From Thermoplasmatota archaeon (GTDB taxonomy: Archaea > Thermoplasmatota > E2 > JACPAO01 > JAHFTW01): a stretch of 64,000 nt of DNA. The stretch spans positions 19,502 through 83,501 of the forward strand of contig JBMYRW010000001.1 in NCBI GenBank assembly GCA_049602735.1, written 5' to 3'. Shown in pieces: positions 1 through 64,000 of the stretch; the stretch's first letter is position 1; every line of letters starts with the position of its first letter. Under the pieces are notes generated by a model. It was not told where the DNA came from. It was given only the letters and a program-made list of their open reading frames with translations, and searched no databases. Made by a program: the position numbers and the translations under genes.

Positions 1-2382
1 CACCACGCCTTCAACCTGGACGCGCCGGGCTGGGGCGAGCATTACTGGACGGAGGAGTGCGTCGCCGGCGGCCACGAGTTCCTGGTGGACGTGCTGGGCC
101 TGGAGCCCAAGAGCCTCACCTATGTCGAGTCGGAGTGGGCGGGCGGCGGCAACGCCGGCCCCTGTTTCGAGGTGTTCGCCGGTGGCCTGGAAGTGGCCAC
201 GCTGGTGTTCATGTGCCTCGAGGAAGCGGACGATGGCCCGTTCGACATCAAGGGCGACTCCTACCGCATGATGGACCTCCGGATCATCGACACCGGCTGG
301 GGCCTGGAGCGCCTCGCCTGGGCCAGCCAAGGCACGCCCAGCGCCTACGAGACCGTCTTCCCCGACACCCTCGCCGATCTTCGCGCGCGGGCCACGGTGC
401 CCATCGCGGACGACGCGCGCAGCGGCGAGATCGTCGCCATGCACGCCCGCGTCCAAGGTGTCCTCAACCTGGACGTCGGCATGAAGCTGGACGCCCTACG
501 CCAAGAAGTGGTCGGCCGGCTCGCCGAGCACGGCATCGAGACCACGGTGGAGGAACTGGAGACCATCATGGGCCCCGTCGAGAGCCTCTACGGCCTGGCG
601 GACCACCTGCGCTGCCTCAGCTTCATGGTCGGCGACGGCCTGGTGCCGGGCAACGTCAAGGCCGGCTACCTCATGCGGCTCATGTTCCGCCGCGCCTTCC
701 GCTTCGCCAAGGACCTCGGCATCGAGGCGCCGCTGAGCGAGCTGCTGGCTGCCAACATGGAGCGCATGCTGCCGGAGTTCCCCGAGTTCAAGGCCGGGAT
801 CGGCCGCGCCCGCGAGATGGCGGACCTGGAGTTCGAACGCTACGAGGAGTCCAACGCCCGCGGCCTGCGCCTCGTGGAGCGCGTGCTCCAGAAGTCGAAG
901 TCCATCGACACGGAGCAGCTCCTGGACCTGTACGACACCCACGGCCTGGGCCCCAACACGGTCGCCGACGCAGCGGCCAAGCAGGGCGTCACGGTCACGA
1001 TCCCCGACGACTTCGACATGCTGCTGGCGGAGCGCCACTCCAAGGAGAAGAAGGCGAAGGCCAAGGCGATCGTCGGCGACGCGGCGCCCCCGACGCAGCT
1101 CCTGTTCTACGAAGAACAGGACACCCGCACCTTCGACGCCAAGGTCCTCTGGACCGGCGAAGTGGACGGAAAGCCGGCGGCCGTCCTCGACCGCACGGCG
1201 TTCTTCTGGGAGACCGGTGGCCAACCCGGTGACCAGGGCACCCTCGGCGGCGCCAACGTCATCGGCATGAAGAAGGACGGCGACCACGCCATCCACCTCA
1301 TGGAGGCCCCGCTCGAAGTGGGCGCTACCGTCGCGGGTGAAGTGGACTGGGACCTACGCATGGACCACACCCGCAGCCACACGGCCACCCACATCATGAA
1401 CCAGGCCGTGCGCCGCGTGCTCGGCCCCCATTCCTGGCAGGCGGGCACCCAGAAGTACCCCGACTGCGCCCGCGTGGACATGAGCCACTTCCGCCGCCCC
1501 ACGGCGGATGAACTGCGGGAGATCGAACGCCTGGCCAACTGGGTCGTCATGCAGGGCGCCGGCGTCACCCGGACGTGGTGGCAGCGGACCGAGGCGGAGG
1601 CCCATTACGGCTTCAGCCTGCTCCAGGGTGGCATCCCGAAGGGCAAGGACGTGCGCGTCGTCGAGATCGCGCCCGTCACCCGGCCACCCGCCGACGGCGC
1701 CGGGCCCAACGAGTATGATGCGTTCGACTGGGACGCTCCCTTCGACACAGAGTACTGCGGCGGCACCCACTGCCACACGACCCAACAGGTCGGCCCGATC
1801 AAGCTGTGGCGCACGGAACGCATCCAGGACGGCGTCGAGCGCTTCGAGTACAGCGCCGGCCTCCATGCCGCTGCCCGCTGGCAGAACGACGACGCGCTCC
1901 TTCGCGCCGCTGCCGCCGAACTGGACGTGGCCCCCGCTGAAGTCCCCGCCGCAGCTGCTCGGTTCTTCTCCGAGTGGAAGGAGCAGCGCAAGCTGCTCGA
2001 AGAGGTGCAGAAGCAGCTGGCTGAGCTGAAGGCCCAGGCCGCCGCCGGCGACGCGGAGACCATCGGTGACGTGCGCCTCGTCGTCCAGGCCGACCTGGAC
2101 CCTGGCGCCCTCCAGAAGACCGCCGCCGAACTGGTCGCCGAACCCAAGACCGTCGTCCTCCTCGCCGCACCCAGCGGCGACGGCAAGCCCGTGCGCCTGC
2201 TCTTCGGCCGCTCGGCCGACGTGGATGTCAACATGGGCAATGTCCTGCGCGAAGCGGCCGCCGTCATGGGTGGAAAGGGCGGCGGACGCCCCGACTTCGC
2301 TCAAGGCGCAGGGCCCGACGCGTCCAAGACGAGCGAAGCGCTCGAGAAGGCCCGGTCGGTCGTTTCGGAAGCCCTCTCCTGA
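1..2382 (+). CDS. alaS: alanine--tRNA ligase (archaeal type), 5' end cut by window edge
   Basis: The frame is open from nt 1 (HHAFNLDAPGWGEHYW precedes the listed M at 85). The editing-domain metal motifs HTATHIM and CGGTHC are present. The C-terminal tail GGKGGGRPDFAQGAG is typical of AlaRS. Confidence 0.9.
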   Translation, partial: HHAFNLDAPGWGEHYWTEECVAGGHEFLVDVLGLEPKSLTYVESEWAGGGNAGPCFEVFAGGLEVATLVFMCLEEADDGPFDIKGDSYRMMDLRIIDTGWGLERLAWASQGTPSAYETVFPDTLADLRARATVPIADDARSGEIVAMHARVQGVLNLDVGMKLDALRQEVVGRLAEHGIETTVEELETIMGPVESLYGLADHLRCLSFMVGDGLVPGNVKAGYLMRLMFRRAFRFAKDLGIEAPLSELLAANMERMLPEFPEFKAGIGRAREMADLEFERYEESNARGLRLVERVLQKSKSIDTEQLLDLYDTHGLGPNTVADAAAKQGVTVTIPDDFDMLLAERHSKEKKAKAKAIVGDAAPPTQLLFYEEQDTRTFDAKVLWTGEVDGKPAAVLDRTAFFWETGGQPGDQGTLGGANVIGMKKDGDHAIHLMEAPLEVGATVAGEVDWDLRMDHTRSHTATHIMNQAVRRVLGPHSWQAGTQKYPDCARVDMSHFRRPTADELREIERLANWVVMQGAGVTRTWWQRTEAEAHYGFSLLQGGIPKGKDVRVVEIAPVTRPPADGAGPNEYDAFDWDAPFDTEYCGGTHCHTTQQVGPIKLWRTERIQDGVERFEYSAGLHAAARWQNDDALLRAAAAELDVAPAEVPAAAARFFSEWKEQRKLLEEVQKQLAELKAQAAAGDAETIGDVRLVVQADLDPGALQKTAAELVAEPKTVVLLAAPSGDGKPVRLLFGRSADVDVNMGNVLREAAAVMGGKGGGRPDFAQGAGPDASKTSEALEKARSVVSEALS

Positions 2383-2531
2383 TCTGCCGTGGGGCCAAGC
2401 GCAGCGCGGCCCCACTTGAGCCGCGCTCGAGCGGCGGGCCGGTCGATGGTTTCAGAATCCTTGGCCTGAACCTCGTTGAAGGTAGCTCCTGTGCAGCACG
2501 GTTGATATCCCCCCGGCTCCCTGGGCCCTCC

Positions 2532-4313
2532 ATGCGCGTGGTCTGGGTGGTCGTAGCGTTGGTGTTCTCCGGATGCCTCACAGAGGATGGAACAAGCGAC
2601 GACGCGACCGACGACGGGGCGGCCGGCTTCACGGATACGGCCGTCTTCTCCGGCGACTACGATACCGAAGTGATGCGGACGTTGACGCAGGGTCCTTTCG
2701 GCATCGGAGCCTCCGAGGCGGTCGTTCTTGAGAGCGCGCTGGACGGTGTCGACATCGAGATGCTGGTCGTACGGCCAGACTCGTCGGAGCCGGTGCCGGT
2801 CGTGCTCATCGCCAGCCCCTACTTCTTCCCGTTCGTGGACCTCCAGAACGACCCTGAAGCCTGGATGGTCGCCTGGGAAGAGGACCTTCTCAGTCACGGA
2901 TACGCCTGGGCGTACCTGAGCGTGCGGGGCACGGCCGGCTCGGGAGGCTGCAACGACATGGTCGGCCACGCCGAACGCCACGACATCGACCAGGCGATCA
3001 CCTGGCTTGGTACGCAGGACTGGTCCAATGGCCACGTCGGCATGGTGGGCGGCAGCTACGACGCCAATACGCAGTGGGCAGCGGCCTCCATGGGGAACCC
3101 CTACCTCAAGACCATCGTGCCTCTGGCCGGCGCGCCGAGCAACTACCACGAGTTCGTCCACAACGGTTCCGTCAAGGCGTGGACGCCTGCCCAGTACTTC
3201 GGGTTCTATTGGCTGGTGTACGGCTCGGGCGCCCTGGGCGCTGCGGACGGCCATGACCGGACGCTCGGCCACACTGTCGAACTGGCGACCTGCCCTGGTG
3301 CGGTGGACCATCTGGTCGGTTCCACGGAGACGTTCCTGACCTCCGAGACCGGCTCGACGGGCATATGGGAGGAACGGGACTACCAGGATGAAGTGGTCGC
3401 CAACTACGACGGGAGCATCTTCCTGATCTCAGGCCTCCAGGACATCACGGTCGAGCCCCACGGCGTCTTCCCCTTCATGGACCGCCTGGAGGCGAAGGGT
3501 CTGGCCATCAAGTACCTCGTCGGGCCGTGGGGCCACGAGAACGCGTGGCGGGCCGATCAGGCCGAGATGCTGCTCCGATGGATGGACCGGTGGCTCAAGG
3601 GCGACGAGACGATCGACCTGGGGCCGAAGGCGCTCGCCATGGACACCAACGGCGGCTGGCGCGCGGAGCCCATGTGGCCCCCGGCGGACGCGAATCCGCT
3701 TGCGCTTGGACTGTGCGAGGGAACCCTTTGCCCCGAACCGGCGGGCGGCTCCGCCATGCTGCTGCCGACGGCGCCCACGCAGGACCCGGTGGAGTACGCC
3801 GACCGGTTCAACGGCATCTGGCGCCAATGGGATCAACCGACCGGGACCCTTTGCCCCACCTGCCCCACGTTCACGACGGGCCCGCTCGATGAGCCCCTGG
3901 TGTTCGCCGGCTCGCCGCGACTCCACCTGGCTGTGACGCCACAAGGGCCTGGCGGTCATCTGACGGCGCTCCTGCACCAGGTCGGTGCCGATGGCGTGGC
4001 CGTGCGCGTCGGGCAGGCGATCATGGACCTTCGGTTCCACGACGGCGGCCAAGAGCCGCAAGCCGTGACGCCGGGCTCGGCCCTGGTTGCCAAGATGCAG
4101 TTCCAGCCGCTCGATGTCCATGTCCCCGCCGGCTCTGAGCTGGTCCTTACCATCGAGCAGGGAGGCTACGGGGTCCGCTGGCCGACCCTGCCCACGTACC
4201 CGATCGAACTGGACTACGCCGGCAGCACGTTGGTCTTGGACGTGATCGCCCGGGCTTCTGATGGCTACCACGATGCGCCGGCTCGTGTCGGGCCTGAGGG
4301 GCCGCCTCGCTAG
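2532..4313 (+). CDS. secreted lipoprotein, CocE/NonD (X-Pro dipeptidyl-peptidase S15-like) alpha/beta hydrolase
   Basis: ATG at 2532 gives MRVVWVVVALVFSGC, a signal peptide plus lipobox. The motifs VRGTAGSGGC and GMVGGSYDANTQWAAA (GxSxD/G nucleophile elbow) and the long C-terminal beta domain resemble the CocE/NonD family. Confidence 0.6.
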   Translation: MRVVWVVVALVFSGCLTEDGTSDDATDDGAAGFTDTAVFSGDYDTEVMRTLTQGPFGIGASEAVVLESALDGVDIEMLVVRPDSSEPVPVVLIASPYFFPFVDLQNDPEAWMVAWEEDLLSHGYAWAYLSVRGTAGSGGCNDMVGHAERHDIDQAITWLGTQDWSNGHVGMVGGSYDANTQWAAASMGNPYLKTIVPLAGAPSNYHEFVHNGSVKAWTPAQYFGFYWLVYGSGALGAADGHDRTLGHTVELATCPGAVDHLVGSTETFLTSETGSTGIWEERDYQDEVVANYDGSIFLISGLQDITVEPHGVFPFMDRLEAKGLAIKYLVGPWGHENAWRADQAEMLLRWMDRWLKGDETIDLGPKALAMDTNGGWRAEPMWPPADANPLALGLCEGTLCPEPAGGSAMLLPTAPTQDPVEYADRFNGIWRQWDQPTGTLCPTCPTFTTGPLDEPLVFAGSPRLHLAVTPQGPGGHLTALLHQVGADGVAVRVGQAIMDLRFHDGGQEPQAVTPGSALVAKMQFQPLDVHVPAGSELVLTIEQGGYGVRWPTLPTYPIELDYAGSTLVLDVIARASDGYHDAPARVGPEGPPR

Positions 4314-4939
4314 GCGGGGACTTCCACCTGCTCCGTCCGCTCGACCACGGTGGTCAGCGTCCCCGACACGGTGAACGGTTGCCGTGTTACGTCGATGAAC
4401 GTGCTGCCGCCGTCCTTGGCGCTGGGCCAGACCTGTAGCAGGAGTTGTTGGCCTTCGACGTCGAGCGGTCCGTCGACGGTGAAGCTGCTCGTGTCCTCGC
4501 CGTAGGCAATCTGGGTGCCGTTGGGCGCCTGGATGCTCAGGACCAGGCCGGTCTGCGTGGCGTCGGCGGGGGTCCAATCGATGGTGAGGCTGATCGCTGT
4601 GAGGTCGCCCTCGAAGTCGATGGTCGTCTGGTACGCGGGGTCTTGGACGAGGTGACCGTAGGGGCAACCGGGGAGTTGGCAGACCCAGACGCCTTCGACG
4701 GTGCTGCCCGACCAGTCCACGGGGGTCTCGGCCATCTCGGTCACCGTGATCGTCTCCGTCCGGGTGGGCCCTTCGTCGCCTCCCGCTGCGCCGCTCCCGG
4801 CGCCGTCGCCTGAGGCGGTCGCAGGGGATCCGTCGTCGCTACAGCCTGCCAGCACCAGGGCCAGCGTCACCAGAGCCACCGTCGCCATCCGCACCATCGC
4901 CGCCAAGCGTGCCCTGGGCTCCAAAACGGTTGTGGGCAC
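4310..4939 (-). CDS. hypothetical secreted lipoprotein
   Basis: N-terminal hydrophobic segment with lipobox (LVLAGCSDDG) followed by a Gly/Asp linker. I recognise no family. Its stop overlaps the convergent upstream gene's stop within CTAG at 4310-4313. Confidence 0.5.
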   Translation of the reverse strand: MPTTVLEPRARLAAMVRMATVALVTLALVLAGCSDDGSPATASGDGAGSGAAGGDEGPTRTETITVTEMAETPVDWSGSTVEGVWVCQLPGCPYGHLVQDPAYQTTIDFEGDLTAISLTIDWTPADATQTGLVLSIQAPNGTQIAYGEDTSSFTVDGPLDVEGQQLLLQVWPSAKDGGSTFIDVTRQPFTVSGTLTTVVERTEQVEVPA

Positions 4940-4951
4940 GAAGCGCGCGTT

Positions 4952-6352
4952 TCAGGCGTCAGGGCCGTACGTGGCCAGGTAGCCTTCCATGCGGAGTTTC
5001 TTGCGGGTGCGCTCGCTGCTCATGGTGCGCACCTTGCCGTAGACGTCCCGTTCCTGCCAGCCACGGTCGAAGCGGCCGAACACCCAGGCGATGCCGCTCA
5101 CACTGTTGGGGTCGCGGCCGTCGAGTGCCCACCGGTCGTTGAGGTGGAACGCCAGGCGCCACGCCTCCTCGGGGCCCGGGCTCCATTCCAGGATCCGTTT
5201 GCCCCAGAGCATGCGCAGGTGGTTGTGCAGCATCCCCGTTCGCGTCAGTTGCCGCTGCGCCGCGTTCCAGACCTCGTCGTCGGTCTCCGCCGCCTCCAGC
5301 GTGGCCGCGTCGTAGGTGGTGCGCGGGTCGTCCGCGTGGGCAGCGAGCGTGGCGCGTGCCCATTCGGGCTGGGCGGCGTACGCGGTGTTGTCGGGCCGGT
5401 GGTGGCAGTCGACGAAGCCGAGTTCCCGCCAGGTGACGAGCTGGTCCATGAACGCCTCCGCCGCTTCGCCGAGGCCCCACCAACCCTTGGAGCCGTTGGT
5501 GTTCGTGATGCGGCCGGGGTTCCAGTCCTCGGCGGCCAGGATGCGGCCGGCCACCTCGTGGGCGCCGACGTGCCCGTAGTGGAGGTAGGGACTCAGGCCG
5601 CTCGCGGCATGGGCGTCGGGGTGGCTGGCGTCCAGGTAGCCGTCCAGGCGGGCCACGAAGTCGTCCAGGCACGCCTTTCCCGCCCTGGCGCCGCCTTCCA
5701 GGTCCACTTCCCCCACGGCCTGGTCGCCGTTTCCAGGCGGACGCTGGGCGCCGTCCACCGTCGGCTCGGCCCCGTCGGCACCTTCGCAGGGGCGCGCCGC
5801 GGGCCACCAGAGATGGTCGGCCAGGTTGCGCATGATGAAGCGTCGCAGGTGGACGGCGGCGGGCCAGGTGCGGGGGGTGGCTGCAAGGGGCAGGAGGCCG
5901 TTGCCCTCGACGGCCACGGCGCGGCAGGTCACGCTGGAGGGCAAGCCGGGTCGGCGAAGGGGATGATCGTCGGTGACGAGGAGCGAGGCACCCTTGGTCG
6001 CGGTGGCCAGCAGCTCCGCGAGGGCCTTGGCGGGGGCGAAGACGGCGCGGTGAGGGATGCCGTCCTTGGCCAAGGCGGCCGCGTTGTCCGCCATGCCTTG
6101 TTCGACCCAGGCGTCGAAGCGGGGCGCCGCGTACGGTCGGTCGGTGCGACAGGTCTCCAGCACCCAGAGCCCGACGCCAGCGGCCCGAGCCCGCTGGGCG
6201 GCGTGCTGGAGGGCCGGGTTGCCCGTCATGCGCCGCGCGGTGCGGCACCAGTAGACGACGGGACCGTCCGCTTTGCCCCCTTGGGCGTCGGTCGGCAGCA
6301 CCCGGACACGGATGTCGGGCACGGCGCCGTAGGCCGCCGCGGCTTCAGCCAC
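4952..6352 (-). CDS. phr: deoxyribodipyrimidine photolyase, class II (CPD)
   Basis: The C-terminal block LHNHLRMLWGKRILEWS...LNDRWALDGRDPNSVSGIAWVFGRFDRGWQERDVYGKVRTMS matches the class II CPD photolyase signature region. Confidence 0.85.
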   Translation of the reverse strand: MAEAAAAYGAVPDIRVRVLPTDAQGGKADGPVVYWCRTARRMTGNPALQHAAQRARAAGVGLWVLETCRTDRPYAAPRFDAWVEQGMADNAAALAKDGIPHRAVFAPAKALAELLATATKGASLLVTDDHPLRRPGLPSSVTCRAVAVEGNGLLPLAATPRTWPAAVHLRRFIMRNLADHLWWPAARPCEGADGAEPTVDGAQRPPGNGDQAVGEVDLEGGARAGKACLDDFVARLDGYLDASHPDAHAASGLSPYLHYGHVGAHEVAGRILAAEDWNPGRITNTNGSKGWWGLGEAAEAFMDQLVTWRELGFVDCHHRPDNTAYAAQPEWARATLAAHADDPRTTYDAATLEAAETDDEVWNAAQRQLTRTGMLHNHLRMLWGKRILEWSPGPEEAWRLAFHLNDRWALDGRDPNSVSGIAWVFGRFDRGWQERDVYGKVRTMSSERTRKKLRMEGYLATYGPDA

Positions 6353-7253
6353 GCAGCGTCCACTCCTTCGGGTAGGGCTGCAAATAGGTCTGGCCGGCCA
6401 GCCAGTCCGGCACCGGCGCCCGGCGCACGTGGTGGCGCAGCAGCGTCAAGGGCACCAGGAGCGGCATGACGCCGAGTCGGTAGTCGTCGATCGCTTCCGC
6501 GAGCTCCTGACGGTCCGCGCCGTCCACGTCCCGCTTCAGGTAGCCGGCCGCGTGCTGCAGGGTGTCCACGTGGCGTCCCACCGTCGGCACCTGCCTCATC
6601 ACCTCTGCCGCCCGGTCCCTGTACGCCGCCACGTCGCCGTCGGCCGCCAAACGCCCCAGTTCCCGCGCTCCGGCCGGATCGTGGCTCCGGTAGGTCAGTT
6701 TGTGGTCCCGGTGGAATGTCATGAGGGAAACGCCTGGCGCCACGTCGGCTTCGCGCCATCGCCGCACCCAGAACGCATGGTCGAGGAAGCCCCAGCGCAG
6801 CGGGTCGGCGTGCAGGCGCCCCTCGTCCAGGACGGCGAGCCATGGCCGTTGCCGCAGCAGCTCGGCGGCGAAGAGGCCCGGCTGGTCGAGGGTCGGGTTC
6901 GGGTCGTACCGTTTGGCCAGGGGCCCACAGGAGGGGCTGCCCTTCTTGAGCAGGAAGCCATCGATCTCCGGCAACGCGGCCACGGCGTCACGGCACCAGG
7001 CCACCATGCGTTCCGTCCAGTCCTCGCCGGTCTTGGGGGCCACCATGCGCAGGTCGTCCTTGGGCCCTTCCAGCCGCACGGTGGGTCGCGGGACGCCCAT
7101 GCCGACGTCGGCCTCGGGGCACAGGGGCACCCATTCGGTGCGCGGCCCCAACGTGTCCGTCAGGTACCGGTCGCGCTTGTGGCCGGCGTTCCATCGGACC
7201 TCCTGCCCGAGCAGGCAGCCACTGACGCCGAGACGCAGAACGGCGTCACCCAC
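6345..7253 (-). CDS. DUF523/DUF1722 fusion protein (YbgA-like)
   Basis: The N-terminus GVSGCLLGQEVRWNAGHKRD is DUF523-like and the C-terminal half is DUF1722-like. It overlaps the phr start by 8 nt. Confidence 0.7.
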   Translation of the reverse strand: MGDAVLRLGVSGCLLGQEVRWNAGHKRDRYLTDTLGPRTEWVPLCPEADVGMGVPRPTVRLEGPKDDLRMVAPKTGEDWTERMVAWCRDAVAALPEIDGFLLKKGSPSCGPLAKRYDPNPTLDQPGLFAAELLRQRPWLAVLDEGRLHADPLRWGFLDHAFWVRRWREADVAPGVSLMTFHRDHKLTYRSHDPAGARELGRLAADGDVAAYRDRAAEVMRQVPTVGRHVDTLQHAAGYLKRDVDGADRQELAEAIDDYRLGVMPLLVPLTLLRHHVRRAPVPDWLAGQTYLQPYPKEWTLRG

Positions 7254-8679
7254 GCGCCACGGCCTCCTTGGCGATCGCCTTGGGCATGGCGCGGAAGATC
7301 TGCCGATGGACCGGGTACAGGACGTTCCAGTACGCCCAACCGGGCATCCCGCGCGGCTCGAAGAGCGCCGTCTGGATGAGCGTGCAAGTGGAACCGTCCG
7401 GGCCGGGCACGACCTCGAAGCGCAGCCACGCCTTGCCGGGCACCTTCATCTCGGCCCGCAGCAGGAGCAGGTGCGGCGGCTCGACCGCCTCGACGCGCCA
7501 GAAGTCCACGGCGTCCCCCACGCGCACGGCCTTGCTCGACCGGCGGCCACGACGCAGACCCGGCCCACCCACCATGCGGTCGACGGCGCCACGCACCTGC
7601 CAGGCCCAGTCCCAGGCGAGCCAACCGGTCTTGCCCCCGAGCGACGCGACGACCGCGAAGGCGGCCTCTGGGGGTGCTGCCACCTCGACGCGGCGCGCCT
7701 CCCGTTTGAGGTTGTGCTCGTCGACCATGGAGAACGGCGTGGCGGCCCCCGCGGCCCCGTGGGCGCTGCTCCACCGCGTCGGCACCAGGTCGCCCTCGGT
7801 GCGTGCGATGGCGAGCGCCACGGCCTCCTCGTACGGCATGGGGACCACGTCGGGGAACGCTGACCGGGCGGCCGTCGTGTCGGCGACCAGGTCCTCCCGC
7901 ATGCCGTCGATGACCGGCACGGCGACGCGGTTGGTCACGGGCGTGATGAACTGCACCCACCGCGCCGCGAGCGTCGGGGCGAAGACGGGGACCTTCACGA
8001 TGAGGCGACGGCGCAGGCCGCGCACGCGGGCATACCCTTCCATCATGTCCCGGAACCGGATGGCGCCACTGCCGATGGGGACGACCCCCAGGGGCCCCGT
8101 CTCGAGGGCGCGGGTGAGGTACGTCAGCACGTCACGGATCGCGATGGGGTCCACGCGGTGGTCGACCCAGCGCGGCGTGAGCATCACCGGGAGACGCTCG
8201 GTGAGGTACCGGACGATCTCGAAGCTCGCCGAGCCGCTGCCCACCACGGGGCCGGCCTGGAACTCCGTGAGCGGCAACGCGGCCAGGCGACGGCCCACCT
8301 CGGCGCGGCTGCGCAGGTGCTGGCGGGCCTCACCAGGAGGCTGCAGGCCACCCAGGTACAGCACGTGTCGGACGCCCGCGTCCTTGGCAGCGGCCACGAA
8401 GTTGTCCGCCGCGCGCAGCTCCAGCTCCTCGAACGACTTGGCGTCCCCCATGGAGTGGACCAGGTAGTACGCCGCCTCCATGCCGGCCAGGGCCGGCGCC
8501 AGGCTCGCCGCATCCAACAGGTCGCCCTCCACGACCTCGACGCCTTCCCAACCCTCGCTCTGCTTGGGCACACGGGACGCATCGCGCACCAGGACCCGGA
8601 CGTCATGCCCTTGTGCCACGAGGGTAGGGACCAGGCGGCCGCCGATGTACCCGGTCGCCCCGGTGACAAGCACGCGCAT
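7246..8679 (-). CDS. NAD(P)-binding SDR-family protein with C-terminal DUF2867-like domain
   Basis: Internal ATG at 8679 gives MRVLVTGATGYIGGRLV, a Rossmann TGxxGxxG motif. The C-terminal VGDAVDFWRVEAVEPPHLLLLRAEMKVPGKAWLRFEV is DUF2867-like. The 50 codons upstream in the listed ORF look non-coding. Confidence 0.7.
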   Translation of the reverse strand: MRVLVTGATGYIGGRLVPTLVAQGHDVRVLVRDASRVPKQSEGWEGVEVVEGDLLDAASLAPALAGMEAAYYLVHSMGDAKSFEELELRAADNFVAAAKDAGVRHVLYLGGLQPPGEARQHLRSRAEVGRRLAALPLTEFQAGPVVGSGSASFEIVRYLTERLPVMLTPRWVDHRVDPIAIRDVLTYLTRALETGPLGVVPIGSGAIRFRDMMEGYARVRGLRRRLIVKVPVFAPTLAARWVQFITPVTNRVAVPVIDGMREDLVADTTAARSAFPDVVPMPYEEAVALAIARTEGDLVPTRWSSAHGAAGAATPFSMVDEHNLKREARRVEVAAPPEAAFAVVASLGGKTGWLAWDWAWQVRGAVDRMVGGPGLRRGRRSSKAVRVGDAVDFWRVEAVEPPHLLLLRAEMKVPGKAWLRFEVVPGPDGSTCTLIQTALFEPRGMPGWAYWNVLYPVHRQIFRAMPKAIAKEAVARG

Positions 8680-8701
8680 ACGGATGCATCGACGCCCCGC
8701 C

Positions 8702-9088
8702 TTATGCAGGCTGCGTCGAGGGGCGGGAGGCGACGGCCCAGTAAGGGACGGCCAGCCACGGCAGCGCGGAGAACAGGGGCAGGTGCCACCAGACGCGCAG
8801 GTAGTCCCATCCTTCACCCAGGTAGCCACGAAACAGGATGGCGTCGTAGACCAGGTACGGCAGGCTGAACGCGGCGGCCACCACGAGGGCCGGCCGCCAA
8901 CCGCCCGCCCGGTCGACCTGCCGGGTCAGACCCGGCCCGGCCCAAGCGAGGGCCGCCATCGGCAACAGGTCGACGACGAAGAGCCGGAACCACCACGGCG
9001 TATCCAGGAAGTAACGGGTGCTGGCGCCGGCCAGGAAGAAGGCGAGCCACGCTGTGTTGGCCAACAGGAGGACCGGGAGCCACCGCAC
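8702..9088 (-). CDS. hypothetical multi-pass membrane protein
   Basis: 128 aa with about 4 hydrophobic, Trp/Leu-rich segments. It is the first gene of the same-strand run ending in phr. No family recognised. Confidence 0.45.
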   Translation of the reverse strand: MRWLPVLLLANTAWLAFFLAGASTRYFLDTPWWFRLFVVDLLPMAALAWAGPGLTRQVDRAGGWRPALVVAAAFSLPYLVYDAILFRGYLGEGWDYLRVWWHLPLFSALPWLAVPYWAVASRPSTQPA

Positions 9089-9118
9089 GCGCCAACAGCG
9101 GGAGCGCGCAGCTTGAGG

Positions 9119-9176
9119 TTTTGCACATATTCAAACGGGCCTTTGCACATGCCAACGGCTGGCGGGATGTGCAAAA
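9119..9176. promoter_or_regulatory. three copies of TTTGCACAT (two direct, one inverted) in an AT-richer intergenic spacer; operator and/or sdh terminator hairpin
   Basis: ttTTGCACAT at 9119-9128, TTTGCACAT at 9142-9150 and ATGTGCAAA(a) at 9167-9176. Copies 2 and 3 form a 9-bp perfect inverted repeat with a 16-nt spacer. The region lies 25 nt downstream of the sdhB stop and about 30 nt upstream of the 9088 start. Confidence 0.4.
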
Positions 9177-9200
9177 GGCGAGTCGCCCGGTGCCCTTACC

Positions 9201-9944
9201 TTACGCTTCGGCGGGCTTCTCGTTCAGGAAACCCGTGCTACCGTACAGCACCGCCTTCTTGACGTTGCCAATGTGGCGGGTGATGTCGATGCCCTGCGGG
9301 CACGCCTCGATGCAGTTGAACACCGTGCGGCAACGCCAGACACCCGTGTACTCGTTGAGGGCCTTCAGGCGCTCTTCGTTGCCCTCGTCGCGGGTGTCGA
9401 AGACGAAGCGGCTCGCCTGCACGATCGCGGCGGGGCCGACGAACTTGTCGTTCCACCAGAAGCTGGGGCAGCTCGTGGTGCAGGCGGCGCACATGATGCA
9501 CTTGGACTGGTCGTCGATGAGCGCCTGGTCCTCGGGCGCTTGCAGGCGCTCGCGGCCGTGGGGCTCGTGCTTGGTGATCTGGTACGGCTTGACGCTCTCG
9601 ATCGAGTCGAAGAAGTGGTCCATGTCGACGATGAGGTCCTTCTTCGCCGCCAAGCCCTTGAGAGGCTCGACAGTGATCGTGTCCGGCAGGTCCTGCGCCA
9701 GCGTCTTGCACGCCAGGCGGTTCTTGCCGTTGATGACCATGGCGTCGCTGCCACAGATACCGTGGGCGCAGCTGCGGCGGTAGGCCAGGCTACCGTCCTG
9801 GTACCACTTGACGCGGTTGAGCAGGTCCAGCACACGGTCCGTGGGCTCCACGTTGTCGAGCTGGTAGCTCTCCATGTGGGCGCTCTTGTCGCCGCTTTCT
9901 GGGTTGAAGCGGGCGATGCGGAGGGTGACGTTCTTCTTGTCCAT
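9201..9944 (-). CDS. sdhB: succinate dehydrogenase iron-sulfur subunit
   Basis: Contains CAHGICGSDAMVINGKNRLACKT and the Cys clusters CIMCAACTTSCP and CRTVFNCIEACP. Confidence 0.9.
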   Translation of the reverse strand: MDKKNVTLRIARFNPESGDKSAHMESYQLDNVEPTDRVLDLLNRVKWYQDGSLAYRRSCAHGICGSDAMVINGKNRLACKTLAQDLPDTITVEPLKGLAAKKDLIVDMDHFFDSIESVKPYQITKHEPHGRERLQAPEDQALIDDQSKCIMCAACTTSCPSFWWNDKFVGPAAIVQASRFVFDTRDEGNEERLKALNEYTGVWRCRTVFNCIEACPQGIDITRHIGNVKKAVLYGSTGFLNEKPAEA

Positions 9945-9952
9945 GATCCACC

Positions 9953-11731
9953 TCAGTACACGCGCTCCACAGGTTCGTAACGGGTCACCACGACCGGCTT
10001 GTACTCCAGGCGCGGACGGCTATCGCCCTCCACGCTCTCCGGCAGGTAGGCCATCGTGTGCTTCATCCAGGTCGCATCGTCGCGCTTCGGGAAGTCGTCG
10101 CGGGCGTGGCCGCCGCGGCTCTCCTGGCGGGCCAGGGCCGCTTCCACGACGCAGAGGCTGATGTCGAGCAGGTAACCGAGCTCCAGGGCCTCCATGAGCT
10201 CCGTGTTGAACAGGCTGCCCTTGTCGGAGACGCCCACGTCCTTGTAGCGGCGGCGCAGGTCCTGGATGATCTTGCGGCACTCCGTGAGGCTCTCCTGGGT
10301 ACGGTAGACACCGCACAGCTCCATCATCTTCTCCTGCATCTCGTCGCGCAGGGCCGCCACGGACTCCTTGCCGCTGCCGGCACGAAGGGCATCCAGCTGC
10401 TTGCGGACGGCCCCCTCGGCCTCGGCGCTCGCCGAGGGGAGTTCGATCCAGTCCGCATCGGCGCAGAAGGACGCCATCGCCTTGCCGCCGCGGCGGCCGA
10501 AGACCACCAGGTCGAGCAGGCTGTTGGTGCCCAGGCGGTTGCCGCCGTGGACGCTGACGCAGGCGCATTCGCCGGCGGCGTAGAAACCGGTCACCTTGGT
10601 GTTGTCCGGCTTCCAGACCACTTCCGCGTCCACGGTCGTGGGGATGCCACCCATGGCGTAGTGCGCCGTGGGAGCGATGGGGATGGGCTCCGTCTTGGGC
10701 TCCACGCCCAGGTAGGTGCGGGCGAAGCCGGTCACCTCGGGGAGCTTCTTGTCGATGACCTCGGGGTCCAGGTGCGTGATGTCCAGGTGGACGTACTGAT
10801 CGCCCTCGGGGCCGATGCCGTTGCCGGCACGGATCTCCGTGTAGATGGCCCGGCTGACCACGTCACGGCTGGCCAGGTCCTTGATCGTCGGGGCGTACTT
10901 CACCATGAACGCCTCGTCGTTCTTGTTGCGCAGGATACCGCCCTCGCCCCGCACCGCCTCCGAGACCAGGACGCCGATGCGCCACAGGCCCGTGGGGTGG
11001 AACTGGTAGAACTCCGGGTCCTCGATGGGGATGCCGTGGCGCATGGCCAGACCGACGCCGTCGCCGGTGAGGGCGTGGGCGTTGGAGGTGACCTTCCAGG
11101 CGCGGCCGTAGCCGCCCGTGGCGAACATCACGCCCTTGGCGTGGAACGTGTGCAGCTCGCCGTTCTCCAGCTCGTAGCTCACGACACCGCAGACCGCCTT
11201 GTTGCCGTCAGCGTCCGTGGACTCGAGGATCTCGAGGACCTGGTGTTCGTTGAAGAACTGGACGCCCTCCTTGATGCATTGCTGGTACAGCGTGTGCAGC
11301 ATGGCGTGACCGGTGCGGTCCGCCGCGTGGCAGGCGCGCTCCACGGGGGCTTTGCCGTGCTCGCGGGTGTGGCCGCCGAACTTGCGCTGCGAGATGCGCC
11401 CGTCCTCCAGCCGGTCGAAGGGGAGACCCAGGTGCTCCAGGTGGATGATCGTCTCGGGCGCGTCCTTGCACATCACTTCGATGGCGTCCTGGTCTCCCAG
11501 GAAGTCGCTGCCCTTGACGGTGTCATAGGTGTGCCATTCCCAGTTGTCCTCGTTGACGTTGCCGAGGCTGGCGGAGATGCCGCCCTGCGCCGCGCCGGTG
11601 TGGCTGCGGACCGGGTACAGCTTGGAGAGGACGGCGACGTTGAGGTCGCTGTGCTTGGCGAGCTCCAGGGCCGCCATGAGGCCGGCGCCGCCGGCGCCGA
11701 CGACGACCGCGTCGAACTTGTGGTACGTCAT
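9953..11731 (-). CDS. sdhA: succinate dehydrogenase flavoprotein subunit
   Basis: Has the FAD dinucleotide-binding N-terminus [13 protein letters not shown], the motif [11 protein letters not shown] (covalent-FAD His region) and HGANRLG-like [18 protein letters not shown]. Confidence 0.95.
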
Positions 11732-12273
11732 GGGGAACCTCCCGTGGAAGGAGCGACCTTGGGCATCGCCATGCCATTGCCGGAGGCCGGCTCGCTGCCG
11801 GCGCCGCCGGTCTCGGAGCCCTCCATGCCGGGGTCCATGGCACCGCCGTCCATTCCTTCGCCGTCGTCGTGCGCCGCGCCGTGGTCCTCGCCGGAGAGGT
11901 CGAGGGTGAACAGCACCGCGGTGCCCGCCACCAGGAAGGCGCTGAACGTCACGAAGAGGAGCGTCAGCCAGGCGTTGCGCTTGGCGGGCTCATGGACGTG
12001 GTCGTCGATGAGGTTCTTCAGGCCGTTGACACCGTGGCCAAGGCCGAGGAACAGGAGCAGGAAGTCGACGACGATGAGGATCGGCCACGTGGAGAGACGG
12101 GTGATCACCAGGTCGTAGTTGAGGTCGCGGACATCCGTGTGGATGTGGTTGAGCCACAGGTGGAAGAGCGCCAGGAAGACCAGCAGGAGGCCGCTCCAGC
12201 GCATGTAGTACCAGAGGAACACCTCGCGGCGGTTGCCCGGGGCCGGCTTGGCCGAGCCCGACATGAAGCTCAT
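11728..12273 (-). CDS. sdhD: succinate dehydrogenase membrane subunit (SdhD-like) with Gly/Asp/Glu-rich C-terminal tail
   Basis: ATG at 12273 (MSFMSGS...) overlaps the sdhC stop as ATGA. Three hydrophobic helices carry His residues. Its stop overlaps the sdhA start as ATGA. The listed 259-aa ORF has a spurious N-terminal extension. Confidence 0.6.
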
Positions 12274-12695
12274 GCGTGACCTCCGTGGGCGGCAGTGTCC
12301 ATCCAGGGCCAGCCGTCGTAGTCGATCAGCAGCGGCTTGGCGACGTAGATGAGCGCCAGGATCGTCAGGCCCATCACCACGTACCACATCTGCTTCTGGT
12401 ACGCCGACGAGGCCTGCCAGAAATCGACGATGATGATGCGCAGACCGTTCATGGCGTGGTACACGACCGCGGCGATGAGGCCGAACTCGCCGATGCGGAA
12501 GTACCACGAGTCATAGACACTGATCGCCTCGTTGTAGGCCTCCGGGCCCAACAGGAGCATGAAGTTCTCCACCAGGTGGACGAACAGGAACAGGATGATC
12601 GCCACCCCCGAGACACGATGAAAGATGTAGGCCAACTGGCCTTCCTTGAGTTGGTACACAGGCACCCTCCGACGGAGGGCCGACCCAGTGGTCAT
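12270..12695 (-). CDS. sdhC: succinate dehydrogenase cytochrome b subunit (SdhC-like)
   Basis: 141 aa with 3 TM helices, conserved His residues (FHRVSGV, VYHAMNG), and the first position in the sdhCDAB order. Confidence 0.7.
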   Translation of the reverse strand: MTTGSALRRRVPVYQLKEGQLAYIFHRVSGVAIILFLFVHLVENFMLLLGPEAYNEAISVYDSWYFRIGEFGLIAAVVYHAMNGLRIIIVDFWQASSAYQKQMWYVVMGLTILALIYVAKPLLIDYDGWPWMDTAAHGGHA

Positions 12696-12731
12696 ATAAA
12701 ACGGGTCGACAGCGGCGGGGCGGGCGCCACG

Positions 12732-12947
12732 CTACTCTTCTTCCTCTTCCTCATCCCGCAGCGCCGCCACGAACGCCTTGTAGTCCGATTCGCGGTCGAA
12801 CTCGATGGGCGTGCCCTGCCAGTGGCAGTCGTCGCAGACCCACTTGAAGAGCTCCCCGCCGTCAGCGAAGAGGCCGTCGGACAGGGTGAGTGGCCGCAGC
12901 TTGAGGCTCCCGCAGCGGAGGCAGCAGACGATGCGTTCCCGGCCCAT
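12732..12947 (-). CDS. small zinc-ribbon protein with acidic tail
   Basis: 71 aa starting at ATG 12947: MGRERIVCCLRCGSLK...WVCDDCHWQG, i.e. CxxC...CxxC, ending in EEEEEE. These are the only plausible coding codons of the listed 926-aa ORF. Confidence 0.5.
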   Translation of the reverse strand: MGRERIVCCLRCGSLKLRPLTLSDGLFADGGELFKWVCDDCHWQGTPIEFDRESDYKAFVAALRDEEEEEE

Positions 12948-13034
12948 GCGGGGCCACGGTGGGCGGCCCTCAAGGGGGTTTGGCTTTCCTGGTAGCGTCA
13001 CAAAGCGCTTGAGCGGAGGGGGCTTGGCGGAGGT

Positions 13035-13484
13035 ATGCGAGCATGGATGGTGGCCCTCCTGGTGGCCGCGGCACTTTCTGGTTGCGCCGATGACGATGGC
13101 GATGACGGAGCCGGCGACGCGGCCGGCGATGGCGCGGGCCTCATGGACGGCGATGACATGGGCGGCGACGGCATGGAGCGCCAAGTGGTACAGGTGACCG
13201 TGAGCGCCGAGGGCATCTACCCGGCCAACCCGAGCCTGGCCCCGGCTCGGCTGGAGGTCCCCGCCAATGCGACGGTGGAGTTGACGTACATCAACAACGA
13301 CCCGAACCCGGTCGTCGTGCATGACTGGTTCGTGGAAGGCATCGGAGCGCAGACGGCCCAGCTCGGGAGCGGCGAGTCGACGACGATCTCCTTCGAGACG
13401 GGCGCGCCGGGCGAGTTCGCGTACTGGTGCGCCGTGGGCGACCACCGCAGCGCCGGCATGGAAGGCGTGCTCGTGGTGGCCTAG
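13035..13484 (+). CDS. type-1 (blue) copper protein, plastocyanin/halocyanin-like lipoprotein
   Basis: Signal peptide plus lipobox (AAALSGCADDD), an acidic linker, and the cupredoxin ligand pattern H...YWCAVGDHRSAGM (Cys-His-Met). Confidence 0.8.
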   Translation: MRAWMVALLVAAALSGCADDDGDDGAGDAAGDGAGLMDGDDMGGDGMERQVVQVTVSAEGIYPANPSLAPARLEVPANATVELTYINNDPNPVVVHDWFVEGIGAQTAQLGSGESTTISFETGAPGEFAYWCAVGDHRSAGMEGVLVVA

Positions 13485-13538
13485 GCGCCCCGGCCCACAG
13501 GCGAACCGCCAAAGCGCCGCGGCGTTCATGGGTCTGCC

Positions 13539-14204
13539 ATGAAGCTGCACCTGGTGTCCTTCAAGACCTGCCCGTATGTCCAGCGGAGCGTCATCACGTT
13601 GCGCGAGAAGGGCATCGACTTCGACATCACGTACATCGACCTGGCGGACCCGCCGGCCTGGTTCAAGGCCGACAGCCCCCTGGGCAAGGTGCCCATCCTG
13701 AAGACGGACCAGGGCGTCCTCTTCGAGTCGGCGGTCATCAACGAGTACGTGGACGAAGTGACCGAAGGCGATCTGATGCCGACGGACCCGTGGCAGAAGG
13801 GCATCACCCGCGCCTGGGTGGAGTTCGGCGGCCAGTGCCTTGCGGACTACTACCAGGCGAGCATGGCACCCACGGAGGAGGCCCACGTCGGCCTCGTGGC
13901 GGACCTCAACGACAAGCTGGGCCGCCTGCAGGCGCAGATCGTTGGGCCGTTCTTCTTCGGCGAGACGTTCACCTTGGCCGACGCTGCCCTGGCGCCGCTC
14001 ATGATGCGCCTGGAGGAGTTCGAGAAGATGACGCCCCACTTCGACTTCGCGGCGTTCCCCGAGCTGCAGGCCTATAAGGACCGCCTGGCGGCCCGCGACT
14101 CCGTGCAGGGCTCCATCGTGCCGGAATGGCGGGAGCTGCACGCCGACTACATCGCCCAGAGCGGCAGCCACGTGGCCGGACTCATGGCCGCCACGGCGGC
14201 GTAG
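13539..14204 (+). CDS. glutathione S-transferase family protein
   Basis: Thioredoxin-like N-domain with CPYVQR, the motif GKVPILK...LFESAVINEYV, and a helical C-domain. Confidence 0.75.
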   Translation: MKLHLVSFKTCPYVQRSVITLREKGIDFDITYIDLADPPAWFKADSPLGKVPILKTDQGVLFESAVINEYVDEVTEGDLMPTDPWQKGITRAWVEFGGQCLADYYQASMAPTEEAHVGLVADLNDKLGRLQAQIVGPFFFGETFTLADAALAPLMMRLEEFEKMTPHFDFAAFPELQAYKDRLAARDSVQGSIVPEWRELHADYIAQSGSHVAGLMAATAA

Positions 14205-14209
14205 GCGGC

Positions 14210-15604
14210 TTAGGCGACCGGTTCGGCCAGGGGCGTCGTCCCGGGGCGGTTGCCCTGGCATCCCTTCACCCGCTGCGCCAGCAGCCACACGCTGAAGGCT
14301 CCTGAGAGCAGGTTGCCGACCGCGAGGCCCACGTACAGCCCGGGCGCTCCGGCCAACATGGCGCCCAGCCACGCCGCTGGCAGCACCGCCACCAGCAACC
14401 GGAACAGGTTGAGGATCATGGCGTCTTTGGGGTTGCCCAGGCCGTTGGCCCCGTTGGCGGCGAGCGCTAGCCAACCCGCGGCGAAGTAGGTGACCGGGAC
14501 GATCCACAACAGGAGGCGGATCTGTTCCTGCGTCGTGGGGTCGGGGCTGAACGCCTTGGCCAAGAACGGCGCAGCGGCGGCCAGGATTGCAGCAGCCCCC
14601 AGGCCCCACAGGAAGGCGAAGCGGCGGCTGTACCGCTGCCCTTCTCCGATGCGGTCGTAGCGGCCGGCACCCAGGTTCTGGCCCATGAACGGCGTCAGCA
14701 CGCTGCCGAGCGCGTTGACACCGATGAGGGCGACCCCTTCGACGCGCGCGGCGACCCCGATGGCCGCGACCGTGGCGCTGCCTTGTTGCGCGGCGAGCCA
14801 GGTGACGAAGCTGGCGGCAAGCGGTGTCAGCAGACTCGTGAACGCGGCGGGCACCGCGATGACGAGAATCGCTTTCCAACTGGCCGGCAACTGGCGCCAG
14901 TCCGGCGGGCACAGCAGCTTCTCGCGGACGATGAAGGTCCACGCGGCGGCCACCAGGCCGACCACGTAGGCACCGGCGGTGGCGAGCGCGGCGCCTTGGA
15001 GGCCCAGCGCGGGGAAGGGGCCGAGGCCGAAGATCAAGAGCGGGTCGAGGATGAAGTTGGCCACGGCGACGGTGATCATGATGCGCGCCGGTGTCTTGGT
15101 GTCCCCGAGGGCCCGCAGGGCGTTGTTGCCGGTCATGGGGACCACGACGAGCCCGACGCTCAGGTACCAGATCGTCATGTATTCCCGGATGAGCGGCAGC
15201 AGCTCCGGGCCGGCGCCAAGGGCACCGAAGAACACGTCGATGGTGAAGTAGCCCAGGAGGGACACCGCCACCACGGCGACCAGGGCAAGCAGGATGCTGT
15301 CGGTGGCGAGGCGGCGCACACGGCTTTCGTCGCCGCTGCCGGCTGCGCGGGCGATGACGCTGGAGGCGCCGGCGCCGAGGCCGAAGCTGACGGAGAGGAC
15401 GAAGAACACGGCCGGGAACGTGAACGCCATGGCGGCCAATTCTTGGGCGCCCAGGCGGCCGACGAAGAGTGTGTCGGCGAGGTTGATGACCAGGAAGCTG
15501 GCCATGCCCCACATCATGGGGACGGCGAGGCGACGCAGGGTGGGACCGACGGGTTCGTCGGTCATGCTCAGCCTTGCTCCCTTCTCCTTCACGTCGCCTG
15601 CCAT
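14210..15604 (-). CDS. MATE family efflux transporter
   Basis: About 12 TM helices. The N-terminus LRRLAVPMMWGMASFLVINLADTLFVGRLG is typical of MATE (NorM/DinF-like) transporters. Confidence 0.85.
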   Translation of the reverse strand: MAGDVKEKGARLSMTDEPVGPTLRRLAVPMMWGMASFLVINLADTLFVGRLGAQELAAMAFTFPAVFFVLSVSFGLGAGASSVIARAAGSGDESRVRRLATDSILLALVAVVAVSLLGYFTIDVFFGALGAGPELLPLIREYMTIWYLSVGLVVVPMTGNNALRALGDTKTPARIMITVAVANFILDPLLIFGLGPFPALGLQGAALATAGAYVVGLVAAAWTFIVREKLLCPPDWRQLPASWKAILVIAVPAAFTSLLTPLAASFVTWLAAQQGSATVAAIGVAARVEGVALIGVNALGSVLTPFMGQNLGAGRYDRIGEGQRYSRRFAFLWGLGAAAILAAAAPFLAKAFSPDPTTQEQIRLLLWIVPVTYFAAGWLALAANGANGLGNPKDAMILNLFRLLVAVLPAAWLGAMLAGAPGLYVGLAVGNLLSGAFSVWLLAQRVKGCQGNRPGTTPLAEPVA

Positions 15605-15616
15605 GGGTCCGCTCCT

Positions 15617-16234
15617 TTAGTCGTCGCCGCCCACGAGAAGATCCGCGACCGGCAGCCGCCCACTGGGCGGTGCTTCAGCGCGGCGGCGCAGGGCGTCCGG
15701 CAGCGCGGCGATGGGGCCTGGCCGGCCTACGGCGATCGCAGCGATCACGTCGTGTTCGTCATCGAGACCCAGCGCGGCGTGGGCGGCCTCGGGGTCGAGG
15801 CCACCCATCGGGCGCGTCACCAGTCCATGCGCCTGGGCCTCCAGCAGCAGTTGCATGGTGGCGGAGCCTGTGTCGAACCAGGCGTGGCGGTTGGCCTGGC
15901 CGGCGAGCCCCATCTTGCCGGCGTAGCTGTGGTCGCTCAGGGTGGTCTTGGCGACGATCCAGATGATGGCCGGGGCATCGTCGCTCCAGGCCCGGTTGCC
16001 GGCCATGAGGGTGGCGTCCAGGCGGTCGCGGTCCGGCCCCCGGGTGGCGATGTGGAAACGCCACGGCTGTTCGTTGAAGCTGCTGGGGGCCCAGCGTGCC
16101 GCTTCAAGGAGGCTGGCGAGGGTGCCGTCGCCCAGCGGCGTGGGGTCGAAGGCGTAGTGGCTGCGGCGGTCGGCGAAGCGGGCGTCGATGGGGGCGTCTG
16201 GCTGACGCTGGCTGGTGATCGTGGTCGTTTCCAT
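15617..16234 (-). CDS. nitroreductase family protein
   Basis: ATG at 16234 (METTTITSQ...). The motifs RRSHYAFDP, AARWAPSSFNEQPWRF and DTGSATMQLLLEAQAHGL match the family. The upstream part of the listed 314-aa ORF overlaps pirin antisense and is spurious. Confidence 0.8.
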   Translation of the reverse strand: METTTITSQRQPDAPIDARFADRRSHYAFDPTPLGDGTLASLLEAARWAPSSFNEQPWRFHIATRGPDRDRLDATLMAGNRAWSDDAPAIIWIVAKTTLSDHSYAGKMGLAGQANRHAWFDTGSATMQLLLEAQAHGLVTRPMGGLDPEAAHAALGLDDEHDVIAAIAVGRPGPIAALPDALRRRAEAPPSGRLPVADLLVGGDD

Positions 16235-16271
16235 GGTGGACTCCTTGGGAGGGATCAGGAGGGTCAGGGGG

Positions 16272-16988
16272 CTAGGGGAGTTCGAAGAGGAGGAGTTCGG
16301 CGTCGGTGGTCGCCAGCAGGGCGAGCGGCTCGTCGTGGCTGCCGGCGGGTGGCAGGGCGGCACCGTCGCCGGGTCCGAGGGGCGTGCCGTCCAGTTCGAG
16401 GCTGCCGCGGGCGACATGGATCCAGAGGTGACGGCCCGGCGTGGGGGCATACGTCGTCTGCTGCCCGGCGTCGAGGCGCCCCGCGATGATCGCGGCGTCG
16501 GCGTTGAGGGCGATGCCTCCTTGCTGGCCGTCTGCGCTGGCGACCACTTGGACGCCGGCATCGAGGTCGAACCTTCGCTGGTCGTATCCAGGCTCCAGGC
16601 CGGCAGCCGCAGGTTGGATCCAGATCTGCAGGAACTCCGTGTCCTCGTCGGCGCCGCTCATCTCCGCGTGCACGACGCCGGTGCCGGCAGTCATGCGTTG
16701 GACGTCCCCCGGTTCCAGGGTGTGCTCGTTGCCCATGGAGTCCCGGTGGCTCAGGGCGCCGCGCAGCACGTAGCTCACGATCTCCATGTCCCGGTGGGGG
16801 TGGGCGCCGAAGCCGGTGCCGGGCCGGATGGTGTCCTGGTTGATGACGCGAAGGTTGCGGTGGCCGCGCCAGTCGTCATCGTGGTAGCCGGCGAAGCTGA
16901 ACGTGTGGTAGGTGTCGAGCCAGCCGTGGTCGGCGTGGCCGCGTTCGTGGCTGCGCCGGATGCGCAGGGGTGTCCGGAGGCTGTTCAA
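16272..16988 (-). CDS. pirin family protein
   Basis: RGHADHGWLDTYHTFSFAGY...GFGAHPHRDMEIVSYVLRGAL is the cupin metal-binding pattern of pirins. Confidence 0.9.
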   Translation of the reverse strand: MNSLRTPLRIRRSHERGHADHGWLDTYHTFSFAGYHDDDWRGHRNLRVINQDTIRPGTGFGAHPHRDMEIVSYVLRGALSHRDSMGNEHTLEPGDVQRMTAGTGVVHAEMSGADEDTEFLQIWIQPAAAGLEPGYDQRRFDLDAGVQVVASADGQQGGIALNADAAIIAGRLDAGQQTTYAPTPGRHLWIHVARGSLELDGTPLGPGDGAALPPAGSHDEPLALLATTDAELLLFELP

Positions 16989-17374
16989 GCGGTGGCTCCT
17001 GCGACGGGGCGGCCCAGGAGGCCCTCGGGGCGCTGCGTCCAGGCGAGCACGCCGGCCAGTGTACCGAGCACGAGGGGGACCGCGAAGTCGCCGTTCACCA
17101 GGTGGGTGCCCACGGCGCCCAGCATCAGGAGGGCGAGGCCGTCGGCGGCCCAGAACCGGGTGCGGTTCACCAGGAGGCCGATGGCGCCGGCGACCTCGAG
17201 GGCCCCGATGACGGTCAGGGCCCAGGAGGGGACGCCAAGATCGTCCTCGAGGGGGCCGACGACGGCTTCGTTGCCGATCACCTTGTTGATGCCGGCTCCC
17301 AAGAACGCGAAGGCGAGGAGGGCGGTCAGAACCCAGAGTCCGATCAGCTTGCTACGGGAGGTTGCTCCTTCCAT
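16985..17374 (-). CDS. DoxX family membrane protein
   Basis: ATG at 17374 (MEGATSRSKLIGLWVLTALLAFAFLGAGINK...). It has four TM helices, and its stop overlaps the pirin start by 4 nt. Confidence 0.7.
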   Translation of the reverse strand: MEGATSRSKLIGLWVLTALLAFAFLGAGINKVIGNEAVVGPLEDDLGVPSWALTVIGALEVAGAIGLLVNRTRFWAADGLALLMLGAVGTHLVNGDFAVPLVLGTLAGVLAWTQRPEGLLGRPVAGATA

Positions 17375-17375
17375 G

Positions 17376-17482
17376 GGACCCACTATCAATGCAGGAGTAT
17401 TAGAGACTCCAGTCCCGCGGCGCGAAGCCTCTACGAACGCCCGGACTGATCCATTGATATAGACCAAGGACCCACTACGAAC
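17376..17482. promoter_or_regulatory. divergent doxX / hxlR control region with nested repeats
   Basis: Direct repeat GGACCCACTA at 17376-17385 and 17468-17477. Inverted repeat ATCAATG (17385-17391) / CATTGAT (17452-17458). CTACGAAC occurs at 17431-17438 and 17475-17482. The spacer is AT-richer than its surroundings. Confidence 0.35.
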
Positions 17483-17491
17483 CGAGTAGCA

Positions 17492-17866
17492 ATGGGTTCA
17501 CCCTGCGAGACCACGGACGGCGGCTGCCAGATCGGCGAACTGTTCCAGCTGCTGGGGCGCCCCCACATGCTCGACATCACCCACATCCTGTTCCGCGAGG
17601 CCGACGGGCCCGTCCGCTTCGTCGACCTCCAGAAACGCCTCGGCCTGTCCCCCAACACCTTGAGCGCCCGGCTCAAAGCGCTCGTGGAGGCCGGTCTCGT
17701 CACGCGCACCGCGTACAACGAGATCCCGCCCCGCGTCGACTACGAGGCGACCGCCAAGGCCCGCGACCTCTGCACCGTCTTCGCCGCGCTGCACGAATGG
17801 AGCAGCAAACACGACCTGCGTCCCGAGCCGACGGCGGAAGCGGTGACTGTGTTGGCAAAGGCATAG
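17492..17866 (+). CDS. HxlR family winged-helix transcriptional regulator
   Basis: CQIGELFQLLGRPHMLDITHIL...FVDLQKRLGLSPNTLSARLKALVEAGLVTRTAYNEIPPRVDYEAT is the canonical HxlR (DUF24) pattern. Confidence 0.85.
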   Translation: MGSPCETTDGGCQIGELFQLLGRPHMLDITHILFREADGPVRFVDLQKRLGLSPNTLSARLKALVEAGLVTRTAYNEIPPRVDYEATAKARDLCTVFAALHEWSSKHDLRPEPTAEAVTVLAKA

Positions 17867-17943
17867 CCATCGAATTCTCCGTACTTGCCCACCGAACCGG
17901 CGCCAAATTCAACATCAATGAATGCAATGCCCTTCGAAGGAGT

Positions 17944-20900
17944 TCACGGGGTTGCTGGGATATCGGGAATAGCCGATTTCGGTTGAGAACCAACCGCCCT
18001 CGATGTCTCCGCAGTCTCGATTCCGTTCAGTGGTGGTGCCTCCTTCGCATCACCCAGCGATGGGGAATCCTCTAACCCTTTGGCAGCCCCCGATTCCCCC
18101 AGGCCATGTGGAGCTGGTTCAGACGGGCCAACATTTGCAAGATCCAGAAGCCGATAGTCACCTGGCACAACATGCACGGGTCGTTGCAATCCAGGCGGCA
18201 AGACCCCTTCCAATTCAGCTAGACTATGCAGGCCTTGCAACACTTCACCGTAAGTCCCCTGCGATGCGACTCGTATCGTCGTGGCCGACCCAGGATCTGA
18301 AAGCAATTGACGCGCAAATGCATCACTTGATCGGACGTCTCTAGTGATTAAGGCCCGGTCGCCAACGAAACCCATGATCGGAAGCCGCCACAGTTGGTGC
18401 CCCGCACCGAACCGGCGTAGCTGAGGCGCATCATCACGAAGCGCTGGTACGTCCATGGCAGCATTCAGTAGCAAACCCAAGTAGTACGTTCTGTTTCGAT
18501 TGACATGCTGGACGATTGGATGCTCGGCCCCGCCCCCTTGCGCCACCTGATCGCGCAAAGAAGCAACCCCCATCAATAATGATTGATCAAGAATGTCGGG
18601 GGCAAAGAATGACATGAAATCCAGAATGTTCGTTGCGTCAAACAATGTACCCGGCGAACGTGGCACAGACGTAATATGTTCCAAGTAGATTTCCTTTACA
18701 TCTTCTACGTGCGATAATACCAAGAAATTCTCGTACACCGTCCATTTCAGGAGGTTCGTGGCGCGGGAAAGAAGTGGCGAGATCTGATCGATTGTGCGAA
18801 CAAGCGCTGTCTCGAGGCTCTTGATCGTCGCCTGAGTCTTTTTCACTTGATTGTTGATGCGAGACTCGGCTGCCGCCATGACCGCTGATGCCTCTTGGGT
18901 TGCATCCGTCGTGGATGATGCGACCGCTGAGCTGCTCAACGCCTGCGCAAACTGCGCTGTTGTGCTGGCTCTGGAGCTGCTGTGGGCGACGGCCACGGAG
19001 GCCACGAACGGAATGCTGGCGCCGGCGGTCACGGCAGTCGAACTCACGTTGGTTTCCGTGCTGGCATTGGTCCGATTTGCCATGTGACTGGCTTCGGACA
19101 GCAGGGATTCAACGGTGTTCGCTTGGTGAGCTGCCTGTTCTGCCGTCGACACAATATCTTCGATTGCCTGCGCTGAAACCTGTTCCGCGCGAGACTTGAT
19201 CCGCTCAACAGTATCCTTCGACTCGCGAAGGACCTGCCCCGGCGCGAGGCTCTGTAGGTTGGCAAGGCTACCCAAGCTGTAGCCTACAAACGCCCATTCC
19301 TGCCTGACCGTCACCAGATACCGGCGACGGGGCAGCCCCTCCTCCGAAACAGGGCTGACCCGGGTCATCTTCAGCCTCCTGACGGTACGCGTTCGACCGG
19401 CCCCGTTCCCATCGGAAAGATCCAGCTGCGGCAACAAGGGACTCGAGCAAGCATAGTTGAGGCGCAAGAGGTCGTCGTACAACGAAGGTGAGAATACACT
19501 GGGCAATCGCGGCAGTGGATCGACCGCTGCATGGCTTTCAAGAGGCCCTAGCTGATCCACAACGATCGAAACAAAGGCATGTTGGGATTCTTCGGGAATC
19601 TTGAAAACCGCCTTGACGAGACCAGATGCGAGTCGGCCAGCTTCGATCACGCCCGTTGAAGCAGAGGTATTCCCTCGCGGGAACAGCAGGATCGCGATTC
19701 CTCCAGCGTTGGTGCGGGTGCGGTCGACGAGACGCTCATGCTCATCGTAGAGCCGAACCGGGTGTCCTGAAACGGCATTTCCGTCCTGGTCGGATACGAC
19801 CGCCAAGGCCATCTTTGTCCGCCGCCCATCACTGATTTCGTTGCCACGCCCAGCCAATCTGGGATTCGTATCCAACATGCTGCGCATGCGCGAATCGGAA
19901 TCAGAAAAGCCCTGCTCGGCGGCCTTCCTTACGCCGGGGGATGCGAACTCATCATCGATGGCGGCAACGGCCGCCTCTTGGTCACGGACCGCCTGGTCCA
20001 TCGCGTTCTGCAGATCTCGCTCCATTGCTTCCGCGGCCTCCGCCGACACGTTGGCCAGAGCCTCCGCAAGTTCTTCTTCATGCAGAGCTTGGAGCCGCAC
20101 GATACGTTCTTCGAGGTCCTGTGATCCCTCCAGCCGTATTTGATCGACGGCTGCCTGACGAACCCCCGCCTCTCGGGCCTTAAGCCCACCAAGATCGCGG
20201 TCCAGATTCAGGGGGGATTCTTCAACAACGCGGATGATCTGCGCCTGATATTCCGCTGTCTTGGCTCTAAGTTTGTCACTCCTTATGATAACTTGCGAAA
20301 TTTGGCGCTCGGCCTCGGCGACTTCAGCCCGCACCGAATCCTCGAGTTGCCGATCAGCGCTGGCTTCATCTCGGAACCCTTGCGACTCGATTTCCATTTG
20401 TTCCGCTTCCGCCTTCGACTGATCGATTTGGTCCTGGACCACCCCATATTGTCGCTCTTCAGCAACAACCAATTTCTCATATCGTACGGCCTCGTTCTTT
20501 GCCTCATCCTGGTCCGCGATTGCCTTGCGCAGCGCCTCCTTTTTCTTGGCCAACGTGCCGCGGAGGTTAGCGAGCTCCGCCTGGTGAGCCTGAGCTTCTT
20601 GCGCCGAGGAACCCGATTCTCGTTCCAATTCCCTTGCCTGCGCAGCCAGGTTCTCGGCATCCAACCTGGCCTTCGCGCGTGTCGCATCATGGCCGGCCCA
20701 GATCGATTGGTAGGCAGGATCCTTGTAGAGCCAGTTGCGCTTGTAGGAGGAAATTTTGTTATCGGGAATGCCATGCGATTTTTTGATGTCTGGATAGCTC
20801 CCTGCCCTCAAGCTCCACTTCCGACCTTTGGGCTTTCCTCGATTATAGCTTACGTGCTCAAAGAAAATCCATTCCCCTTCCGAAATACGCACCGCCGAGG

Positions 20901-21000
20901 CACGGTCGTTGAACGCTCTGCCGACCCATGACGAATCTGAATTGGAAGAAATGGATTGCCCCTTAAAATTTCGCTTCTCCCATAGGGTAACAATGCTCAT
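17944..21000 (-). CDS. uncharacterised 1018-aa protein: beta/gamma-crystallin-like domain, long coiled coil, beta-sandwich module and large conserved C-terminal core
   Basis: A long uninterrupted ORF in lower-GC DNA. Residues 3-88 carry two Greek-key motifs (WEKRNFKG...FNDRASAV; FFEHVSYNRG...PDNKISSY). Residues ~105-355 are heptad-like and Ala/Glu/Gln/Arg-rich. Residues 398-441 (VVSDQDGNAVSGHPVRLYD...TRTNAGGIAILLF) look like a CarboxypepD_reg-type sandwich. Residues ~555-925 are paralogous to the 885-aa ORF. Confidence 0.75.
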   Translation of the reverse strand: MSIVTLWEKRNFKGQSISSNSDSSWVGRAFNDRASAVRISEGEWIFFEHVSYNRGKPKGRKWSLRAGSYPDIKKSHGIPDNKISSYKRNWLYKDPAYQSIWAGHDATRAKARLDAENLAAQARELERESGSSAQEAQAHQAELANLRGTLAKKKEALRKAIADQDEAKNEAVRYEKLVVAEERQYGVVQDQIDQSKAEAEQMEIESQGFRDEASADRQLEDSVRAEVAEAERQISQVIIRSDKLRAKTAEYQAQIIRVVEESPLNLDRDLGGLKAREAGVRQAAVDQIRLEGSQDLEERIVRLQALHEEELAEALANVSAEAAEAMERDLQNAMDQAVRDQEAAVAAIDDEFASPGVRKAAEQGFSDSDSRMRSMLDTNPRLAGRGNEISDGRRTKMALAVVSDQDGNAVSGHPVRLYDEHERLVDRTRTNAGGIAILLFPRGNTSASTGVIEAGRLASGLVKAVFKIPEESQHAFVSIVVDQLGPLESHAAVDPLPRLPSVFSPSLYDDLLRLNYACSSPLLPQLDLSDGNGAGRTRTVRRLKMTRVSPVSEEGLPRRRYLVTVRQEWAFVGYSLGSLANLQSLAPGQVLRESKDTVERIKSRAEQVSAQAIEDIVSTAEQAAHQANTVESLLSEASHMANRTNASTETNVSSTAVTAGASIPFVASVAVAHSSSRASTTAQFAQALSSSAVASSTTDATQEASAVMAAAESRINNQVKKTQATIKSLETALVRTIDQISPLLSRATNLLKWTVYENFLVLSHVEDVKEIYLEHITSVPRSPGTLFDATNILDFMSFFAPDILDQSLLMGVASLRDQVAQGGGAEHPIVQHVNRNRTYYLGLLLNAAMDVPALRDDAPQLRRFGAGHQLWRLPIMGFVGDRALITRDVRSSDAFARQLLSDPGSATTIRVASQGTYGEVLQGLHSLAELEGVLPPGLQRPVHVVPGDYRLLDLANVGPSEPAPHGLGESGAAKGLEDSPSLGDAKEAPPLNGIETAETSRAVGSQPKSAIPDIPATP

Positions 21001-22211
21001 CGTACATCCTTCCCGTTCTGCTGTAGTTGGGTTTTCGCATCTGCCTCCTGTGTTTGGCCGGCAATGAGCTTCGTCGCTCCTTGATGGAACTCGGGCTCCG
21101 CTCGGGAAGTGTTTGCCAAGGAGGCGGCCTGTTGGACCGATTTCCGGGGCGCTGCCATGGAAAGGAACGCCAGCTCCGGAATCGAATTCAAAGGAAGGTC
21201 CGGCAGTTCCATTTCATCGATGCTCTCGATCCGTTGGGCTTGTTTCTCGTCCGCCTCCATCGCCTCCAGGTACGCAAGCTCTTCAGGCGTTGGCACCAAA
21301 GCTTCGTCCAATCGAATTTCAGCGGCCTGTTGGGCCTCAGCTACTGCGTGTTCTGTTCTTCTTTCTGCGAACTCTTTGAATTCCCCCACCGTTACCTTGT
21401 TGGCTGCGGCAGCCTTGCGCCGTGCCTGCCCGATGGCTGATTCACGTAGAGCTTGTGCCTGGGAAGCGAAGTCCTTCAGGGCTTCTTCCCGCAGCGTCGA
21501 AATTCGCTCCACTTCGGCCGCCTTTGCATCGGCGAGCTCCCGCCCATGCAGCTGTTGGGCCTCGAGAAGGTGCCTTCTGCGATGTCGCGCGGCCTCTCGG
21601 ATGGTCTCTGCGAGTTTTGCACTGGACTCTGTTTCAAGGGAAGCCGCATGCGCCAGCTCAGAATTGGCGTGGTCCAACCGTGACCGCTCGAACCGAATCT
21701 CTTCCTTCGCCGCCTGAAGCGTAGCCGATGCTGCACTCCGTTCGGTTTGGGCCGCCTTTTTTTTGGTAGCAGCATCAAACCTTTGTTTGGACGCGAGGCC
21801 TAGGGTTTCCTTGGATCGCTCCACCCTTTTGCGGAGGATTTCATACTCCTGCTTGAGCCGCGATGCTTGCGCATTGGCGTCGCGAGCGGTCTGCTGCTGA
21901 ATCGAGAGCTCCGCATCAAATTTTGTCAATTCGTCCCGGGCAATCTCAACTTCCTGCCTCAGCTCGTCGAGGCGATCTGCATCAACAAGGCTGGCCCTAG
22001 CAGCATCGATTTTTTCGCGATGGGATTGAGCATTCTTTCGGTATTGTTCCAACTTTTTTTGATGTTCCGTCTCGGCTGCACCATGCGCGCTTCTTGCCCT
22101 TCGCTCATCGTTCGAACGAATCGCTGCGTCCATCTCGTCGCTGTAGAAACCGTAGATGGACCAACCATCGCTCGATGTTTTCACGGCAGCACCAGGCGCT
22201 ACAGCACCCAC
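20997..22211 (-). CDS. uncharacterised coiled-coil protein (404 aa from GTG 22211; alternative ATG at 22133)
   Basis: Almost entirely Glu/Ala/Arg/Gln/Lys-rich heptad-like sequence with no other motif. Its TGA stop overlaps the ATG of the 1018-aa gene (ATGA at 20997-21000). The start is uncertain because the first in-frame start codon is GTG. Confidence 0.65.
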   Translation of the reverse strand: MGAVAPGAAVKTSSDGWSIYGFYSDEMDAAIRSNDERRARSAHGAAETEHQKKLEQYRKNAQSHREKIDAARASLVDADRLDELRQEVEIARDELTKFDAELSIQQQTARDANAQASRLKQEYEILRKRVERSKETLGLASKQRFDAATKKKAAQTERSAASATLQAAKEEIRFERSRLDHANSELAHAASLETESSAKLAETIREAARHRRRHLLEAQQLHGRELADAKAAEVERISTLREEALKDFASQAQALRESAIGQARRKAAAANKVTVGEFKEFAERRTEHAVAEAQQAAEIRLDEALVPTPEELAYLEAMEADEKQAQRIESIDEMELPDLPLNSIPELAFLSMAAPRKSVQQAASLANTSRAEPEFHQGATKLIAGQTQEADAKTQLQQNGKDVR

Positions 22212-22296
22212 GGACCATTTAGCTTCATCGGCCCAAGTTGCAAGTCGGGATGGTTGCCGCGATAAATCACGGGAACTGCAGCAACTGATGCTAATC

Positions 22297-22422
22297 CCAA
22301 GATCGTTTGGCTGACGCCTCTGTTGTCATGATCTTGGAGTGGCGAGGATTGGATAGAAGCGCTCCGTAAATCTCTTCAATGGCGCGGCCTTTCTAGGGCT
22401 GACGAAAAGAGCTGTTCGTCAG
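22297..22422. promoter_or_regulatory. divergent control region of the island genes with two perfect 8-bp inverted repeats
   Basis: CCAAGATC (22297-22304) / GATCTTGG (22330-22337) with a 25-nt spacer. CTGACGAA (22399-22406) / TTCGTCAG (22415-22422) with an 8-nt spacer, ending 15 nt before ATG 22437. A/T-rich TATA-like elements are ATAAAT at 22262-22267 and TAAATC at 22367-22372. Confidence 0.3.
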
Positions 22423-22436
22423 GACAAGAAGAGCCC

Positions 22437-25094
22437 ATGCTTCCACCATCCAAATCCTCTGGCCGTATTGGCCGGCTGAGCAGGTCGAAGGGATTGGCCC
22501 CTGGCGATGTCCTCACGGTGCGCGGCAAGGAGCTTCGAAGCTTTGCGGGCGGTAGCCTTACGGGGTCCCAAAAGCTTCGCATCGAACGGCTGGCAGGAAC
22601 AAGGCTTGTGGCCCTGAAAATTGACGGCAGTCCAGATTATCTTGGCTCGCCCGATGACCCTGGAAGGCCGACGACCTCATTGGCCCGGGTAGCCCCAAGT
22701 GATGCCAATTCCAAGATTGCCCTATTTGAGATGGAGGGTAACCAACTTAGGCTAGGGAGGTTCCTGCCACCGGGCAACATCCCCGGGGATGCCGAGATCA
22801 GCCTGAGTCAGCCGGTCAAGAAACGGGTAGATGCGTTGCCTTCTGGCCCGAACAGGTCGATTCCCGATCCCCCCGAAACGCAACCAAAGGTCGAGATTTC
22901 AACGCAGCTGGACTCCACGGAGGGATCGTCCAATCCCTCTGCGCCCGCGGCTGACATGAATGGCTACCAAGCCATCGTTGCTGCAGTCCGGGATCATGAC
23001 GGAAACGTAGCCTCTGGCGTCCTTGCGCGTCTGCGACGTGGACAGCGGGTCCTGGACGTGACGCGAACAAACCACCAAGGCATGGCCTTGCTGCTCTTTG
23101 GGGAACCTTCAGCTGGCTTGTCTGAACCAAGCGATTCGAAGGCCCCATTTTCCATCGAAGTGATTGCCAAGGACGAAGTTGTATCGGTCGAACTAACCCA
23201 CACAGACGGAGACATTGGAATCGTGGACGTCCAGATCAATGAAACGCCCAAGTTGACGGCTACGGCACCCAATCTCTTGGCCCGGCTTCCGGCCGAACAT
23301 AGCCCCCAACTTGCATCCACGCTGATCACAATTGCTGGGGCATCCTCCCAAATGGATGAGGTCGCCGCCAAGGATCGGGGCGATCGCGTCCGCCATTTCC
23401 GTCGTCACGTGGCTGTTCCACGCATCGGCCCAGACGGTGGCCGGTTCCTCGTGATGGTGCGCCAGGACTGGACCTATCTTGGCGAGGCCTTGGGCAACAT
23501 CCACGATGCGAATGCAATCCTCCCACAGCAGACTGCGACCAGCGAACGGTCGACAAGTGATCAGCTTTCAAGCGAAGCTCTTGGAGCTACGCTGCCTTAC
23601 GATCGGATCGCAAACCGGATTGTGGGTCGGCCAAGACTCGAAGAACAGACACAGCCCACGGAGCCAGCCCTGGCGATCCACTCCCTCCCGTCGCTGGCGG
23701 GCTTCTGGGTCGCGGATGGTCGCTTCGATCTCGTCTCAAAGGAAGCAAACCAAGCGGTAAGAGACCAAGCTGAGCGACTGATTGGTGCAAAAAAGATTAA
23801 TCGTCAACCAGAGGCCCGCACGATCGAACAGCGGTCCCCTGACGCACTGCGTGCCACCAATTTCCTGAATATCGACTTGAATGAAAGGTTCTTGGTGCGT
23901 AGTGCGATCGAGACCGTGTTTCGCGTGGACGGCCTTGTGCCATCACCACAAGACGCCACAACCGTGCCAAGCTTGACGGTTCGAGAGTTGCTTGCCATGT
24001 GGCCCGTTTGGAGCGAGCTGCTCCGCTTTGATGGCGTTCTGGAGGATCAACGGTTGCTCCAGGAAATGGTGGAACGCGAGCGCGTTGACCTAGCCGTCCC
24101 GTCCGAGATTGAAATCGTTCTTGATTTTGAATCCATGCTAGCGGATGGACTTGCAACGCTCCGCGTGGGGCAGGACACCGCAAAGGCCGTACTTCCAGCC
24201 GGAAAAGGTACGGTGACGATCAGCGTCCAGAATCCCTCCAACCGCTCTCGGCGAGACATCAGGGAATTTGTACTGGAACTAAGCCTGGAAGTTCCATCGA
24301 CGTCCATCAGTATTGATGGAGATCAGGACAACGCCGATCTTCGGGAGCTCTTGGAGCGCGTGCATCGGTCCAGCAGGGATGATCTGCTCGATCAGGCCAG
24401 CATCACAGTTTCCCCAGTGGCAGCACATTTCCAATCGAAGGAAGGCACCCTAGAATCCATCGATTCGATTGAGGTGGTCGGATCGCGGTTCCTAAGAGGC
24501 CCCGAGAAGCGCCGCTGGACCTTCGACGTAACTCCCGAGAAAATTGATGCGCGGAAAGTGAATTCCATCGTTGACCACATCCTAGACCAGCAAGGGAGGT
24601 ACTTGCGAACAGCCCTGGCGGCGGCTTGGAAGTTCCCGGAATGGCGCCAACGCCTTCAATCTCTCTTGGGAATCGATGCCGATGATTCCGTATGGGAGTC
24701 GAAATTGATTGGCTTTGATGGCGCGTCGGCCTTGTACGTGGTTCCCGCCCACCAGGACGATGCCTTCGCGAAGGAGCTCCTTCGTGACCCTGGATCGGCC
24801 ATGCTTGTTCATCTCCCTACGGGGTCGACGTTTACCCAAACCAGCCCGATTGATGTGGAGGCGCCTTCCGACCTCCATGCGGAAGCCGATGGCGTCAAGC
24901 AGGGCCGCTCTTTGGAACTGGCCCGGTCGATGTTGCAACAACTAGGCGTTGATGCCACACTGGCGGAACTGATGCCAAAGGATCCAAACCTTTCTCCAGA
25001 TTCTGTCGATCGTCCTGGCCGAACGGAGGACCTGACGAAAACCACCGAAACCATCGTGAAAAAACTCCATGAGCAATCGAGCCAGATTGCCTAG
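22437..25094 (+). CDS. uncharacterised 885-aa protein, paralogue of the C-terminal two-thirds of the 1018-aa protein
   Basis: It shares colinear motifs with the 1018-aa ORF: VRDHDGNVASGVLARL...TRTNHQGMALLLF; GRFLVMVRQDWTYLGEALGNI; NFLNIDLNERFLVRSAIETV; GFDGASALYVVPAHQDDAFAKELLRDPGSA. It has a unique ~175-aa N-terminus and no signal peptide. Confidence 0.75.
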   Translation: MLPPSKSSGRIGRLSRSKGLAPGDVLTVRGKELRSFAGGSLTGSQKLRIERLAGTRLVALKIDGSPDYLGSPDDPGRPTTSLARVAPSDANSKIALFEMEGNQLRLGRFLPPGNIPGDAEISLSQPVKKRVDALPSGPNRSIPDPPETQPKVEISTQLDSTEGSSNPSAPAADMNGYQAIVAAVRDHDGNVASGVLARLRRGQRVLDVTRTNHQGMALLLFGEPSAGLSEPSDSKAPFSIEVIAKDEVVSVELTHTDGDIGIVDVQINETPKLTATAPNLLARLPAEHSPQLASTLITIAGASSQMDEVAAKDRGDRVRHFRRHVAVPRIGPDGGRFLVMVRQDWTYLGEALGNIHDANAILPQQTATSERSTSDQLSSEALGATLPYDRIANRIVGRPRLEEQTQPTEPALAIHSLPSLAGFWVADGRFDLVSKEANQAVRDQAERLIGAKKINRQPEARTIEQRSPDALRATNFLNIDLNERFLVRSAIETVFRVDGLVPSPQDATTVPSLTVRELLAMWPVWSELLRFDGVLEDQRLLQEMVERERVDLAVPSEIEIVLDFESMLADGLATLRVGQDTAKAVLPAGKGTVTISVQNPSNRSRRDIREFVLELSLEVPSTSISIDGDQDNADLRELLERVHRSSRDDLLDQASITVSPVAAHFQSKEGTLESIDSIEVVGSRFLRGPEKRRWTFDVTPEKIDARKVNSIVDHILDQQGRYLRTALAAAWKFPEWRQRLQSLLGIDADDSVWESKLIGFDGASALYVVPAHQDDAFAKELLRDPGSAMLVHLPTGSTFTQTSPIDVEAPSDLHAEADGVKQGRSLELARSMLQQLGVDATLAELMPKDPNLSPDSVDRPGRTEDLTKTTETIVKKLHEQSSQIA

Positions 25095-25133
25095 TGCATC
25101 AGGGTATTGCAGCGTTCTCGAGGTAGATCTCAC

Positions 25134-26669
25134 CTAGCGACTACTGTCGGTGGAGTTCGCCGGCCCCAACGCCCGTAGCCGCTCCGCCAGGATGCCCATG
25201 GCGGTCGCCGTCTCCAGGCTGACCGAGGCGCCGGTGATCTCGTAGTGGGCGGGGCAGGCTTCCAGGACGTGGCGGGGTAGCCCGCGCGGGCCGAGGCCCA
25301 TGAGCACGCAGAGTCGTCCATGCACCTCTTTGGCCCTCTCCAGGGTCTCCAGGCGCTCTGGGTCCGGCTTGGGCGTCGTCGCCACCGGCCAACCGGGCAG
25401 GTCGTCCAGGGTCAACTCGTCCACGGCGCTCACCCGGCCGGCCTCGAGGAGCGCTTCCAGGTGCCCGGCGCCTTCACCGATGCCGGTCTCCGTCGCTGCT
25501 GCTTCCGCGATGGCTGCCAGGTCGGCCGGGAAGGCCACCAGGAGCAGGTCGAGGTTGAACGCGGCGGCGAGCGGTGCTGCGCGGGCGACGGCACGTAGGT
25601 GAGGCAAGCCCAGGCCGCCGTCGTAGGTGTTCCAGAGGGCGAGCGTGTGGGTGCCGGCGCGACGCTCCGGGCGCCACGTCCCCTCCGTCGCCACGGCTTC
25701 CTGCTCGGGCTCCGCCGACTCGACGGGGACGGCCGGAGCGGCCAGGTCGAGGCCAGCCTTCTCGGCCGCCGCCTCCAGGCGCTTGCGCGTCGCCGGTGGC
25801 AGGTCGGCGCGCTCGGCCGCCTGAAGGAGCATGCCCTTGCCGGCGGCGTCGCCCAGCTTGTCCAGACGAGCGCCACACGCGATCAGCACGTCGGGGCGTT
25901 CGCCGCCGAGGCCGGCCACGCGGGCCAGGTCCTGCACGTCGTCCATGCGCCACACCATGCGGCGAAGCGGCTCCGCGCGAGCCTCCTCCGAGAGCGCCAT
26001 CATGGCCTCCATGGCCGGCGCGAGCGCCTCCGCACAACCACGGTGATGCAGCTGCCCCAGGGCCTCAGCGCGGGGGGCGTCCGCCATGTCCTGGATCGCC
26101 ACCATCAAACGGCCATGCTCGTGGGGCTCCGCGTGGCGAAGCACCGCCTTGAAGCCACGGGACTCGAAGCCGGCGTTGCCGCCTGCGCGTTGGAAGAGCA
26201 CCTCGCGGCCATCAGGGCCGACGTGGCCCGCTGCCGCCTCGATCGCCGACAGGGTCCATTCGCCGTCCGGAAGAGCTGCGATGCCTTCGGCGACCTCCAA
26301 GAGCAGCACGTCCCGAGTGCGGCCATGCCAACCGGCGACCGCCTTGGCCAGGTCGCCCAGCACTTCGGCGCGGCGGCCCAGACGCTCCACCATGGCGGCC
26401 CGTTGCAAGGCGCCGCGGAGGGCCTCCTCGGTCTGCTTCAGGCTCGTGTTGCCCACGGTCGCCACCTGCGCCATGGCGGTCGCGGCCCAGGAGAGGTCGC
26501 GGATCGCGTCCGCCTCGGCCAGCAATTCTACGGCCGGTCGGGTCTTCGCCTTGGCCAGACGGACCAGTTCACGGGCGCGGCTCGGGGCGTGTTCACGTGC
26601 CGGCGGCTTGCCATGGCCACCCCCTCCGCCCCCACGGCCGCGGCGGCCGGGGCTCTTGGTCTTGGCCAT
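25134..26669 (-). CDS. protein with RG-rich N-terminus, ~330-aa helical domain and C-terminal SPOUT-like (alpha/beta-knot methyltransferase-like) domain
   Basis: N-terminus MAKTKSPGRRGRGGGGGGHGK. The C-terminal HTLALWNTYDGGLGLPHLRAVARAAPLAAAFNLDLLLV and RLCVLMGLGPRGLPRHVLEACPAHYEITGASVSLETATAMGILAERL resemble SPOUT motifs 1-3. The start overlaps the upstream stop by 1 nt (TGATG). Confidence 0.5.
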   Translation of the reverse strand: MAKTKSPGRRGRGGGGGGHGKPPAREHAPSRARELVRLAKAKTRPAVELLAEADAIRDLSWAATAMAQVATVGNTSLKQTEEALRGALQRAAMVERLGRRAEVLGDLAKAVAGWHGRTRDVLLLEVAEGIAALPDGEWTLSAIEAAAGHVGPDGREVLFQRAGGNAGFESRGFKAVLRHAEPHEHGRLMVAIQDMADAPRAEALGQLHHRGCAEALAPAMEAMMALSEEARAEPLRRMVWRMDDVQDLARVAGLGGERPDVLIACGARLDKLGDAAGKGMLLQAAERADLPPATRKRLEAAAEKAGLDLAAPAVPVESAEPEQEAVATEGTWRPERRAGTHTLALWNTYDGGLGLPHLRAVARAAPLAAAFNLDLLLVAFPADLAAIAEAAATETGIGEGAGHLEALLEAGRVSAVDELTLDDLPGWPVATTPKPDPERLETLERAKEVHGRLCVLMGLGPRGLPRHVLEACPAHYEITGASVSLETATAMGILAERLRALGPANSTDSSR

Positions 26670-27247
26670 CAGAAGGGGGTCCCGTCGGGTCGCTTGGCCG
26701 CCAGGGCCTCCGCGTACCAGACCAGTTCGTCCAGGAAGCGACCGGCGCGGCGCTCGTAGTCGCCCGTCAGGTCGTTGCCGTCGTCATCGAAGCTCGGACC
26801 CACCCGGCTCACGGCGAACATGATGCTCGGTGTGACCATGCCCAGCTCGCCCAGGATCACCCGGTAATGGGGCGCCGCGCGGACGCCGGCGAAGGGGCCT
26901 GCCGAGTAGGTGCAGATGCCGGCCGGCTTGAAGTGGAACTCCGACTGGAAGTGGTCGAGGAGGTTCTTGAGGCCGGGCGGGATGCTGTGGTTCCATTCGC
27001 CCCCGACGACGACGAAGCCGTCCGCCGCCGCCAGGACGTCGTGCGCCCGTTGCATGCCCGCCGGCGCCTCGCCTTCGGGGTACTCCTTGAACATCTTGTC
27101 CAGGAAGGGCAGCTCCAGCTCCAGGGCATCCAACAGTTCGGCCTGGTGGCCTCGGGCCTGTAGCTGGCGCACCATGAAGCGCGCCGCCTTGATGCCTTGG
27201 CGGTCCCCTCGGTTCGAACCGTACAGGACGGCGAAACGCATGCTCAT
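26669..27247 (-). CDS. NAD(P)H-dependent FMN reductase family oxidoreductase
   Basis: MSMRFAVLYGSNRGDRQG...GGEWNHSIPPGLKNLLDH is the FMN_red pattern. The start is placed at the ATG at 27247; 27241 is also possible. Confidence 0.8.
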   Translation of the reverse strand: MSMRFAVLYGSNRGDRQGIKAARFMVRQLQARGHQAELLDALELELPFLDKMFKEYPEGEAPAGMQRAHDVLAAADGFVVVGGEWNHSIPPGLKNLLDHFQSEFHFKPAGICTYSAGPFAGVRAAPHYRVILGELGMVTPSIMFAVSRVGPSFDDDGNDLTGDYERRAGRFLDELVWYAEALAAKRPDGTPF

Positions 27248-27308
27248 GGCGCGTCGGACCCGGTGGCCCCTCATAGCCGCGAGCCCAAGGGCGCCCAGGC
27301 CAAGGTGG

Positions 27309-28301
27309 TCAGTTCTCGAGGACCACGCGGTAGCGCGCCTTGCCGGCCCGCAGGTGCTCCAGCGCCGCGTTGACGTCGGTCATGGAGAACGCCTCGGTCT
27401 GCGCCTCGACGCCCCGCGCCGCCGCGAAGTCCAGCATCTCCCGGATGAGCGCCCTGCCTCCGATGGCACTTGCCGTCACGCGCTTCTGCCCGGCCAGCAA
27501 CGTACCGGCGTGGATGCCGAGGTCACTGGGCGGCACGCCGACGAAGCACAGCGTCCCGTTGGGCCGGAGGGCGCGCAGGTAGCCGTTCCAGTCCAGATCG
27601 GCGTACGCCGTGTTGATGATGAGGTCCTGCCGCGGCCCCGCCTTGGGCCCTCCGTCCGCTGAGGAGACGAAATGGTCGGCGCCGAGCGCCCGCGCCTCGT
27701 CCTCCTTGTCCGGTGAGCCCGAGTACGCGGTCACTTCGTAGCCCAGCGCCTTGGCGAACCGGACGCCCATGTGCCCCAGGCCACCGATGCCGATGACACC
27801 CACGCGGGCGCCCGGCCCGGCCAGGCGCCGCAGCGGGGAATAGACCGTGATGCCGCCGCAAAGGAGCGGTGCCGCGCCTTCGGAGGAGAGGCCGTCAGGG
27901 AGCTTGAACGCCATGCGCGCATCGGCCAGCACGTGGTCCGCGAAGCCACCGTGGTGCCCCACCGCCGTCGCCTGGTTGCCAGGACAGAGGTTCTCATCGC
28001 CGCGGGCGCAGGCATCACAGGCGTGGCAGGCGCCGCATTGCCAACCCAGTCCGACCCGGTCTCCCTCCTTCAGGCCAAGGACCGCGTCACCCGCTTCCGC
28101 CACGGTGCCCACCACTTCATGGCCCGGTACCAAGGGGTACTGGCTGCTGCGCCAGTCGTCGTCGATGAGGTGGACATCGCTGTGGCAGATGCCGCAATGG
28201 GACACCCGGATGAGCACCTCATGGGGCCCCGGCTCCGCCTCGTACGTGAACGGCTCCAGGGTCGAACCCTTGGTGGGCGCGGCGTGGGCGTGGACCTGCA
28301 T
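27309..28301 (-). CDS. zinc-dependent alcohol dehydrogenase (cinnamyl-alcohol/YahK-like, NADP-type)
   Basis: GICHSDVHLIDDDW, GHEVVGTV, structural-zinc Cys cluster CGACHACDACARGDENLC, and Rossmann GVIGIGGLGHMG. Confidence 0.9.
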   Translation of the reverse strand: MQVHAHAAPTKGSTLEPFTYEAEPGPHEVLIRVSHCGICHSDVHLIDDDWRSSQYPLVPGHEVVGTVAEAGDAVLGLKEGDRVGLGWQCGACHACDACARGDENLCPGNQATAVGHHGGFADHVLADARMAFKLPDGLSSEGAAPLLCGGITVYSPLRRLAGPGARVGVIGIGGLGHMGVRFAKALGYEVTAYSGSPDKEDEARALGADHFVSSADGGPKAGPRQDLIINTAYADLDWNGYLRALRPNGTLCFVGVPPSDLGIHAGTLLAGQKRVTASAIGGRALIREMLDFAAARGVEAQTEAFSMTDVNAALEHLRAGKARYRVVLEN

Positions 28302-28310
28302 GGCCCCACC

Positions 28311-28772
28311 TCAGGAGATCTCCAGGTCACGCACGAGGCCCAACGCATCCGCGACGCGCTCGTCCAGACCGGTGCCATGGCCTTGGACGAAGTGCAACGT
28401 GTACGGCCCCACGGGACCGGTGACGCTGGCGCCGTAGACGTGCACGTAGCCACGTTGGCATTTGTAGCCGATGTACTCCAGGACCGCCACGCCACCCGTC
28501 GTCTCCGCTGTCAGGCTGCCGACGCGCAGCACCAGCTCATCGGCCGGGTTGGCCGCCACCAGCACGAAGGCATAATGGCGGTCGCCGCCGCCCGGGGGCT
28601 CCAGGCACGCGAAACCGGCGCGATGGTTCTGGACGTAGTGGCTGTACCATTGGCCTTGCTCCGCCAGACCCGCCCAGGGCCCCACGGATTGGTCCGCCGC
28701 AGCGGCGGTCGGAGCCGCCAGCACGGCGGCGCAGCAGAGGATGAAGGTCGTTGCACAAGCGAACCAACGCAT
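28311..28772 (-). CDS. hypothetical secreted protein (153 aa)
   Basis: ATG at 28772 gives the signal peptide MRWFACATTFILCCAAVLAAPTAAAA. No family recognised. The upstream part of the listed 268-aa ORF is Arg/Pro-rich junk. Confidence 0.5.
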   Translation of the reverse strand: MRWFACATTFILCCAAVLAAPTAAAADQSVGPWAGLAEQGQWYSHYVQNHRAGFACLEPPGGGDRHYAFVLVAANPADELVLRVGSLTAETTGGVAVLEYIGYKCQRGYVHVYGASVTGPVGPYTLHFVQGHGTGLDERVADALGLVRDLEIS

Positions 28773-28843
28773 GCGGGGCCTATCGGGCTCTTCCAGGTTC
28801 AAGGTGCCGCAACGGTTACAAGACGACCTGCCACCCGCGGGGC

Positions 28844-29728
28844 ATGGACAAGACGAGCCGCATGAGGCCCGTGGCCCTGGCTGCCCTTCTGGCGATGACG
28901 CTCGTGGCGGGTTGCCTCGGAGACGACGACGGAGAGCGGGACGACGCGGCCGGAGGCACGGCCCAAGACGAGGCCCCGAACGCGACGGAACTGTTGACGT
29001 ACGACGCCACCGGCTGCTCGTTGGCGGTCTCCGTGCTGTTGCGGGACCTGGACCATCTGGCCGGTTTCCTGCCGGAGCCGTTCCGGCCCGCCGATGCCCA
29101 AGGCCTCCTGGGAACACCCGTGCCCGTTGGCCAAGGCGGCGTCCTGGCGACCACCTACACCTGCGAGGACTCCGTCTTCCTCGGCGGCCCCTTGGCCGGG
29201 GCCGAGATCAACATCCTCGTGGCCGACCCGGGTCTCGATGCTGACGCGTCCCAGGTGACCACCCACTACTACCTGGCCAAGCTGTACCTGCCGGCCAGCG
29301 CGGCGCTGGACCGCTTCGCCACCGATGGCTGGGACGTCCAATCGGCCGACGAGATCACCAACCAGGCCGATGCCCTTCTGGGTGGCACGGTCCGGTCGGG
29401 CGACGTCGTCGCCAACGGCACGCTGGCGTACGGCATGGAGGTCCAGGGCGCCGCCCCCAGCACCCTGGCCGGCATCAGCCGCTTCTGGCAGGTGACGCCC
29501 GGCGGCCCCTCCTGGTTCGACTACGATGTCGCCGCCGAGGTGAACCTGGGCACGAGCCTCATCACCTGGGAAGCCGGTGGGTTCCTCGATGGACTCCAGG
29601 CCGACGGATCCGCCCTGTCGGCCACGGCACCCCTGGAGGTGCCCGGCATCGCGGTGCCGTCCTTCGACTGGCAGGCGACGTACCGGCCGCCCGGTCCCGT
29701 CCCCGCCCCCGCTGCCACCTCCTCCTGA
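28844..29728 (+). CDS. hypothetical secreted lipoprotein
   Basis: ATG at 28844: MDKTSRMRPVALAALLAMTLVAGCLGDDDG (lipobox). No family recognised. Confidence 0.55.
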   Translation: MDKTSRMRPVALAALLAMTLVAGCLGDDDGERDDAAGGTAQDEAPNATELLTYDATGCSLAVSVLLRDLDHLAGFLPEPFRPADAQGLLGTPVPVGQGGVLATTYTCEDSVFLGGPLAGAEINILVADPGLDADASQVTTHYYLAKLYLPASAALDRFATDGWDVQSADEITNQADALLGGTVRSGDVVANGTLAYGMEVQGAAPSTLAGISRFWQVTPGGPSWFDYDVAAEVNLGTSLITWEAGGFLDGLQADGSALSATAPLEVPGIAVPSFDWQATYRPPGPVPAPAATSS

Positions 29729-29745
29729 GCCCGGGCGACGCCGGT

Positions 29746-31569
29746 TCAGAGCGGGAACAGCCAAGCGATGGTGAGCGGAATGATCACGACGAGTGCCAGG
29801 TTGAGCGGCCCGCCGACCCGGACGAAGTCGGAGAACCTGTAGGAGCCCGGCGCGTACACCATGGTGTTGGTCTGGTAGCCGACCGGCGTCAACATGCTGG
29901 TGCTGGCGGAGAGCATGACGGCCAGAGCGAACGGCCGACCGTCTAGGCCCAGTGACGCAGCGGCGGCCACGACGATGGGGATGAGCAGCACCACGCTGGC
30001 GTTGTTGCTGATCATCTCGGTGAGCAGGCTCGTGAACAGGAACACCGCCATGAGGAACGCCAGCGGCGGCAACAGTCCACCGACGGCGACCAGGCCGTCC
30101 GCCATGAGCGCCGCTGCGCCCGACTTCTCCAACGCGATGCCCAGCGGGATGATGCCAGACAGCAGGAGGATGATGTCCCAGTGGATGGCGTCGATGAACT
30201 CCTCCACCTTCAGGCAGCCCGTGACGACCATGGCGACGGCGCCCGCCAGTGCGGCGGCGACGATGGGAAGGAGGCCGAGGGCGCTCACAGCTACGACGGC
30301 GATCATGATGCCGGCGGCCATGAGGATCTTCTCCGGGCGGAAGACCGGCTCCTTGCGCTCCCGCGTCAGGAAGAAATTGGCCGATTCCTCCAGGCGGTCG
30401 AGGGCCGATTCAGGGGCCTGCACGAGCAGCACGTCGCCCGCCTTGAGCGTCGATTGGGCCAAGGGTCCGATGCTCAGGCGGTCGTGGTGCCGGAGGGCGA
30501 GGACGATGGCGTCGAACCGGTCGCGGAAACGCATCTCCGCCAGCGTGCGCCCTTCGACGCGGCTGCCGGGTGCCACCACCAGTTCAGCCGTCGCCCAGCC
30601 TTCCTCGCCGCTCTCCGGGTCTGGTTCCAGCCCATGCTTCAGTTCGGCCAGGCTGACAAGGCCGTGCTGTTCCTGGAGCTCCTCTAGGCCTTCGCGGCTC
30701 CCTTGCAACAGCAGCAGGTCGTCTTCGCGCACCACGAAGTCCTTGCGGGGCGCGCTGTGGGCGATGTCGCCACGGAACAGCCGCAGCACCTGGAAGCCGT
30801 TGGGCCTTGTGAGTCCCAGTTCGCCGATGGTCTTGCCGACCGCCTGGGCGTCGCCAGGGACGTGCACCTCGGCGAGGAAGCCCTTCAGGTCGAAGCGCTC
30901 CGTGGCGTCCCCGGTGCCCCGGTCGGGGACCAGGAGCGGTCCGATCGTCAAGAAATAGATCGCCGCAGCGGCAAGGGCCACGACACCGACGAGTGTGAAC
31001 GAAAAGAAGCCGAACGGCTCCAGACCGTAGCGTGGCAGCAGGGCGTTGCCCAGCAGGTTCGTGCTGGTGCCGATGAGGGTGAGGGTGCCACCGAGCATGG
31101 CGAAGAACGACAGGGGCATCAGCAGCTTGGAAGGGCTGTGGCCGGCCTGGCGGGCCAAGCGTGAGGCGACCGGGATGAGGACGGCGACGACGGGGGTGTT
31201 GTTGACGAAGCCAGACATGCCGCCGGCGACCCCGCCCAGGGTGAGCGTCTGGCGGCGCACGCCCTTGCCGGCCCACCGCGTGAGTGCGCGGCTGAGGTAG
31301 TCGACGGCGCCGGAGCGTTCGATGCCGGCCGACAGGACGAACATGGAGAGGACGGCGATCGTGGCCTGGCTGGCGAACCCGGAGAGGCCCTCTTCGGGGC
31401 TCAGGATGGGGCCGGACCAGCTGCGTGCCGGCAGCACCATGAGGGACGCGGCGGCCAGCATGGAGGTGATCGCCGGAGGGAGCACCTCGCGGACGAACAG
31501 GAGCAGCACCACGACAAGGACTGCAAGGACGACGCCGATCTCCCAGACGGCCACGGAGCTTGAGCCCAC
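29746..31569 (-). CDS. SLC13/DASS-family anion permease with two central TrkA-C domains
   Basis: Many TM helices, with GGTLTLIGTSTNLL and SASTSMLTPVGYQTNTMV hairpin motifs. The central soluble region has a duplicated TrkA-C-like pattern. Confidence 0.85.
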   Translation of the reverse strand: MGSSSVAVWEIGVVLAVLVVVLLLFVREVLPPAITSMLAAASLMVLPARSWSGPILSPEEGLSGFASQATIAVLSMFVLSAGIERSGAVDYLSRALTRWAGKGVRRQTLTLGGVAGGMSGFVNNTPVVAVLIPVASRLARQAGHSPSKLLMPLSFFAMLGGTLTLIGTSTNLLGNALLPRYGLEPFGFFSFTLVGVVALAAAAIYFLTIGPLLVPDRGTGDATERFDLKGFLAEVHVPGDAQAVGKTIGELGLTRPNGFQVLRLFRGDIAHSAPRKDFVVREDDLLLLQGSREGLEELQEQHGLVSLAELKHGLEPDPESGEEGWATAELVVAPGSRVEGRTLAEMRFRDRFDAIVLALRHHDRLSIGPLAQSTLKAGDVLLVQAPESALDRLEESANFFLTRERKEPVFRPEKILMAAGIMIAVVAVSALGLLPIVAAALAGAVAMVVTGCLKVEEFIDAIHWDIILLLSGIIPLGIALEKSGAAALMADGLVAVGGLLPPLAFLMAVFLFTSLLTEMISNNASVVLLIPIVVAAAASLGLDGRPFALAVMLSASTSMLTPVGYQTNTMVYAPGSYRFSDFVRVGGPLNLALVVIIPLTIAWLFPL

Positions 31570-31614
31570 GCGGAGTGGATAACCTCACCGGAGGCACCTG
31601 GTCGCCCGTTCCGT

Positions 31615-33216
31615 TCAGCCGAGGTGGAGGGTGCGTCCCGGTTCCGGCAGCAGGGCGCCACGCCCTTCCTTGGCCTGGTAGCGCTCGGCGCTCAGGTGGG
31701 GCGCCTCGGAGTGGATGGGCACCAGGGTACGGGCGCCGATCTCGTCGAGCACCCAGTCCAGGTCCTCGGTGGACAGGTGGCCGCTGACGTGGGTGTCGTG
31801 GCGTTCCAGGTTGAACGCGGAGAGCCAGCGGTCGAGTTTGCGGTCGCCGATCTCCATCTCGTCGTTGAACGGCTGGGTCATGGAATGGATGTACAGACCG
31901 CCGGCCCTTGGGCCGGGGGTCTGCGGGAAGAGGTCGAAGAGTTCGCTGATGGTCCAGTAACTGATGGAGAACAGGTAGGCGTGGGGCGCTGCGGCCACGT
32001 CGGCGGAGGTGACCGTGTTGTCGCCGGTGAGGTACGGCCGCTCCCAGGTCTCGTGGTCGGAGAGCCAGAAGTCGCTCCATTCCTCGTCGCCCACCTGGAC
32101 GGGGTGCATGGCGAGGTCCCGGTCCGGCATCAGCAACGTCCCCGGTGGCATGGCGCGCACGCCCTTCTTCCTCACCGGCGCGTGGATCGCGATGTGGGGG
32201 TCCCGCCGAGGGTCCGGGAGGCCTGGTTCGCCGCTGCCGCGCACGCTGTCGAGCAGGTGGGCGAGCTTGGTCGGGATGACGAGCCGGCGGCCGTGTTCGC
32301 GGGCGACGTCCCAGATGGAGAGGAACCGGTCCAGGTCGCGCGGCGGGAAGCTGACGCCCACGAAGCGGTCCCCGGCGGCGCGCAGCATGGCACCCATCTC
32401 GGCGGCGACCATGCTCTCGTCGTCGGTGTTGTTGTGGCCGTGGTCGTCCCCGGGGGGCCGCACGCGGGTCCCCTCGGCCAGGATGACGTCGACGCCGCCG
32501 GCGCGCTCCACGAACCGCTTGGTGGCATCGGGGTCGCGGCCGTGCATGCGGAAGTCGCCGGTGTAGACGACGGAGAGCGGGCCTTCGAGGAGCGTCGCGC
32601 GGGCGCCGTGGATGGAGTGGTCCACGTCGAAGTGCTTGAGGTCCCAGTCGCCCACCTGCACGGCCCCGCCGTCCGTAGGCCTGGTGGCGGCCACGGGGTC
32701 GCCGGTCTCCGGGTCCTTCCAGGCGGTCCCTTTGCCCGGTGAGCCGTCCTTCTTGGGCAGGATGCCCTTGGGGCGGGCCTCCAGGTACTCCGCCATGACG
32801 CCGCCGCCGGTCTCTTGCAGGCTGGCGAGCGTCGCGCGGCTGCCGGGCGAGAGCCAGATCGGCACGTCGGGCCGCAGGAGCCCCAGGAGGCCGCAGTGGT
32901 CCATGTGGGCGTGGCTCACCAGCACGCCGTCCACCGGTGACGCGCCCGCTTGGCCGCCTCGGTCCTGGCGCCACAGCGTCGGCAGGTCCGGGATGATGCC
33001 CAGGCGCATCAGGTCCGGCGCCAGCGTGGTGCCCCGCGGTTGCAGGAAGTCGTCGTAGTAGTCGTTCCAGCCCGGGGTGCGCGCGGCGCCCGGCCTGGGA
33101 TCGCTGCCGAACCGCTTGCCCAGGTCCAGGAACAGCCGCGAGCCGCCCCCTTCGAGGAGGAAGGCGTTGCCGCCGATCTCGCCCACGCCGCCGTAGCCTT
33201 GCAGGGTGACGCCCAC
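31615..33216 (-). CDS. metallo-beta-lactamase fold hydrolase, RNase J-like (COG0595-type)
   Basis: The N-terminus GYGGVGEIGGNAFLLE and the motif VLVSHAHMDHCGLL (HxHxDH). The family call rests on these motifs only. Confidence 0.6.
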   Translation of the reverse strand: MGVTLQGYGGVGEIGGNAFLLEGGGSRLFLDLGKRFGSDPRPGAARTPGWNDYYDDFLQPRGTTLAPDLMRLGIIPDLPTLWRQDRGGQAGASPVDGVLVSHAHMDHCGLLGLLRPDVPIWLSPGSRATLASLQETGGGVMAEYLEARPKGILPKKDGSPGKGTAWKDPETGDPVAATRPTDGGAVQVGDWDLKHFDVDHSIHGARATLLEGPLSVVYTGDFRMHGRDPDATKRFVERAGGVDVILAEGTRVRPPGDDHGHNNTDDESMVAAEMGAMLRAAGDRFVGVSFPPRDLDRFLSIWDVAREHGRRLVIPTKLAHLLDSVRGSGEPGLPDPRRDPHIAIHAPVRKKGVRAMPPGTLLMPDRDLAMHPVQVGDEEWSDFWLSDHETWERPYLTGDNTVTSADVAAAPHAYLFSISYWTISELFDLFPQTPGPRAGGLYIHSMTQPFNDEMEIGDRKLDRWLSAFNLERHDTHVSGHLSTEDLDWVLDEIGARTLVPIHSEAPHLSAERYQAKEGRGALLPEPGRTLHLG

Positions 33217-33258
33217 GCGCCTCGATGGCGACCGGTTCTCTTGGGGTTGCCCCCTTGC

Positions 33259-34509
33259 TCAGCGTTCCACGATCGCCGTGACGCCTTGCCCCCCGGCGGC
33301 GCAGACGGAGATGAGGCCCCGGCCGGACCCCTTCTCGGCGAGGCTCTTGGCGAGCGTCGCCAGGATGCGGGTGCCGGTGGCTGCGAAGGGGTGGCCGGCT
33401 GCGATGCTGCTGCCCTTGACGTTGAGCTTCTCGTGGGGCACGGCGCCGAGTCCCTTCTGCTCCCAGACCTGGAGCGTGGCGAGGACGACGCTCGCGAACG
33501 CCTCGTGGACCTCGAAGAGGTCGAAATCCTGGAGGGCGAGCCCATGGCGCTCCAGCAGCTGGGGCACGGCGTGGTACGCGGGCGCCATGAGCAGCCCTTC
33601 ATTGCCACCCGCGAAGTCGGTGGCCCCGGTCTGAGCGCCGCTCAGGTAGGCGAGCACGGGGAGCCCCCGCTCCTTGGCCCAATCCTCGCTGGCCAGAAGG
33701 ACGCTGCTGGCACCGTCCGTGAGCGGCGAGGCATTGGCGGCCGTGATCGTTCCACCGCCGCCGAAGACGCCCTTGAGCCGCGCCGCAGCCTCGATGCTCG
33801 TGTCGGGGCGGAGGTTGTTGTCCCGCTCCAGGCCCTGGTAGGGCATCACCAGGTCGTCGAAGAAGCCGGCCTCGTAGGCGGCGGCCAGGTTGTGGTGACT
33901 GGCCACGGCCAGCTCGTCCATCGCCTCCCGCGTGATGCCCAGTTCGTCCGCGGTGCGCTGGGCGTGCTGCCCCATGGAAAGGCCGGTGCGGGGTTCGGCG
34001 TTGCGCGGCAGGTCAGGTAGCCACGCCGCAGGGTTGAGGAGCCTGGCGGCCGCCTTCGCCTTGGCGCCACCGCTACGGGCCGCGTTGAGGTCCATGAGCG
34101 TGCGCTGCAGCCGTCGACCCGCCGCGACGGGGGCATCACTGGTGGTGTCGACGCCGCACGCGATGCCAGCGTCGATCTGCCCCAGGGCGATCTTGTTGGC
34201 CACCAGGATCGCCGATTCCAGTCCGGTGCCGCACGCCTGCTGCACGTCGTAGGCCGGCGTGTGCGGGTCGAGGCTCGTGCCCAGCACCGATTCGCGCACC
34301 AGGTTCCAGTCGCGGGCATGCTTCATCACCGCCCCGCCGACCACCTCTCCCAGGAGAGCGCCTTCCAGGCCGGCCCGGTCCACCAGGCCCTGCAACGTGT
34401 CCGTCAGCATGGTCTGGTTGGACAGTTCGTGGTACGCCGTGTTCTGGCGGGCGAACGGGATGCGGTTGGCCGCGACGATCGCCACCCGGCGGGGCTCGGT
34501 GGTGTGCAC
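33259..34509 (-). CDS. acetyl-CoA C-acyltransferase (thiolase, FadI/FadA-like)
   Basis: RRVAIVAANRIPFARQ, the active-site Cys region QQACGTGLESA, and C-terminal NVKGSSIAAGHPFAATG and CAAGGQG. The start is set at GTG 34509 because the upstream ATG (34608) would overlap the divergent gene's ATG (34607). Confidence 0.85.
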   Translation of the reverse strand: MHTTEPRRVAIVAANRIPFARQNTAYHELSNQTMLTDTLQGLVDRAGLEGALLGEVVGGAVMKHARDWNLVRESVLGTSLDPHTPAYDVQQACGTGLESAILVANKIALGQIDAGIACGVDTTSDAPVAAGRRLQRTLMDLNAARSGGAKAKAAARLLNPAAWLPDLPRNAEPRTGLSMGQHAQRTADELGITREAMDELAVASHHNLAAAYEAGFFDDLVMPYQGLERDNNLRPDTSIEAAARLKGVFGGGGTITAANASPLTDGASSVLLASEDWAKERGLPVLAYLSGAQTGATDFAGGNEGLLMAPAYHAVPQLLERHGLALQDFDLFEVHEAFASVVLATLQVWEQKGLGAVPHEKLNVKGSSIAAGHPFAATGTRILATLAKSLAEKGSGRGLISVCAAGGQGVTAIVER

Positions 34510-34606
34510 GCCGTGGATGCGCCCGCTGGCGCGATAAGGGTGCGTGTGGTGGCGGCGCAAGCGTCCTGCGGAAGCTTCAAGCCCCCTGTCGTCACCAAGT
34601 GGCCCC

Positions 34607-35437
34607 ATGAACCGCCTGTCCCGCTCCTGGGGCCTCTTCAAGACGAGCCTGTCCGTCCTCAAGCAGGACAAGGAGCTGCTGTGGATGCCTGTGCTCTCCG
34701 TGCTGGCCAGCATCCTGACCATCATGGCGATCGCCGGCGTCGGCTTCGCCCTCACGCCCGCCCTGTTCATCGACGGCGCCTTCGACGTGATCGGCGCCGT
34801 CCTGGCCCTCGCGACCTACCTTCTGCTGGCGTTCGTCACCCTGTTCTTCAACGCCGCCGTCGTCGCTGCGGCCAACGAACGGCTGGGCGGCGGCGACCCC
34901 ACGGTCAAGAGCGCCCTGGCTGCGGCATGGGCCCGCAAGGGTCGCCTCTTCGCTTGGGCGGCCGTCATCGCCACCGTCAACCTGATCCTCCAGGCGCTGC
35001 GGGAGCGCGCCGGCTTCCTCGGCCAGATCATGGCCGGCATCGCCGGCTTCGCCTGGAACCTGGCCACGTTCTTCGTCGTCCCCACCCTGCTCTTCACCGA
35101 GAAGAGCCTCGGCGACTCGGTCAAGGGCAGCGCCGGCCTGTTCAAGCAGACCTGGGGCGAGACCGTCGTCGGCGAGGCCGGCATCGGCTTCGTCAGCGGC
35201 CTGCTGGGCATCGCCATCGGCATCACCGGCTTCATCGGCACGCTGGCTCTCGCGACGGTGCTGGGAACCATCGGCCTCATCGTGGGCATCGTGACGACCG
35301 TCGTCGCTATCCTCGCCCTCGCGGCGCTCAGCAGCGTGCTGGCGGGCATCTACAAGGCGGCCCTGTACCGCTGGGCCACCGGCGGCAACACGGGCTCCTT
35401 CGACCAGCAGACCCTCGCGTCCGCGTTCCACCCGTAG
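34607..35437 (+). CDS. hypothetical multi-pass membrane protein
   Basis: ATG at 34607 (MNRLSRSWGLFKTSLSVLKQDKELLW...). It has about 6 hydrophobic helices and ends with ALYRWATGG. No confident family. Confidence 0.6.
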   Translation: MNRLSRSWGLFKTSLSVLKQDKELLWMPVLSVLASILTIMAIAGVGFALTPALFIDGAFDVIGAVLALATYLLLAFVTLFFNAAVVAAANERLGGGDPTVKSALAAAWARKGRLFAWAAVIATVNLILQALRERAGFLGQIMAGIAGFAWNLATFFVVPTLLFTEKSLGDSVKGSAGLFKQTWGETVVGEAGIGFVSGLLGIAIGITGFIGTLALATVLGTIGLIVGIVTTVVAILALAALSSVLAGIYKAALYRWATGGNTGSFDQQTLASAFHP

Positions 35438-35491
35438 GCCTGACCTTCGGTGGCCGACCAAGAACATCGGGTCGAGTCGATCGGGTAGAAG

Positions 35492-35521
35492 GGAGGGGCG
35501 GCGCAGATGCGCCACCCCTCC
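35492..35521. terminator. GC-rich hairpin between convergent genes
   Basis: GGAGGGG-C-GGCGCAGATGCGCC-A-CCCCTCC forms a stem of about 11-13 bp with one mismatch, 55 nt downstream of the 35437 stop. Whether it acts as a terminator in an archaeon is unproven. Confidence 0.3.
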
Positions 35522-35737
35522 TCACCCGTCGCCCAGCGAACGCGACTGACCCAAACGGTCGCGGTTCAACCAACCACCACAGTCAGTGGGCGAACGACGA
35601 AGGCCACCAACCCTCGCCGGGTGTCTCCTTGATGTCCGGTCGACGGGGCACCAGGGAGCAACGGCCCAGCCTTGCTCCAGGTTGTTAATCCTTGTTGCAC
35701 GTTCCATGGCTTCAACAGAGAAGCGGGGCCCCTGCGT

Positions 35738-37666
35738 CTACAACGCTTCCACGTCGAGGATCAAGCCGGCCTGCACGGCGCTCGCGATCGCCTTGGCCTC
35801 CGGCGTGTTGGCCTTGAACCGGAGCTTGCCGTCCTTGCTGGCCAGGCCGGCAGCGACCTCGGAGCCTTCGATGAGCACGCGGATCTCTTGGCTGCCATAG
35901 CCGGGGCCCGCCAACACGAACAGGTTGCTGCCGGTCTTCTTGACGCGCACCTCGCCGGGACCCCCACGAGGCCCGCCGGAGCCAGCCGACCCGCCCTGGG
36001 CCCGCTTGCCGCCGCCCTTGCCGCGTTCACGGGGTCGCACGTCGAGGCGGATGCCGAGCCGGCGCTCCAGGCCCTGGACGGTCTTCCCGCCTTTGCCGAT
36101 GAGGCTGGGGACCTCTTCCTGGTCGACGAACACGGACGCCCGGTTACCGTTCACCTGCACTTCGAAGGGGCCGTGGACGTAACGCCGCAGGGCCCGGTTG
36201 AGCTCCCGTTCCGCCAACGCGGAGGCACCGCTACGACGCCGGCCCGCTGGCACGCCCGGGGCGCCGGCCATACCGCCATCGAGGGGCATGACGACCACCT
36301 GTTCACCGTACGTGTAGAGCTCGAAGCACTCCTGGCGGGTCTGAAGGTCTGTCACCACGACGACAGGGCGCGCCAGGTCCTCCTGCATCATGCCGGAGGG
36401 GACGCGCACCGTGAACGTCAGCTCCAGCACCTGGGCGACGGCGCCTTCGTCGATGAAGACCACGGTATCGACCACCTGGGGGATCATGCCCAGTTCGACG
36501 CGGCCGATGAGCCGCTGCACGGCGTCGATGGCGCGGCTGGCGTGGGTGACGCCGAAGAGGCCGATGCCCGCCATCCTCATGTCGGCGAAGACCCGGAAGT
36601 CGCCCGTCGTACGCACCTCGTCATACACCACGTGGTCGGGGCGCACCAGGAGCATCACCTCGCCGGTCCACTGCATGTCCCGGTCGAGGGCGCCGTACTG
36701 GGTCACCTCCTTGGGCACCTGCAGGTCGCGGGGCTGCTCCATGGTCTTGACGACGCGGTCCAGGCCGTGCAGGTGCTCCGCCAACGCGGCGGCGAAGGTC
36801 GACTTGCCGCTGCCCGGAGGTCCTGCGATGAAGACGCCGCGGCTCTTGCCCAGCGCCCGCTCCAGCACCTCTTCGGGCAGGTCGTAATCGTCCAGGCCGA
36901 GCTTGACGACGGGGCGCACCGCGGTCACTTCGAGGCCATCCGCGAAGGGCGGCTGCGCCAGCGTGACGCGCATGGGCCCCATCTGGATGACCGTGCAACC
37001 GTGGCGCTCCAGCTCGATGAAGGAGTTGTAGTCCCGCTTGGCGAACTCGATCGCCTCCCGCGACAACGCCCGCAGCTCCTCGTGGGCGATCGGCGTGGGT
37101 GCCCGCGTGGCATTTTCGCCGCCCGCGGGCTCGTAGCTGAGCCCGGCCGGCGTGCCCCGCTTGACCATCGGGATGCAGTCCGCCTTCAGGTGGACGCTCA
37201 TCACGTCATCGTCGAAGAACCGCCACAGCGCCAACTGCTCCATGGCGGGCGGGTCGTCCACCACGGGCCGCAGGTACAGGTGCTCGACCCCTGCCGCGGC
37301 CGCCGCATACGCCTGGACGCGGTCACTGGTCACCAGGACGCCGCCCTTCTGCGCCGCCGCCACGTCACGGATGGCCGCATCGATGGCCCCCTCGCCCGCC
37401 GCAGCGATCTCCGCAGGCCCAGGACGCTCACCGAAGATCTCGACGCGGACGTCGCCGGCCTCCGCCGCACGTTGCAGGCGCCGCAGTTCATCCAGGCCGG
37501 CGAAGCCAGTCTCCTGGCCACGGTTCGCCTGCGCTTCCAGCTCAGCCAGCGCCGCGCGGGGGATGACGACGCGGGCATCAGCGTGGGCCGGTTCGGCCAG
37601 CAGTTCATGCATGCGGCCATCGACGAGGACCGACGTGTCCGGGACCAGGGTGACGGTCACGGCCAT
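35738..37666 (-). CDS. PIN-domain / PilT-like ATPase / KH-domain protein (COG1855-type)
   Basis: ATG at 37666 (MAVTVTLVPDTSVLVDGR is PIN-like). Walker A is IAGPPGSGKSTFAAALAE. The C-terminal KH motif is IGKGGKTVQGLERRLGIRLDV. Confidence 0.8.
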   Translation of the reverse strand: MAVTVTLVPDTSVLVDGRMHELLAEPAHADARVVIPRAALAELEAQANRGQETGFAGLDELRRLQRAAEAGDVRVEIFGERPGPAEIAAAGEGAIDAAIRDVAAAQKGGVLVTSDRVQAYAAAAAGVEHLYLRPVVDDPPAMEQLALWRFFDDDVMSVHLKADCIPMVKRGTPAGLSYEPAGGENATRAPTPIAHEELRALSREAIEFAKRDYNSFIELERHGCTVIQMGPMRVTLAQPPFADGLEVTAVRPVVKLGLDDYDLPEEVLERALGKSRGVFIAGPPGSGKSTFAAALAEHLHGLDRVVKTMEQPRDLQVPKEVTQYGALDRDMQWTGEVMLLVRPDHVVYDEVRTTGDFRVFADMRMAGIGLFGVTHASRAIDAVQRLIGRVELGMIPQVVDTVVFIDEGAVAQVLELTFTVRVPSGMMQEDLARPVVVVTDLQTRQECFELYTYGEQVVVMPLDGGMAGAPGVPAGRRRSGASALAERELNRALRRYVHGPFEVQVNGNRASVFVDQEEVPSLIGKGGKTVQGLERRLGIRLDVRPRERGKGGGKRAQGGSAGSGGPRGGPGEVRVKKTGSNLFVLAGPGYGSQEIRVLIEGSEVAAGLASKDGKLRFKANTPEAKAIASAVQAGLILDVEAL

Positions 37667-37731
37667 GGACTGCCATGCCGGGGGATAACCGTGGGCCGCT
37701 TGCTTCCAGTGGAGCGGGGGGCGCAGCCCAG

Positions 37732-38580
37732 CTAGACCAGTTCGACGCCCCGCGCCTCGCACCAGTCCCGCACGATCTGCCGTTGCGGCCCCTTGAGCCC
37801 TTTCTTGTGCAGGTAGACCCCGGAGGCGCCCGGCGTCGCCGCCCAGACACGGTCCAGCACCCCGAAACAGGCTTCCGGGTCGTCCGGCGGCAGCCCGTAC
37901 GCGGCGACCAAGTGCCCGAAGTCTGCCTCCCCGGCGAGGGCCTTGGTGGTCTGTTGGGGGACGTAATGGCCGCCGCCGACACCCAGCAGCACCGGCGCGC
38001 CCTCCTCCGGGGCACCGCCGCCGTCCCGGCCATCCAGGACATCCAGCATCGCCTGGGCATGCACCTCGGCGCTCGGCCGGTCATCGTACCACGCCTCGTC
38101 GCTGCCGATCTCGACAAACAGGCTCGGCTGCAGCATGAGCGGCCCGTGGTGCGTCGCCTCGTAGGTGACACCGTGCTCCAGGCCGCGTGCCTCGGCATGG
38201 TGGGCCAGCCGCCGGAGCAGGGCGCCCATGTCCCGGGGCGCCGACGTGGCGCAGGAACGCGGCTGGCCACCATACTGGGCCGCATCATGGTTGCCCATCG
38301 GATGGACGGTGAGGCTCGGCTGGCCGCTGGCAGCGCGGTGGCGGCTCAGGAACCAGACCGCATCCGGGGCCCAGCCGGCCGCCTCGATGTCGTCCGTCAG
38401 CGCCTCGTCGTGGATCGCCGGCCCCTCGATGTCCACCAGGAGGTCATCGCCGCGCCGACGCACCGGTCCCGCGCGGAACGTCTCCCCCGTCGGCTCCCAA
38501 GCGGGGTCGCTCGCCTCCAAGAGGCGGTCCCGCATGTTGATGCTGGCATTGTCGCCGAGGTTGCAGACCAGGAGGCGCAC
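37732..38580 (-). CDS. dtdA: D-aminoacyl-tRNA deacylase, archaeal type
   Basis: GTG at 38580 (VRLLVCNLGD...). LTVHPMGN, YEATHHGP, SLFVEIGS and GVGGGHYVPQQT...FGH match the archaeal DtdA family. The rest of the listed 877-aa ORF is artefact. Confidence 0.85.
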   Translation of the reverse strand: MRLLVCNLGDNASINMRDRLLEASDPAWEPTGETFRAGPVRRRGDDLLVDIEGPAIHDEALTDDIEAAGWAPDAVWFLSRHRAASGQPSLTVHPMGNHDAAQYGGQPRSCATSAPRDMGALLRRLAHHAEARGLEHGVTYEATHHGPLMLQPSLFVEIGSDEAWYDDRPSAEVHAQAMLDVLDGRDGGGAPEEGAPVLLGVGGGHYVPQQTTKALAGEADFGHLVAAYGLPPDDPEACFGVLDRVWAATPGASGVYLHKKGLKGPQRQIVRDWCEARGVELV

Positions 38581-38606
38581 GGGACGGCGATGGTCGGCGC
38601 TGCTAC

Positions 38607-39104
38607 CTAACGCTTGAGAACGGCGCCCGGGCCGCGACCCAACCGTCGCAGTACGACGCGCTTGAGGTACGCCTGACCCAGTAGCACCACGAGACCCACC
38701 GCGACCTCCACGGCCACCGTCCGGCTGCGTGTGCGTCCTGTGGGCATCCGCTTGTCCTCCTGGGCGCCGGTGATGGGGAGGAACGTCTCGCTCACCTGAT
38801 GCGTCGGCAGGCCGTTGCGTCCGAGGATCTCCTTGATCTCCGGGCTGGCATTGCGGCGCTTGGACCACAGGTGCTGCACGTACTTGTTGGACAGCTCCAC
38901 CTCGCTCTCCAGGCGCCCGTCCCGGAACGCCCGGACATGGAGCTGCAGGTCGTCCGGCTCCTGGCGGATGACGCCCCAGACCTGGCCCGGCTTGCGCGCC
39001 TGGCGAGGATCGCGGCGGAAGCCCTCCGCCAGCAGCACCGCCTTGGCGGCGGCCAGCCAGGTGGCCACGTCGTCGCTGGGCGCTTCCTCCTCGGGCAGGG
39101 GCAC
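38607..39104 (-). CDS. hypothetical protein with C-terminal TM segment
   Basis: 165 aa with one hydrophobic helix (VAVEVAVGLVVLLGQAYL). No family recognised. Confidence 0.4.
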   Translation of the reverse strand: MPLPEEEAPSDDVATWLAAAKAVLLAEGFRRDPRQARKPGQVWGVIRQEPDDLQLHVRAFRDGRLESEVELSNKYVQHLWSKRRNASPEIKEILGRNGLPTHQVSETFLPITGAQEDKRMPTGRTRSRTVAVEVAVGLVVLLGQAYLKRVVLRRLGRGPGAVLKR

Positions 39105-39136
39105 GCCTGGTCATCGGCGTCGAAGGCTCAAGAGGG

Positions 39137-39526
39137 TTGCCCCGCCCCAAGCGCCATAGCAGGGGGCCCGTTGGCGCCCGCGTGGCCGCCGCGACGACGC
39201 CCTGCCCCCATTGCAAGGCCCCGGTGCCCTTGCCGGACGGGTCCGTGAGCGACGGCGCCTGCCCCGCCTGCGACCGTCCGCTGCGCTTCATCGACGCCCC
39301 GGAGCACCCGTGTGCCTCCTGCTCGGCACCCGTCGTGCGACCCCCCGGCCAGGACGCGGTTCGATGCCCCGACTGTGGCCACTTGCAGGCCACCGACCCA
39401 CAGCGGCCCCTGCAGATCGTGACCCCTTGCCCCAGGTGTCGCCGCCGCATCCCGGTCCCCGGGGACGCCTCCGAGGCCACATGCCCCCATTGCGCGGCTT
39501 TGTTGCGCCTGGCGCACGACTTTTGA
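39137..39526 (+). CDS. triple zinc-ribbon protein
   Basis: Six CxxC pairs: CPHC/CPAC, CASC/CPDC, CPRC/CPHC. The start is uncertain: TTG 39137 or GTG 39182. Confidence 0.5.
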   Translation: MPRPKRHSRGPVGARVAAATTPCPHCKAPVPLPDGSVSDGACPACDRPLRFIDAPEHPCASCSAPVVRPPGQDAVRCPDCGHLQATDPQRPLQIVTPCPRCRRRIPVPGDASEATCPHCAALLRLAHDF

Positions 39527-39552
39527 ACGTCCCACAGGATGGATGCTGCATC

Positions 39553-40557
39553 ATGTCGGAAGCACTCGCCCAGCAGCGCACCACGGTCAAGGGCCGCAAG
39601 GCGCCCAAGGAAGGCAAAGGGGGCAAGGGGCTCTTCGGACGCAAGGGCGGCAAGAAGGCGGCCCGCGGCGATGAGCAGCCCGAGGCGTTCACGAGCACCG
39701 GCGCGGCCGGCGGTGACCTGGAAGCCGTCGGCGGAGGCTCCGTCCGACGCATCCATTTCGCCAGCGAACCGGAGGAGGTCGTCACCGAGCACCGGGAGCG
39801 CCGCTGGGTGCGCCGCCACCACGACTCCATCGGCGCCATCGAGCACGAAGTGGACCTGCTTGGCAAGTACGGCCGCACGTGGCGCCCCCTGACGCACACC
39901 GTCGGAGCCGCCGACCGTGCCTTGGCCCGCAGCGACCGCCAGGAGCGCGTGCTGTACGAGACGCCAGGAGGCCACGTGGTCGAATCCGTGCGTGAGACGG
40001 GTGGCCGCCGGCGCCGTGACCTGTACGTCACCAGCCGCGTGGGCGAATCCCGTGGCCGCGAGCAGCGCATCGACGCCTCGCTCATCGACCGCATCATCAA
40101 GCAGCGCTACCGTGGCGACGGTGCCATCGAGCGTCAAGTGGTCGTCACCAAGGAGGTCGAAGTGGAGGTGACCGACGACGGCGAACGCGTCATCAGCGAA
40201 CGGGTCGTCGAGGACACGGCAAGTGCGGCCACCAAGACGACCACCCGGCCCTCCACATCCACTCGGTCGGATGGTTGGGTGCCCGAGACCAAGGCCACCA
40301 AGAAGACGGTCACGAAGACCGCCAAGAAGCCCGCCGCGAAGGCCACCAAGGCTCCCCGCTCCCAAGTGGACAAGGACGGCTACAAGCTGTTCAAGAACGG
40401 CAACCGGTACTACTTCAGCAAGAAGACCCAGAAGGAGGCCGCCGAGAACGGTGGCCGCCCCGTCTACGAGGTCCCTGACGGTAAGGCCGTCGAGGTCACT
40501 TCCAGCGGCCTTCCGGTCCTGAAGAACGTGACGCCAAAGTCCAAGAAGAGCGCCTGA
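39553..40557 (+). CDS. hypothetical Lys/Arg-rich protein (334 aa)
   Basis: ATG at 39553 (MSEALAQQRTTVKGRKAPKEGKGGKG...). The C-terminus is basic with KDGYKLFKNGNRYYFSKK...PDGKAVEVTSSGLPVLK. The listed ORF's upstream 114 codons overlap the zinc-ribbon gene. Confidence 0.5.
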   Translation: MSEALAQQRTTVKGRKAPKEGKGGKGLFGRKGGKKAARGDEQPEAFTSTGAAGGDLEAVGGGSVRRIHFASEPEEVVTEHRERRWVRRHHDSIGAIEHEVDLLGKYGRTWRPLTHTVGAADRALARSDRQERVLYETPGGHVVESVRETGGRRRRDLYVTSRVGESRGREQRIDASLIDRIIKQRYRGDGAIERQVVVTKEVEVEVTDDGERVISERVVEDTASAATKTTTRPSTSTRSDGWVPETKATKKTVTKTAKKPAAKATKAPRSQVDKDGYKLFKNGNRYYFSKKTQKEAAENGGRPVYEVPDGKAVEVTSSGLPVLKNVTPKSKKSA

Positions 40558-40562
40558 GAGAC

Positions 40563-42056
40563 GTGGGTCTGATGACGCGTCGCCTTCCTGTCGTCCTCCT
40601 GCTGGCGACGGTCACGATGGCCGCCCTGGTCGCCGTGGCACAACAGGTCCCTCAGCCCTTCGAGGAGGAGTTGGACGGCAAGTGCTTCAGCTGCCACAAG
40701 CAGGAGATGCCGCAGGGCACGATGTACCTCTTAGCGCCGCCGGCCACCATCGACGTGGAACCTGGCGCCGTCTTCGAGTACCAGCTACGCGTCGACCATG
40801 CCTGGGTGGAGGTCCTTGAGCTCTCCAACTTCGTGGGCACCCTGGACCTGCGCGATGCCCCTGGGCTCAATTTCGTCACCGAGACCATCGAGCCGATCCT
40901 CGAGGAGCGCCCGGGCCAGATCGACTACGATCCCGCCTTCGCCGGTCAGGCGCAGGTGAGCGACGAGGTCATCGAGGTCCCGGTGGAGACGACGGAGTTC
41001 CAGGTGGTCCTGAGCCCGGATGATTTCTCGCCGCTGGGCCCCGACCTGGCGCTCGTGTTCCTTCCCTCTGGCGGCGGCAGCATCCGCATCGACAACGGCG
41101 GCCCCGGCGAGGACGAACGATTCTCCTTCACCGCCGGCGAACTGGCGGCCAACGGGTTCGGCAACTGGACCGTGCGTGTCGAGTACCGCCCCGTCGACCA
41201 GACGGCGCTGCCGCCCGTGTCCCCGGGCTTCCGGCCGTTCGTGGGCTACGACCTGGAGCTTTCCCAGTGGTTCAACACGACGGGTGCGCGCCAGCAGTTC
41301 CAGTTCATCGAGCAGGGCATCACCGGCGGCCAGAGCACCCTCTTGACGTGGCAGCTGCAGGCGACCGAGGAGCCCTTGGACGACGAGCAGGTGGTCATCG
41401 CGCGGGTCAACGCGACGGCGTTCTATGACCACACGGACCCCGGCAACCCCGACTATGGCAACTACACCAAGGGGACGGGGCTCCTTCTCACCGCCCTGGG
41501 TACCGGCAGCGGCCTGGTCATCGAGGACCCGTTCGCCTCCACCGTCGTCCGCATCGTCTCTCCTGATACCGGCGTCACCATGGCGCGTATCAGCGAGGTC
41601 GTGGGCTACCTCACCGGTTTCCTGCTCATCGCCTCCGTGTGGACGGGCGGCATGTTCGGCAAGGCGAGCCGCCGTCAGCTCAACGTGGTCTTCGGCTCCG
41701 CCAAGCGCCGCGTGGCGTTCCACAACCTAGTGAGCTACTTCCTGACGGTGGCGGCGATCGTCCACCTGATCCTGTTCATCATCGAGGTGCGCTACCACTG
41801 GTCGCTCGGCCTCATCTGGGGCGGCCTTGGCCTCCTGGCCATGCTGGGCCTCGGCGTCACCGGCGCCGTGCAGATCCCGCTGATTCGCAGCTGGGGCTAC
41901 CCGACGTGGCGCTGGGTCCACCTGGGACTCGCGATCGCCAGCCTGGTGTTCTCCGTCGTCCACATGCTGCTCGACGGCCAGAACTTCGAGGCGGTGCAGG
42001 CGGCCCTTGGCTACGAGGACCCCCTGGTGCGCTGGCTCGACGACAACCGAGTGTAA
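40563..42056 (+). CDS. membrane protein with N-terminal CxxCH motif, large extracytoplasmic domain and C-terminal four-helix, four-His b-type cytochrome-like domain
   Basis: Signal/anchor RRLPVVLLLATVTMAALVAVA. CFSCH lies at residues 41-45 (nt 40683-40697). The C-terminal TM helices carry AFHNL, IVHLI, WVHLG and VVHML. Start is GTG 40563 or ATG 40572. Confidence 0.6.
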   Translation: MGLMTRRLPVVLLLATVTMAALVAVAQQVPQPFEEELDGKCFSCHKQEMPQGTMYLLAPPATIDVEPGAVFEYQLRVDHAWVEVLELSNFVGTLDLRDAPGLNFVTETIEPILEERPGQIDYDPAFAGQAQVSDEVIEVPVETTEFQVVLSPDDFSPLGPDLALVFLPSGGGSIRIDNGGPGEDERFSFTAGELAANGFGNWTVRVEYRPVDQTALPPVSPGFRPFVGYDLELSQWFNTTGARQQFQFIEQGITGGQSTLLTWQLQATEEPLDDEQVVIARVNATAFYDHTDPGNPDYGNYTKGTGLLLTALGTGSGLVIEDPFASTVVRIVSPDTGVTMARISEVVGYLTGFLLIASVWTGGMFGKASRRQLNVVFGSAKRRVAFHNLVSYFLTVAAIVHLILFIIEVRYHWSLGLIWGGLGLLAMLGLGVTGAVQIPLIRSWGYPTWRWVHLGLAIASLVFSVVHMLLDGQNFEAVQAALGYEDPLVRWLDDNRV

Positions 42057-42142
42057 CGCCCACCCCACCCCGCCCCCCCCTCCCGCCCGGACAGCGGCCA
42101 TGGCCGGCCAAGCTTCAAGACGGAGGCCTCGTCGCCCGGCCT

Positions 42143-43935
42143 GTGCTCGAACCGCTGGCGGCCGATGGTCGTGGCCGTATCTTAGAGTGGACGCCCCGCG
42201 AAGGTGGCCCAAGCCTGCGCTCCCCGGCGCTGCTTTGGACGGACGTCCCATCCCTGCCGCGCCCCGACGGCGTGGACGGCGTGGTGACCCAGCGGCCCAC
42301 GGGTGACGGCAAGGCCCTAGAGATCGTCAGCGGCGGCACGTGGTTCTTCGAGGACCAAGAAGCAGGCAACGCGGCCGGCGACGCGGTGCTGCGTCCGCTG
42401 CCGCCCAAGCCCACCACGGAGGTCCAGGTGGCCACCACCGAGGGCGACGATGGCCTGGCGGTCTTCCACGACGCGGCCGGGTGGGCCAGCAACCCGGCCC
42501 GGCTCGTGCCGGCGCTCATCGAGGCGCGGACGCAGGCCACGGAGGGCCGGATGCTGTGGGCGCCCGGCGTGGGTGGCCCCGAGGACTACGCACTCTGGGC
42601 CTACTTGGGCATCGAGGTCTTCGATGCCAGCCCGCTCCAGCTCGCCGCGGTGCGTGGCCAGGCGTTGACGGTGGACGGCCCCGTGGCGGCCGCGGACGCG
42701 CCGGCCCTCTTGGACGGTGCCGAAGGCGACGTCGAGGCATGGGACGAAGCCCGCCTCCTGGCCTTCAACCTGGAAGCTGCCCGCCGCGAACTGCGCCTGG
42801 TCGAGCGGGCGATCCGTGACGGCAACCTCCGTGAACTCGTCGAGCGCCGCGTGTACCGTTCCGCGCGGGCCGTCGAGGTGCTGCGCCGCTTCGACCGCGA
42901 ACACGCCTACCTGGAGGCCGCGTCCCCGGTGGCCAAGGCGGGCGAGGTCGCCTGCCGCACCCAGGAATCCCTCTGGATGCCGGAGGTGGAGCAGTTCCGT
43001 CGCCGCATGGCGCGCCCGGACGGCTACGTGCCCCCGGCCTCCGCCGACGTCCTGGTGCTGCTCCCATGCAGCGCCCGCAAGCCGTACCGGCTGTCCAAGA
43101 GCCACCGGTACTTCCAACGCGCGCTGGATGACTCCGGCATCCGTTACCGGTGCCACGAGGTGATGATCACCAGCCCGCTGGGCATCGTCCCCCGCGAGCT
43201 GGAGAACGTGTACCCGGCCGCCAACTATGACGTGCCGGTCACGGGGCGCTGGAGCCTCGATGAAGAGGCCGTAATCCGTGACCAGGTCGCCGCCCTGCTG
43301 GCCAAGCACGACTACAAGCACGTCGTCGCACCTACGCATTCCTCAAGGAGACCCTCGGCGAAGGCGCGCTCCACACGGCCCCCTCGGTCGCCGGCAAGCC
43401 CCAGTCGATCCCCGCCTGCACCCGCCTGCGCGACGAACTGCGCCGCATCCGGTCCGATGACCCCCGAGCCGGGGACTTCAAGCAGAACGTGGCCGTCCGC
43501 CGCCGCGAAGACCTGGCCGCCTACACGTCGTTCCAGTTCGGCGCCACCGCGTCGCGCCTCCTGGCCCCCGAAGGCGCCCGCGTGAGGGGCAAGGCGCCCT
43601 ACCACAAACTGTTCGCCCCGGATGGGGAGCAGATGGGCATCACGACGGACAAGGGCATGATGAGCCTCAGCCCGCGCGGCGCGGCGGCGCTCGCCGAAGC
43701 GGGCGTCAAGCGGGTGTTCATCGGCGACTTCCATCCCAAGAAGACCAGCAGCCTGTTCGCCGTGGGTGTTGACGGGGCCGACCCGGACGTCCGCCGCGGC
43801 GACGACGTGGCCATCGGGCACCTGGCCGAGGACGGCAGCTTCGACCTGCGGGCCGTCGGCAAGGCCCAGATGAGCGCCGCGGAGATGACGCACCACAAGC
43901 GCGGCGTCGCCGTCAGCCTACGGCACGCGGCGTGA
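42143..43935 (+). pseudogene. arcS: archaeosine synthase (ArcS: TGT-like, DUF5591 and PUA domains) interrupted by a 1-nt frameshift near 43330
   Basis: Frame 2 encodes ...LVLLPCSARKPYRLSKSHRYFQ...ITSPLGIVPRELENVYPAANYDVPVTG...LLAKHDYKHVVA and then degenerates to Pro/Ser/Arg-rich sequence. Frame 1 (open from 43282) continues YAFLKETLGEGALH... through a PUA-like end, GDDVAIGHLAEDGSFDLRAVGKAQMSAAEM. The putative GTG start at 42143 is uncertain. Confidence 0.7.
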
Positions 43936-43951
43936 GCGCCCGGCGAGCCGG

Positions 43952-45094
43952 GTGAACCTTCAAATCAACCAAGGAGTGAGAAGCACTGTGCAGGTCGTCG
44001 ACCCCGCCCTCGTCAACGAGGAACTGAACGCCGAGGCGCGCGCCATCCGCAAGGACATCCCCATGCGGGGCGACCCTGGTGACCTCACGGACTACATCCG
44101 CTGCTGGGCCGAGGACGACGTGCTGGGCGACCGGCCGTGCCGCGCCCTCGTGGTGATCCTCAAGACCCGCGGCTGCACCTGGGCGCTGGCCGGCGGTTGC
44201 ACCATGTGCGGTTACGCCAACGAGTCCGCCTGGCAGAAAGTCAGCGAGGACCAACTGGTGGCCCAGTTCGAGAAAGGCTGGGCCAAGTACGACGGCGAAG
44301 AACTGGTGAAGATCTACACCAGCGGCTCCTTCCTCGACCGCCACGAGGTGATGCCGGGCGCCCAGGAGCGCATCCTGAAGCGCATCGGCGAGGAGGCCCC
44401 GGACGTGGCCAAGGTCGCCTTCGAGAGCCTCCCGGACTTCATCCAGGAGGACACGTTCGCCCGCCTGGACGGTCTGGTGCCCAAGCTGGAGGTCGGCATC
44501 GGCGTGGAGAGCTGCAACGACCGCGTCCTGCGCGATTCGATCAACAAGGGCCACGGCTTCGCTACGTTCCCCCGCGCCGCCGCCATCTGCCGCGAGCACG
44601 GCGTCTCCGTCAAGAGCTACCTCATGTGCAAGCCGCCGTTCCTCAAGGAGAGCGACGCCTTGGCGGACGCCGCGGCCACCGTGGCCGCTGCGGGGCCCCA
44701 CGCGGACGTGGTGAGCCTCAACCCGACCAACGTCCAGGGGCGCACCGTCGTGGACGCCCTGTTCCGCCGCGGCAGCTACCGGCCGCCGTGGCTCTGGACC
44801 ATCGTGCACGCGCTGCTCAAGGGGTACGAGGATGGTGCCGCCGCTGCGGGCCGCGACGACGGCAAGTACCCCGCCACCGTCAAGTCAGACGTCATCGCCG
44901 CTGGCCAGGCCCGGGGCGCCCACAACTGCGGCACCTGCGACGAGCGCGTCGGCAAGTACCTGAAACAGTTCAAGGCGACCCAGGACCCCAAGTGGCTCCG
45001 CACCTGCCTCGAGAAGGTCCAGTGCCCCTGCCGCCGCGAATGGGAGCTCACCGTCGAACTCGGGCCGCTCGTGCCGGGGTATGGACAGCTCTGA
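43952..45094 (+). CDS. archaeosine-biosynthesis radical SAM protein (RaSEA / TIGR01210-like)
   Basis: ILKTRGCTWALAGGCTMCGY cluster motif, with GVESCNDRVLRDSINKGH. It lies immediately downstream of arcS. Confidence 0.8.
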   Translation: MNLQINQGVRSTVQVVDPALVNEELNAEARAIRKDIPMRGDPGDLTDYIRCWAEDDVLGDRPCRALVVILKTRGCTWALAGGCTMCGYANESAWQKVSEDQLVAQFEKGWAKYDGEELVKIYTSGSFLDRHEVMPGAQERILKRIGEEAPDVAKVAFESLPDFIQEDTFARLDGLVPKLEVGIGVESCNDRVLRDSINKGHGFATFPRAAAICREHGVSVKSYLMCKPPFLKESDALADAAATVAAAGPHADVVSLNPTNVQGRTVVDALFRRGSYRPPWLWTIVHALLKGYEDGAAAAGRDDGKYPATVKSDVIAAGQARGAHNCGTCDERVGKYLKQFKATQDPKWLRTCLEKVQCPCRREWELTVELGPLVPGYGQL

Positions 45095-45104
45095 TCGGAT
45101 CGGA

Positions 45105-45860
45105 TCAAGCCATCTCGTCGGCCACGAACTGAAGAACGTCGAACAAGGCGGCGTACCAGTAAAGGACCTCTTCCACCGTGTCGTCGCCGATGACGCCAGC
45201 CAGTTCCCAAGCCAACTGGACGTGTTCTTCGCCGAAGGCCTGGGTGCCTGGAAGGACCGATTGGACCTGGGCTGCCAGGATGCTGCGGATGACGTAGAGA
45301 TTGGCGATGGCGACCGAATAGGCACCGTCGGAGGGGCCCATGGGGAATGTCGCCGCATCCTGGTTGATCTCGAAGAGGAAGCGGTAGTCGCCTATGGCGG
45401 CGAGCCCCCAGAAGCCGATGAAGTAGGTGCCATCCTCGGGGATCGTGGCCCGGATGCCCGTGGGGTCGAGCATGTCGAAGGGGCAGGCGCCTGCCAGTTC
45501 TTCTCCAGGCGCCGCGTAGATATGGGCGCAGGAAGAGCCGCTCCACCGGAGGTGGACGACGTCACCGGCTGCCGCCTCGAACATGTACCAATCCAGGTCA
45601 TCGTAGAGCAGGCTCTCGTCGCCGTCGGGGAACAGTTGGGCGTGGTAGACGATGGACGGTTCGACCAGGATGTCGTCGCCCGTCCAGGGGCCGGGGGCGT
45701 CGCGCCCGCTACCGGCATCGTTCTGGGGAATGATCTCGGCGGCCGCTGGACCGATCGGGACCAAAGCGGCGATCAGCAACAGGCTTGCGGCAAGGACAAC
45801 ACCACGCATCATCGTGTAACACGATGTTGGGGCTCTTGAGGCTTGCGCCGCCGACGCCAC
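45105..45860 (-). CDS. secreted protein with DAGSGRDAP / PPC-like domain (paralogue A)
   Basis: Signal peptide MMRGVVLAASLLLIAALVPIGPAAA. Motifs NDAGSGRDAP, DDLDWYMFEAAAGDVV, GEELAGACP and GDYRF. Confidence 0.6.
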   Translation of the reverse strand: MASAAQASRAPTSCYTMMRGVVLAASLLLIAALVPIGPAAAEIIPQNDAGSGRDAPGPWTGDDILVEPSIVYHAQLFPDGDESLLYDDLDWYMFEAAAGDVVHLRWSGSSCAHIYAAPGEELAGACPFDMLDPTGIRATIPEDGTYFIGFWGLAAIGDYRFLFEINQDAATFPMGPSDGAYSVAIANLYVIRSILAAQVQSVLPGTQAFGEEHVQLAWELAGVIGDDTVEEVLYWYAALFDVLQFVADEMA

Positions 45861-45883
45861 GTGACGCTTGGAAGCCGGGCCGG

Positions 45884-46522
45884 TCAGCCCGCAAGGAGGC
45901 CGAACGCTTCAGCGATGATGGCCGAGGCGAGCTCCAGCCCCTCGACGATGACCCCGGAGGCGGTCTCGATGGCTTCCAGGCCGGCGTCGAAGCCATCCCA
46001 CACGCCGTCGCGGGCGGCGCCATGGGCTCCATCCGTGAGGCCCGGCGTCAGGACGGGCGAGGGCCCACCCACGCCGATGCCGAAGTGGTAGTCACCGTAG
46101 GCGCCCAGGCCGGCCACGAGGACCACGTAGCTGCCGGTCGCGGGGGCGACGGTCGTCACCGGGTCGCCGGTGATGCCTTCGTTGGGGCAGGCTCCCGCCA
46201 ACTGTTCGCCTCCCGCGTCGTAGATCCACACACAGGCACCGCTGGTGAAGGCGACCTCGATGGACTCCCCGGCCTCGGCGTGGAACCGGTAGGCATCCAG
46301 GTCGTCGACGAGGACCGCGCCCCAGTCGTCCGCCTGAGGGACCAAGGTGGCGCCGTACGCGACGCCGGTCTCGACCGGCAGGGCAAGTTCGAGTGCCGCT
46401 GGGGCATCGCGGCCGCTGCCTGCATCGTCGTCCAGTCCGCCCGCCAAGGCGCCCTCGCTGTGGTGCCCGACGGCGCCCGGTACCAGGAGCAGCGCTGCGG
46501 CTACCACCATCCACCCTCGCAT
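45884..46522 (-). CDS. secreted protein with DAGSGRDAP / PPC-like domain (paralogue B)
   Basis: ATG at 46522 (MRGWMVVAAALLLVPGAVG). Motifs DDAGSGRDAP, DDLDAYRFHAEAGESI, GEQLAGACP and GDYHF are colinear with the neighbouring gene. The remainder of the listed 629-aa ORF is antisense to pus10. Confidence 0.6.
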   Translation of the reverse strand: MRGWMVVAAALLLVPGAVGHHSEGALAGGLDDDAGSGRDAPAALELALPVETGVAYGATLVPQADDWGAVLVDDLDAYRFHAEAGESIEVAFTSGACVWIYDAGGEQLAGACPNEGITGDPVTTVAPATGSYVVLVAGLGAYGDYHFGIGVGGPSPVLTPGLTDGAHGAARDGVWDGFDAGLEAIETASGVIVEGLELASAIIAEAFGLLAG

Positions 46523-46624
46523 GCCGACGCGAGCCGCCGGGGCCGATAAGACGGTTGCGCGGAGCCCTGCGGGCCGGGAGGGGAGTGGCGCGTCAGCTTC
46601 AAGGAGGGGCACCGGTCGCCGCGT

Positions 46625-47863
46625 GTGGCCCAAGCCGCCGTGACCCTCCCTCCCGAAGCCGCCGACCTGTGCGACCGTTGCCTCGGCCGCCTCCACATCG
46701 GTGCCGCTGGCGCCGAGCCGCAGGCCACGGCGGGCGCGGAGGCACGCGCTGCGGCCGGCTGGGCCGATATAGCCCCCTCCGATTGCGCCGTGTGTGAAGG
46801 GGCCTTCGAGGACCTGGACGCCTGGCTGGCGGCCATCGACGCTGCCCTGGACGGCATCCAGTTCACCACGTTCCAGATCGGGACGGTCTTCCCAACGCCC
46901 TGCGAGCAGTTGGAGAAGCGACTCCTGGCAGCCGTCCGTCCCGAAGGCGAAGGCGCGGAGACGATCCGCACGGAGGCCAACCGGCTGCTGGCCGGCCTCG
47001 TCGCCCAGCGGACAGGGGCCACCGTCGACCAGGGGCGCCCCGACGTGGCCCTCCTGTTGGACACCCGGTTCTGGACGTGCACGGTGCGCCCGAACAGCCT
47101 GTTCATCGCCGGCCGCTACACCAAGCATCGCCGCGACGTGCCCCAGACCCATTGGCCGTGCAAGCGCTGCCAGGGCACCGGGTGCTGGGAGTGCGACGAC
47201 GTGGGCGTCCGCTACGCCGAGAGTGTCGAGAGCGCCATCGCCGACGTGCTCGTGCCGGCCTTCGAGGCGACCGGTGCCAGTTTCCACGGCGCCGGCCGAG
47301 AGGACATCGACGCCCTCATGCTCGGCACGGGCCGCCCGTTCGTCCTGGAGCTGCACGAACCCCGCCTCCGCGCGGCCGACCTGGCCGCCGCCGAGGCCGC
47401 CGTCAACGCTTCCACCTCCGAGAGCGGCGTCGGCGTCACCCGCCTTCGCCCCTCCGAGAAGGCCGAAGTGGTCGCCATCAAGGCCGCCGACTACCAGAAG
47501 GAATACCTGGCCCATTGCCTCGCCGACGAGCCGGTGACCCCTGAAGCGGTCCAGGCCGCTGCCGACGCCCTGTGCGGCGTCACCCTCGACCAACGCACCC
47601 CTGAACGCGTCAGCCACCGCCGCGCCGACCTGGTGCGCAACCGCACCGTGGAGACCGTCATTGTCGAGACCCCCCCGAGCGCCGACGAACCCCGCCGCTT
47701 CAGCCTCCGCGTGCTCGCCGAGAGCGGGACGTACATCAAGGAGACCGTCAACGGCGATGACGGCCGCACGCAACCCAACTTCGCCGGCCTCATCGGGATC
47801 CCCACGGTCGTGGAATACCTGGACGTGGTCGCCATCCTCGACGAAGCGCCCGAGGACGCTTGA
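46625..47863 (+). CDS. pus10: tRNA pseudouridine(54/55) synthase Pus10
   Basis: N-terminal zinc motifs CDRCLGR...CAVC and CKRCQGTGCWEC. Catalytic region GREDIDALMLGTGRPFVLEL. C-terminal YIKETVNGDDGRTQPN. GTG start. Confidence 0.85.
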   Translation: MAQAAVTLPPEAADLCDRCLGRLHIGAAGAEPQATAGAEARAAAGWADIAPSDCAVCEGAFEDLDAWLAAIDAALDGIQFTTFQIGTVFPTPCEQLEKRLLAAVRPEGEGAETIRTEANRLLAGLVAQRTGATVDQGRPDVALLLDTRFWTCTVRPNSLFIAGRYTKHRRDVPQTHWPCKRCQGTGCWECDDVGVRYAESVESAIADVLVPAFEATGASFHGAGREDIDALMLGTGRPFVLELHEPRLRAADLAAAEAAVNASTSESGVGVTRLRPSEKAEVVAIKAADYQKEYLAHCLADEPVTPEAVQAAADALCGVTLDQRTPERVSHRRADLVRNRTVETVIVETPPSADEPRRFSLRVLAESGTYIKETVNGDDGRTQPNFAGLIGIPTVVEYLDVVAILDEAPEDA

Positions 47864-47916
47864 AGTTCGACGACGTCGCGAGGGGCCTTAAATCCCGGAA
47901 GGGGCATCGAACGCCG

Positions 47917-48384
47917 ATGAGGTCGCTCGCGCTGGCCACGATGCTCTCCTTGATCGCCTCCGGGGCCGCCCTGCACGCCGGTGCTGGCCCCGACGCCGCC
48001 GTCGCCCCTGGCCCGACAGCGATGGAGGCCTCTTGGGCCGCCAGCGAGGCCCAGGAACCGGACGAGAACCTCATCCTGGCCAAGGAGACGTTCCAGATCA
48101 CCTCGCTCGCCGGCCAGCTCGTCACGTTCGACGTGCCCGCCGACGTGGGCCAGGTGTACGCCCAGTTCCGCTTCCAGCAGGCCGCCGTCCGCGACTTCCG
48201 CGTCGGAGGCCCCGGTGCCTGCGCCGACGACCACCTGCCGGGCGCCGTCTTCCTGGGCAGCGCCCAGCAGACCTACGCCTGCGGCCTCCTGAAGGAAGGG
48301 GCCTCCCAACTGGACCTGAGCGTCGATCTGGGCCACGCCGTCGGCACCGTGACCGTGTTCGCCCGCCCCTTGGCGTCGGAGTAA
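47917..48384 (+). CDS. hypothetical secreted protein
   Basis: ATG at 47917 gives the signal peptide MRSLALATMLSLIASGAALHA. No family recognised. Confidence 0.45.
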   Translation: MRSLALATMLSLIASGAALHAGAGPDAAVAPGPTAMEASWAASEAQEPDENLILAKETFQITSLAGQLVTFDVPADVGQVYAQFRFQQAAVRDFRVGGPGACADDHLPGAVFLGSAQQTYACGLLKEGASQLDLSVDLGHAVGTVTVFARPLASE

Positions 48385-48476
48385 CCTCTAAGAACACCGA
48401 CCGGTCCTCGCGGCCTAACGTCCGCGTCCCGGACCCCCTAGCGAGGGTCAGCACGGGTCGCGGAACCAGGTGTATC

Positions 48477-48770
48477 ATGCCCGTCCGTTCCAAAGGCCTG
48501 CGCAGCAAGACGCGCGGTATCCTGACCAAGCGCCCCCGCGACCGCGGTGAGGCCACGCCCAACAAGGTGCTCCGCCAGTTCCCCGAGGGCTCCAACGTCG
48601 CCATCGTGATCGACCCGGCGCAGCACGGCGGCATGCCGCACAAGCGCTTCCAGGGCCAGACCGGCACCATCGCCGGCAAGCAGGGCGACTCCTTCGTGGT
48701 CGCGCTGACCCACGGCGGCAAGGACAAGACCCTCGTCGTGCGCCCCGAGCACCTGAAGCAGGTCTTCTGA
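48477..48770 (+). CDS. rpl21e: 50S ribosomal protein L21e
   Basis: MPVRSKGLRSKTRGILTKRPRDRG...PHKRFQGQTGTI... Confidence 0.9.
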   Translation: MPVRSKGLRSKTRGILTKRPRDRGEATPNKVLRQFPEGSNVAIVIDPAQHGGMPHKRFQGQTGTIAGKQGDSFVVALTHGGKDKTLVVRPEHLKQVF

Positions 48771-48777
48771 GGTCACC

Positions 48778-49146
48778 ATGACCGCCGAACCGGACGTCAT
48801 CCTCGACGACCTGGAAGAAGAGGGCCGCCTGGTCAGCCTGGCCGAAGTGCTCGTGATGCTGCAAGAAGCGCAGGAGACCCGCGAGGACATGGCCTACGAG
48901 CAGAAGATCGCCCTCGAGCACTCGCGTCGCTTCGCCCGCACGGACGTGGAGAACGCCCGCGCCATCATCGAGAAGGTGAAGGCCCTCGTGCCTGAAGCCG
49001 AGGAGAAGTACGCCGTGCGCGTCGCCGACCTGCTGCCCCAGCACCCGGACGACATCCGCTCCATCTTCCAGAAGAGCCGCCACGAACTCGACGAGGCCAC
49101 CATCGATGGCATCCTCGACATCGTCGACGAGCACTACGTCGCCTGA
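48778..49146 (+). CDS. rpo4: DNA-directed RNA polymerase subunit Rpo4 (F)
   Basis: Size, helical pattern and conserved position between L21e and DUF655; the sequence includes LAEVLVMLQEAQETREDMAYEQKIALEH. Confidence 0.75.
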   Translation: MTAEPDVILDDLEEEGRLVSLAEVLVMLQEAQETREDMAYEQKIALEHSRRFARTDVENARAIIEKVKALVPEAEEKYAVRVADLLPQHPDDIRSIFQKSRHELDEATIDGILDIVDEHYVA

Positions 49147-49160
49147 GCCCTGGAGCATCC

Positions 49161-49760
49161 ATGGAAGACTACGTCCACATCCTTGACTTCCTGCCCAACG
49201 GGCGCCCCGACGCGCCCCCCAACCGCAGGGAGCCCACCATCTTCGCCGTCGGCGAGGACAAGTTCACCCTGTTCGAGCTCGTGCCCAAGGCTGGCGCCAG
49301 CTTCGCCCTGGGCGACCGTGCCTACGTGGGCAAGGACGTGGCGGAACGCGACCTGGTGCAGAAGATCCGTGGCCGCGTGACCTACGAGGACCTGACCCCG
49401 GCCGCCCACGGCGAGCTGGAGTACGTCATCGAGGACATCGTCAAGGCGGACGAGTCGCGCTTCGTGCGCTACTTCAACGACCTGGGCGCCATCAGCATCC
49501 GGCTGCACGCCCTGGAGCTGCTGCCCGGCGTCGGCAAGAAGTCGGTGGAGCACATCGTGGAGGAGCGCCGCAAGAAGCCCTTCGAATCCCTGGCGGACAT
49601 CGAGGAGCGCGCCCATGTGCCCCATCCGGAGAAGATCATCGTCAAGCGCGTGATCGAGGAGCTCAGCGACCTGTCGCAGAAGTACCATCTCTTCACCCGT
49701 CCGCCCGCCAAGGAGAACGACTTCCACGGTGGTCGCGGCGGCGGTCGCGGCCGCTGGTAA
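49161..49760 (+). CDS. DUF655 (HhH-containing, putative nucleic-acid-binding) protein
   Basis: MEDYVHILDFLPNGRP... with a C-terminal HhH (LELLPGVGKKSVEHIVEERR), in the canonical archaeal L21e-RpoF-DUF655-KsgA cluster. Confidence 0.8.
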   Translation: MEDYVHILDFLPNGRPDAPPNRREPTIFAVGEDKFTLFELVPKAGASFALGDRAYVGKDVAERDLVQKIRGRVTYEDLTPAAHGELEYVIEDIVKADESRFVRYFNDLGAISIRLHALELLPGVGKKSVEHIVEERRKKPFESLADIEERAHVPHPEKIIVKRVIEELSDLSQKYHLFTRPPAKENDFHGGRGGGRGRW

Positions 49761-49777
49761 GCGAGGCGGAGCACGCC

Positions 49778-50590
49778 ATGGCCCGCGGTGCCAAGCTGGG
49801 CCAACATTTCCTGCGTGAACCACGCATCGCGCGTCGGATCCTTGAAGCGGCGGAGGTCCAGCCTGGGCACCGTGTACTCGAAGTGGGCCCCGGCCCGGGC
49901 GTGCTGACGGAGCCCCTTGCCAAGGCGGTGGGGCCGGACGGCGAGCTCGTGGCCCTTGAGCTGGACACGGAGCTGGCGGACGCCCTCGAAGGCCGCTGGG
50001 ACAACGTCACCTTGGTGCGCGCCGACGCGGTGCAGACCGACCTGGCCGCCATGGGCCGCTTCGATCGTCTGGTGAGCAACCTGCCCTACCAGATCAGCGG
50101 CCCCATCACGGCTGCGTTCCTCGACCTGCTCGCCGACCCGGCCACCCGCTGGGACCGCGCGGTCCTGATGTACCAACGGGAGTTCGCGGACCGCCTGCGT
50201 GCGGGCCCCGGCAGCAAGGCGTACGGTCGCCTGTCCGTCCACGCGGCCCGCTGGTGCCGTGTGTCCCTGTTGCGGGACGTGCCGCCGGGCTGCTTCGACC
50301 CGCCGCCGAAGGTCCATTCCAGCGTCCTGGTGCTCGACCCGCACCCGGAGGCGCCGTTCGAGGTGGCCGACGAGGCGGTGTGGCGCGCCGTGGTGGACGG
50401 ACCGTTCCAGCAACGCCGCAAGCAACTACGCAACACCGTCCCGCCCGCCGTGGCAGGGCTCGGCGTGGCCAAGGAGGACGCCCTTGCGGCGCTGGAAGAG
50501 GAGGGGCTGTCGTCGGCTCGGCCGGAAGCGGTTCCGCCCGCCCGCTTCGCTGCCCTCGCCAACGTCTTGGCCGCCTCACGGGGCGCCTGA
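49778..50590 (+). CDS. rsmA: 16S rRNA (adenine-N6,N6)-dimethyltransferase RsmA/KsgA/Dim1
   Basis: LGQHFL, VLEVGPGPGVLT, SNLPYQISGPI. Confidence 0.9.
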   Translation: MARGAKLGQHFLREPRIARRILEAAEVQPGHRVLEVGPGPGVLTEPLAKAVGPDGELVALELDTELADALEGRWDNVTLVRADAVQTDLAAMGRFDRLVSNLPYQISGPITAAFLDLLADPATRWDRAVLMYQREFADRLRAGPGSKAYGRLSVHAARWCRVSLLRDVPPGCFDPPPKVHSSVLVLDPHPEAPFEVADEAVWRAVVDGPFQQRRKQLRNTVPPAVAGLGVAKEDALAALEEEGLSSARPEAVPPARFAALANVLAASRGA

Positions 50591-51222
50591 TGGAGTGGCG
50601 TGGCCTCTTCGTGGCCAAGCACCCGGACGTTTACGAGCCCAGTGACGACACGTTCCTGCTCGCCGAAGCGGTCGCCGACGCCGTGGCGGCTTGGCCAACG
50701 CCTCGCCCACGTTTCCTGGAGGTGGGCTGCGGCGCTGGACTCGTCAGTCTGGCAGCAGCGAAGGAGGGGGCGCGGGTGACGGCGACCGACCTGAACCCGC
50801 ACGCCGTGGAACTGGCGACCCACAACGGCAAGCAGAACGGCCACCCGCTCGACGTTCGCCACGGCGACCTCTTGGAGCCTGCCGCCGACGCCGGACCGTT
50901 CGACCTCGTGGCGTTCAACCCGCCCTACCTGCCCACGGCGGAGGACGAGAAGGTGACCGGGCCACTCAACCTGGCCTTCGACGGGGGCCCCGACGGCAAC
51001 GAGACGGTGCTGCGCTTCGCCGCCCAGCTCGCGCGGCTGCCCGCTCCGCTGCCGACGCAGGTGCTGGTCATCCACAGCAGCCTCAGCGACCCGGCGCCCC
51101 TAGAGGCTGCGCTGGCCAAGTTGGGTTACCAAAGTGAGGTGGAAAGGGAGAAGGCGTTCTTCTACGAACGGTTGCGGGTGCTCAGGTTCACCCGCTCAGC
51201 GCGCGTTGGCCTGGACGCTTAA
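50590..51222 (+). CDS. HemK/Mtq2-like N5-glutamine methyltransferase
   Basis: ATG at 50590 overlaps the rsmA stop. Motifs VYEPSDDTFLL, LEVGCGAGLVS and FNPPYLP (NPPY). Confidence 0.8.
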   Translation: MEWRGLFVAKHPDVYEPSDDTFLLAEAVADAVAAWPTPRPRFLEVGCGAGLVSLAAAKEGARVTATDLNPHAVELATHNGKQNGHPLDVRHGDLLEPAADAGPFDLVAFNPPYLPTAEDEKVTGPLNLAFDGGPDGNETVLRFAAQLARLPAPLPTQVLVIHSSLSDPAPLEAALAKLGYQSEVEREKAFFYERLRVLRFTRSARVGLDA

Positions 51223-52400
51223 CGGCGGCGGGCCACGAACGCGGCGCCCAGGAGGGCGAGCAGACCGAGGATGCCGAAGCCGGGGGCGTCGGAGCCTTCG
51301 CCGTCCGCGCTGTCGGTGCCGGCGTCTTCGCCGCCGTCGCCGTGATCATGGTCCGAGTGGTCCTCGCCGTCGCCATGCCCTTCGCCGTCGCCGGTCTCAT
51401 CGCCGTCGCCTGATCCGTCGTCCTCGTCGGTGGTGTCGTCCGCCGGCGGCGGGGCGTTCGGGGCGACCGTGAGGGCGAAGTTGCCGACGAAGTCGTCGTA
51501 CTCCACCAGGATCGTCCAGTTGCCGGGCGTGACGCCCTCGAAGCTCTCGGTGCTGTTGAAGTCGGCCGTGTAGAGGGCCTCCAGGAGCGTGGTGCCGGCG
51601 CCGTCGATGATCGACAACTGGGCGCTACCGTTGACGACCTGGGTGATCGTCGTGGCATTGAAGCTGTCATGGGCGGTGGTCCAGTTGTAGACGTAGGTGT
51701 CGCTGGACGCTTCACCAAACGATTCGGCGACCGCGATGACCGACTCCTCTTCCTGGTTGTAGAAGACCGAGGCCCCTGTGTCGGCGGGAAGATCCAGTTC
51801 TACGGCACCGGGCAGGCCCGGAGCTTCAATGCGGCTGGCAAAATCTCCGCCGACGAGCATCAAGGCGTTACCCAGACCGTCGATCTGCGTATGCCAAAGG
51901 ATGATGTCGACCCGGAGCTCATCGGAGGGGGAGAGGGTCTTGCCACCGATGCCGACCGTGCCGGAGACCTCCGAAACATCATCAGACCCCGAGCAGGTCG
52001 GGTTCACAGGCCCGGTTTCGACACGGTTGAGCTCCTCGCCATTGAGCAGGAAGATGACCCGGAACGCCAACGTCGCGGGCGTCGACCAGATCATCGGGAG
52101 ATCACACGCAAAATAGCCGAAGAACGTGCCGTCCCCGGTCAACGTCACTTCCGAGGAGGGTGAATAGGTCCATGAGGTCGTGCATCCGAGCGCGGCAGTG
52201 GATCCTCCGAGGTCGACGGCCCCGGCATCAGGGGCAGCCACTTCGCGCATGGAATACACATCGTCAGTCCCGCAGAACGGGAAGAGTGCCGCTGGCGAAT
52301 CCACGATGTCGGGGGCGAAGTAGATGGCCGATTGGGCCGCGGACAGCGGTGTCAGGGCCAACAACATCAACAACGCCGACGGGACAAGGATTCCCTTCAT
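51219..52400 (-). CDS. secreted surface protein with acidic linker and PGF-CTERM sorting signal
   Basis: Signal peptide MKGILVPSALLMLLALTPLSAAQS. Asp/Gly/Glu/His-rich linker. C-terminal APGFGILGLLALLGAAFVARRR. Confidence 0.7.
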   Translation of the reverse strand: MKGILVPSALLMLLALTPLSAAQSAIYFAPDIVDSPAALFPFCGTDDVYSMREVAAPDAGAVDLGGSTAALGCTTSWTYSPSSEVTLTGDGTFFGYFACDLPMIWSTPATLAFRVIFLLNGEELNRVETGPVNPTCSGSDDVSEVSGTVGIGGKTLSPSDELRVDIILWHTQIDGLGNALMLVGGDFASRIEAPGLPGAVELDLPADTGASVFYNQEEESVIAVAESFGEASSDTYVYNWTTAHDSFNATTITQVVNGSAQLSIIDGAGTTLLEALYTADFNSTESFEGVTPGNWTILVEYDDFVGNFALTVAPNAPPPADDTTDEDDGSGDGDETGDGEGHGDGEDHSDHDHGDGGEDAGTDSADGEGSDAPGFGILGLLALLGAAFVARRR

Positions 52401-52461
52401 ACGGCCGCGATTGGCGTTTCTGTTTTAGCTATTCCCGGTGAGCCATTGCCCGGGCCCGGCC

Positions 52462-53217
52462 CTAAAGCCCCTGAAGGACCCGCCACTGCTTGACGGCGCT
52501 CTCCAGGGCGTTCTTGCCCACACCGATGCGGGCCTCCGCTTGCAGGCGGGTCATGCCGGGGCCGGTGACGCCGAAGCCGACGGGCTTCTCGAACTCGTAG
52601 GCGATGTCGGCGAGCTTGCGGGCGGCGTGGCCGGCGACGATGTCGTCGTGGCCCGTGTCGCCCTGGATGACGCAGCCGATGGCGACGATGCAGTCCACGT
52701 CGCTGCGCGCGGCGAGCTTCTTGGCCACGAGGGCCATGTCGTAGACGCCGGGGACGGTGACGTGGTGGCTGATGGTGGCACCCAGCAGCTCGGCATGGGA
52801 GGTGGCCAGCTCCGTCATCATGCGGGTGATGTCGTAGTTGAACTCGGCTTGCAAGAGGGCGATGCGGGGGGACATGGTATCGAGGGCGTGGGTGGGATCG
52901 GGATGGTCTGGCACAGGGGACGGAGCGGGCGTCGGTGTGAGGGGCACAGGCGGCGCCGGTTCAGGATCGGGGATGGCCGCGGGCGGTGCTTCGAAGACGG
53001 GGGGCGACGGTTGTGGCGGCCCTGGTTCTGGAGGGGCGGGGGTAGGCGGTGCGGCTGGGGCTTCCGGCTGGGCATCGGCGCTACTGGTACGTTCGTAGAC
53101 CTCGTATTCGTCGGTCTCGCTTGTCAGCTTGGTCGCCTTCTCCTCCGGGCGACCCGCGGCGGCGCGTTCCTGTTCGCGCTGACGCCGCAGCATCTCCTCC
53201 AGCGTGTCCTCGTTCAT
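52462..53217 (-). CDS. ribH: 6,7-dimethyl-8-ribityllumazine synthase, possibly with 114-aa Pro-rich N-terminal extension (alternative start 52875)
   Basis: The C-terminal 137 aa (MSPRIALLQAEFNYDIT...VPGVYDMALVAKKL...GCVIQGDTGHDDIV...) are RibH-like. The upstream in-frame part is acidic and then Pro/Ala-rich. Confidence 0.75.
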   Translation of the reverse strand: MNEDTLEEMLRRQREQERAAAGRPEEKATKLTSETDEYEVYERTSSADAQPEAPAAPPTPAPPEPGPPQPSPPVFEAPPAAIPDPEPAPPVPLTPTPAPSPVPDHPDPTHALDTMSPRIALLQAEFNYDITRMMTELATSHAELLGATISHHVTVPGVYDMALVAKKLAARSDVDCIVAIGCVIQGDTGHDDIVAGHAARKLADIAYEFEKPVGFGVTGPGMTRLQAEARIGVGKNALESAVKQWRVLQGL

Positions 53218-53250
53218 GGCATCCCCTTGTTTCCGATGGAAAATCCTGTT

Positions 53251-53841
53251 TTAATGGGCTCCGGCAGCGCCGCCACTGCCCCCGCCAGGGCCACCGGTGA
53301 GTCCTGTCGTACCTCCGCTGGCGGGGCCGACGTCCGCGAAGCCCTGTCGTTGGCCCGTGCCGGCGCGGCGCAGCAGCTCGTCGGGGCGCTCCAGGAGCCA
53401 GTAGGCGTTCACAGCGTGTTCGGCGACCCGGTTCTGAGTGATGGCGGCCAGTTCCGCATCATGTTCGGCCTCGTCCATGTGGACGAACACCTCCAGGACG
53501 TGGACGCCGGTGAGCAGCTGCGCCAGCATGATGCCTTGGCTCGCCTCATGGGCGCACTGCTTGTCGATCTCCTCCGGGCCCGGCATGCCGCAGGCGACCA
53601 CCACGTCGCAGCCGTCCAGGTCAATGAGCCGACGGGCGGCCACGCCCAGGTCCTTGAAGCCGGGCACCGTGCGGCGCAGCACGCGGTTGGGGGCGATGCC
53701 TTGGCCGTGCAGGGTGGCGACGGCGATGGCGCCCATGTCGATGGTGGAGAACGTGGTGTCCACGACGCCGTACCGGTACGCCTCGCCGTCGCGAGGGCCG
53801 TGGCCGACGCCAGGCGTGGGCCCCGCCGATGTAGGCATCAT
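53251..53841 (-). CDS. ribC: riboflavin synthase, archaeal type
   Basis: ATG at 53841 overlaps the ribL stop (ATGA). Motifs VVDTTFSTIDMG, VPGFKDLGVAARRL and CGMPGPEEIDKQCAHEASQG. Gly-rich C-terminal tail. Confidence 0.8.
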   Translation of the reverse strand: MMPTSAGPTPGVGHGPRDGEAYRYGVVDTTFSTIDMGAIAVATLHGQGIAPNRVLRRTVPGFKDLGVAARRLIDLDGCDVVVACGMPGPEEIDKQCAHEASQGIMLAQLLTGVHVLEVFVHMDEAEHDAELAAITQNRVAEHAVNAYWLLERPDELLRRAGTGQRQGFADVGPASGGTTGLTGGPGGGSGGAAGAH

Positions 53842-54275
53842 GCGGCGTCCTCCGGGTAGAGGCTCTTGGCGGCGGCGCGCTCGGCGATACGGGCCATGAT
53901 CTTGCGGCTGCCGTCGAGGTCTCCAACGAACTGCGGCAGGCGCACCACCTTGCACGAGATGCCGCGCTCGTCGAACTGGGCCTGCACGTCCTCCACTTGG
54001 TACGACTGGTCGAAGCCGAGGGCGAACAGGTCCGGCTGCATCTCCTCGACGATGCGGTAATAGTCGCCTCGATGGCCGAGCACGGCGTGGTCGACGGGCT
54101 TCAGGGCCTGGACCATATGGCGCCGGTGCTCCTCCGGCGTGATCGGCTGGTGCTTCTCCCGGGCCACGGACTCGTCGCGGGCGATGACGACGACCAGTTC
54201 GTCGCCCAGTTTCTTCGCCTCTTCGAGCATGTGGACGTGGCCGGGGTGCAGGAGATCGAAGACGCCCGTGGTCAT
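53838..54275 (-). CDS. ribL: FAD synthase, archaeal CTP-dependent (RibL)
   Basis: ATG at 54275 (MTTGVFDLLHPGHVHMLEEAKKLGDELVVVIARD) is a cytidylyltransferase HxGH motif. The start overlaps the ribB stop. Confidence 0.8.
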   Translation of the reverse strand: MTTGVFDLLHPGHVHMLEEAKKLGDELVVVIARDESVAREKHQPITPEEHRRHMVQALKPVDHAVLGHRGDYYRIVEEMQPDLFALGFDQSYQVEDVQAQFDERGISCKVVRLPQFVGDLDGSRKIMARIAERAAAKSLYPEDAA

Positions 54276-55018
54276 CACGCGGACGTGAGGGCGGGGGCCG
54301 CTACCGGCTGCTCGAAGGTCTTGCTCGCGTTCTGCCATGCGTCCAGGATGTCCTGACCCGTGAGGAACACGAGGTCGTGCCTGGCGGCGTAAGCCTCCGC
54401 GTCTTTTCTCGTTAGCGCCCGGCCGCTTACGGGGTCCATCATCTCACAGACCGTGGTCACGGCGGGCAGGCCGGCCATGCGGGCGAGTTCCAGGGACAGT
54501 TCCGTGTGGCCCTGCCGGGTGGCGAGGCCGCCGACGGCGCCGTTGAGCAGTTGCACGTGTCCGGGGGCACGGAAGCGGGCACCGAAGTCCGCCACCTCGA
54601 CCTTGCCGGCCGCCAGCTCAGTGGCGAAGGCGGCCAACGCCGTGATCGTCAGGCTGCGGTCCTCGTCCGTGATGCCGGTGAAGGTGTCCCGGTGGTTGAT
54701 CGTCACGCCGAAGCTGCTCTTGGACGGGTCGTACCGGATGTCGTCCGGGGTCGTGCCGGCCAGGACCGGGTGGTCGCGGGCGGCATCGGCCAGCAGGTCG
54801 GCAGCGAACGGCAGCCCGAGCGCCTGGTGGATCTCGGGGCCGATGGCGGTGCAGACGAGGCCGCCGGCATCCATGCGCATGGTGCGCACCACGTCGGGGC
54901 TGACGTGGGGCCCGGCGGCGACGATGTCGACCTCTTCTTCGCGGCCGTCGGCGTCGTACACGAGCACGATGCGGCCCTCCTGGAGGGCGCGGAGGGCGGC
55001 CTGGACGTTCGGGTTCAC
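54275..55018 (-). CDS. ribB: 3,4-dihydroxy-2-butanone-4-phosphate synthase
   Basis: LVYDADGREEEVDIV, RMDAGGLVCTA, GHTELSLELARMAGL. Confidence 0.9.
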   Translation of the reverse strand: MNPNVQAALRALQEGRIVLVYDADGREEEVDIVAAGPHVSPDVVRTMRMDAGGLVCTAIGPEIHQALGLPFAADLLADAARDHPVLAGTTPDDIRYDPSKSSFGVTINHRDTFTGITDEDRSLTITALAAFATELAAGKVEVADFGARFRAPGHVQLLNGAVGGLATRQGHTELSLELARMAGLPAVTTVCEMMDPVSGRALTRKDAEAYAARHDLVFLTGQDILDAWQNASKTFEQPVAAPALTSA

Positions 55019-55146
55019 AACCGACCCACCCGCTGGTGGTTCATCAAGGATGAGTTGCCACCCACAATCGGGTTAGTGGGGTCTGAAAATCGAGGAAAGG
55101 AAGGAGAAAGGCTTGCCCGCGGCCCGCAGGCAGGTACGCGTCGGGC

Positions 55147-55410
55147 CTAAGCGGCCACGGTCGCTTCGGCGTCAGCGTCGACGTCGGCGATGGGCTCGGC
55201 GTCGTCGGCCTCGACGGTCGCCGCTTCCCAGTTCTTGCGGTAGGTCGTCACGTAGCCGGCGATGCGGTTGCGGAACGTGGTGGAGCTGACGTCGGCCAAC
55301 TCGTCGACCTTCTTCTTGTTGTGATCGAAGTCGTCGCTGAACTCCTCGTTGTGCTTGCGCACGAGTTCGATGGCGATGCGCTTGATGTACGTCGGACGGA
55401 TGTTACCCAT
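55147..55410 (-). CDS. rps17e: 30S ribosomal protein S17e
   Basis: MGNIRPTYIKRIAIELVRKHNEEFSDDFDHNKK...RNRIAGYVT. Confidence 0.9.
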   Translation of the reverse strand: MGNIRPTYIKRIAIELVRKHNEEFSDDFDHNKKKVDELADVSSTTFRNRIAGYVTTYRKNWEAATVEADDAEPIADVDADAEATVAA

Positions 55411-55483
55411 GGATGCACCTCCCCTTATCGGGGCCGCGAGTGGCCGGCCAGGACCGGACCCCGTATAAGAGGGTGATGGGGAC

Positions 55484-57073
55484 TCAGGTGGTCAGGCGGT
55501 GGCGGCGCCGAGCGGCCGCGATGGCCACCAAGATGGCGCCCGCACCGATGGGTGTTGCCGGCATCGCGGCCTCATCGTCTTCGGAATCGGTTGCGCTGTG
55601 CGCTTCTTGCGAGCGATCATCTAGCCACTCCGTTGAAAGATCGTCCTGAACTATCTTGTCAGGCGGGCCGGATTGGGGAGGGAACAATGCGCCGTTGGCC
55701 CCTGCCCCGCCTGATGTCGCGGTCGCACTACCGCCGTTGCCGCCAAACATGCCGAATGCGCCGTCTCCTCCAATTCCGTCGGCGCCACCGCCTTGGCCGC
55801 CGAGGCCTGGGCTTCCAGACGCGTGTCCCCCGGAGCCTCCCCGGCCCGATTGAGCTTCCGCCGAGCCCCCGGAGCCGCCTTGGCCACCAGGGGACAGATC
55901 CCCGAACCCGGCGGTCGCATAGGCGGCGCCGCCCGAACCGCCGTTGCCCCCGAGTCCGCCTACGACGGTGGCATTACCGCCGTATCCAGCATTGTGGGCA
56001 CGCGCGTCGGCCCAACCGCCATCACCGCCTCGAATTGCACCGATTCCACCGCGGCCACCTGTTGCATCAGCGTCGCCTGAATCGCCGCCATTGCCCGCCT
56101 TTGGCGCTTCGCCAAGGCCCTCCACCCAGAAGATCGACGCGCCGTAGCCCCCCGCGCCGCCGGTGGCGTTGGCGTAGCCACCCCCACCGCCGTTGAGGCC
56201 GGGCCCGCCGTCGCCACCGATGGCCGTTGCCCAGCCGCCGTGGCCGCCATCCCGCTTCTGGTCGCTGGCCTGGTGGAAGTAACCAGGGTTGCCGGCTGAA
56301 GCGATGGCATCGGCGTTGCCGCCCAGCCCACCCCAGGTCGTTCCTACGGCGCCCTGCCCACCGATGGCCGTTGCATTACCGCCATGGGCACCGGACCCAC
56401 GGGCGCCGCCAGTAGCCAGGCCTGCGTTGCCTCCGTTGGGATCAACGACCGCGGTGCCGTTTTCGCCCCGGGCCGTCCCATCCTGGGGCCCGCTCGCCGC
56501 ACGGGCATCGCCGCCGGATCCGCCGATGCCACCCAGCAGGTCCCAATCGCGGGGGTCCACCGCCTGCCCGTCCACCAGCAGAGCCCCGGCCAGTCCACCG
56601 TCGCCGGCCTGCGCCCAAGCATCCGTACCCGCGCAGGCGAGCGCGACCGCATCGCCGCCACGGCCGCCGTTGCCCAGGTGAAGCGGCCCGTCGATCACCA
56701 ATCGTTCGACGTGGAGGTCGATGCCCCAGCCATCCTCCCCTGACATGCCCATGGCCTCGGCCGTTTCATGGCAGGCGCGCATCGTCTGGGCTTGGCCGGG
56801 CGCGCCATCCGGCAGACGAAGGAGCCCCCCCGGTCGGATATGAAGCAGCTCGCCCGTGATCTGAAGCAGCTTGGGGCCTTCGCAGTCCTCGAGGGGGCGC
56901 AGCTCGACCCTTTGGACCACAACCAGGCTGCCCACATCCAAGGGTCGGTCGCAGTCGAACACCCATGTCTGGAGTGTCGCAGCGTCGGCCGCGGGCGGTG
57001 CCGTCGTCGGGAACGCCGAGACCCCTCCCGAGATCAGAAGCAGGCTTGCCAACAGGGTTGCACCACGGACCAC
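55484..57073 (-). CDS. secreted glycine-repeat (PGRS-like) protein with C-terminal hydrophobic anchor
   Basis: GTG at 57073 gives the signal peptide VVRGATLLASLLLISGGVSA. About 330 aa consist of GGxAxAxGGxGG-type repeats. The C-terminus is PATPIGAGAILVAIAAARRRH. The upstream part of the listed 677-aa ORF is antisense to crcB. Confidence 0.6.
   Translation of the reverse strand: MVRGATLLASLLLISGGVSAFPTTAPPAADAATLQTWVFDCDRPLDVGSLVVVQRVELRPLEDCEGPKLLQITGELLHIRPGGLLRLPDGAPGQAQTMRACHETAEAMGMSGEDGWGIDLHVERLVIDGPLHLGNGGRGGDAVALACAGTDAWAQAGDGGLAGALLVDGQAVDPRDWDLLGGIGGSGGDARAASGPQDGTARGENGTAVVDPNGGNAGLATGGARGSGAHGGNATAIGGQGAVGTTWGGLGGNADAIASAGNPGYFHQASDQKRDGGHGGWATAIGGDGGPGLNGGGGGYANATGGAGGYGASIFWVEGLGEAPKAGNGGDSGDADATGGRGGIGAIRGGDGGWADARAHNAGYGGNATVVGGLGGNGGSGGAAYATAGFGDLSPGGQGGSGGSAEAQSGRGGSGGHASGSPGLGGQGGGADGIGGDGAFGMFGGNGGSATATSGGAGANGALFPPQSGPPDKIVQDDLSTEWLDDRSQEAHSATDSEDDEAAMPATPIGAGAILVAIAAARRRHRLTT
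55688..56677 (-). repeat. coding-level degenerate tandem repeats (~12-residue Gly-rich unit)
   Basis: Repeated units include GGNATAIGGQGA, GGNADAIASAGN, GGWATAIGGDGG, GGYANATGGAGG, GGWADARAHNAG, GGNATVVGGLGG, GGSAEAQSGRGG, GGGADGIGGDGA and GGSATATSGGAG. Confidence 0.6.
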
Positions 57074-57182
57074 GCCGCCCAAGCGGAAATCGACGATATA
57101 AGGCGGCTGGGCCGCAGGCTTGACTGTCGATGGATGCGGGGCCGCCTCGGTAACGCTTTGCCAGTCACGCGCTTGCAAGGCC

Positions 57183-57569
57183 GTGGACGCCCGCCAGGCA
57201 GCCGCCGTCGCCCTCGGTGGCGCCCTGGGAGCCTTGGCCCGATACGCCCTGGGGCACTGGGCGACCGGCCCCGCCCGTGACGGCGCGTTGCCGTTCCCGT
57301 GGATGACCCTTGCCATCAACCTGGTGGGCAGCTTCGCCCTCGGGTGGCTGCTCCTGGGCGGCGCGGGCGACGACTGGAGCGCGGCGGCGAAGGCCGGCTT
57401 CGCCACCGGGTTCCTAGGGGCCTTCACCACCCTGTCCACGTTCAGTGTCGAGACGACAAGCCTCTGGCAGGCCGGCCAACGGGCCGCAGCGGCGGGGTAC
57501 GTGGCGGCGACGACCATCGGTGGGCCGCTGGTGGCTTGGCTCGGCGGCCGCCTCGGGTCTGCCCTTTGA
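57183..57569 (+). CDS. crcB: fluoride ion channel CrcB/FluC
   Basis: GGALGALARY, INLVGSFALG and GFLGAFTTLSTFS motifs. The start (GTG 57183) is uncertain; the listed ORF begins at TTG 57120. Confidence 0.85.
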   Translation: MDARQAAAVALGGALGALARYALGHWATGPARDGALPFPWMTLAINLVGSFALGWLLLGGAGDDWSAAAKAGFATGFLGAFTTLSTFSVETTSLWQAGQRAAAAGYVAATTIGGPLVAWLGGRLGSAL

Positions 57570-57666
57570 CCGTTCTTTCACATGAATCAAAACGTCGCTT
57601 CACGCTTTGATTGGCGTGAAAGATTCGTTATATGATACGGCGGCGACGTGGGCATCGGTGACCCAA

Positions 57667-58407
57667 ATGGGAACCAAGCACAACCTGAAGGCCCTGCCCA
57701 TGACCGCCGTCGTCAGCCTCGCTCTCGTGGCACTCTCCGGCTGCACCGACGACGCTACGACCGACGGCAACGCTGCCCCTGTAGCGGCCTTGCACGTACC
57801 CGAAGACACTGCGTGGACCGATGAAGCACTCGTGTTCGACGCACAGGCCGCCACCGACCCTGACGGCGACGTGACGCGCTGGACGTTCGACTTCGGTGAC
57901 GGCAAGACCATGCAGGTGGACAACGCCGACGAGGCCCGCGTGGAGCACGCCTACGACCAGGGTGGCGAATACACCGTCACCGTGACCGTCGCGGATGACG
58001 GTGGCGAGAACGGCCCCACCCTGACCGATGCCGCCACGCACACCGTGGCCATCAACGAGCGCCATGTCCTGCCCTCGGAGGCGCTGTACGCGCTGCCTGC
58101 GGGCAACCAGAGCAGCACGTCCACGACGGAGTTCGCTACGCGGACCGGCATCGACGGCTTCCGCCTTGAACTGGACATCGAAGGTGCCACCCTGACCGGC
58201 ACGTCCGAGATCGTCGTGCGGCTGACCGGCCCCGGCGGCGTCGTCGTGCAGGAGCAGGTCGTCGAGGTCGATGCCGGTGAGACGGAAGAACTGCGTCTCG
58301 ACGGCGACCTGGACATCGTCGGCGACCACGCCGTCGAACTGGAGGCCAACAGCGGTGCCACCCTGGTGAGCGGCCAGCTGCTCCTCTACTACGACCAGGG
58401 CTTCTAA
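57667..58407 (+). CDS. secreted lipoprotein with PKD domain
   Basis: ATG at 57667: MGTKHNLKALPMTAVVSLALVALSGCTDD (lipobox). The PKD pattern is FDAQAATDPDGDVTRWTFDFGDGK...HAYDQGGEYTVTVTVADDGG. Confidence 0.7.
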   Translation: MGTKHNLKALPMTAVVSLALVALSGCTDDATTDGNAAPVAALHVPEDTAWTDEALVFDAQAATDPDGDVTRWTFDFGDGKTMQVDNADEARVEHAYDQGGEYTVTVTVADDGGENGPTLTDAATHTVAINERHVLPSEALYALPAGNQSSTSTTEFATRTGIDGFRLELDIEGATLTGTSEIVVRLTGPGGVVVQEQVVEVDAGETEELRLDGDLDIVGDHAVELEANSGATLVSGQLLLYYDQGF

Positions 58408-59018
58408 GGAAGCGCCTGCGGCTCCTCCACCTCTTCCTCCCCTCCGTCCCTTTCCTCCCCCTCTTCTTCGTCTTCTGCGTCGGCCCCTGCCCGGAGGTCC
58501 AGTGCGTCCCAGGTGTCCAGGAACTCGTTGACCAGGCTCTTGGGCGGCCTGTGACGACCGAGCAACCCGATCACGGCGTCCGCGTCGCATAGACGGACCA
58601 TCTTCCGGCGCCCGTCGGGCCGCGTGGCCACCACGCCGGCCTTCTCCAGCCGCTTCAGGTGATGGGTCAAGGTGCCCGGTGTCACCCCGACGGCCTCCGC
58701 CAAGGCGCCCGCCGAGCGCTCCCCCTCCGCCGCCAGCGTCAAGGCCACGCCGAAGGGGACCGGGCGTCGTAGCAGACCCAGCCAACGCCGCTCCTGGCGG
58801 CTCGGTGCCGCCTCCTTGCCCGTCGGCCAGAACCGCCAGTAGCCGTCCTCCCGCGTGGACGCGACCAATTCATGCCGTTCCAGGTACCGCAGATGGTACT
58901 TGGCATGGTTCGTCTCCAGGCGGGCCCTCCGAGAGACCTCGCGCAGGTGCAGGCCCGGATACTGATGCACCACCTCGTACAACCGGCGGCGCACGTCGAG
59001 TTCGAGGGCCTCCGTCAT
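58404..59018 (-). CDS. tandem winged-helix (ArsR-like) transcriptional regulator with acidic tail
   Basis: Two wHTH-like units (LYEVVHQYPGLHLREVSRRARLETNHAKYHLRYLERHELV; SAGALAEAVGVTPGTLTHHLKRLEKAGVV) and a Glu/Asp-rich C-terminus. Confidence 0.65.
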   Translation of the reverse strand: MTEALELDVRRRLYEVVHQYPGLHLREVSRRARLETNHAKYHLRYLERHELVASTREDGYWRFWPTGKEAAPSRQERRWLGLLRRPVPFGVALTLAAEGERSAGALAEAVGVTPGTLTHHLKRLEKAGVVATRPDGRRKMVRLCDADAVIGLLGRHRPPKSLVNEFLDTWDALDLRAGADAEDEEEGEERDGGEEEVEEPQALP

Positions 59019-59290
59019 GGCCGCGCCGGCCTCACGACGGCCGCGTAGAACGCCGTGAGGACCCCGAGGTCGAAGAGCACCATAGGCAGGAGCAGGTCGT
59101 CCGCCCAGGCCGCCGACGTGAACAGGCTGCCCGTGAGCACCGCGCCCTTGAGCAGGAACAGGCTGAACCCGACGGCCAAGAGCAGCACCTTGGGGCTACG
59201 GCGCTGGGTCCACGCCAGCCAAGCCAACGCGGTCAGCGCAGCGGCCACCACCAGCAAGGCCCCGACGGCCAGGTTGGTCCCAAGGCTCAT
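59015..59290 (-). CDS. hypothetical small membrane protein (3 TM)
   Basis: 91 aa with three hydrophobic helices. Both its start and stop overlap neighbouring genes by 4 nt. Confidence 0.5.
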   Translation of the reverse strand: MSLGTNLAVGALLVVAAALTALAWLAWTQRRSPKVLLLAVGFSLFLLKGAVLTGSLFTSAAWADDLLLPMVLFDLGVLTAFYAAVVRPARP

Positions 59291-60231
59291 GCGGACCTCC
59301 GCAGACGCGCCACCAACAGGAGCACCGTGGCAAGGGCGCCGCCGGCCAGCAGCGTCGGCCAGTTCCCTTGGACCTCGTCCCGGATGACCTCCAGCGGACC
59401 TGCGCCCACCGGGCGGACGGCGCCCATCTGCAGGTCGTGCCGTACCACCTCAGCCGCGGGGTAACTGATCCAGACCACCGCCTGGGCCCCTGCGGCATCT
59501 TCACCATCGTAGGCGACGCGGGTGTCGTGGACGGCCTCCGAGCGACCTCCCGTGCCGGCCAGGCCGCTCCAGGCGAGGTAAGTGGCCGCGTCGGTTCCTT
59601 GCTGGACCAGCGCCCGCTCAAGCAGCTCAGGACGACCATCCACTCGCAGCTCCAGGGCCAACCTTGTGCGGTTGCCGGCCTCGGGCGCCGCGAACCGTTC
59701 GATGCGCAGGTCGAGGTTCACCGAGGCGGTCGCCAGGTCCGGGTCATTGATCGCCACCTCCGCCAGAAGGGCGCTCCAGGTGATCCTCCCTCCGTCGGGA
59801 AGGGAGCGTTGGGCCACCAGGAGGTGCCGGCCTGGTTCCGGTTCTGTGTGCGTCGGCCGCAGCCCCGTGGCCGCCGCGAGGTCCACGCGTCGCAGGATCG
59901 GGTCCCCGAGGCTGATGCGTCCATCCTCGTCCAGGTCGTCGTAGGCCACCAGCGATGCAGGGTGCAGCCACAGGGGCGGGCTGCCGGGCGCCGCGAGGCC
60001 GATGGAGCCGTTGCCCACCGCGTACTGGAACGTCAGCCGTTCGCCTTGCGGGTCCAGCCGTTCGACGGTGTAGCCTGCGGCATCCAGGGTCACGGTGACG
60101 GAACGTGGAGCATCCGCCCAGTCCTCTTCATGCTCCATCGGCGGCTCCAGCGCGTGGGCGCCGGGTGCCGCCAGGGCTCCCAGGACGACCAGCAGGGCCA
60201 GCACGGGCATCGGGTGGGGCGGGTGGAACAT
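59287..60231 (-). CDS. hypothetical secreted protein with C-terminal TM anchor
   Basis: Signal peptide PVLALLVVLGALAAPGAHA. C-terminal WPTLLAGGALATVLLLVARLRR. No family recognised. Confidence 0.5.
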   Translation of the reverse strand: MFHPPHPMPVLALLVVLGALAAPGAHALEPPMEHEEDWADAPRSVTVTLDAAGYTVERLDPQGERLTFQYAVGNGSIGLAAPGSPPLWLHPASLVAYDDLDEDGRISLGDPILRRVDLAAATGLRPTHTEPEPGRHLLVAQRSLPDGGRITWSALLAEVAINDPDLATASVNLDLRIERFAAPEAGNRTRLALELRVDGRPELLERALVQQGTDAATYLAWSGLAGTGGRSEAVHDTRVAYDGEDAAGAQAVVWISYPAAEVVRHDLQMGAVRPVGAGPLEVIRDEVQGNWPTLLAGGALATVLLLVARLRRSA

Positions 60232-60278
60232 GCCACCCCATCGAGGCGGCGCCGTTAGGCTTGCGGCCCGGGACGCCT

Positions 60279-61850
60279 TCAGAACAGCTTGGCCTGGCCG
60301 CCGGCGGGCTTGGGCCGCTTCGGCTTCTCCGGTTCGGGCTCAGGCTCCGGTTCAGGCTTGGCCTCGGCGGGCTTGGCCTCGGACCTGGCCGGCTTGGGCT
60401 CCGACGCGCGCGCCAGCGGCCCGTCCAGGGGTCCTCGTCGCACCGCGGCGCCCTTGGCCGCCTCCGCCTCGATCGCTTGGAGCTCCTTCACCTTCTCGCG
60501 GATCTCCTTGACGGCCTTGTCCTTGGCCCCGGCGCCCAACAAGTGGGCCACCTGGTCGTCCGTCAGGTCCCATTCATGGGTGCGGTGGGCCGCGAACTCC
60601 GGGTCGGACGCGAAGAGCGCCTCGACCGCCTGGAGCGTGCCGTCACGGACCTTGCGCTGGGAGGCATGGGTGCCCTTGCCGATGGCGCCTGCGAGGGCCG
60701 CCTGGGCCTGCCGCCTGCCGCGGCTGCGGCTCATCTTCATCAGGTACTGGGGGAAGCCGAACGGCTGGAATCCGCCGCCGCGCTGGGGGCGCTCCTCCAC
60801 CACGCGGGCCGCCTGCACGCCCACCGTGGCCAGTTCGCCGGCGTAGCTCCAGAGGCCGAAGTATTGGCGTCGGCGGGTGCGGCCCAGGAACACATCGGCG
60901 CGGCTGAGGCTCTCGTACGCCGCCACAAGGTTGCGGGGGTGCCGGTACGCCTTGGGGATGTTCTCGTCGATCCAGAGGGCGATGTCCTCTGGCGTGATGT
61001 CGACGTTGCGGGCCTCCCGTCGCACGGCGTCCATGTCGTGCCCCTTGAGCACGTGCTTGACCAGGTCGAACGGGGTCCCCGTCGCGTCGCGGAAGCCCAG
61101 GCTTCCCAGGTCGGCGGACGAGACATGGCCCCGGCCAGCAGCAAGAGACTGAAGATCGCGGACGGCCGCGCGCAGGTCGCCGCCCGCCCGCGCCGCGATC
61201 GTCTCCAGGACGTCCCGGTCCACCTTGATGCCCTCCTTGCGGGCCACGCCGTCGAGCGCCTTCGGGATGGAACGGACGTTGACGCGGTTGAACTTCACCG
61301 TGGCCGCCAGGGTGCGCAGCGCCGCGCCGCTGCCCTTCTGGAGGGCGTAGAGGTCGTTGACGATGAGGACGATCGGCTGCTGCGTGCGGCGGATCGTGTC
61401 GAGGATCGCGGCCTTGCCGCCCCGGTCGGACAGGTCCTCGTCGCCGCTACCGGAGCCGCCTGCCGCGTTCTCGCCGGAGAGCCGCTCCGTCAGGTTGTCC
61501 GCCTCGTCGAGCACGATCAGCTTGCGCCCCGCGTCGGTGCCGACCGCGTGGAAGCTGCCGTCGTCATTGAACGTCTGATGCAGCGCCCCGGCCGTCGCCA
61601 CGCGTTTGATGGCCGTCGCGTTGCGGGCGTCACTGGCGTTGAGCTCCACCACCTGCCAGCCCATGTCGGCCGCCAGCGCGAGGGCGGCGCTGGTCTTGCC
61701 CACACCAGGAGGGCCGGCCAGGATGAGCGCCCGTTGTTTCGGGATGCCGCCGACCCAGGACTGGGCCCATTCGCCGAGCTGGCGCACCGCGGGGCCGTTG
61801 CCCACGATCTCCTTCAGGCTCGTCGGGCGGTGGCGCTCGGTCCAGTCCAC
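60279..61850 (-). CDS. rfcL: replication factor C large subunit
   Basis: MDWTERHRPTSLKEIVGN, Walker A GPPGVGKTS, DEADN (Walker B), SRC-like region, and a basic Lys/Glu/Pro-rich C-terminal tail. Confidence 0.9.
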   Translation of the reverse strand: MDWTERHRPTSLKEIVGNGPAVRQLGEWAQSWVGGIPKQRALILAGPPGVGKTSAALALAADMGWQVVELNASDARNATAIKRVATAGALHQTFNDDGSFHAVGTDAGRKLIVLDEADNLTERLSGENAAGGSGSGDEDLSDRGGKAAILDTIRRTQQPIVLIVNDLYALQKGSGAALRTLAATVKFNRVNVRSIPKALDGVARKEGIKVDRDVLETIAARAGGDLRAAVRDLQSLAAGRGHVSSADLGSLGFRDATGTPFDLVKHVLKGHDMDAVRREARNVDITPEDIALWIDENIPKAYRHPRNLVAAYESLSRADVFLGRTRRRQYFGLWSYAGELATVGVQAARVVEERPQRGGGFQPFGFPQYLMKMSRSRGRRQAQAALAGAIGKGTHASQRKVRDGTLQAVEALFASDPEFAAHRTHEWDLTDDQVAHLLGAGAKDKAVKEIREKVKELQAIEAEAAKGAAVRRGPLDGPLARASEPKPARSEAKPAEAKPEPEPEPEPEKPKRPKPAGGQAKLF

Positions 61851-61893
61851 GAGGCGGCGAGCCCGGGCCCGGTCAAGAGGCTTCAGGCCGAGG

Positions 61894-63516
61894 TCAGGCG
61901 GGAGCCAGCGGCAGGCTGACCGTGGAGCCGTCCGCGCCCATGTGGAGCACGAAGCCGCTCTGGCTGGGGTAGCCCTGGAAGCTCGGGAAGTCGCCGGCGG
62001 CCACGCGCACCTCGATGCTGTTGCCGGCCGCGAAGGTGTGGTGGTACGGCTGCAGATCGAACGTCGTCGGCAGCGCCACGCCGGGCAGGCGGTCGCGCAG
62101 CCCCAGGATGCCCTTGGTCACCAGGTCGGCGGAGCCGTCGGGGGCCACATCGAACACCTTGACCGCCACCTGGACGTGGGCGCCGAGCGGCGTCATCACC
62201 AGGTCGGCGGTCGGGGTCCCCAGCAGCTTCGTCGCCTCTGTCAATGGGCCCGTGCTGAAGCTCACGGTGTCCACGGGCGTGCCGGCGGGGAAGTAGGAGA
62301 GCTCTGGGAACAGGAGCGTTGCCGCGCCGTCGTCGGGGATGCCGGCCACGTGGGTCGGCACGAGGGCAACCACACCGTCCGCGCCGGCAGCGGCGCCCAG
62401 GGAGCCATCGGCGCCCAGGCTCAGGGCCGGGCCGGCGTCGTCGGGCCAGTCGGCCAGGGCGAAGCTGGTGCCGTCCCAGGGGCGACTGGAGACCGTGATG
62501 GGGTTGGCGGGGTCAATCGGGCTCGGGCCGGCGCCCTTGAGGTAATGGTCGAAGAACGCGATGATCTCGTCGTACAGGAAGTCCACCTCGGGCCCCTCCT
62601 GCACGGCGCGCGGATGGCCCGCGTACCCCAAGTGCAGCCGCTTGTGCTCCGTCGGGATCGCCTCGAAGAACTCCAAGACCTGGTCGCCAGGGAACAGGTC
62701 GTCGTTGAGCCCCTGGATGATGAACGTCGGGATGGTGATCTGATGCGCCAGGTCGCGGACGCTGCGCTCCGCCCAGATCTGCTCCATCCACGGTGAATCG
62801 ATGCCGGCCAACTGGTGCGCCAGGGCCGCGTGGACGGCGGGATCGTAGGTCTCGCAGAAGCAGCGGCGGCCGATGTTCTCCCCGAACAGCTCCATCTCGA
62901 TCGGGTCGTCGCCGGACTGCGCCAGGCCATGGCCGCTGACGTAGAAGCCCATGGCGTAGCTAAGCTTGAAGACGTCATTTGGCCGCAGAGCGAGCTCCAG
63001 GTCGGTCCAGCCGACGACCGGCGCTGCGGCCGCGACGCCGGAATCGGGGCGCGCCGCCGCCCAGAACGAATGGGCACCGCCGTAGCTGGCACCCACGACC
63101 CCCACGGCGTCCTCCACGACGGGGCCGTTCGCCTTGAGCCAGGCCACGATGTCCACCAGGTCCTGCTGCGACGCCGGGCCGACCACGTCCATGAGTCCGG
63201 TGCTCTGGCCGAAGCCTCGCGTCGTGTACGCGAAGCCCACGTAGCCATTGTCGGCAGCCAACTGCGCCGTGTCGTCATCCTTGGAGCCACCGTAGCCGTG
63301 GATCGCCACGAGCGCCGGCAGCTCGTCGCCGGGCTGCGTGCCGTTCGGGACGATCATCAGGGCATCGAGCAGCGTACCGTCAGGCATCTCCACGAAGAAG
63401 TCGTTGCGGCCCTCCGTCCACCAGGCGTCAGCGGGGCCGTCCGCCGCTGCCGGGACCATCTGGAAGCCAGCGGCCAAGAGCATCAGCAGAGCAGGGAGGA
63501 CAAGGGACGCGCGCAT
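61894..63516 (-). CDS. secreted alpha/beta hydrolase, CocE/NonD (S15)-like peptidase/esterase
   Basis: ATG at 63516 (MRASLVLPALLMLLAAGFQMVPAAA). Motifs VAIHGYGGSKDD, nucleophile elbow GASYGGAHS, and a C-terminal beta-sandwich domain. Confidence 0.65.
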   Translation of the reverse strand: MRASLVLPALLMLLAAGFQMVPAAADGPADAWWTEGRNDFFVEMPDGTLLDALMIVPNGTQPGDELPALVAIHGYGGSKDDDTAQLAADNGYVGFAYTTRGFGQSTGLMDVVGPASQQDLVDIVAWLKANGPVVEDAVGVVGASYGGAHSFWAAARPDSGVAAAAPVVGWTDLELALRPNDVFKLSYAMGFYVSGHGLAQSGDDPIEMELFGENIGRRCFCETYDPAVHAALAHQLAGIDSPWMEQIWAERSVRDLAHQITIPTFIIQGLNDDLFPGDQVLEFFEAIPTEHKRLHLGYAGHPRAVQEGPEVDFLYDEIIAFFDHYLKGAGPSPIDPANPITVSSRPWDGTSFALADWPDDAGPALSLGADGSLGAAAGADGVVALVPTHVAGIPDDGAATLLFPELSYFPAGTPVDTVSFSTGPLTEATKLLGTPTADLVMTPLGAHVQVAVKVFDVAPDGSADLVTKGILGLRDRLPGVALPTTFDLQPYHHTFAAGNSIEVRVAAGDFPSFQGYPSQSGFVLHMGADGSTVSLPLAPA

Positions 63517-63593
63517 GGAACCAACCAGGTCGCCATGCCGCGCCGCCGCCATAAACGCGTGGCCCCCGCCAGCGGCGGCCCCCGCGGAGGCCC

Positions 63594-64000
63594 CTACAGG
63601 CCCACCAGGTCATCCAGGCAGCTCTCCGGCCGCGGCCTGCCCACGACGAACTGCTCGCGGGCGATCTGCAGGCTCTTGCGCTGCCCCGGCCACGGATAAT
63701 GCTCCATCGCCTCCGCAGCCGACACCCATCGGAACTCCGTGTGCTCCTCCGACAAGGCGACCTGGGCGTCGCCGGCCACCTCCGCACAGAACACGGGGCT
63801 CAGCATGATCTCATCGTAGGCGGCCAGGTAGAACCGGTTGACGTAGCTCGTCTGGTAGAAGTGCAGCGGCCGCAGCCCCGTCTCCTCCCCCAGCTCCCGC
63901 AGCGCCGTCTCGTACGCCTTCTCCCCCGCCTCGATGTGGCCCTGCACCATCTGCCACGTACCACCCAGGGGGATGTGGGGCGCCCGCTTCATCACCAACC
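63594..64000 (-). CDS. NUDIX hydrolase, 5' end beyond window
   Basis: Nudix box GHIEAGEKAYETALRELGEETGL (GX5EX7REUXEEXGU). The ORF runs to the window edge. Confidence 0.75.
   Translation of the reverse strand, partial: LVMKRAPHIPLGGTWQMVQGHIEAGEKAYETALRELGEETGLRPLHFYQTSYVNRFYLAAYDEIMLSPVFCAEVAGDAQVALSEEHTEFRWVSAAEAMEHYPWPGQRKSLQIAREQFVVGRPRPESCLDDLVGL

Follow-up and report, generated by a model that had tools for sequence, protein, structure and literature searches.

A probable horizontally acquired three-gene module in a Thermoplasmatota archaeon and the rare, unnamed family of its two large paralogues

What kind of system is carried by a 7.3 kb low-GC island in the genome of a Thermoplasmatota archaeon, and did its genes arrive from elsewhere as one unit? 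The island occupies positions 17867..25133 of the 64,000-nucleotide stretch of DNA analysed here (GCA_049602735.1 JBMYRW010000001.1:19502-83501; hereafter the window), between the convergent 3' ends of hxlR (+ strand) and a DUF531/SPOUT-like gene (- strand), and contains exactly three genes in the arrangement C <-> B -> A. A sequence-only reading had reported a compositional break at this locus, filled by only three ORFs (404, 1018 and 885 aa) that are tightly coupled and include a divergent pair. The statistics below bear out the break, and the tight coupling and divergent pair are there too, with 4 nt shared between the B stop and the A start and with C running divergently from B.

Composition and recurrence of a three-gene island

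Based on sliding windows, G+C content falls from 0.67-0.75 to 0.52-0.61 between approximately 17750 and 25250, and within the window it is only in the island that 1-kb windows drop below 0.62. Across the whole interval G+C is 0.569 (56.9%), compared with 0.694 (69.4%) in the rest of the 64 kb; other 7.26 kb windows average 0.693 (sd 0.008, minimum 0.674), placing the island more than 10 sd below same-size windows elsewhere in the window. Codon usage follows the same pattern, with GC3 values of 0.604, 0.580 and 0.615 for the three island genes (range 0.58-0.62) against 0.85-0.90 in the flanking hxlR, DUF531, FMN reductase, ADH, MatE and Pirin genes. The island is thus compositionally foreign and forms one unit of three genes, with the composition and codon usage of a horizontally acquired genomic island. 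Signatures of mobility were absent: Pfam and NCBIfam detected no integrase or transposase domain in A, B or C, the 64-kb window holds no tRNA gene that could serve as a target, no flanking direct repeats beyond chance-size matches were found at the island borders, and an Rfam search at these borders gave no match. In a search for an empty site, with hxlR directly beside DUF531, exact-protein look-ups of the flanking genes returned matches from the same sample only.

The trio recurs in at least two other metagenomic contigs, L043 and L044, with gene order, orientation and the 4-nt B/A overlap kept. L043 is clearly archaeal, and here the trio sits between TrmB/FHA/Toprim and thiolase/ribosomal genes as a high-GC island (0.78-0.83 vs 0.66-0.73). 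L044 lacks domain markers, and its trio has neighbours differing from those of the other trios. The same gene set is therefore found in different neighbourhoods of other genomes. Given its presence in unrelated neighbourhoods of two other contigs, and that its bacterial relatives are patchy solo genes, we regard the trio as accessory rather than core; its recurrence in unrelated settings, in one of them as a high-GC island, further indicates a conserved, horizontally moving module.

Gene products and the family of A and C

Gene A (17944..21000, - strand; 1018 aa), named 'beta/gamma crystallin-related protein' by NCBI, encodes in order a crystallin head, a helical rod of ~260 aa, a beta-sandwich, and a short-form family core with a hydrophobic hairpin tip. 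Residues 4-88 (20737..20991, -) correspond to a single beta/gamma-crystallin domain (PF00030, E 4.9e-12, 46.2 bits against a gathering cut-off of 25), with 3hz2 and 2k1w as best PDB sequence matches (3.4e-12), and the first residues of A already belong to this fold. Microbial crystallins carry a (Y/F/W)xxxx(Y/F)xG Greek-key signature and an (N/D)(N/D)xx(S/T)S Ca-site in both halves. Reading the sequence of A, one Greek-key signature (WEKRNFKG) and one Ca-site motif (DNKISS) are canonical and the other half of the domain is degenerate (NDRASA; FEHVSYNRG); in the A orthologues of L043 and L044 both Ca motifs are intact (NDIVSS/NDMLSS; NDRISS/NDIISS). Residues ~96-354 (19939..20715, -) form a predicted helical rod, a putative coiled coil according to a composition-based rod finder (heptad power ratio 14.3), that is rich in Ala, Glu, Arg and Gln and nearly Pro-free (a single Pro, at residue 263).

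The rod is followed at residues ~397-481 (19558..19812, -) by a transthyretin/CnaB/CarboxypepD_reg-like beta-sandwich (AF2 pLDDT 82-93). Foldseek places this domain in the fold of 8bdw_A (CnaB2; E 3.2e-4, target-normalised TM-score 0.72), with further matches to 3e8v (TM-score 0.67) and to transthyretin-like proteins (0.5-0.6); in Pfam only bMG3 was matched, at E 0.022 and 15.2 bits, below the cut-off of 34.9. Residues ~559-775 (18676..19326, -) comprise the signature module, delimited from alignments A1 and A2 and AF2 secondary structure: a beta-hairpin (RRYLVTVRQEWAFVGYSLGSL), a helical hairpin of ~180 aa, and a second beta-hairpin (SPLLSRATNLLKWTVYENFLV). The tip of the helical hairpin, residues 654-674 (18979..19041, -; STAVTAGASIPFVASVAVAHS), is the only hydrophobic peak of A in a Kyte-Doolittle scan (19-residue maximum 1.53), at a position homologous to the Gly-zipper-like tips of bacterial members and to SIPFL of the L043 orthologue. 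A conserved helical and alpha/beta C-terminal domain follows at residues ~789-931 (18208..18636, -; HxNRNRxYY ... WRLPIxGFxGDR ... DPGSAT), with pLDDT of ~90, invariant columns in A2, and no PDB fold match by Foldseek. In the A2/A5 alignment, A carries every motif of the new family (RRYLVxxRQEWxFxGxxLG, SPLLSRxxN..W..YEN, HxNRNRxYY, WRLPxxGFxGD and DxGAxT).

Gene B (20997..22211, -; 404 aa, start uncertain) encodes an almost wholly helical rod of ~280-310 aa, without a match in Pfam or NCBIfam, and is translationally coupled to A through the overlap of its stop with the A start. Its positional orthologues in L043 and L044 are 361 and 347 aa long, both with the 4-nt overlap to A; against the L043 protein a Smith-Waterman score of 220 was obtained, compared with 122 +/- 14 for shuffles and 141 for a reversed-sequence control. 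Rod lengths are similar in two trios (259-264 aa in A, 282-312 aa in B). Comparison of B with the A rod and with small membrane proteins of another locus, L006, showed it to be unrelated to either. B and C are separated by a divergent intergenic region of 225 bp (22212..22436), which from its sequence is presumed to hold the promoters.

Gene C (22437..25094, +; 885 aa) encodes a diverged long-form paralogue of A with a shortened helical hairpin and no tip. The 885-aa start was favoured over the 828 aa of NCBI because the MLP N-terminus is common to C and its L043 orthologue. C matches A in BLASTP at 5e-17, bacterial-type family members in tblastn at up to 3e-21, and, over its residues 180-811, the 934-aa L043 protein in BLASTP at 3e-33. 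Judged by such alignments, A and C are anciently diverged paralogues. Residues ~180-265 of C (22974..23231, +) align with residues 399-481 of A as a homologous beta-sandwich (BLASTP; alignment A1), and residues ~337-495 (23445..23921, +) align as a degenerate signature module (GRFLVMVRQDWTYLGEALG ... RSPDALRATNFLNIDLNERFLV) with an inter-hairpin segment of 131 aa, against ~180 aa in A. A long-form, beta-rich insert and the conserved C-terminal domain occupy residues ~545-800 (24069..24836, +; alignment A1 columns ~900-1190); in this alignment C shares the insert with the bacterial members, and A lacks it. The family motifs of C are diverged and still alignable (RFLVMVRQDW, SPDALRATNFL, LDQQGRY, WESKLIGFDGA, DPGSAM). 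A resemblance of its N-terminal 180 residues to the fascin-like region of family member P0022 was rejected as not significant.

Homologues of the A core were found in both bacteria and archaea (E 1e-62 to 1e-89), and the A/C family comprises 65 clusters at E<=1e-30 among 1.84 billion representatives; on sequence grounds, A and C thus belong to a rare, unnamed, cross-domain family of large proteins. Bacterial members are solo genes, patchily distributed in scattered soil bacteria, with no conserved neighbour across ~30 bacterial loci, most of which are surrounded by ordinary metabolic genes. A 1235-aa unannotated neighbour in a Chloroflexia locus proved unrelated on comparison, and no plasmid match was obtained for P0006. 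In a neighbour-joining tree without support values, A-types cluster together, as do C-types, the latter on long branches. The family core consists of the transthyretin-like beta-sandwich, a beta-hairpin, a helical hairpin of ~180 residues with a Gly/Ser/Thr-rich, hydrophobic tip, a second beta-hairpin, and the alpha/beta C-terminal domain. Both AF2 models show the helical hairpin and its flanking beta-hairpins, with a confidence of 55-69 in the helices and the tip unmodelled. C-types excepted, inter-hairpin length is steady at ~180-195 aa and the tips are hydrophobic: the 19-residue Kyte-Doolittle maximum reaches 1.7-1.9 in bacterial members, compared with the 1.53 of A, and the archaeal members P0022, P0047 and P0049 have tips less hydrophobic than the weakly hydrophobic tip of A. 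All three C-types (3/3) have lost it.

Accessory domains of the family are of binding and adhesion types (crystallin, ChW, Big_1, fascin-like), and the sequences of 5 of 47 members finish with collagen repeats, a feature suggestive of trimers; remote relatives carry OmpA, HHH_3 and DUF2272, the last grouped with NlpC/P60/CHAP amidases (PMC10318531). A hydropathy scan found no signal peptide, N-terminal anchor or C-terminal transmembrane helix in any family member. There is a tension here with the model proposed below, in that export signals are absent and yet extracellular proteins are the typical setting of many of these accessory domains.

The signature module also extends beyond the family. 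In an hhalign comparison with 27 remote large proteins it aligned over 236 columns (probability 99.7%, E 2.4e-25), defining a wider superfamily of hypothetical proteins, 800-1850 aa long, that are encoded on plasmids and replicons of bacteria and haloarchaea; occurrences include soil bacteria, plasmids of Streptomyces, Ralstonia, Bacillus and Nostoc, and archaea. Examples are WP_089555793.1 (Psychrobacter 'OmpA family protein'), WP_276248611.1 (Haladaptatus 'DUF2272 domain-containing protein'), WP_270185596.1 (Bacillus tropicus) and P0100-P0138. In family and superfamily alike, an RQxW...G(Y)SLG beta-hairpin leads into a helix and a hydrophobic patch rich in Gly and Ser, after which come a helix rich in Ser and Thr and another beta-hairpin; superfamily members are likewise solo large genes without signal peptides and with variable end domains. 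Significant alignment is, however, limited to the module of ~270 aa; the second hairpin reads NYNHCHALT in the superfamily and SPLLSRxTNLLRW in the family, and N-terminal regions and accessory domains (HHH_3, OmpA, DUF2272) differ. Literature on Thermoplasmatota and crystallin and on DUF2272 yielded nothing on the A/C family, and we could link no domain model, solved structure or paper to the superfamily, which, being itself unstudied, lends the family no function. Taken together, these findings suggest that the trio is very probably a self-contained, horizontally acquired three-gene module, whose A and C, two paralogues from a rare family, share their signature module with a wider superfamily.

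Comparison with known systems

Scans of A, B and C against Pfam, NCBIfam, PADLOC and PHROGs identified only the crystallin domain, and only accessory domains in relatives and remote relatives; no catalytic domain was detected in the three proteins. In PADLOC-DB 2.0, A and C had no match, B matched only JetC (E 0.017, over its coiled coil), and relatives gave only compositional matches at E>1e-4; PHROG matches of A, B and C (E>=0.003) were weak and compositional, to families of unknown function. Links to viruses were sought in PHROGs, IMG/VR (2.9 million contigs) and INPHARED, with 50,697 phage records. The pattern search of the IMG/VR contigs found no family member, tblastn of P0006 found no match in the phage records, and the back-translated superfamily pattern NYNHCHA revealed no virus link. 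A single 'Bacteriophage sp.' record with a remote relative was discarded, as it looks cellular and holds transporter and epimerase genes.

These results leave the sequence-only reading partly supported. It had noted the lack of NTPase, nuclease, protease, integrase and transposase motifs and of signal peptides, and the domain scans and the hydropathy scan agree; the PADLOC check that it had suggested yielded nothing significant. Its statement that no protein as a whole falls in a named family stands in so far as none belongs to a characterised one, although A has the named domain PF00030. The description of the genes as ORFan-like, conversely, has to be given up, A and C being paralogues and A having bacterial and archaeal homologues. 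Of its proposal of an accessory defence, toxin, virus-derived or cytoskeletal system, the accessory character agrees with the unrelated neighbourhoods and patchy relatives, and no known defence system or virus family was matched.

Searched against PDB sequences, A, C and the two family profiles gave no matches other than crystallins. In Foldseek searches of two AF2 models (two runs against PDB, one against BFVD) the family core had no significant PDB fold match, and the N-terminal sandwich alone was matched. Residues 4-88 of A are a genuine microbial crystallin domain, similar to the archaeal 'Beta/gama crystallin family protein', 2k1w and 3hz2. This domain makes up 8% of A and is lacking in B and C, and the solved microbial crystallins matched are chains of 84-85 residues, whereas in A it heads a 1000-aa protein. 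The long helices with a hydrophobic tip are reminiscent of ClyA/HlyE and the tripartite alpha-pore-forming toxins (Hbl, Nhe, AhlABC), the latter being multi-gene sets containing paralogues, as in the trio. Unlike ClyA-type toxins, the trio proteins are 2-3 times larger and possess beta-hairpins and beta-sandwich domains; the best profile match to HlyE (PDB 1qoy) was not significant (E 0.73), and neither Foldseek run matched a toxin of this type (ClyA/HlyE, Hbl, Nhe, Ahl).

The top Foldseek match of the A core was SlaB, the Sulfolobus S-layer stalk (8qox_B; E 2e-5, 428 aligned columns), which is also archaeal and in which a long helix comes after the beta-sandwich domain(s). Given a TM-score of 0.13-0.18 and an rmsd of 59 A, we interpret this match as a similar order of elements rather than a superposable fold. 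Whereas SlaB is an exported protein with a membrane helix at its C-terminus, the trio proteins lack a signal peptide and a terminal transmembrane helix, and in them a helical hairpin takes the place of the single helix. With the sandwich removed from the model, the top matches were TolC-family factors and periplasmic adaptors (VceC, SilC, OprN; EmrA, HlyD), which share the succession of beta-hairpin, long helical hairpin and beta-hairpin. These matches were not significant (E 0.12-9, probability <=0.08), and the trio proteins differ in lacking a signal peptide or N-terminal hydrophobic segment. Moreover, the sequence shows their beta-hairpins to be charged on both faces and hence not membrane-barrel strands. 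Both the SlaB and the TolC-type matches were therefore rejected as resemblances in element order. [quoted passage not shown] A similarly combines a crystallin head with a putative membrane-active module and has a paralogue that may regulate it; this is analogy only, since A has no aerolysin domain, homology is limited to the crystallin domain, and beta/gamma-CAT is a secreted eukaryotic protein.

Candidate roles of the trio

Rather than a housekeeping function, we infer as the likeliest role that of a membrane-active accessory device, either of conflict type or directed at the envelope, and similar to a toxin or pore. The whole reading, in which a mobile three-gene module encodes a membrane-engaging rod or spike assembly, is offered as a tentative proposal, and its mechanistic part with slightly more reserve. 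Here the products of A, B and C would be non-enzymatic and would build an elongated oligomeric rod or spike that engages membranes through the A tip. A is proposed as the membrane-engaging subunit because the hydrophobic tip is kept in A; its beta/gamma-crystallin head, probably Ca-binding, would be carried on the rod of ~260 residues. B, with a rod of similar length, might conceivably pair with that of A. Having lost the tip and kept the long-form insert, C may act as a non-inserting partner or regulator, although any contact between A and C is conjecture. More speculative again is the broader idea that the signature module represents a new-fold, cross-domain class of large, signal-peptide-less proteins that insert into or penetrate membranes, of which the trio would be a three-component version, with A as the active tip subunit bearing a calcium-sensing crystallin head, C as a tip-less regulator or completer, and B as a coiled-coil strut or chaperone.

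Structural roles have to be weighed against this membrane-engaging assembly. In a surface or envelope structure (stalk, fibre, adhesin or coat-like layer), the hairpin would serve to anchor the sandwich and crystallin domains at the cell surface or to space them apart, much as in an S-layer stalk or a spore-coat protein. The SlaB match, the typically extracellular structural or adhesive accessory domains (collagen, ChW, Big_1 and crystallin, with OmpA in remote relatives), and BFVD matches to phage fibre and baseplate Ig-like domains are consistent with such a structure. We nonetheless consider it unlikely, given the poor superposition of SlaB, the lack of a signal peptide or membrane anchor at either end in a family whose member A begins directly in the crystallin fold, and a rare, patchy, horizontally transferred distribution that would be atypical of a major envelope component. 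An operon encoding two helical rods (260-310 residues), with neither export signals nor enzymatic domains, could also point to an intracellular coiled-coil scaffold or membrane skeleton, with A and B as long filaments or struts, C as an accessory and the crystallin head responding to calcium. This is less likely still: solo bacterial homologues have neither the long N-terminal rod nor B, such that the rod appears to be an archaeal add-on to a core of some other activity, and island-like composition and variable location speak against a core cytoskeletal role.

The foreign composition and horizontal movement of an accessory module would equally suit a new anti-virus defence (abortive infection) system, in which binding domains sense infection and the hairpin module damages the membrane; remote superfamily members on plasmids adjoin Fic, PIN, HTH, integrase and AAA+helicase genes, and a CHAT/TCAD7 protein adjoins one bacterial family member. 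However, the PADLOC comparison produced no significant match for A, B, C or their relatives, the mostly metabolic bacterial loci contain no recurring defence gene, and nuclease, NTPase or other defence-typical sensor domains were not found, making this role improbable. The foreign composition might also be that of a decayed virus or other mobile element, A and C having once been virion or fibre proteins. In line with this are large, structural-looking proteins with Ig-like sandwich and collagen tails, and weak PHROG tape-measure matches to the Gly-rich tip of one bacterial member. The virus collections searched above contain no family member, the only 'phage' record with a remote relative carries cellular genes, and integrase, capsid, terminase and portal genes are absent, as are a tRNA and border repeats; we therefore judge such an origin highly improbable. 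Finally, the sharp compositional step at both borders might arise if foreign DNA had been misjoined into an archaeal contig during assembly or binning. That is barely credible: the same junctions and flanks occur in two assemblies (a 143 kb NCBI MAG contig and a 59 kb Logan contig from SRR27204701), the borders sit in two short intergenic gaps between convergent genes, and archaeal genes flank the same trio in L043.

Having passed between bacteria and archaea, and lying in islands of opposite compositional bias in this window and in L043, the module marks recent gene flow into high-GC Thermoplasmatota. The archaeal trio divides what is a solo protein in bacteria into two paralogues, one with and one without the tip, and a separate rod, and it is this split into differentiated parts that makes it useful, since it gives direct hypotheses on the job of each element. 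If the proposed membrane-engaging assembly holds, the trio would offer a way into an as yet unstudied superfamily whose proteins are very large. Should these proteins be membrane-active, they would represent a new structural class of pore-forming or membrane-penetrating proteins; should they be structural, the trio would represent a new archaeal rod or filament system.

A compositionally distinct island and its genes

The window belongs to a 143-kb contig of a MAG labelled 'Thermoplasmatota archaeon' by NCBI, and sliding windows revealed a drop in G+C from 0.67-0.75 to 0.52-0.61 between ~17750 and ~25250. The corresponding island (17867-25133) has a mean G+C of 0.569, compared to 0.694 for the rest of the window, and includes the window's only 1-kb windows below 0.62; 7.26-kb windows outside it average 0.693 (sd 0.008, minimum 0.674). 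Nearly all of this compositional break is carried by the third codon position, with GC3 of 0.58-0.62 in the three island genes and 0.85-0.90 in seven flanking genes. From either side hxlR and a DUF531 gene converge on the island with their 3' ends, leaving gaps of 77 and 39 bp; repeat matches at its borders were of chance size only, no tRNA was found in the window, and Rfam returned no match.

ORF calls bore out the three long ORFs proposed for this interval by a sequence-only reading: gene A (17944-21000, minus strand, 1018 aa), gene B (20997-22211, minus strand, 404 aa), whose stop overlaps the start of A by 4 nt, and gene C (22437-25094, plus strand, 885 aa), divergent from B. Residues 4-88 of A correspond to a beta/gamma-crystallin domain (Pfam PF00030, 46.2 bits, cut-off 25), a genuine member of its family as judged by sequence; its top PDB sequence matches (3hz2 and 2k1w, E 3.4e-12) are 84-85-residue 'Beta/gama crystallin family protein' chains, which we take to be archaeal M-crystallin. 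This domain is followed by a ~260-residue, almost Pro-free rod rich in Ala, Glu, Arg and Gln, and by a core also present in C. Alignment of the core (A residues 399-917, C residues 181-799; 28% identity, E 5e-17) indicates that A and C are paralogues, a relationship overlooked when the three genes were described as ORFan-like. Nearly the whole of B is a helical rod of ~280-310 residues, matching no family in Pfam, NCBIfam, PADLOC or PHROG. The trio proteins are non-enzymatic according to every library scanned, and no NTPase, nuclease, protease, integrase or transposase domain was detected, as had been anticipated.

One flank of the island (7000-17500) comprises a succinate dehydrogenase operon, cupredoxin, GST, MatE, nitroreductase, pirin, DoxX and HxlR, and the other (25134-28301) DUF531, FMN reductase and a Zn-dependent alcohol dehydrogenase. 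Read via the loci L007 and L041, these flanks form a redox and detoxification neighbourhood, none of whose genes recurs beside other trios. A 926-aa ORF at 12732-15512 (minus strand) was rejected as an antisense shadow of the MatE gene (14210-15604), given its GC1 of 0.88 and GC3 of 0.62, the reverse of real genes in the window.

A rare family and its remote relatives

In a word-indexed search of 5.8 billion clusters C matched only itself; the A core recovered ~20 proteins (810-1060 aa, 28-34% identity, E 1e-62 to 1e-89), all 'hypothetical', from sources including Chloroflexia, Thermoanaerobaculia and Longimicrobium MAGs. A profile search contributed one more protein, the archaeal P0022. Searched exhaustively with HMMER, 1.84 billion representatives yielded 123 matches at E<=1e-3, 81 at <=1e-10 and 65 at <=1e-30, counts that include many fragments. 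Further, a pattern scan of one genome per species (185,579 species) identified 16 family loci, all in MAGs, among Thermoplasmatota, Chloroflexota, Acidobacteriota (Pyrinomonadaceae, Thermoanaerobaculia), Actinomycetota (Frankiales, Mycobacteriales), Proteobacteria and Sphingobacteriaceae, and JGI metagenomes supplied 14 more. Together, these counts show the family to be real, though rare and patchy. The bacterial genes are solo, and no neighbour gene is shared across ~30 bacterial family loci.

From the N-terminal side onward, the conserved blocks of the family alignments are a beta-sandwich (DGRxVPVVLAVRD...TRTN..G.ALLRF), the motifs DNPLERLPxDF and PRRYLVRxRQEWxFLGYTLGEL..V.ALDPG, a helix rich in Ser, Thr and Gln, a hydrophobic stretch rich in Gly, a helix rich in Ser and Thr, QVSPLLSRVTNLLRWTVYENYAVCTHVEDV, a beta-rich insert of ~190 residues that is optional (the long form and C have it, A does not), DPLFRHINRNRTYYFG...LWRLPIxGFEGDR...DxGAATIVQLAAPGAYxEALQG, and a Pro-rich or collagen tail. 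Accessory domains among 47 members comprise collagen repeats (5), crystallin (4), and ChW, Big_1 and fascin-like domains (1 each). The ChW (clostridial hydrophobic W) repeats are N-terminal in P0039 (1309 aa, representative library; Pfam E 6.4e-29), a bacterial-type member which grouped with archaeal A-types in a rough tree. A solo bacterial-type gene (796 aa) was also found at 2598-4988 of a contig labelled archaeal (L011; JAXDQU010000064.1, 'Thermoplasmata archaeon BP_742'), where its G+C of ~0.70 equals that of its flanks; this points either to a transfer of older date or to an error in binning.

Two AF2 models of A, generated from a 22-sequence alignment (residues 390-1018 and 530-940; mean pLDDT 66.5 and 66.7), share a confident beta-sandwich, a long beta-hairpin, a ~60-residue helix and an unmodelled tip, and further C-terminal a ~65-residue helix and a second long beta-hairpin; the C-terminal domain, helical and alpha/beta, is predicted confidently (pLDDT ~90). 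Foldseek matched the sandwich alone, to CnaB2 (8bdw_A, target-normalised TM-score 0.72) and transthyretin-like proteins, with Ig-like matches of the same kind in BFVD; the sandwich is transthyretin-like by fold and not by sequence profile. A sandwich-free model gave nothing significant, the best matches being TolC-family proteins (E 0.12, probability 0.08), followed at E > 0.8 by periplasmic adaptors, major vault protein, bluetongue VP5 and BAR domains. Family profiles against PDB sequences were likewise not significant (best HlyE, E 0.73). At present model quality, the core is without a detectable solved analogue.

Proteins of 800-1850 aa that align solely at profile positions ~288-460 make up the weak tail of the HMMER search (E 6e-7 to 1e-3). 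This superfamily possesses the layout hxhRQxW...GYSLGDLLYSLPLAPGQ, helix, Gly-rich patch, Ser-rich helix, then ANYNHCHALTIQYFEVLRH, and profile-profile comparison linked it to the family (probability 99.7%, E 2.4e-25, 236 columns). All members, including those of cultured Belliella and Neobacillus, are 'hypothetical', and no model in Pfam, NCBIfam, PHROG or PADLOC covers their core. Accessory domains are HHH_3, OmpA and DUF2272, the last placed among NlpC/P60/CHAP amidases (PMC10318531). Searches with tblastn located members on 33 plasmid records, from Streptomyces, Ralstonia, Bacillus, Nostoc and archaeal Haladaptatus, as solo genes adjoining Fic, HTH, PIN, integrase or AAA+helicase genes. 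Solo members of 1105-1756 aa occur on NZ_MK422609.1, NZ_CP119783.1 and NZ_CP115304.1 (L024, L025, L026), and a Fic-family gene lies within ~2 kb of the member on Psychrobacter and Haladaptatus plasmids. The sole 'phage' record (L042; MT835996.1, 'UNVERIFIED: Bacteriophage sp.', 20 kb) encodes a 1459-aa member with a C-terminal DUF2272 domain, as well as sodium:solute symporter and epimerase genes; no phage hallmark was found among ten ORFs scanned, and the record is probably cellular DNA.

The trio in other contigs

A contig bearing the archaeal markers ribosomal S27e, S24e, Spt4 and Rpb7 (L043; ENA ERZ1758309, NM_gr_Scaff05119666) possesses the same trio at 3412-10519: a 934-aa gene divergent from a 361-aa coiled-coil gene and a 1004-aa gene, the latter two overlapping by 4 nt. 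The 1004-aa protein (P0049) has the crystallin, rod and core layout of A. Over residues 180-811, C and the 934-aa protein can be aligned (E 3e-33), and both have a Pro-rich, shortened inter-hairpin segment (114 aa, and 131 aa in C). The 361-aa protein scored 220 against B by Smith-Waterman, compared to 122 +/- 14 for composition-preserving shuffles and 141 for the reversed sequence, and the two share an N-terminal W/Y..Y...M..A.R.RD motif. The arrangement is repeated in L044, where the A-type gene is cut at the contig end. Across 40 loci other than the trio loci L043 and L044, no B homologue was found; its two counterparts both come from those two.

Public gene models at window 22437-22607 and 22133-22211 look too short at the 5' end: NCBI's model of C is 828 aa, and the 885-aa ORF begins MLP, as does its L043 orthologue; the Logan model of B is 378 aa, and the W/Y..Y...M motif conserved in B orthologues lies upstream of that start.

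Neighbours differ among all three trios. The L043 copy is a high-GC island (0.78-0.83, flanks 0.66-0.73), opposite in sign to that of the window, which suggests that the two copies came from different donors. In a rough NJ tree, built without support values, the three C-types cluster, as do the two A-types, placing the A/C duplication before the divergence of these lineages. A second Thermoplasmatota MAG (L006, 4824-15184; GCA_041601615.1, JBFIHX010000013.1) has a layout unlike the trio, with family paralogues of 1124 aa (P0022; crystallin, fascin-like, short core) and 1598 aa (three crystallins, coiled coil, long core), which arose by a separate duplication of later date. Upstream of each lies a small divergent gene (307 and 261 aa); the small proteins are mutual paralogues (5e-11), and both combine a hydrophobic segment with a beta-rich domain at the C-terminus. 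L006 has no B, and these small membrane proteins are unrelated to it. Taken together, the island singled out by the sequence-only reading is real and more structured than was thought: the trio forms an archaeal three-gene module that is conserved and moves horizontally, made up of two paralogues, from a rare cross-domain family, and a coiled-coil partner.

Proposed action of the module

The helical hairpin of the core is strikingly uniform in length, with 177-195 aa between the two hairpin motifs, and bears a short hydrophobic patch at its tip. The bacterial tip (GGxLGGxxGxxxGPxGAxxGGLFGG) reaches a 19-residue Kyte-Doolittle maximum of 1.7-1.9 and that of A (STAVTAGASIPFVASVAVAHS) 1.53; the P0049 tip is GGFSIPFLGGFGGG, and the patch is lost in all three C-types. 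Collagen tails in some members suggest that the core works as a trimer, in which case three hairpins would form a bundle, a ~10-nm rod whose one end bears three hydrophobic tips, a geometry fit for membrane insertion or gripping. The tip-bearing subunit of the archaeal trio would be A, whose long rod carries a crystallin head that probably binds Ca; B may pair with that rod, given their similar lengths (B 282-312, A 259-264 residues) and translational coupling, and C may be a non-inserting partner or regulator. Toad beta/gamma-CAT, in which crystallin domains are fused to a pore-forming domain and a paralogue acts as regulator (PMC10206775, PMC7995273), offers a precedent in design, not kinship.

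We advance this membrane-inserting or -gripping mechanism as a doubtful proposal. Against it stand low AF2 confidence in the helices, the weakly hydrophobic tips of archaeal members, no similarity to known pore-formers, and the absence of an export signal, though many accessory domains are extracellular in type; the trio proved to belong neither to ClyA-type toxins nor to TolC or adaptor proteins. For an envelope stalk or fibre, the Sulfolobus S-layer stalk SlaB was the top Foldseek match of the A core (E 2e-5); its TM-score of 0.13-0.18 was read as similar element order, SlaB was rejected as a fold relative, and the trio did not fall within the SlaB family. An intracellular scaffold of coiled coils is to be set beside A, B and C having neither signal peptide nor N-terminal hydrophobic segment, the former as predicted from sequence. 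The rivals also include a new defence module and a virus remnant, and the trio fell within no PADLOC defence system and no PHROG or viral family. Against an assembly artefact, the last of the rivals, the same region was also found in an independent Logan assembly of SRR27204701.

The only known-family pieces of the trio are the crystallin domain and the transthyretin-like sandwich. Since its closest relatives are themselves uncharacterised, we rate the module as new as a category in sequence and structure space; its function may belong to a known class, such as pore-forming toxins.

Follow-up and report, generated by a model that had tools for sequence, protein, structure and literature searches.

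Divergently encoded paralogues of a rare prokaryotic protein family in a three-gene archaeal cassette with complementary losses

Two large proteins encoded divergently in a Thermoplasmatota archaeon are, on the evidence of their aligned sequences, true and anciently diverged paralogues, and their core of about 600 conserved residues represents a very rare prokaryotic family that is new to Pfam, NCBIfam and the PDB. The window, which is the whole stretch of 64,000 nucleotides of DNA that was analysed, carries these two genes (A and C) together with a third gene (B) for a putative coiled-coil partner (Table 1). The joint conclusion that A and C are paralogous, that they belong to this family and that the three genes form a conserved cassette is held with near certainty.

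Table 1. Features of the cassette, with positions in the window
Feature	Position	Strand	Basis
Gene A, 1018 aa, A-type family member	17944..21000	-	ORF; family HMM positions 11-577 and 717-865
A residues 4-88, βγ-crystallin domain	20737..20991	-	Pfam PF00030; PDB 3hz2/2k1w
A residues ~96-390, predicted coiled coil rich in Ala/Glu/Arg/Lys/Gln/Leu	19831..20715	-	AERKQL fraction 0.61, Pro 1%
A residues 395-481, transthyretin / CarboxypepD_reg-like β-sandwich, motif 1	19558..19818	-	model 1 residues 1-87, pLDDT ~80-90
A residues 539-581, two long β-strands, motif 2	19258..19386	-	model 1 strands 145-154, 166-187
A residues 587-739, long helical hairpin, Ser/Thr-rich disordered tip	18784..19242	-	model 1 helices 193-252, 290-352
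A residues 654-672, STAVTAGASIPFVASVAVA, hydrophobic core of hairpin tip	18985..19041	-	Kyte-Doolittle 19-aa mean 1.53
A residues 740-775, ISPLLSRATNLLKWTVYENFLV, long β-strand, motif 3	18676..18783	-	model 1 strand 357-381
A residues 822-828, junction between GGGA and EHP without the ancestral ~140-aa β-sandwich	18517..18537	-	alignment A1, HMM
A residues 829-929, conserved C-terminal α/β domain, motifs 4 and 5	18214..18516	-	model 1 pLDDT >90
A residues 930-1018, Pro-rich tail, predicted disordered	17947..18213	-	pLDDT 30-47
Gene B, 404 aa or 378 aa if started at Met27, putative coiled-coil partner	20997..22211	-	ORF; AERKQL 0.62
B-C divergent intergenic region	22212..22436	.	sequence
Gene C, 885 aa, C-type, strongly diverged	22437..25094	+	ORF; HMM positions 11-382 and 449-872
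C residues 1-178, N-terminal region then Pro-rich linker	22437..22970	+	ORF sequence
C residues ~180-262, β-sandwich homologous to A 395-481, motif 1	22974..23222	+	BLASTP
C residues 335-355, GRFLVMVRQDWTYLGEALGNI, signature strands, motif 2	23439..23501	+	BLASTP alignment with A
C residues ~364-463, helical-hairpin remnant, shortened, proline-containing	23526..23825	+	HMM positions 383-448 missing
C residues 466-494, degenerate SPLLSR...YENY strand, motif 3	23832..23918	+	7/18 conserved positions kept
C residues ~554-706, ancestral β-sandwich block	24096..24554	+	aligned with block of all outside homologues in A1
C residues 707-800, C-terminal domain, motifs 4 and 5	24555..24836	+	BLASTP E 3e-10
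Compositional island, coincides with genes A, B and C	17800..25100	.	52-61% GC vs 66-75% in flanks

The preliminary description had read A and C by eye as divergently encoded paralogues with a shared core and had proposed a pairwise alignment. By BLASTP the two proteins align significantly in two segments, A399-768 with C181-494 (E 5e-17, 28% identity) and A829-917 with C711-799 (E 3e-10, 34% identity). The top score is 73.9 bits, against a mean of 18.7 (sd 2.2, maximum 26.9) for 100 shuffles of C, and these E-values and the shuffle test rule out chance similarity. The five motif pairs described earlier are present and colinear, at residues 401, 559, 749, 832 and 877 of A and at 184, 335, 475, 714 and 759 of C. 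The nucleotide ranges quoted for them do translate to the quoted peptides, but 19264-19320 and 23445-23501 begin two codons inside the quoted 21-mer. The N-terminal modules differ, as had been said. The supposed ~150-aa insertion in C has to be read the other way round. The block at C ~554-706 also occurs in 11 of 11 outside homologues and is missing from A alone, since columns ~715-890 of alignment A1 are gapped only in A, which skips HMM positions 578-716; the A-type relatives P0049 and P0021 likewise lack profile positions ~575-715. Alignment A1 and the HMM coordinates thus rule out an insertion in C and indicate that this second β-sandwich is ancestral, present in nearly all relatives and deleted from the A-types.

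The family could not be named at the outset, and the core indeed has no sequence match in Pfam, NCBIfam, PHROG, PADLOC or the PDB; no paper describing it was found in the literature. An exhaustive profile search among 1.84 billion sequence clusters (50% identity) returned 65 cluster representatives at E≤1e-30 and 111 at E≤1e-3, which puts the family at ~65-110 clusters. A word search gave 21 clusters, and a third, word-indexed search the same 21 proteins. The HMM search of the shared core that had been suggested shows a patchy spread over bacterial MAGs and Thermoplasmatota archaea, and all strong matches (E≤1e-30) are hypothetical proteins; the loci lie in MAGs of Chloroflexia, Pyrinomonadaceae, Thermoanaerobaculia, Frankiales, Mycobacteriales and Thermoplasmata. 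No viral relative was detected on the core in PHROGs, among BFVD structures at E≤1e-3 or in a scan of IMG/VR, and a metagenome scan with P0049 found no relative. Canonical members are single genes of ~800-950 aa and comprise an accessory module, a transthyretin-like β-sandwich, three long β-strands enclosing a hairpin, the second β-sandwich, a C-terminal α/β domain and a Pro-rich tail. The accessory module varies and may be a βγ-crystallin, a fascin-like β-trefoil, ChW repeats, a coiled coil or collagen repeats. Across the family loci, no conserved neighbours were found beyond the cassette of archaeal contig L016 described below, the paralogous membrane proteins of L005 and the synteny of L008 and L009.

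A matches P0020 at 100%, a protein named in the database 'beta/gamma crystallin-related protein [Thermoplasmatota archaeon]'. Its N-terminal domain belongs to the βγ-crystallin family: at 46.2 bits (E 4.9e-12) it clears the Pfam gathering cutoff of 25, and it spans positions 2-81 of the 82 in the profile. The best solved relative, at E 3.4e-12, is M-crystallin of Methanosarcina acetivorans (3hz2/2k1w), which is also archaeal and carries Ca-binding-type motifs. In A, DNKISS (80-85) fits the Ca-motif pattern N/D-N/D-x-x-S/T-S and NDRASA (31-36) is imperfect, ending in Ala. The comparison with M-crystallin, however, covers only 85 of the 1018 residues, and the other ~930 are without a solved relative. 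The coiled coil that follows gives SMC-type matches, all of them weak. C contains no βγ-crystallin domain (Pfam), and its first ~178 residues have no match in Pfam, NCBIfam or PHROG and no similarity to the N-terminus of P0060, the C-type protein of L016, or to the accessory modules of relatives. This comparison gave no support for a degenerate β-trefoil or a module common to C-types. The NCBI start call for C gives a protein of 828 aa (P0038).

Two AlphaFold models, one of A from residue 395 (model 1) and one of a canonical member (model 2), were compared by Foldseek with the PDB and BFVD. Structure prediction, which had also been put forward as a check, did not place the core in a characterised domain family and gave only generic β-sandwich matches. 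The motif-1 sandwich matches 3e8v (E 2.8e-4, TM 0.76 on target) and many transthyretins, and its Pfam scores are under the cutoffs (bMG3 E 0.022, CarboxypepD_reg E 0.039). The second sandwich (model 2 strands 346-473, pLDDT ~85-93) may weakly resemble the C2/PLAT lipid-binding type as modelled. The best match of model 2 is the lipase 1hpl, presumably through its PLAT domain, at E 3.3e-3 with an rmsd of 4.7 across 139 columns; perforin C2 follows at E 0.03 (TM 0.33 on target). No match is as good as E≤1e-3, and Pfam gives no C2 or PLAT match. For the strand and hairpin core, neither model found a fold match in the PDB or BFVD, and the C-terminal domain had no significant Foldseek match in either database.

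Within the three long β-strands, the models show a hairpin of ~150-170 aa with a hydrophobic tip, the helical hairpin being modelled at pLDDT 25-66; in A it has low to moderate model confidence, with pLDDT <50 at the tip. The 19-aa hydropathy of the tip is 1.5-2.0 in most members, borderline in A and weak in C. STAVTAGASIPFVASVAVA is the sole window of such hydropathy in A, and canonical members have a glycine zipper at the same place, with GxxxGxxxG at the tip in 29 of 55 members. GxxxG does not occur in A or C, and A has a small-xxx-small pattern instead. Near the tip the family profile has weak matches, under the Pfam thresholds, to DUF6861 (E 0.0017) and C19orf12 (E 0.0016), and matches to crAss-phage gp45 and HlyE also fall on or around this region. 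DUF6861 has been described as an integral membrane domain of the glycine-zipper type that accompanies toxin domains (bioRxiv 10.1101/2022.08.23.504947). The family is like such modules (DUF6861 at polymorphic-toxin N-termini and the C19orf12-like proteins) in its hydrophobic, GxxxGxxxG-rich stretch, but carries the zipper internally, where its long hairpin turns at the tip. A distant likeness also extends to large Bacteroidota proteins (1100-1800 aa; for example Belliella WP_188443527.1 and Lentimicrobium), which share the signature 'W..G..LGE....L.PG' strands followed by a helix, a Gly-rich stretch and a helix (hhalign E 6.5e-10; hmmsearch E between 1e-7 and 1e-3, with every alignment beginning at profile position ~294). 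Only ~280 residues align, however, the remaining architecture differs, and these proteins are equally uncharacterised.

The two paralogues have lost different parts of the core. A-types have the crystallin domain and coiled coil, keep the hydrophobic tip and have lost the second sandwich. A itself carries the family signature RRYLVxVRQEWxFxGYxLGxL at motif 2, with its invariant R, Q, W and G columns, and retains 16/18 conserved positions in the motif-3 strand and 31/38 in the C-terminal domain. C-types keep the second sandwich but have an eroded hairpin and tip, and many residues conserved in the family are replaced in them. C, a long orphan branch in the family tree, retains 9/16 conserved positions in the motif-1 sandwich and 14/38 in the C-terminal domain. 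Its hairpin remnant is 100 aa long, against ~150-165, with a weak hydrophobic patch, ALAIHSLPSLAGFWVA (best 19-aa hydropathy 0.89). The family-invariant residues (R, Q, W, G, H, Y, P, R, W, G, F, G, D, G) are nevertheless kept in C in alignment A1.

B lies upstream of A, and its stop overlaps the A start by 4 nt (ATGA). It had no family match in Pfam, NCBIfam, PADLOC or PHROG, the PADLOC matches being of coiled-coil type only at E of at least 0.017 (JetC3), and no similarity that would make it a paralogue of the coiled coil of A was detectable. Because B and C point apart, their intergenic region presumably holds both promoters. The same cassette, with C on one side and B-A on the other, occurs in two archaeal contigs with unrelated neighbours. 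In L016 the C-type gene is divergent from a coiled-coil gene, which overlaps an A-type crystallin gene by 4 nt. The A-type and C-type proteins of the two cassettes are 26-39% identical: A matches P0049 at E 2e-139, and C is closer to P0060 (E 3e-33) than to A. P0060 is intact at 934 aa, is 26% identical to C and has the same losses. The middle gene of L016 (361 aa) is a positional analogue of B, and homology of the two was rejected at E 2.5, with no detectable similarity. Within each cassette, the partner gene and the A-type coiled coil are matched in AERKQL composition: 0.62 and 0.61 for the window, 0.75 and 0.76 for L016. In both contigs the GC content of the cassette deviates from that of the host (57% vs 69% in the window, 78-83% vs 66-73% in L016). 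A prophage or integrative element was considered for the island and rejected: no tRNA, Rfam match or convincing flanking repeat was found around it, and there is no integrase-like neighbour and no IMG/VR relative.

Based on these data, a mobile hetero-oligomeric membrane-targeting assembly that acts like the multi-component α-pore-forming toxins is proposed, tentatively and with less than even confidence in the mechanism as a whole. That the products of A, B and C form a hetero-oligomer has about an even chance; membrane insertion or pore formation is somewhat doubtful. The cassette would be a horizontally mobile accessory module whose three products make one hetero-oligomer. B would pair with the coiled coil of A, which is of equal length and matched composition, and A and C would associate through their retained signature strands and C-terminal domains. 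C would give a lipid- or surface-docking sandwich, A would give a hydrophobic hairpin entering the membrane, and the Ca-binding-type crystallin domain would serve as a targeting or binding head. Labour would be divided as it is between the neighbouring paralogous subunits of bi- or tripartite α-pore-forming toxins, one docking on the membrane and another inserting into it. If A and C work together, each paralogue would be expected to miss a different part. The hetero-oligomer, as an idea already put forward at the outset, has genuine though indirect support from the complementary losses of A-types and C-types, from the recurrence of the cassette in a different neighbourhood in L016 and from the closer relationship of C to P0060 than to A.

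Several observations count against the mechanism. A signal-peptide-like N-terminus was found by a crude test in 0 of 58 members, which leaves export unexplained. Hydrophobicity of the tip is no more than borderline for A and is weak for C, the hairpin is modelled with low confidence, and the C2/PLAT likeness is below significance. B and its L016 counterpart are dissimilar, the cassette is known from two contigs only, and no sequence or fold match to a known pore-forming toxin was found. Pairing is also not uniform, because the L005 pair, in which each copy lies beside a different partner, a single-pass membrane protein, looks like an independent and recent tandem duplication of a two-gene unit. 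This pair rather favours independent action, a rather unlikely alternative, in which the paralogues are self-sufficient effectors or adhesin-like proteins with different targeting modules, crystallin plus coiled coil in A and the N-terminal 178 aa in C, that became adjacent through local duplication or a common island. Most family members are single-copy and evidently work alone, and the N-terminal modules are highly variable across the family, which points the same way. Independent action leaves unexplained, however, why A-types and C-types lost different parts of a core that nearly all stand-alone members keep, and why the order, orientation and 4-nt overlap of the A-type, C-type and coiled-coil genes persist elsewhere at 26-39% identity. 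The duplicated effector with swapped targeting modules that had been suggested likewise gives no reason for the opposite losses within the core.

A structural role in the envelope or surface, such as a stalk or an adhesin-like assembly with coiled coils as spacers, sandwiches and crystallin as binding domains and no perturbation of the membrane, is very unlikely. It would suit the long coiled coil, Ig-like sandwiches and Pro/Thr-rich tails, and βγ-crystallins of microbes, Protein S among them, are found as proteins of the surface or the spore coat. SlaB, the S-layer stalk protein of Sulfolobus, is matched by Foldseek at E 1.1e-3, but the rmsd of 54 Å shows no real superposition, and signal peptide and terminal membrane anchor are both absent. 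Moreover, a component of the envelope would be expected to be much less rare and patchy than this family, and the cassette sits on an island of foreign composition. There is similarly little likelihood of an intracellular, abortive-infection-type defence, in which the hairpin would damage the cell's own membrane when the accessory domains sense infection. The absence of signal peptides and the compositionally foreign accessory island would fit, as would the distant superfamily relative P0136, which lies between two MmeI-type restriction-modification genes among an HNH nuclease, a faint AbiGi and a HepT/MNT pair. This setting, however, is not repeated in three other distant relatives, which like all close family loci sit among housekeeping genes. 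PADLOC has no match to the core of A or C and only the non-significant JetC3 match for B, and modules of the crystallin, ChW, collagen and fascin-like kinds typically belong to extracellular proteins. Finally, it is highly improbable that C is a decaying, functionless duplicate and that A (with B) alone is active, since its low retention in the C-terminal domain and SPLLSR strand and its orphan long branch are outweighed by a frame of 885 codons uninterrupted in DNA of 57% GC, by the family-invariant residues kept and by the intact P0060, whose same losses at 26% identity imply long-term maintenance.

For the proposed membrane-targeting assembly, the closest analogy, and no more than an analogy, is with the ClyA-family α-pore-forming toxins (YaxAB/XaxAB, AhlABC/SmhABC, Hbl, Nhe), which also have adjacent paralogous genes with differing membrane-interacting parts, and whose long helical hairpins carry a hydrophobic tip. 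In the bi- and tripartite members, paralogous subunits split docking and insertion of the hydrophobic hairpin or 'head', and several lack a classical signal peptide. On the cassette side, the hydrophobic hairpin tip is kept by A and the putatively lipid-binding-type sandwich by C, and the L016 arrangement is the same. In contrast to those toxins, the present family is β-rich apart from its hairpin; it has two sandwiches and long β-strands, and its C-terminal domain is distinct. The profile matches HlyE at E 1.2 over the tip only, and no ClyA-type chain is among the Foldseek matches listed. A more tentative parallel is βγ-CAT from the toad Bombina maxima, in which a trefoil factor is bound to an aerolysin-like protein fused to a βγ-crystallin. 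Like A, it has an N-terminal βγ-crystallin fused to a membrane-active module, putative in A, and it works in a hetero-complex; however, Pfam detects no aerolysin domain in A, and the organisms and partner proteins are unrelated.

A broader claim is distinctly unlikely at present. It holds that the cassette is a new multi-component membrane-inserting machine with a new fold, mobile between archaea and derived from a single-chain ancestor scattered among soil and sediment bacteria by duplication and complementary degeneration, and that it is the first such pore-forming or membrane-perturbing (possibly fusogenic) system in Archaea. To our knowledge, very few protein toxins or membrane-attack systems have been described in Archaea. 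If the mechanism proposed above holds, the family would add a new fold with a membrane-active role, and the cassette would be a clean example of how a self-sufficient protein becomes an obligate complex of two paralogues (plus a coiled-coil protein) through complementary loss. As a mobile unit, it would also make antagonism or defence among archaea open to testing. Should the mechanism not hold, the family is still clearly enough delimited to be worth structural work and a new domain family entry.

To judge by their sequences, the 1018-aa protein (A) and the 885-aa protein (C) are real paralogues, because BLASTP aligns them in two colinear segments (E 5e-17, 28% identity over 385 columns; E 3e-10, 34% identity over 89 columns) and their top score of 73.9 bits lies far above that of 100 shuffles of C (18.7 ± 2.2, maximum 26.9). 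All five colinear motif pairs of the preliminary description were found, at residues 401, 559, 749, 832, and 877 of A and 184, 335, 475, 714, and 759 of C, and the nucleotide ranges given for motifs were correct to within two codons. The crystallin reported in A also holds. Its βγ-crystallin domain spans residues 4-88 and scores above the Pfam threshold (E 4.9e-12), with 3hz2 and 2k1w as the best solved relatives in the PDB (E 3.4e-12), and the composition of residues ~96-390 is coiled-coil-like. Residues 1-178 of C have no match in Pfam, NCBIfam, PADLOC, or PHROGs. The start of C differs by source (window 22437-22610): Logan gives 885 aa from an ATG at 22437, and NCBI gives 828 aa (P0038) from a start near TTG/GTG at codons 57-58.

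While this observation stood, its interpretation did so only in part. A block of ~150 aa (C ~554-706) had been described as an insertion in C. Because it is present in C and in all 11 outside homologues of the alignment, and missing from A alone, it is an ancestral domain that A has lost.

Genes A, B, and C in the window and the parts of the family proteins
Feature	Window position	Strand	Description
A	17944-21000	minus	long ORF, 1018 aa
B	20997-22211	minus	long ORF, 404 aa
C	22437-25094	plus	long ORF, 885 aa
First β-sandwich			Foldseek: transthyretin/carboxypeptidase-regulatory-like, 3e8v E 2.8e-4, TM 0.76 on target
Two long β-strands			bear family signature RRYLVxVRQEWxFLGYTLGEL
Helical hairpin			two ~45-60-residue helices, low to moderate model confidence, disordered tip
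Third long strand			bears SPLLSRVTNLLRWTxYENYAV
Small helical unit			present in both models
Second β-sandwich			canonical members and C only; pLDDT ~85-93
C-terminal α/β domain			pLDDT >90
Pro-rich tail			last part

Two AlphaFold2 models, each from a 22-sequence alignment, cover residues 395-1018 of A (mean pLDDT 66.5) and residues 233-861 of P0004, the canonical Chloroflexia protein (mean pLDDT 68.6). They concur on sandwich 1, the two long strands, the hairpin, the third strand, the helical unit, the C-terminal domain, and the tail. The structures that Foldseek places closest to the second β-sandwich are pancreatic lipase, presumably at its C-terminal (PLAT) domain (E 3.3e-3), and C2 domains, with perforin among them (E 0.03); none reaches E≤1e-3, and the C2/PLAT likeness is sub-significant. 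For the C-terminal α/β domain, PDB and BFVD gave no structural match. Accessory modules differ from member to member: βγ-crystallins (one to three), a fascin-like β-trefoil, ChW repeats, a coiled coil, or collagen repeats at the C-terminus. A crude hydropathy test of 58 full-length members found no N-terminus that resembles a signal peptide. In most members the C-terminal domain is followed by a short conserved motif, HPALLPP..P..PP.ALVDLTGK (P0004 residues ~835-860; in A ...VVPGDYRLLDLANVG, residues ~945-960), after which come Pro/Thr-rich or collagen-like tails.

The family is rare and unannotated, and its core has no match to known folds. As the preliminary description had stated, no family can be named: the core shared by A and C is unmatched in Pfam, NCBIfam, PADLOC, and PHROGs, and among PDB sequences searched with a single sequence and with a family profile. 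Foldseek of the two predicted structures likewise gave no match to the strand and hairpin part or the C-terminal domain, its matches being of a generic β-sandwich kind. Word-indexed searches of 5.8 billion proteins returned only 21 clusters, and when 1.84 billion cluster representatives were searched exhaustively with an HMMER profile, 111 matched at E≤1e-3, 65 of them at E≤1e-30. These rare members are spread across bacterial metagenome-assembled genomes (MAGs) and Thermoplasmata. The genome matches, all MAGs, are to Chloroflexia/Chloroflexota, Pyrinomonadaceae, Thermoanaerobaculia, Frankiales, Mycobacteriales, a 'Proteobacteria' bin, and Thermoplasmata; Longimicrobium is also a carrier, and some metagenome contigs with a family gene have ~40% GC. 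Among the members with a name, only A itself (P0020) is not called 'hypothetical protein'; its name comes from the crystallin domain, and it is attributed to the MAG of a Thermoplasmatota archaeon. A scan of IMG/VR gave no relatives. Hypothetical proteins of 1100-1800 aa from Bacteroidota form a weaker tier (hhalign E 6.5e-10; hmmsearch matches begin at profile position ~294) with only part of the core in common, namely the signature strands and a helix, a Gly-rich stretch, and a helix.

The family gene is single in all bacterial loci and in a Thermoplasmata locus, L009 (JAXDQU010000064.1, 'Thermoplasmata archaeon' MAG). This locus is syntenic with L008 (JAJPHT010000039.1, 'Proteobacteria bacterium' MAG, the same region as L018), the family gene and the genes around it being 83-87% identical in nucleotide sequence, and both contigs have ~71% GC. 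The bin labels name different domains of life, so either one is wrong or a very recent inter-domain transfer occurred. The gene of P0136, a distant superfamily relative of 1167 aa (10001-13504 on L021 and L022, ENA ERZ27250434 / ERZ27250415), lies in a defence-island-like neighbourhood with two MmeI-type restriction-modification genes, an HNH nuclease, a faint AbiGi, and a HepT/MNT pair; such surroundings are absent at three other distant relatives. Near the Chloroflexia family gene (L001, 19378-22673, minus), a ribonucleotide reductase gene contains an intein that bears a LAGLIDADG endonuclease domain; this is unrelated to A and C.

The two paralogue types show complementary domain erosion. 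In family HMM coordinates, A and its fellow A-types P0049 and P0021 lack positions ~575-715, the second sandwich. C lacks positions 383-448, the tip, and in its C-type relative P0060 the entire hairpin (323-479) is gone. Apart from the deleted block, most family-conserved positions persist in A, including 16/18 in the SPLLSR strand and 31/38 in the C-terminal domain; C keeps 7/18 and 14/38, and P0060 9/18 and 25/38. One rival reading takes C for a relic. All 13 aligned sequences, C included, keep the residues that are invariant in the signature strands and C-terminal domain.

In most members the hairpin tip is hydrophobic (19-aa Kyte-Doolittle mean 1.5-2.0), frequently with a central Pro, and GxxxGxxxG occurs in 29 of 55. 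These features account for sub-threshold matches of the family to DUF6861 and C19orf12, which are both glycine-zipper membrane families, and to HlyE and a crAss-phage cargo protein at their tip regions. DUF6861 has been described as an integral-membrane domain of glycine-zipper type that is found with toxin domains (bioRxiv 10.1101/2022.08.23.504947). The hydrophobic tip is kept in A (STAVTAGASIPFVASVAVA, hydropathy 1.53); the values for C and P0060 are 0.89 and 0.12.

The three genes form a conserved and compositionally foreign cassette, with instances on two contigs. P0049, the closest relative of A (E 2e-139, 39% identity), shares its layout of crystallin, coiled coil, and short core. It is encoded on L016, a 28-kb ENA contig with archaeal ribosomal protein S27e/S24e, Spt4, and Rpb7 genes. 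There, the 934-aa gene of P0060 is divergent from a 361-aa Ala/Glu/Arg-rich coiled-coil gene, whose end overlaps the start of P0049 by 4 nt. The layout in the window is identical, with the stop of B and the start of A overlapping as ATGA. C matches P0060 (E 3e-33 over 646 columns) more strongly than it matches A, and P0060 is its nearest neighbour in a distance tree, leaving aside P0038. The genes neighbouring the two cassettes are unrelated, and those of the window fit an archaeon (DtdA-type D-aminoacyl-tRNA deacylase, DUF531, PIN-domain ATPase). GC is 52-61% in the window cassette versus 66-75% in its flanks, the drop coinciding with A, B, and C, and 78-83% versus 66-73% in L016. Neither cassette has a tRNA, integrase, or clear flanking repeats. 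At L016 3001-11000, the 78-83% GC is extreme even beside its own flanks, and stop-free frames extend far past the genes as called; the 1004-aa gene lies within an open frame of 1394 codons. B and the coiled coil of A match in composition and are of similar length, and so are their counterparts in L016 (AERKQL fraction 0.62 vs 0.61 for the window, 0.75 vs 0.76 for L016). B has no detectable similarity to the coiled coil of A or to the 361-aa protein.

A third archaeal contig, L005, carries two family genes 1 kb apart: P0021, whose core is short and which bears crystallin and fascin-like modules, and a full-core 1598-aa protein with three crystallins (hhalign E 2e-101). These are each other's closest relatives, and each is preceded by a divergent gene for a ~300-aa single-pass membrane protein (4824-5747 and 9399-10331, both minus). 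The two membrane proteins are paralogues (E 1.4e-7), which indicates that a two-gene unit was duplicated in tandem, independently of the window; they have no counterpart in the window.

Elsewhere in the window, an 877-aa ORF (37732-40365, minus) matches a family, D-aminoacyl-tRNA deacylase PF04414, only in its last ~210 residues. The first ~660 have no family match; this may be a novel fusion, or the ORF may be over-extended because the DNA is high in GC. A 674-aa ORF (35738-37762, minus) has a PIN domain at its N-terminus and, in addition, a T2SSE/PilT-like ATPase domain. Two candidate ORFs, 45884-47773 (minus, 629 aa) and 55484-57517 (minus, 677 aa), have no Pfam match at E≤1e-5.

A and C may act independently. 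We infer instead that the products of A, B, and C would assemble together, because B and A appear translationally coupled, the coiled coils are matched, both paralogues have the same strands and C-terminal domain, and their losses are complementary. Other rival readings are an intracellular defence effector and a surface structural assembly. The proposed assembly would be directed at a membrane, as suggested by the hairpin tip with its glycine zipper or hydrophobic stretch, by the sandwich that resembles C2/PLAT, and by accessory modules of binding type. Weak points of this mechanism are the low model confidence of the hairpin, the sub-significant C2/PLAT likeness, the lack of an export signal, and the fact that the cassette is known in only two instances. 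The nearest functional analogy is the bi- and tripartite α-pore-forming toxins, in which adjacent paralogues split docking and insertion; a PDB profile search and Foldseek of both models did not place the proteins in that family.

In conclusion, the cassette and its family are uncharacterized and have no known counterpart. Tempered as its worth is by a purely inferential mechanism, the finding presents a new fold or family and a clean pattern of duplication with complementary loss in a putatively mobile archaeal cassette.

Follow-up and report, generated by a model that had tools for sequence, protein, structure and literature searches.

Beta/gamma-crystallin domains are well-known Ca2+-binding modules beyond the eye lens, and what they contribute to their carrier proteins is for the most part unexplained; to our knowledge few archaeal examples other than M-crystallin have been studied. 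The question raised by the present locus is what such a domain does at the front of a large archaeal protein. The window, the whole stretch of DNA that was analysed, comprises 64,000 nucleotides from a Thermoplasmatota archaeon (GCA_049602735.1, JBMYRW010000001.1:19502-83501) and encodes P0001, a protein of 1018 residues. A reading made from the sequence alone had proposed a beta/gamma-crystallin-like, probably Ca2+-binding domain fused to a ~290-residue coiled coil in an architecture it did not recognise; the span it marked (19936-21000) encodes residues 1-355. The frame is stop-free in 57% GC DNA, starts with an ATG at 21000 that overlaps the stop codon of P0002 (ATGA), and has a Shine-Dalgarno-like run (GGAAGGA) upstream. 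The order is crystallin head, helical stalk, rare core and disordered tail, and we are confident in describing P0001 as a modular head-stalk-body protein with the architecture laid out in Table 1.

Table 1 Features of the P0001 locus, with positions counted from the first nucleotide of the window.
Feature	Position	Strand	Basis
Low-GC island, 7.2 kb, exactly three genes, ~57% against ~70% G+C	17870..25130	.	composition
P0001 gene	17944..21000	-	open frame, translation
Single beta/gamma-crystallin domain of M-crystallin type with two Greek keys, residues 4-88	20737..20991	-	PF00030, 3hz2/2k1w, Foldseek
Candidate Ca2+ motif 1, N31-D32-R33-A34-S35-A36; ligand positions 2 and 5 kept, position 6 Ala for Ser	20893..20910	-	
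Candidate Ca2+ motif 2, D80-N81-K82-I83-S84-S85; canonical N/D-N/D-X-X-S/T-S	20746..20763	-	
Canonical coiled coil of ~24 heptads in a single unbroken register, residues 93-264	20209..20724	-	register analysis and AlphaFold
Interrupted helical region, residues 265-383; P262, G271-G272, register shifts	19852..20208	-	AlphaFold
Transthyretin/CnaB-like beta-sandwich, residues 390-481; opens core	19558..19833	-	AlphaFold, pLDDT 80-93
Long core helices on either side of the tip, residues 588-646 and 684-750	18751..19239	-	AlphaFold, pLDDT ~60-70
Ser/Thr/Ala-rich tip segment, residues 647-683	18952..19062	-	modelled disordered
C-terminal beta-hairpin and alpha/beta domain, residues 755-929	18214..18738	-	pLDDT 83-95; invariant columns, 23-sequence alignment
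Pro/Ala/Ser/Gly-rich disordered tail, residues 930-1018	17947..18213	-	pLDDT <50, composition
P0002, 404 residues; all-helical coiled-coil protein, ATGA-coupled to P0001	20997..22211	-	
P0003, 885 residues; divergent paralogue, long core with ~170-residue insert	22437..25094	+	BLASTP

Pfam Crystall (PF00030) matched P0001 with 46.2 bits (gathering cut-off 25, E 4.9e-12), residues 4-88 spanning positions 2-81 of the 82 in the profile. A phmmer search of the PDB matched 61 crystallin chains, the best being archaeal M-crystallin (3hz2/2k1w, E 4.9e-14), to which the head is identical at 32 of 79 residues (40.5%). The AlphaFold2 model of residues 1-395 has strands across residues 4-88 with pLDDT mostly 83-93. 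When this model was submitted to Foldseek the best match was 3hz2_A (TM 0.86, target-normalised; rmsd 2.4 A over 87 columns), the Ciona crystallin 2bv2 gave a TM of 0.88, and the rmsd of these two matches was 2.0-2.4 A. By AlphaFold2 and Foldseek, residues 4-88 have the double Greek-key beta-sandwich fold. A profile match and a double Greek-key fold had been named beforehand as checks on an N-terminal crystallin domain, and both bore the proposal out.

The two Greek-key signatures read from the sequence fared less evenly. The first (WEKRNFKG, residues 7-14) is an exact copy of Y/F/W-x4-Y/F-x-G, namely W7-EKRN-F12-K-G14, and the second (FEHVSYNRG, residues 47-55) fits only in relaxed form, either as F47-EHVS-Y52-N-[RGKPK]-G59 or as F-x4-Y-x-x-G, the five-residue insertion RGKPK, modelled with low pLDDT, splitting the Y-x-G of the second Greek key. 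Both putative Ca2+ motifs lay where they had been reported, the canonical DNKISS at residues 80-85 and the near-match NDRASA at residues 31-36. The structural Ser at motif position 6 is S85 in DNKISS and is replaced by A36 in NDRASA, and still the fold is confidently predicted.

M-crystallin of Methanosarcina acetivorans binds two Ca2+ ions with Kd values of ~30 and 200 uM (PMC3984160). Like the P0001 head, it (2k1w, 3hz2) is a single archaeal domain with an AB-type double Greek key and two motifs of the N/D-N/D-X-X-S/T-S type. However, M-crystallin as studied and solved is a stand-alone domain of ~85 residues, whereas the P0001 domain heads a 1018-residue protein and differs in the Ala at position 6 of motif 1, in the RGKPK insertion and in being unusually basic (net charge +9). 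The N/D-N/D-X-X-S/T-S motif has been defined (PMC3551895), and in the ligand scheme the side chains come from position 5 of one motif and position 2 of its partner, with main-chain carbonyls elsewhere (bioRxiv 10.1101/475277). All four side-chain ligand positions are present in P0001 (D32, S35, N81 and S84), and hence under that scheme both predicted sites would keep their side-chain ligands (S35 with N81, and S84 with D32). Neither motif has a disabling Arg or Lys at position 5, and the sole deviating residue of motif 1 is the sixth, which is not a ligand. On the motifs, it is reasonable to call the head probably Ca2+-binding; Ala36 and the insertion beside site 2 could make that binding weaker.

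The coiled coil proved shorter than proposed. Over residues 93-264 the a and d positions were 64 and 71% hydrophobic or Ala and the e and g positions 62 and 56% charged, the heptad signal of residues 105-260 stood at z = 3.9 relative to shuffles, and AlphaFold placed helices at 95-128, 133-206 and 213-261. The following part is also modelled as helical, to residue 383 (266-291, 295-352 and 355-378), with breaks in the stalk at 262-265, 292-294 and 353-354, but across residues 265-390 the heptad signal was not above shuffles (z = 0.5) and the segment did not score as a coiled coil. Given these two z values, the stalk consists of a canonical coiled coil of ~170 residues plus ~120 residues of interrupted helices. 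Thus the claim of a ~290-residue coiled coil stands for residues 93-264, the remainder being irregular helices, and the heptad periodicity expected over residues 105-355 was strong for two thirds of the proposed stalk and did not extend beyond residue ~264. We considered and rejected an SMC/Rad50-type coiled-coil ATPase: matches of P0001 to these families reached ~10 bits, a coiled-coil-level score, against cut-offs of 567-1087 bits, and Pfam searches of P0001 found no ABC ATPase head halves.

Behind the stalk are ~630 residues, of which ~540 form a conserved core and the rest a disordered, Pro-rich tail that is collagen-like in some bacterial homologues. Foldseek matched the opening beta-sandwich to transthyretin-like, CnaB and pilin domains (TM 0.55-0.70, target-normalised), together with a sub-threshold bMG3 match. 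The two long helices (199-257 and 295-361 in core numbering) enclose the tip, whose most hydrophobic 19-mer is STAVTAGASIPFVASVAVA (Kyte-Doolittle 1.53); by family alignment and hydropathy this tip stands where the bacterial homologues have a Gly-rich hydrophobic stretch. The C-terminal domain carries the motifs SPLLSR.TN, NRNRTYY, LWRLP..GF.GD and DPG.AT. Neither Foldseek nor profile searches gave a PDB structural or sequence match to residues 755-929, and this alpha/beta domain is novel. No match to the core was found in Pfam, NCBIfam, PADLOC or PHROG, and the PDB profile search was empty; calling the architecture unrecognised was therefore fair. Foldseek matches to the core in PDB and BFVD covered only the ~90-residue generic beta-sandwich. 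From the searches and models, the core appears to be previously undescribed and to have no known fold relative. It is not the crystallin part, which is ordinary, but the protein behind it that calls for explanation.

The core defines a rare family of soil bacteria and Thermoplasmatota, with 64 representatives among 1.84 billion (E<1e-30) and 21 clusters among 5.8 billion proteins; the profile score was 877 bits. Colinear motifs (R-Q-E/D-W...LG-Y/E-x-LG, SPLLSR-x-T/S-N, NRNRTYY, LWRLP-x-x-GF-x-G and D-x-G-x-AT) follow the beta-sandwich, and alignments A1 and A2 hold 37 invariant columns. Most members have a ~170-residue insert that P0001 lacks, a short core it shares with P0023 and P0052. The heads vary: P0052, like P0001, has one crystallin domain and a coiled coil, P0023 has crystallin and fascin-like domains, P0024 three crystallins and P0038 ChW repeats, and most bacterial members have no head module. 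The crystallin-core fusion of P0001 is thus not unique, recurring in P0023, P0024 and P0052, including in a related archaeon, and the layout of crystallin, stalk and short core recurs in one metagenomic protein. Across the 32 genomes of this archaeal family, every crystallin domain scoring above the cut-off was part of a fusion to this core. Collagen-like tails (PF01391), found in 6 of the 23 members, imply trimers, and OmpA-like modules are also among the accessory modules of relatives. Modules of the ChW, fascin-like/beta-trefoil, collagen and OmpA-like kinds typify envelope-binding proteins.

The tips vary as well. Those of bacterial members are Gly-rich, often with a central GP.GA turn, and their 19-residue Kyte-Doolittle values exceed 1.2 in all but two (typically 1.6-1.97); the archaeal tips are Ser/Thr/Ala-rich, P0023, P0024 and P0052 scoring 0.3-0.9. 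A putative membrane-insertion segment, hydrophobic or amphipathic, is clear in most bacterial members, moderate in P0001 and weak in the other archaeal members. The hairpin tip gave weak matches to the glycine-zipper membrane families DUF948 and C19orf12, and distant relatives gave weak tape-measure protein matches at this place.

P0001 lies in a low-GC island with two other genes. In the relative G006 the flanking HxlR and DUF531-type genes are only ~0.65 kb apart and the island's three genes are wholly absent; the P0001 gene was present in 2 of the 61 relatives searched. P0002 has a heptad z of 5.1, its register running uninterrupted through residues 62-203; it had no family match in Pfam, NCBIfam, PADLOC or PHROG, and its sequence shows no resemblance to that of the P0001 stalk. 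P0003 matched the P0001 core by BLASTP (5e-17 and 3e-10), lacks both crystallin and stalk and forms a very long branch in the tree.

What, then, might the protein do? We tentatively favour a head-stalk-effector whose target is a membrane or cell envelope. In it the crystallin domain would serve as a terminal binding module stabilised by Ca2+, drawn from the several interchangeable heads that the family places before the same core, and the coiled coil would oligomerise P0001 and hold the head ~25 nm from the body, a function in which the co-translated P0002 may join. The core would be the working part and would act on a membrane or envelope by way of the helical hairpin's tip; in that it would resemble signal-peptide-less bacteriocins or pore-formers with a receptor-binding head on a coiled coil, and the three-gene cassette would have been gained horizontally. 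The swappable heads, the envelope-type modules, the Gly-rich hydrophobic bacterial tip with its weak glycine-zipper and tape-measure matches, the ATGA coupling and the low-GC island with flanks conserved in G006 are all consistent with such an effector. Against it, the archaeal tips are only moderately hydrophobic or weaker and not Gly-rich, the helical hairpin is modelled at moderate confidence (pLDDT 60-70), no immunity or lysis gene or conserved neighbour was found in 19 loci, and comparison with known pore-formers, bacteriocins, fusogens and defence proteins gave no homology or fold match, Pfam likewise giving P0001 no aerolysin/ETX-MTX2 match. A crude hydropathy check also found no signal peptide, transmembrane helix or export signal in P0001, P0002 or P0003, in keeping with the absence of a signal peptide noted earlier for this extreme N-terminal domain. 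As the island proteins lack an export signal, an extracellular role would need a release route of an undescribed kind.

It is unlikely that the bolder form of this proposal holds, in which the core would be a new class of membrane-inserting effector (pore-former or fusogen) of soil bacteria and Thermoplasmatota, with no signal peptide and with interchangeable heads, P0001 would be a bacteriocin-like archaeocin whose basic, Ca2+-loaded head on a ~25-nm stalk binds the target envelope, and P0002 would be a chaperone or inhibitor. Bacteriocins of the colicin Ia type combine a receptor-binding part, a long coiled coil and a pore-forming hydrophobic helical hairpin, and lack a signal peptide. P0001 resembles colicins in this general logic, including signal-peptide-less release, but differs in having no sequence or fold similarity to them, no immunity or lysis gene and a tip that is not clearly hydrophobic. 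For the effector reading in general, a precedent for crystallin domains fused to a pore-former is BmALP1, the alpha subunit of beta-gamma-CAT of Bombina maxima, in which beta/gamma-crystallin domains are fused to an aerolysin pore-forming domain (PMC10206775, PMC2262142), the only described layout of crystallin head plus membrane effector found in our literature search. Like P0001, where membrane action of the core is only inferred, BmALP1 has N-terminal crystallin before a membrane-acting body, but it is a secreted eukaryotic protein in which two crystallin domains precede an aerolysin body with no coiled coil. Vibrillin of Vibrio cholerae (PMC3551895) shares with P0001 a crystallin domain that is one module of a large lineage-restricted protein, and differs in its other carrier, its S-type motifs, the lack of a reported coiled coil and the lack of this core.

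The family is rare, conserved and unannotated and spans the boundary between bacteria and archaea. We single out its ~540-residue core as potentially a new machine that works on envelopes or membranes; should the core prove ordinary, P0001 would be just one further domain combination. As heads and tails are exchanged within the family, the role of the crystallin is testable as that of a targeting or a stabilising module.

Somewhat unlikely, in our estimate, is a cytoplasmic membrane-associated scaffold or tether with a re-entrant membrane hairpin for a tip (as in mitofusin-, IncA- or flotillin-like proteins), both large ends being cytoplasmic, the coiled coil forming the lattice or tether, and the crystallin sensing, or being stabilised by, intracellular Ca2+. 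Such a scaffold would fit the lack of a signal peptide in every member inspected, including the four with crystallin heads, as well as the succession of helix, Gly-rich hydrophobic segment and helix, the weak DUF948 and C19orf12 matches and the long coiled coils typical of prokaryotic scaffold proteins. However, relatives carry accessory modules of envelope or extracellular kind (ChW, fascin-like trefoil, collagen-like tail, OmpA-like), a stable membrane hairpin would call for less polar tips than the archaeal ones, no conserved NTPase or other scaffold partner lies nearby, and a patchy, island-borne distribution (2/61) is unlike that of a housekeeping scaffold.

An envelope structural role is distinctly unlikely. 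P0001 would then be an S-layer or coat stalk or anchor of SlaB-like layout, with Protein S-like use of Ca2+, its beta-sandwich domains and coiled coil supporting an outer lattice whose assembly is driven by Ca2+-dependent contacts of the crystallin. In Myxococcus, Ca2+-binding crystallin domains (Protein S) do form the spore coat, and Protein S was in the PDB match list; Pro-rich and collagen-like tails also suit this role. SlaB (8qox_B), the S-layer stalk of Sulfolobus acidocaldarius built from beta-sandwiches and a coiled coil, was the best whole-core Foldseek match in the PDB (E 4.9e-6, 417 columns). It is likewise archaeal, with one or more beta-sandwich domains and then a long helix, and it bears a signal peptide as well as a membrane anchor at its C-terminus. 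Given a TM of only 0.13-0.18 and an rmsd of 58 A, however, the match indicates shared element types only, and P0001 has neither signal peptide nor C-terminal anchor and no sequence similarity to SlaB. Absence from 59 of 61 related genomes and residence in a foreign-GC island are unlike a core envelope component.

It is quite improbable that P0001 is a leftover or domesticated viral or tailocin-like fibre or receptor-binding protein, a trimeric fibre with a crystallin head that reads the host surface. The low-GC island, the beta-sandwich matches to phage tail-fibre and baseplate proteins, the weak tape-measure matches of distant relatives and the frequency of collagen-like and coiled-coil segments in phage fibres all point this way, but neither the island nor the neighbourhood of 19 homologous loci contains another viral gene, the viral structure matches are limited to the generic ~90-residue beta-sandwich, and none of P0001-P0003 had a significant PHROG match (best E 0.003, for a functionally uncharacterised family). 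There is virtually no likelihood that the crystallin likeness arose by chance from motifs in a non-coding or low-complexity frame: the individual motifs are short, which is all that favours it, whereas the PF00030 profile, the PDB sequence match and the Foldseek superposition agree and refute it, the 1018-codon frame is intact at 57% GC and the layout is kept in conserved homologues. At one locus only (L005), small membrane proteins lie beside each core gene.

The crystallin domain at the head of P0001, the 1018-residue protein, belongs to a known family, and it is its carrier that is rare and undescribed. Crystallin domains are common on diverse carrier proteins. The domain itself is real. 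Pfam PF00030 matched residues 4-88 (E 4.9e-12; score 46.2 bits, cut-off 25; profile positions 2-81 of 82), and a phmmer search of the PDB gave 61 crystallin chains headed by 3hz2 and 2k1w (E 4.9e-14). The latter is the M-crystallin of Methanosarcina acetivorans, which binds two Ca2+ ions (PMC3984160) and shares 32 of 79 residues (40.5%) with the P0001 head. All AlphaFold2 predictions were monomer models; that of residues 1-395 had strands over residues 4-88, with pLDDT mostly 83-93, and upon Foldseek comparison 3hz2_A ranked first (TM 0.86, rmsd 2.4 Å), with Ciona crystallin at TM 0.88. Hence, both the profile match and the double Greek-key fold proposed by the sequence-only reading, which concerned 19936-21000 (P0001 residues 1-355), were borne out. 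Its first Greek key, WEKRNFKG, is exact, and its second is present but interrupted by a five-residue insertion, RGKPK, of low pLDDT, relative to M-crystallin and to the crystallin domains of related proteins.

Coordinates and domain layouts of the features discussed (window coordinates unless stated)
Feature	Location	Strand	Description
Low-GC three-gene island	17870-25130		at the junction DoxX-HxlR / DUF531-type gene
P0001, 1018 aa	17944-21000	-	
P0001 crystallin head	20737-20991	-	
Ca2+ motif 1	P0001 residues 31-36		NDRASA
Ca2+ motif 2	P0001 residues 80-85		DNKISS
P0002, 404 aa	20997-22211	-	TGA overlaps P0001 ATG as ATGA
P0002/P0003 spacer	22212-22436		225 bp
P0003, 885 aa	22437-25094	+	divergent orientation
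DUF531 ORF, 511 aa	25134-26669	-	DUF531 C-terminal
Core model, element 1			transthyretin/CnaB-like beta-sandwich, confident
Core model, element 2			long beta-hairpin
Core model, element 3			two helices of ~60 residues on either side of a disordered tip
Core model, element 4			further beta-hairpin
Core model, element 5			alpha/beta domain, confident, pLDDT 83-95
Core model, element 6			disordered tail
P0052, 1004 aa			crystallin, ~270-residue Ala/Arg/Glu helical stalk, short core
P0023 (G005)			crystallin and fascin-like domains, short core
P0024 (G005)			three crystallins, long core
P0038			ChW repeats, core
Small membrane-protein gene	L005 (G005) 4824-5747	-	
Small membrane-protein gene	L005 (G005) 9399-10184	-	
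Junction without the island	L043 (G006) 60-2988		

In such domains the protein coordinates Ca2+ through the side chain at motif position 5, that at position 2 in the partner motif and two main-chain carbonyls, and Arg at position 5 disables the site (bioRxiv 10.1101/475277). P0001 retains all four ligand positions (S35, S84, D32 and N81), and by the motif definition (PMC3551895) the sole deviation of its motif 1 is an Ala at the non-ligand sixth position. Judged from these residues, binding of Ca2+ at two sites is plausible. The head is strongly basic, with a net charge of +9 versus -5 to 0 in the heads of the related core proteins P0023, P0024 and P0052, it is 40% identical to M-crystallin versus 27-34% to the heads of related core proteins, and BLAST found no match between it and the P0052 head. 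The P0001 head may have been gained or remodelled independently of the core. When region 1-95 was used in a word-index search for further long proteins with this head, only P0001 was recovered.

The head is followed by a helical stalk. Register analysis gave a single unbroken heptad frame over residues 93-264, in which the a and d positions are 64 and 71% hydrophobic or Ala and the e and g positions 62 and 56% charged (z = 3.9 versus shuffles for residues 105-260). Residues 265 to about 383 are still predicted to be helical, with breaks at P262, G271-G272 and near 292 and 353 in the AlphaFold2 model, but beyond residue 264 the heptad signal is no better than in shuffles (z = 0.5). Thus, of the roughly 290-residue coiled coil first proposed, about 170 residues are canonical (roughly 25 nm if extended) and about 120 form interrupted helices. 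A crude Fourier test for heptad periodicity gave no clear signal and was superseded by the register analysis. The only PDB match to the stalk was keratin 14 (E 0.19). P0002, the protein coupled to P0001, has a heptad pattern too (z = 5.1, register continuous over 62-203). No sequence similarity links it to the P0001 stalk, and the idea that it is a stalk paralogue was rejected.

Upon scanning P0001, P0002 and P0003 against Pfam, NCBIfam, PADLOC and PHROGs the crystallin domain alone was significant; SMC, Rad50 and JetC matches of about 10 bits were coiled-coil noise. No model of these databases matched the core, which the first reading had called unknown. P0003 is paralogous to P0001 residues ~390-920 (BLASTP 5e-17 and 3e-10). 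The core was modelled with AlphaFold2 from a 23-sequence alignment (mean pLDDT 67.6), and in Foldseek searches of PDB and BFVD all good matches were limited to the transthyretin/CnaB-like sandwich of about 90 residues. Matches to SlaB, teneurin and tail fibres were rejected (rmsd 12-58 Å), and the profile of the 23-member family found nothing below E 0.75 among PDB sequences. The tip between the two long helices is Gly-rich and hydrophobic in most bacterial members (KD19 typically 1.6-1.97, often with a central GP.GA), with weak matches to glycine-zipper membrane families. The archaeal members, P0001 included, have a Ser/Thr/Ala-rich tip of lower hydrophobicity. The view that this segment is unique to P0001 was thus only partly right, as it corresponds to a feature conserved in the family.

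At 21 clusters among 5.8 billion proteins, and 64 representatives with E<1e-30 among 1.84 billion, the core family is very rare. Its bacterial sources are soil-type MAGs (Pyrinomonadaceae, Chloroflexia, Frankiales, Longimicrobium, Thermoanaerobaculia and Sphingobacteriaceae) and its archaeal sources two Thermoplasmatota/Thermoplasmata archaea. One of these two, genome G005 ('Thermoplasmatota archaeon' JBFIHX01), is of the same taxonomic family as the genome of the window, which confirms the archaeal origin. Of 61 related genomes, just 2 have a core-family gene. Bacterial members form a single clade in the core tree (100/100); crystallin-headed and ChW-headed proteins and P0003 fall outside it. 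P0003, which has kept the long core's insert of ~170 residues, has diverged extremely (branch length 5-7 substitutions per site), and its N-terminal region of ~170 residues had no match. G005 also has a short-core and long-core pair, P0023 and P0024; as these are sisters in the tree, such pairs had independent origins or came about by conversion. Proteins of 1100-1850 residues (P0097-P0124, from a representative library) make up a wider superfamily that is unannotated; they have in common a Gly-rich tip and the motifs Q-x-W..G..LG[DE]..SL-x-LAPGE and N-x-NH-x-HALT..Y. No Pfam or PADLOC model matched these proteins, and the domain scan gave only sub-threshold OmpA-like matches at some C-termini, one HHH_3 and weak tape-measure-like PHROG matches, which gave no basis for naming the superfamily.

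The core stays constant, and the heads and tails attached to it vary. P0052 has the layout of P0001 and is 39% identical to it over 657 residues. Crystallin heads occurred only in P0001, P0023, P0024 and P0052 among 125 proteins compared, mostly core-family members, and across the archaeal family (32 genomes) no crystallin domain above cut-off occurred other than on this core. Collagen-like tails occur in 6 of the 23 members. P0024 is the next gene but one past P0023, with a small membrane-protein gene in between. A small single-pass membrane protein divergently precedes each crystallin-core gene at this locus, and the two, P0026 and P0025, have a C-terminal domain in common (BLASTP 3e-10). 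These might act as partners or confer immunity; tblastn found no counterpart in the window.

The analysis establishes what the domains are, the stalk, a core that is rare and conserved, the repeated occurrence of the fusion, the coupling of P0001 with P0002, and the island. Beyond this, we tentatively read P0001 as a head-stalk-effector protein acting on a membrane or envelope. The Ca2+-stabilised crystallin domain would serve as a binding module that can be exchanged for others, the coiled coil would oligomerise and act as a spacer, and the helical-hairpin tip would let the core act on the membrane or envelope. The arguments are circumstantial: envelope-type accessory modules in relatives, the Gly-zipper-like tips of bacterial members, collagen tails implying trimers, a missing signal peptide, as in lysis-released bacteriocins, and the analogy of beta-gamma-CAT, in which crystallin domains are fused to a pore-former (PMC10206775). 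Against this reading, no known membrane effector is homologous to the core, an immunity gene is missing, the tips of the archaeal members are polar and the protein has no recognised export route. That P0001 is instead a membrane-associated scaffold of the cytoplasm we consider doubtful, and that it is a stalk or coat protein of the envelope unlikely. A relic of a viral fibre is less probable still.

The low-GC stretch consists of exactly three genes, those of P0001, P0002 and P0003, with G+C of ~57% across 17.8-25.15 kb versus ~69% for the window. Its flanks are housekeeping genes (nitroreductase, DoxX, HxlR, a DUF531-type gene, FMN reductase and alcohol dehydrogenase). In G006, a related genome of another genus, the junction is conserved: ~0.65 kb separates the DoxX-HxlR pair from the DUF531-type gene, and a 161-residue glyoxalase-like ORF is all that lies between HxlR and that gene. 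The cassette is therefore a lineage-specific insertion, and the foreign G+C is consistent with this. No integrase, tRNA or repeat signature was seen at the island, and no neighbour gene was conserved around the core genes across 19 loci, where apparent conserved clusters were antisense shadow ORFs of the core gene itself. The divergent P0002/P0003 spacer contains A/T-rich TATA-like hexamers, ATAAAT near 22262 and GTAAAT near 22367, and the inverted repeats pointed out in the sequence-only reading. The adjacent DUF531 ORF is full length; in about 25 related genomes open frames of 480-550 residues align also over its long N-terminal helical part, and many relatives have a second, short DUF531 paralogue.
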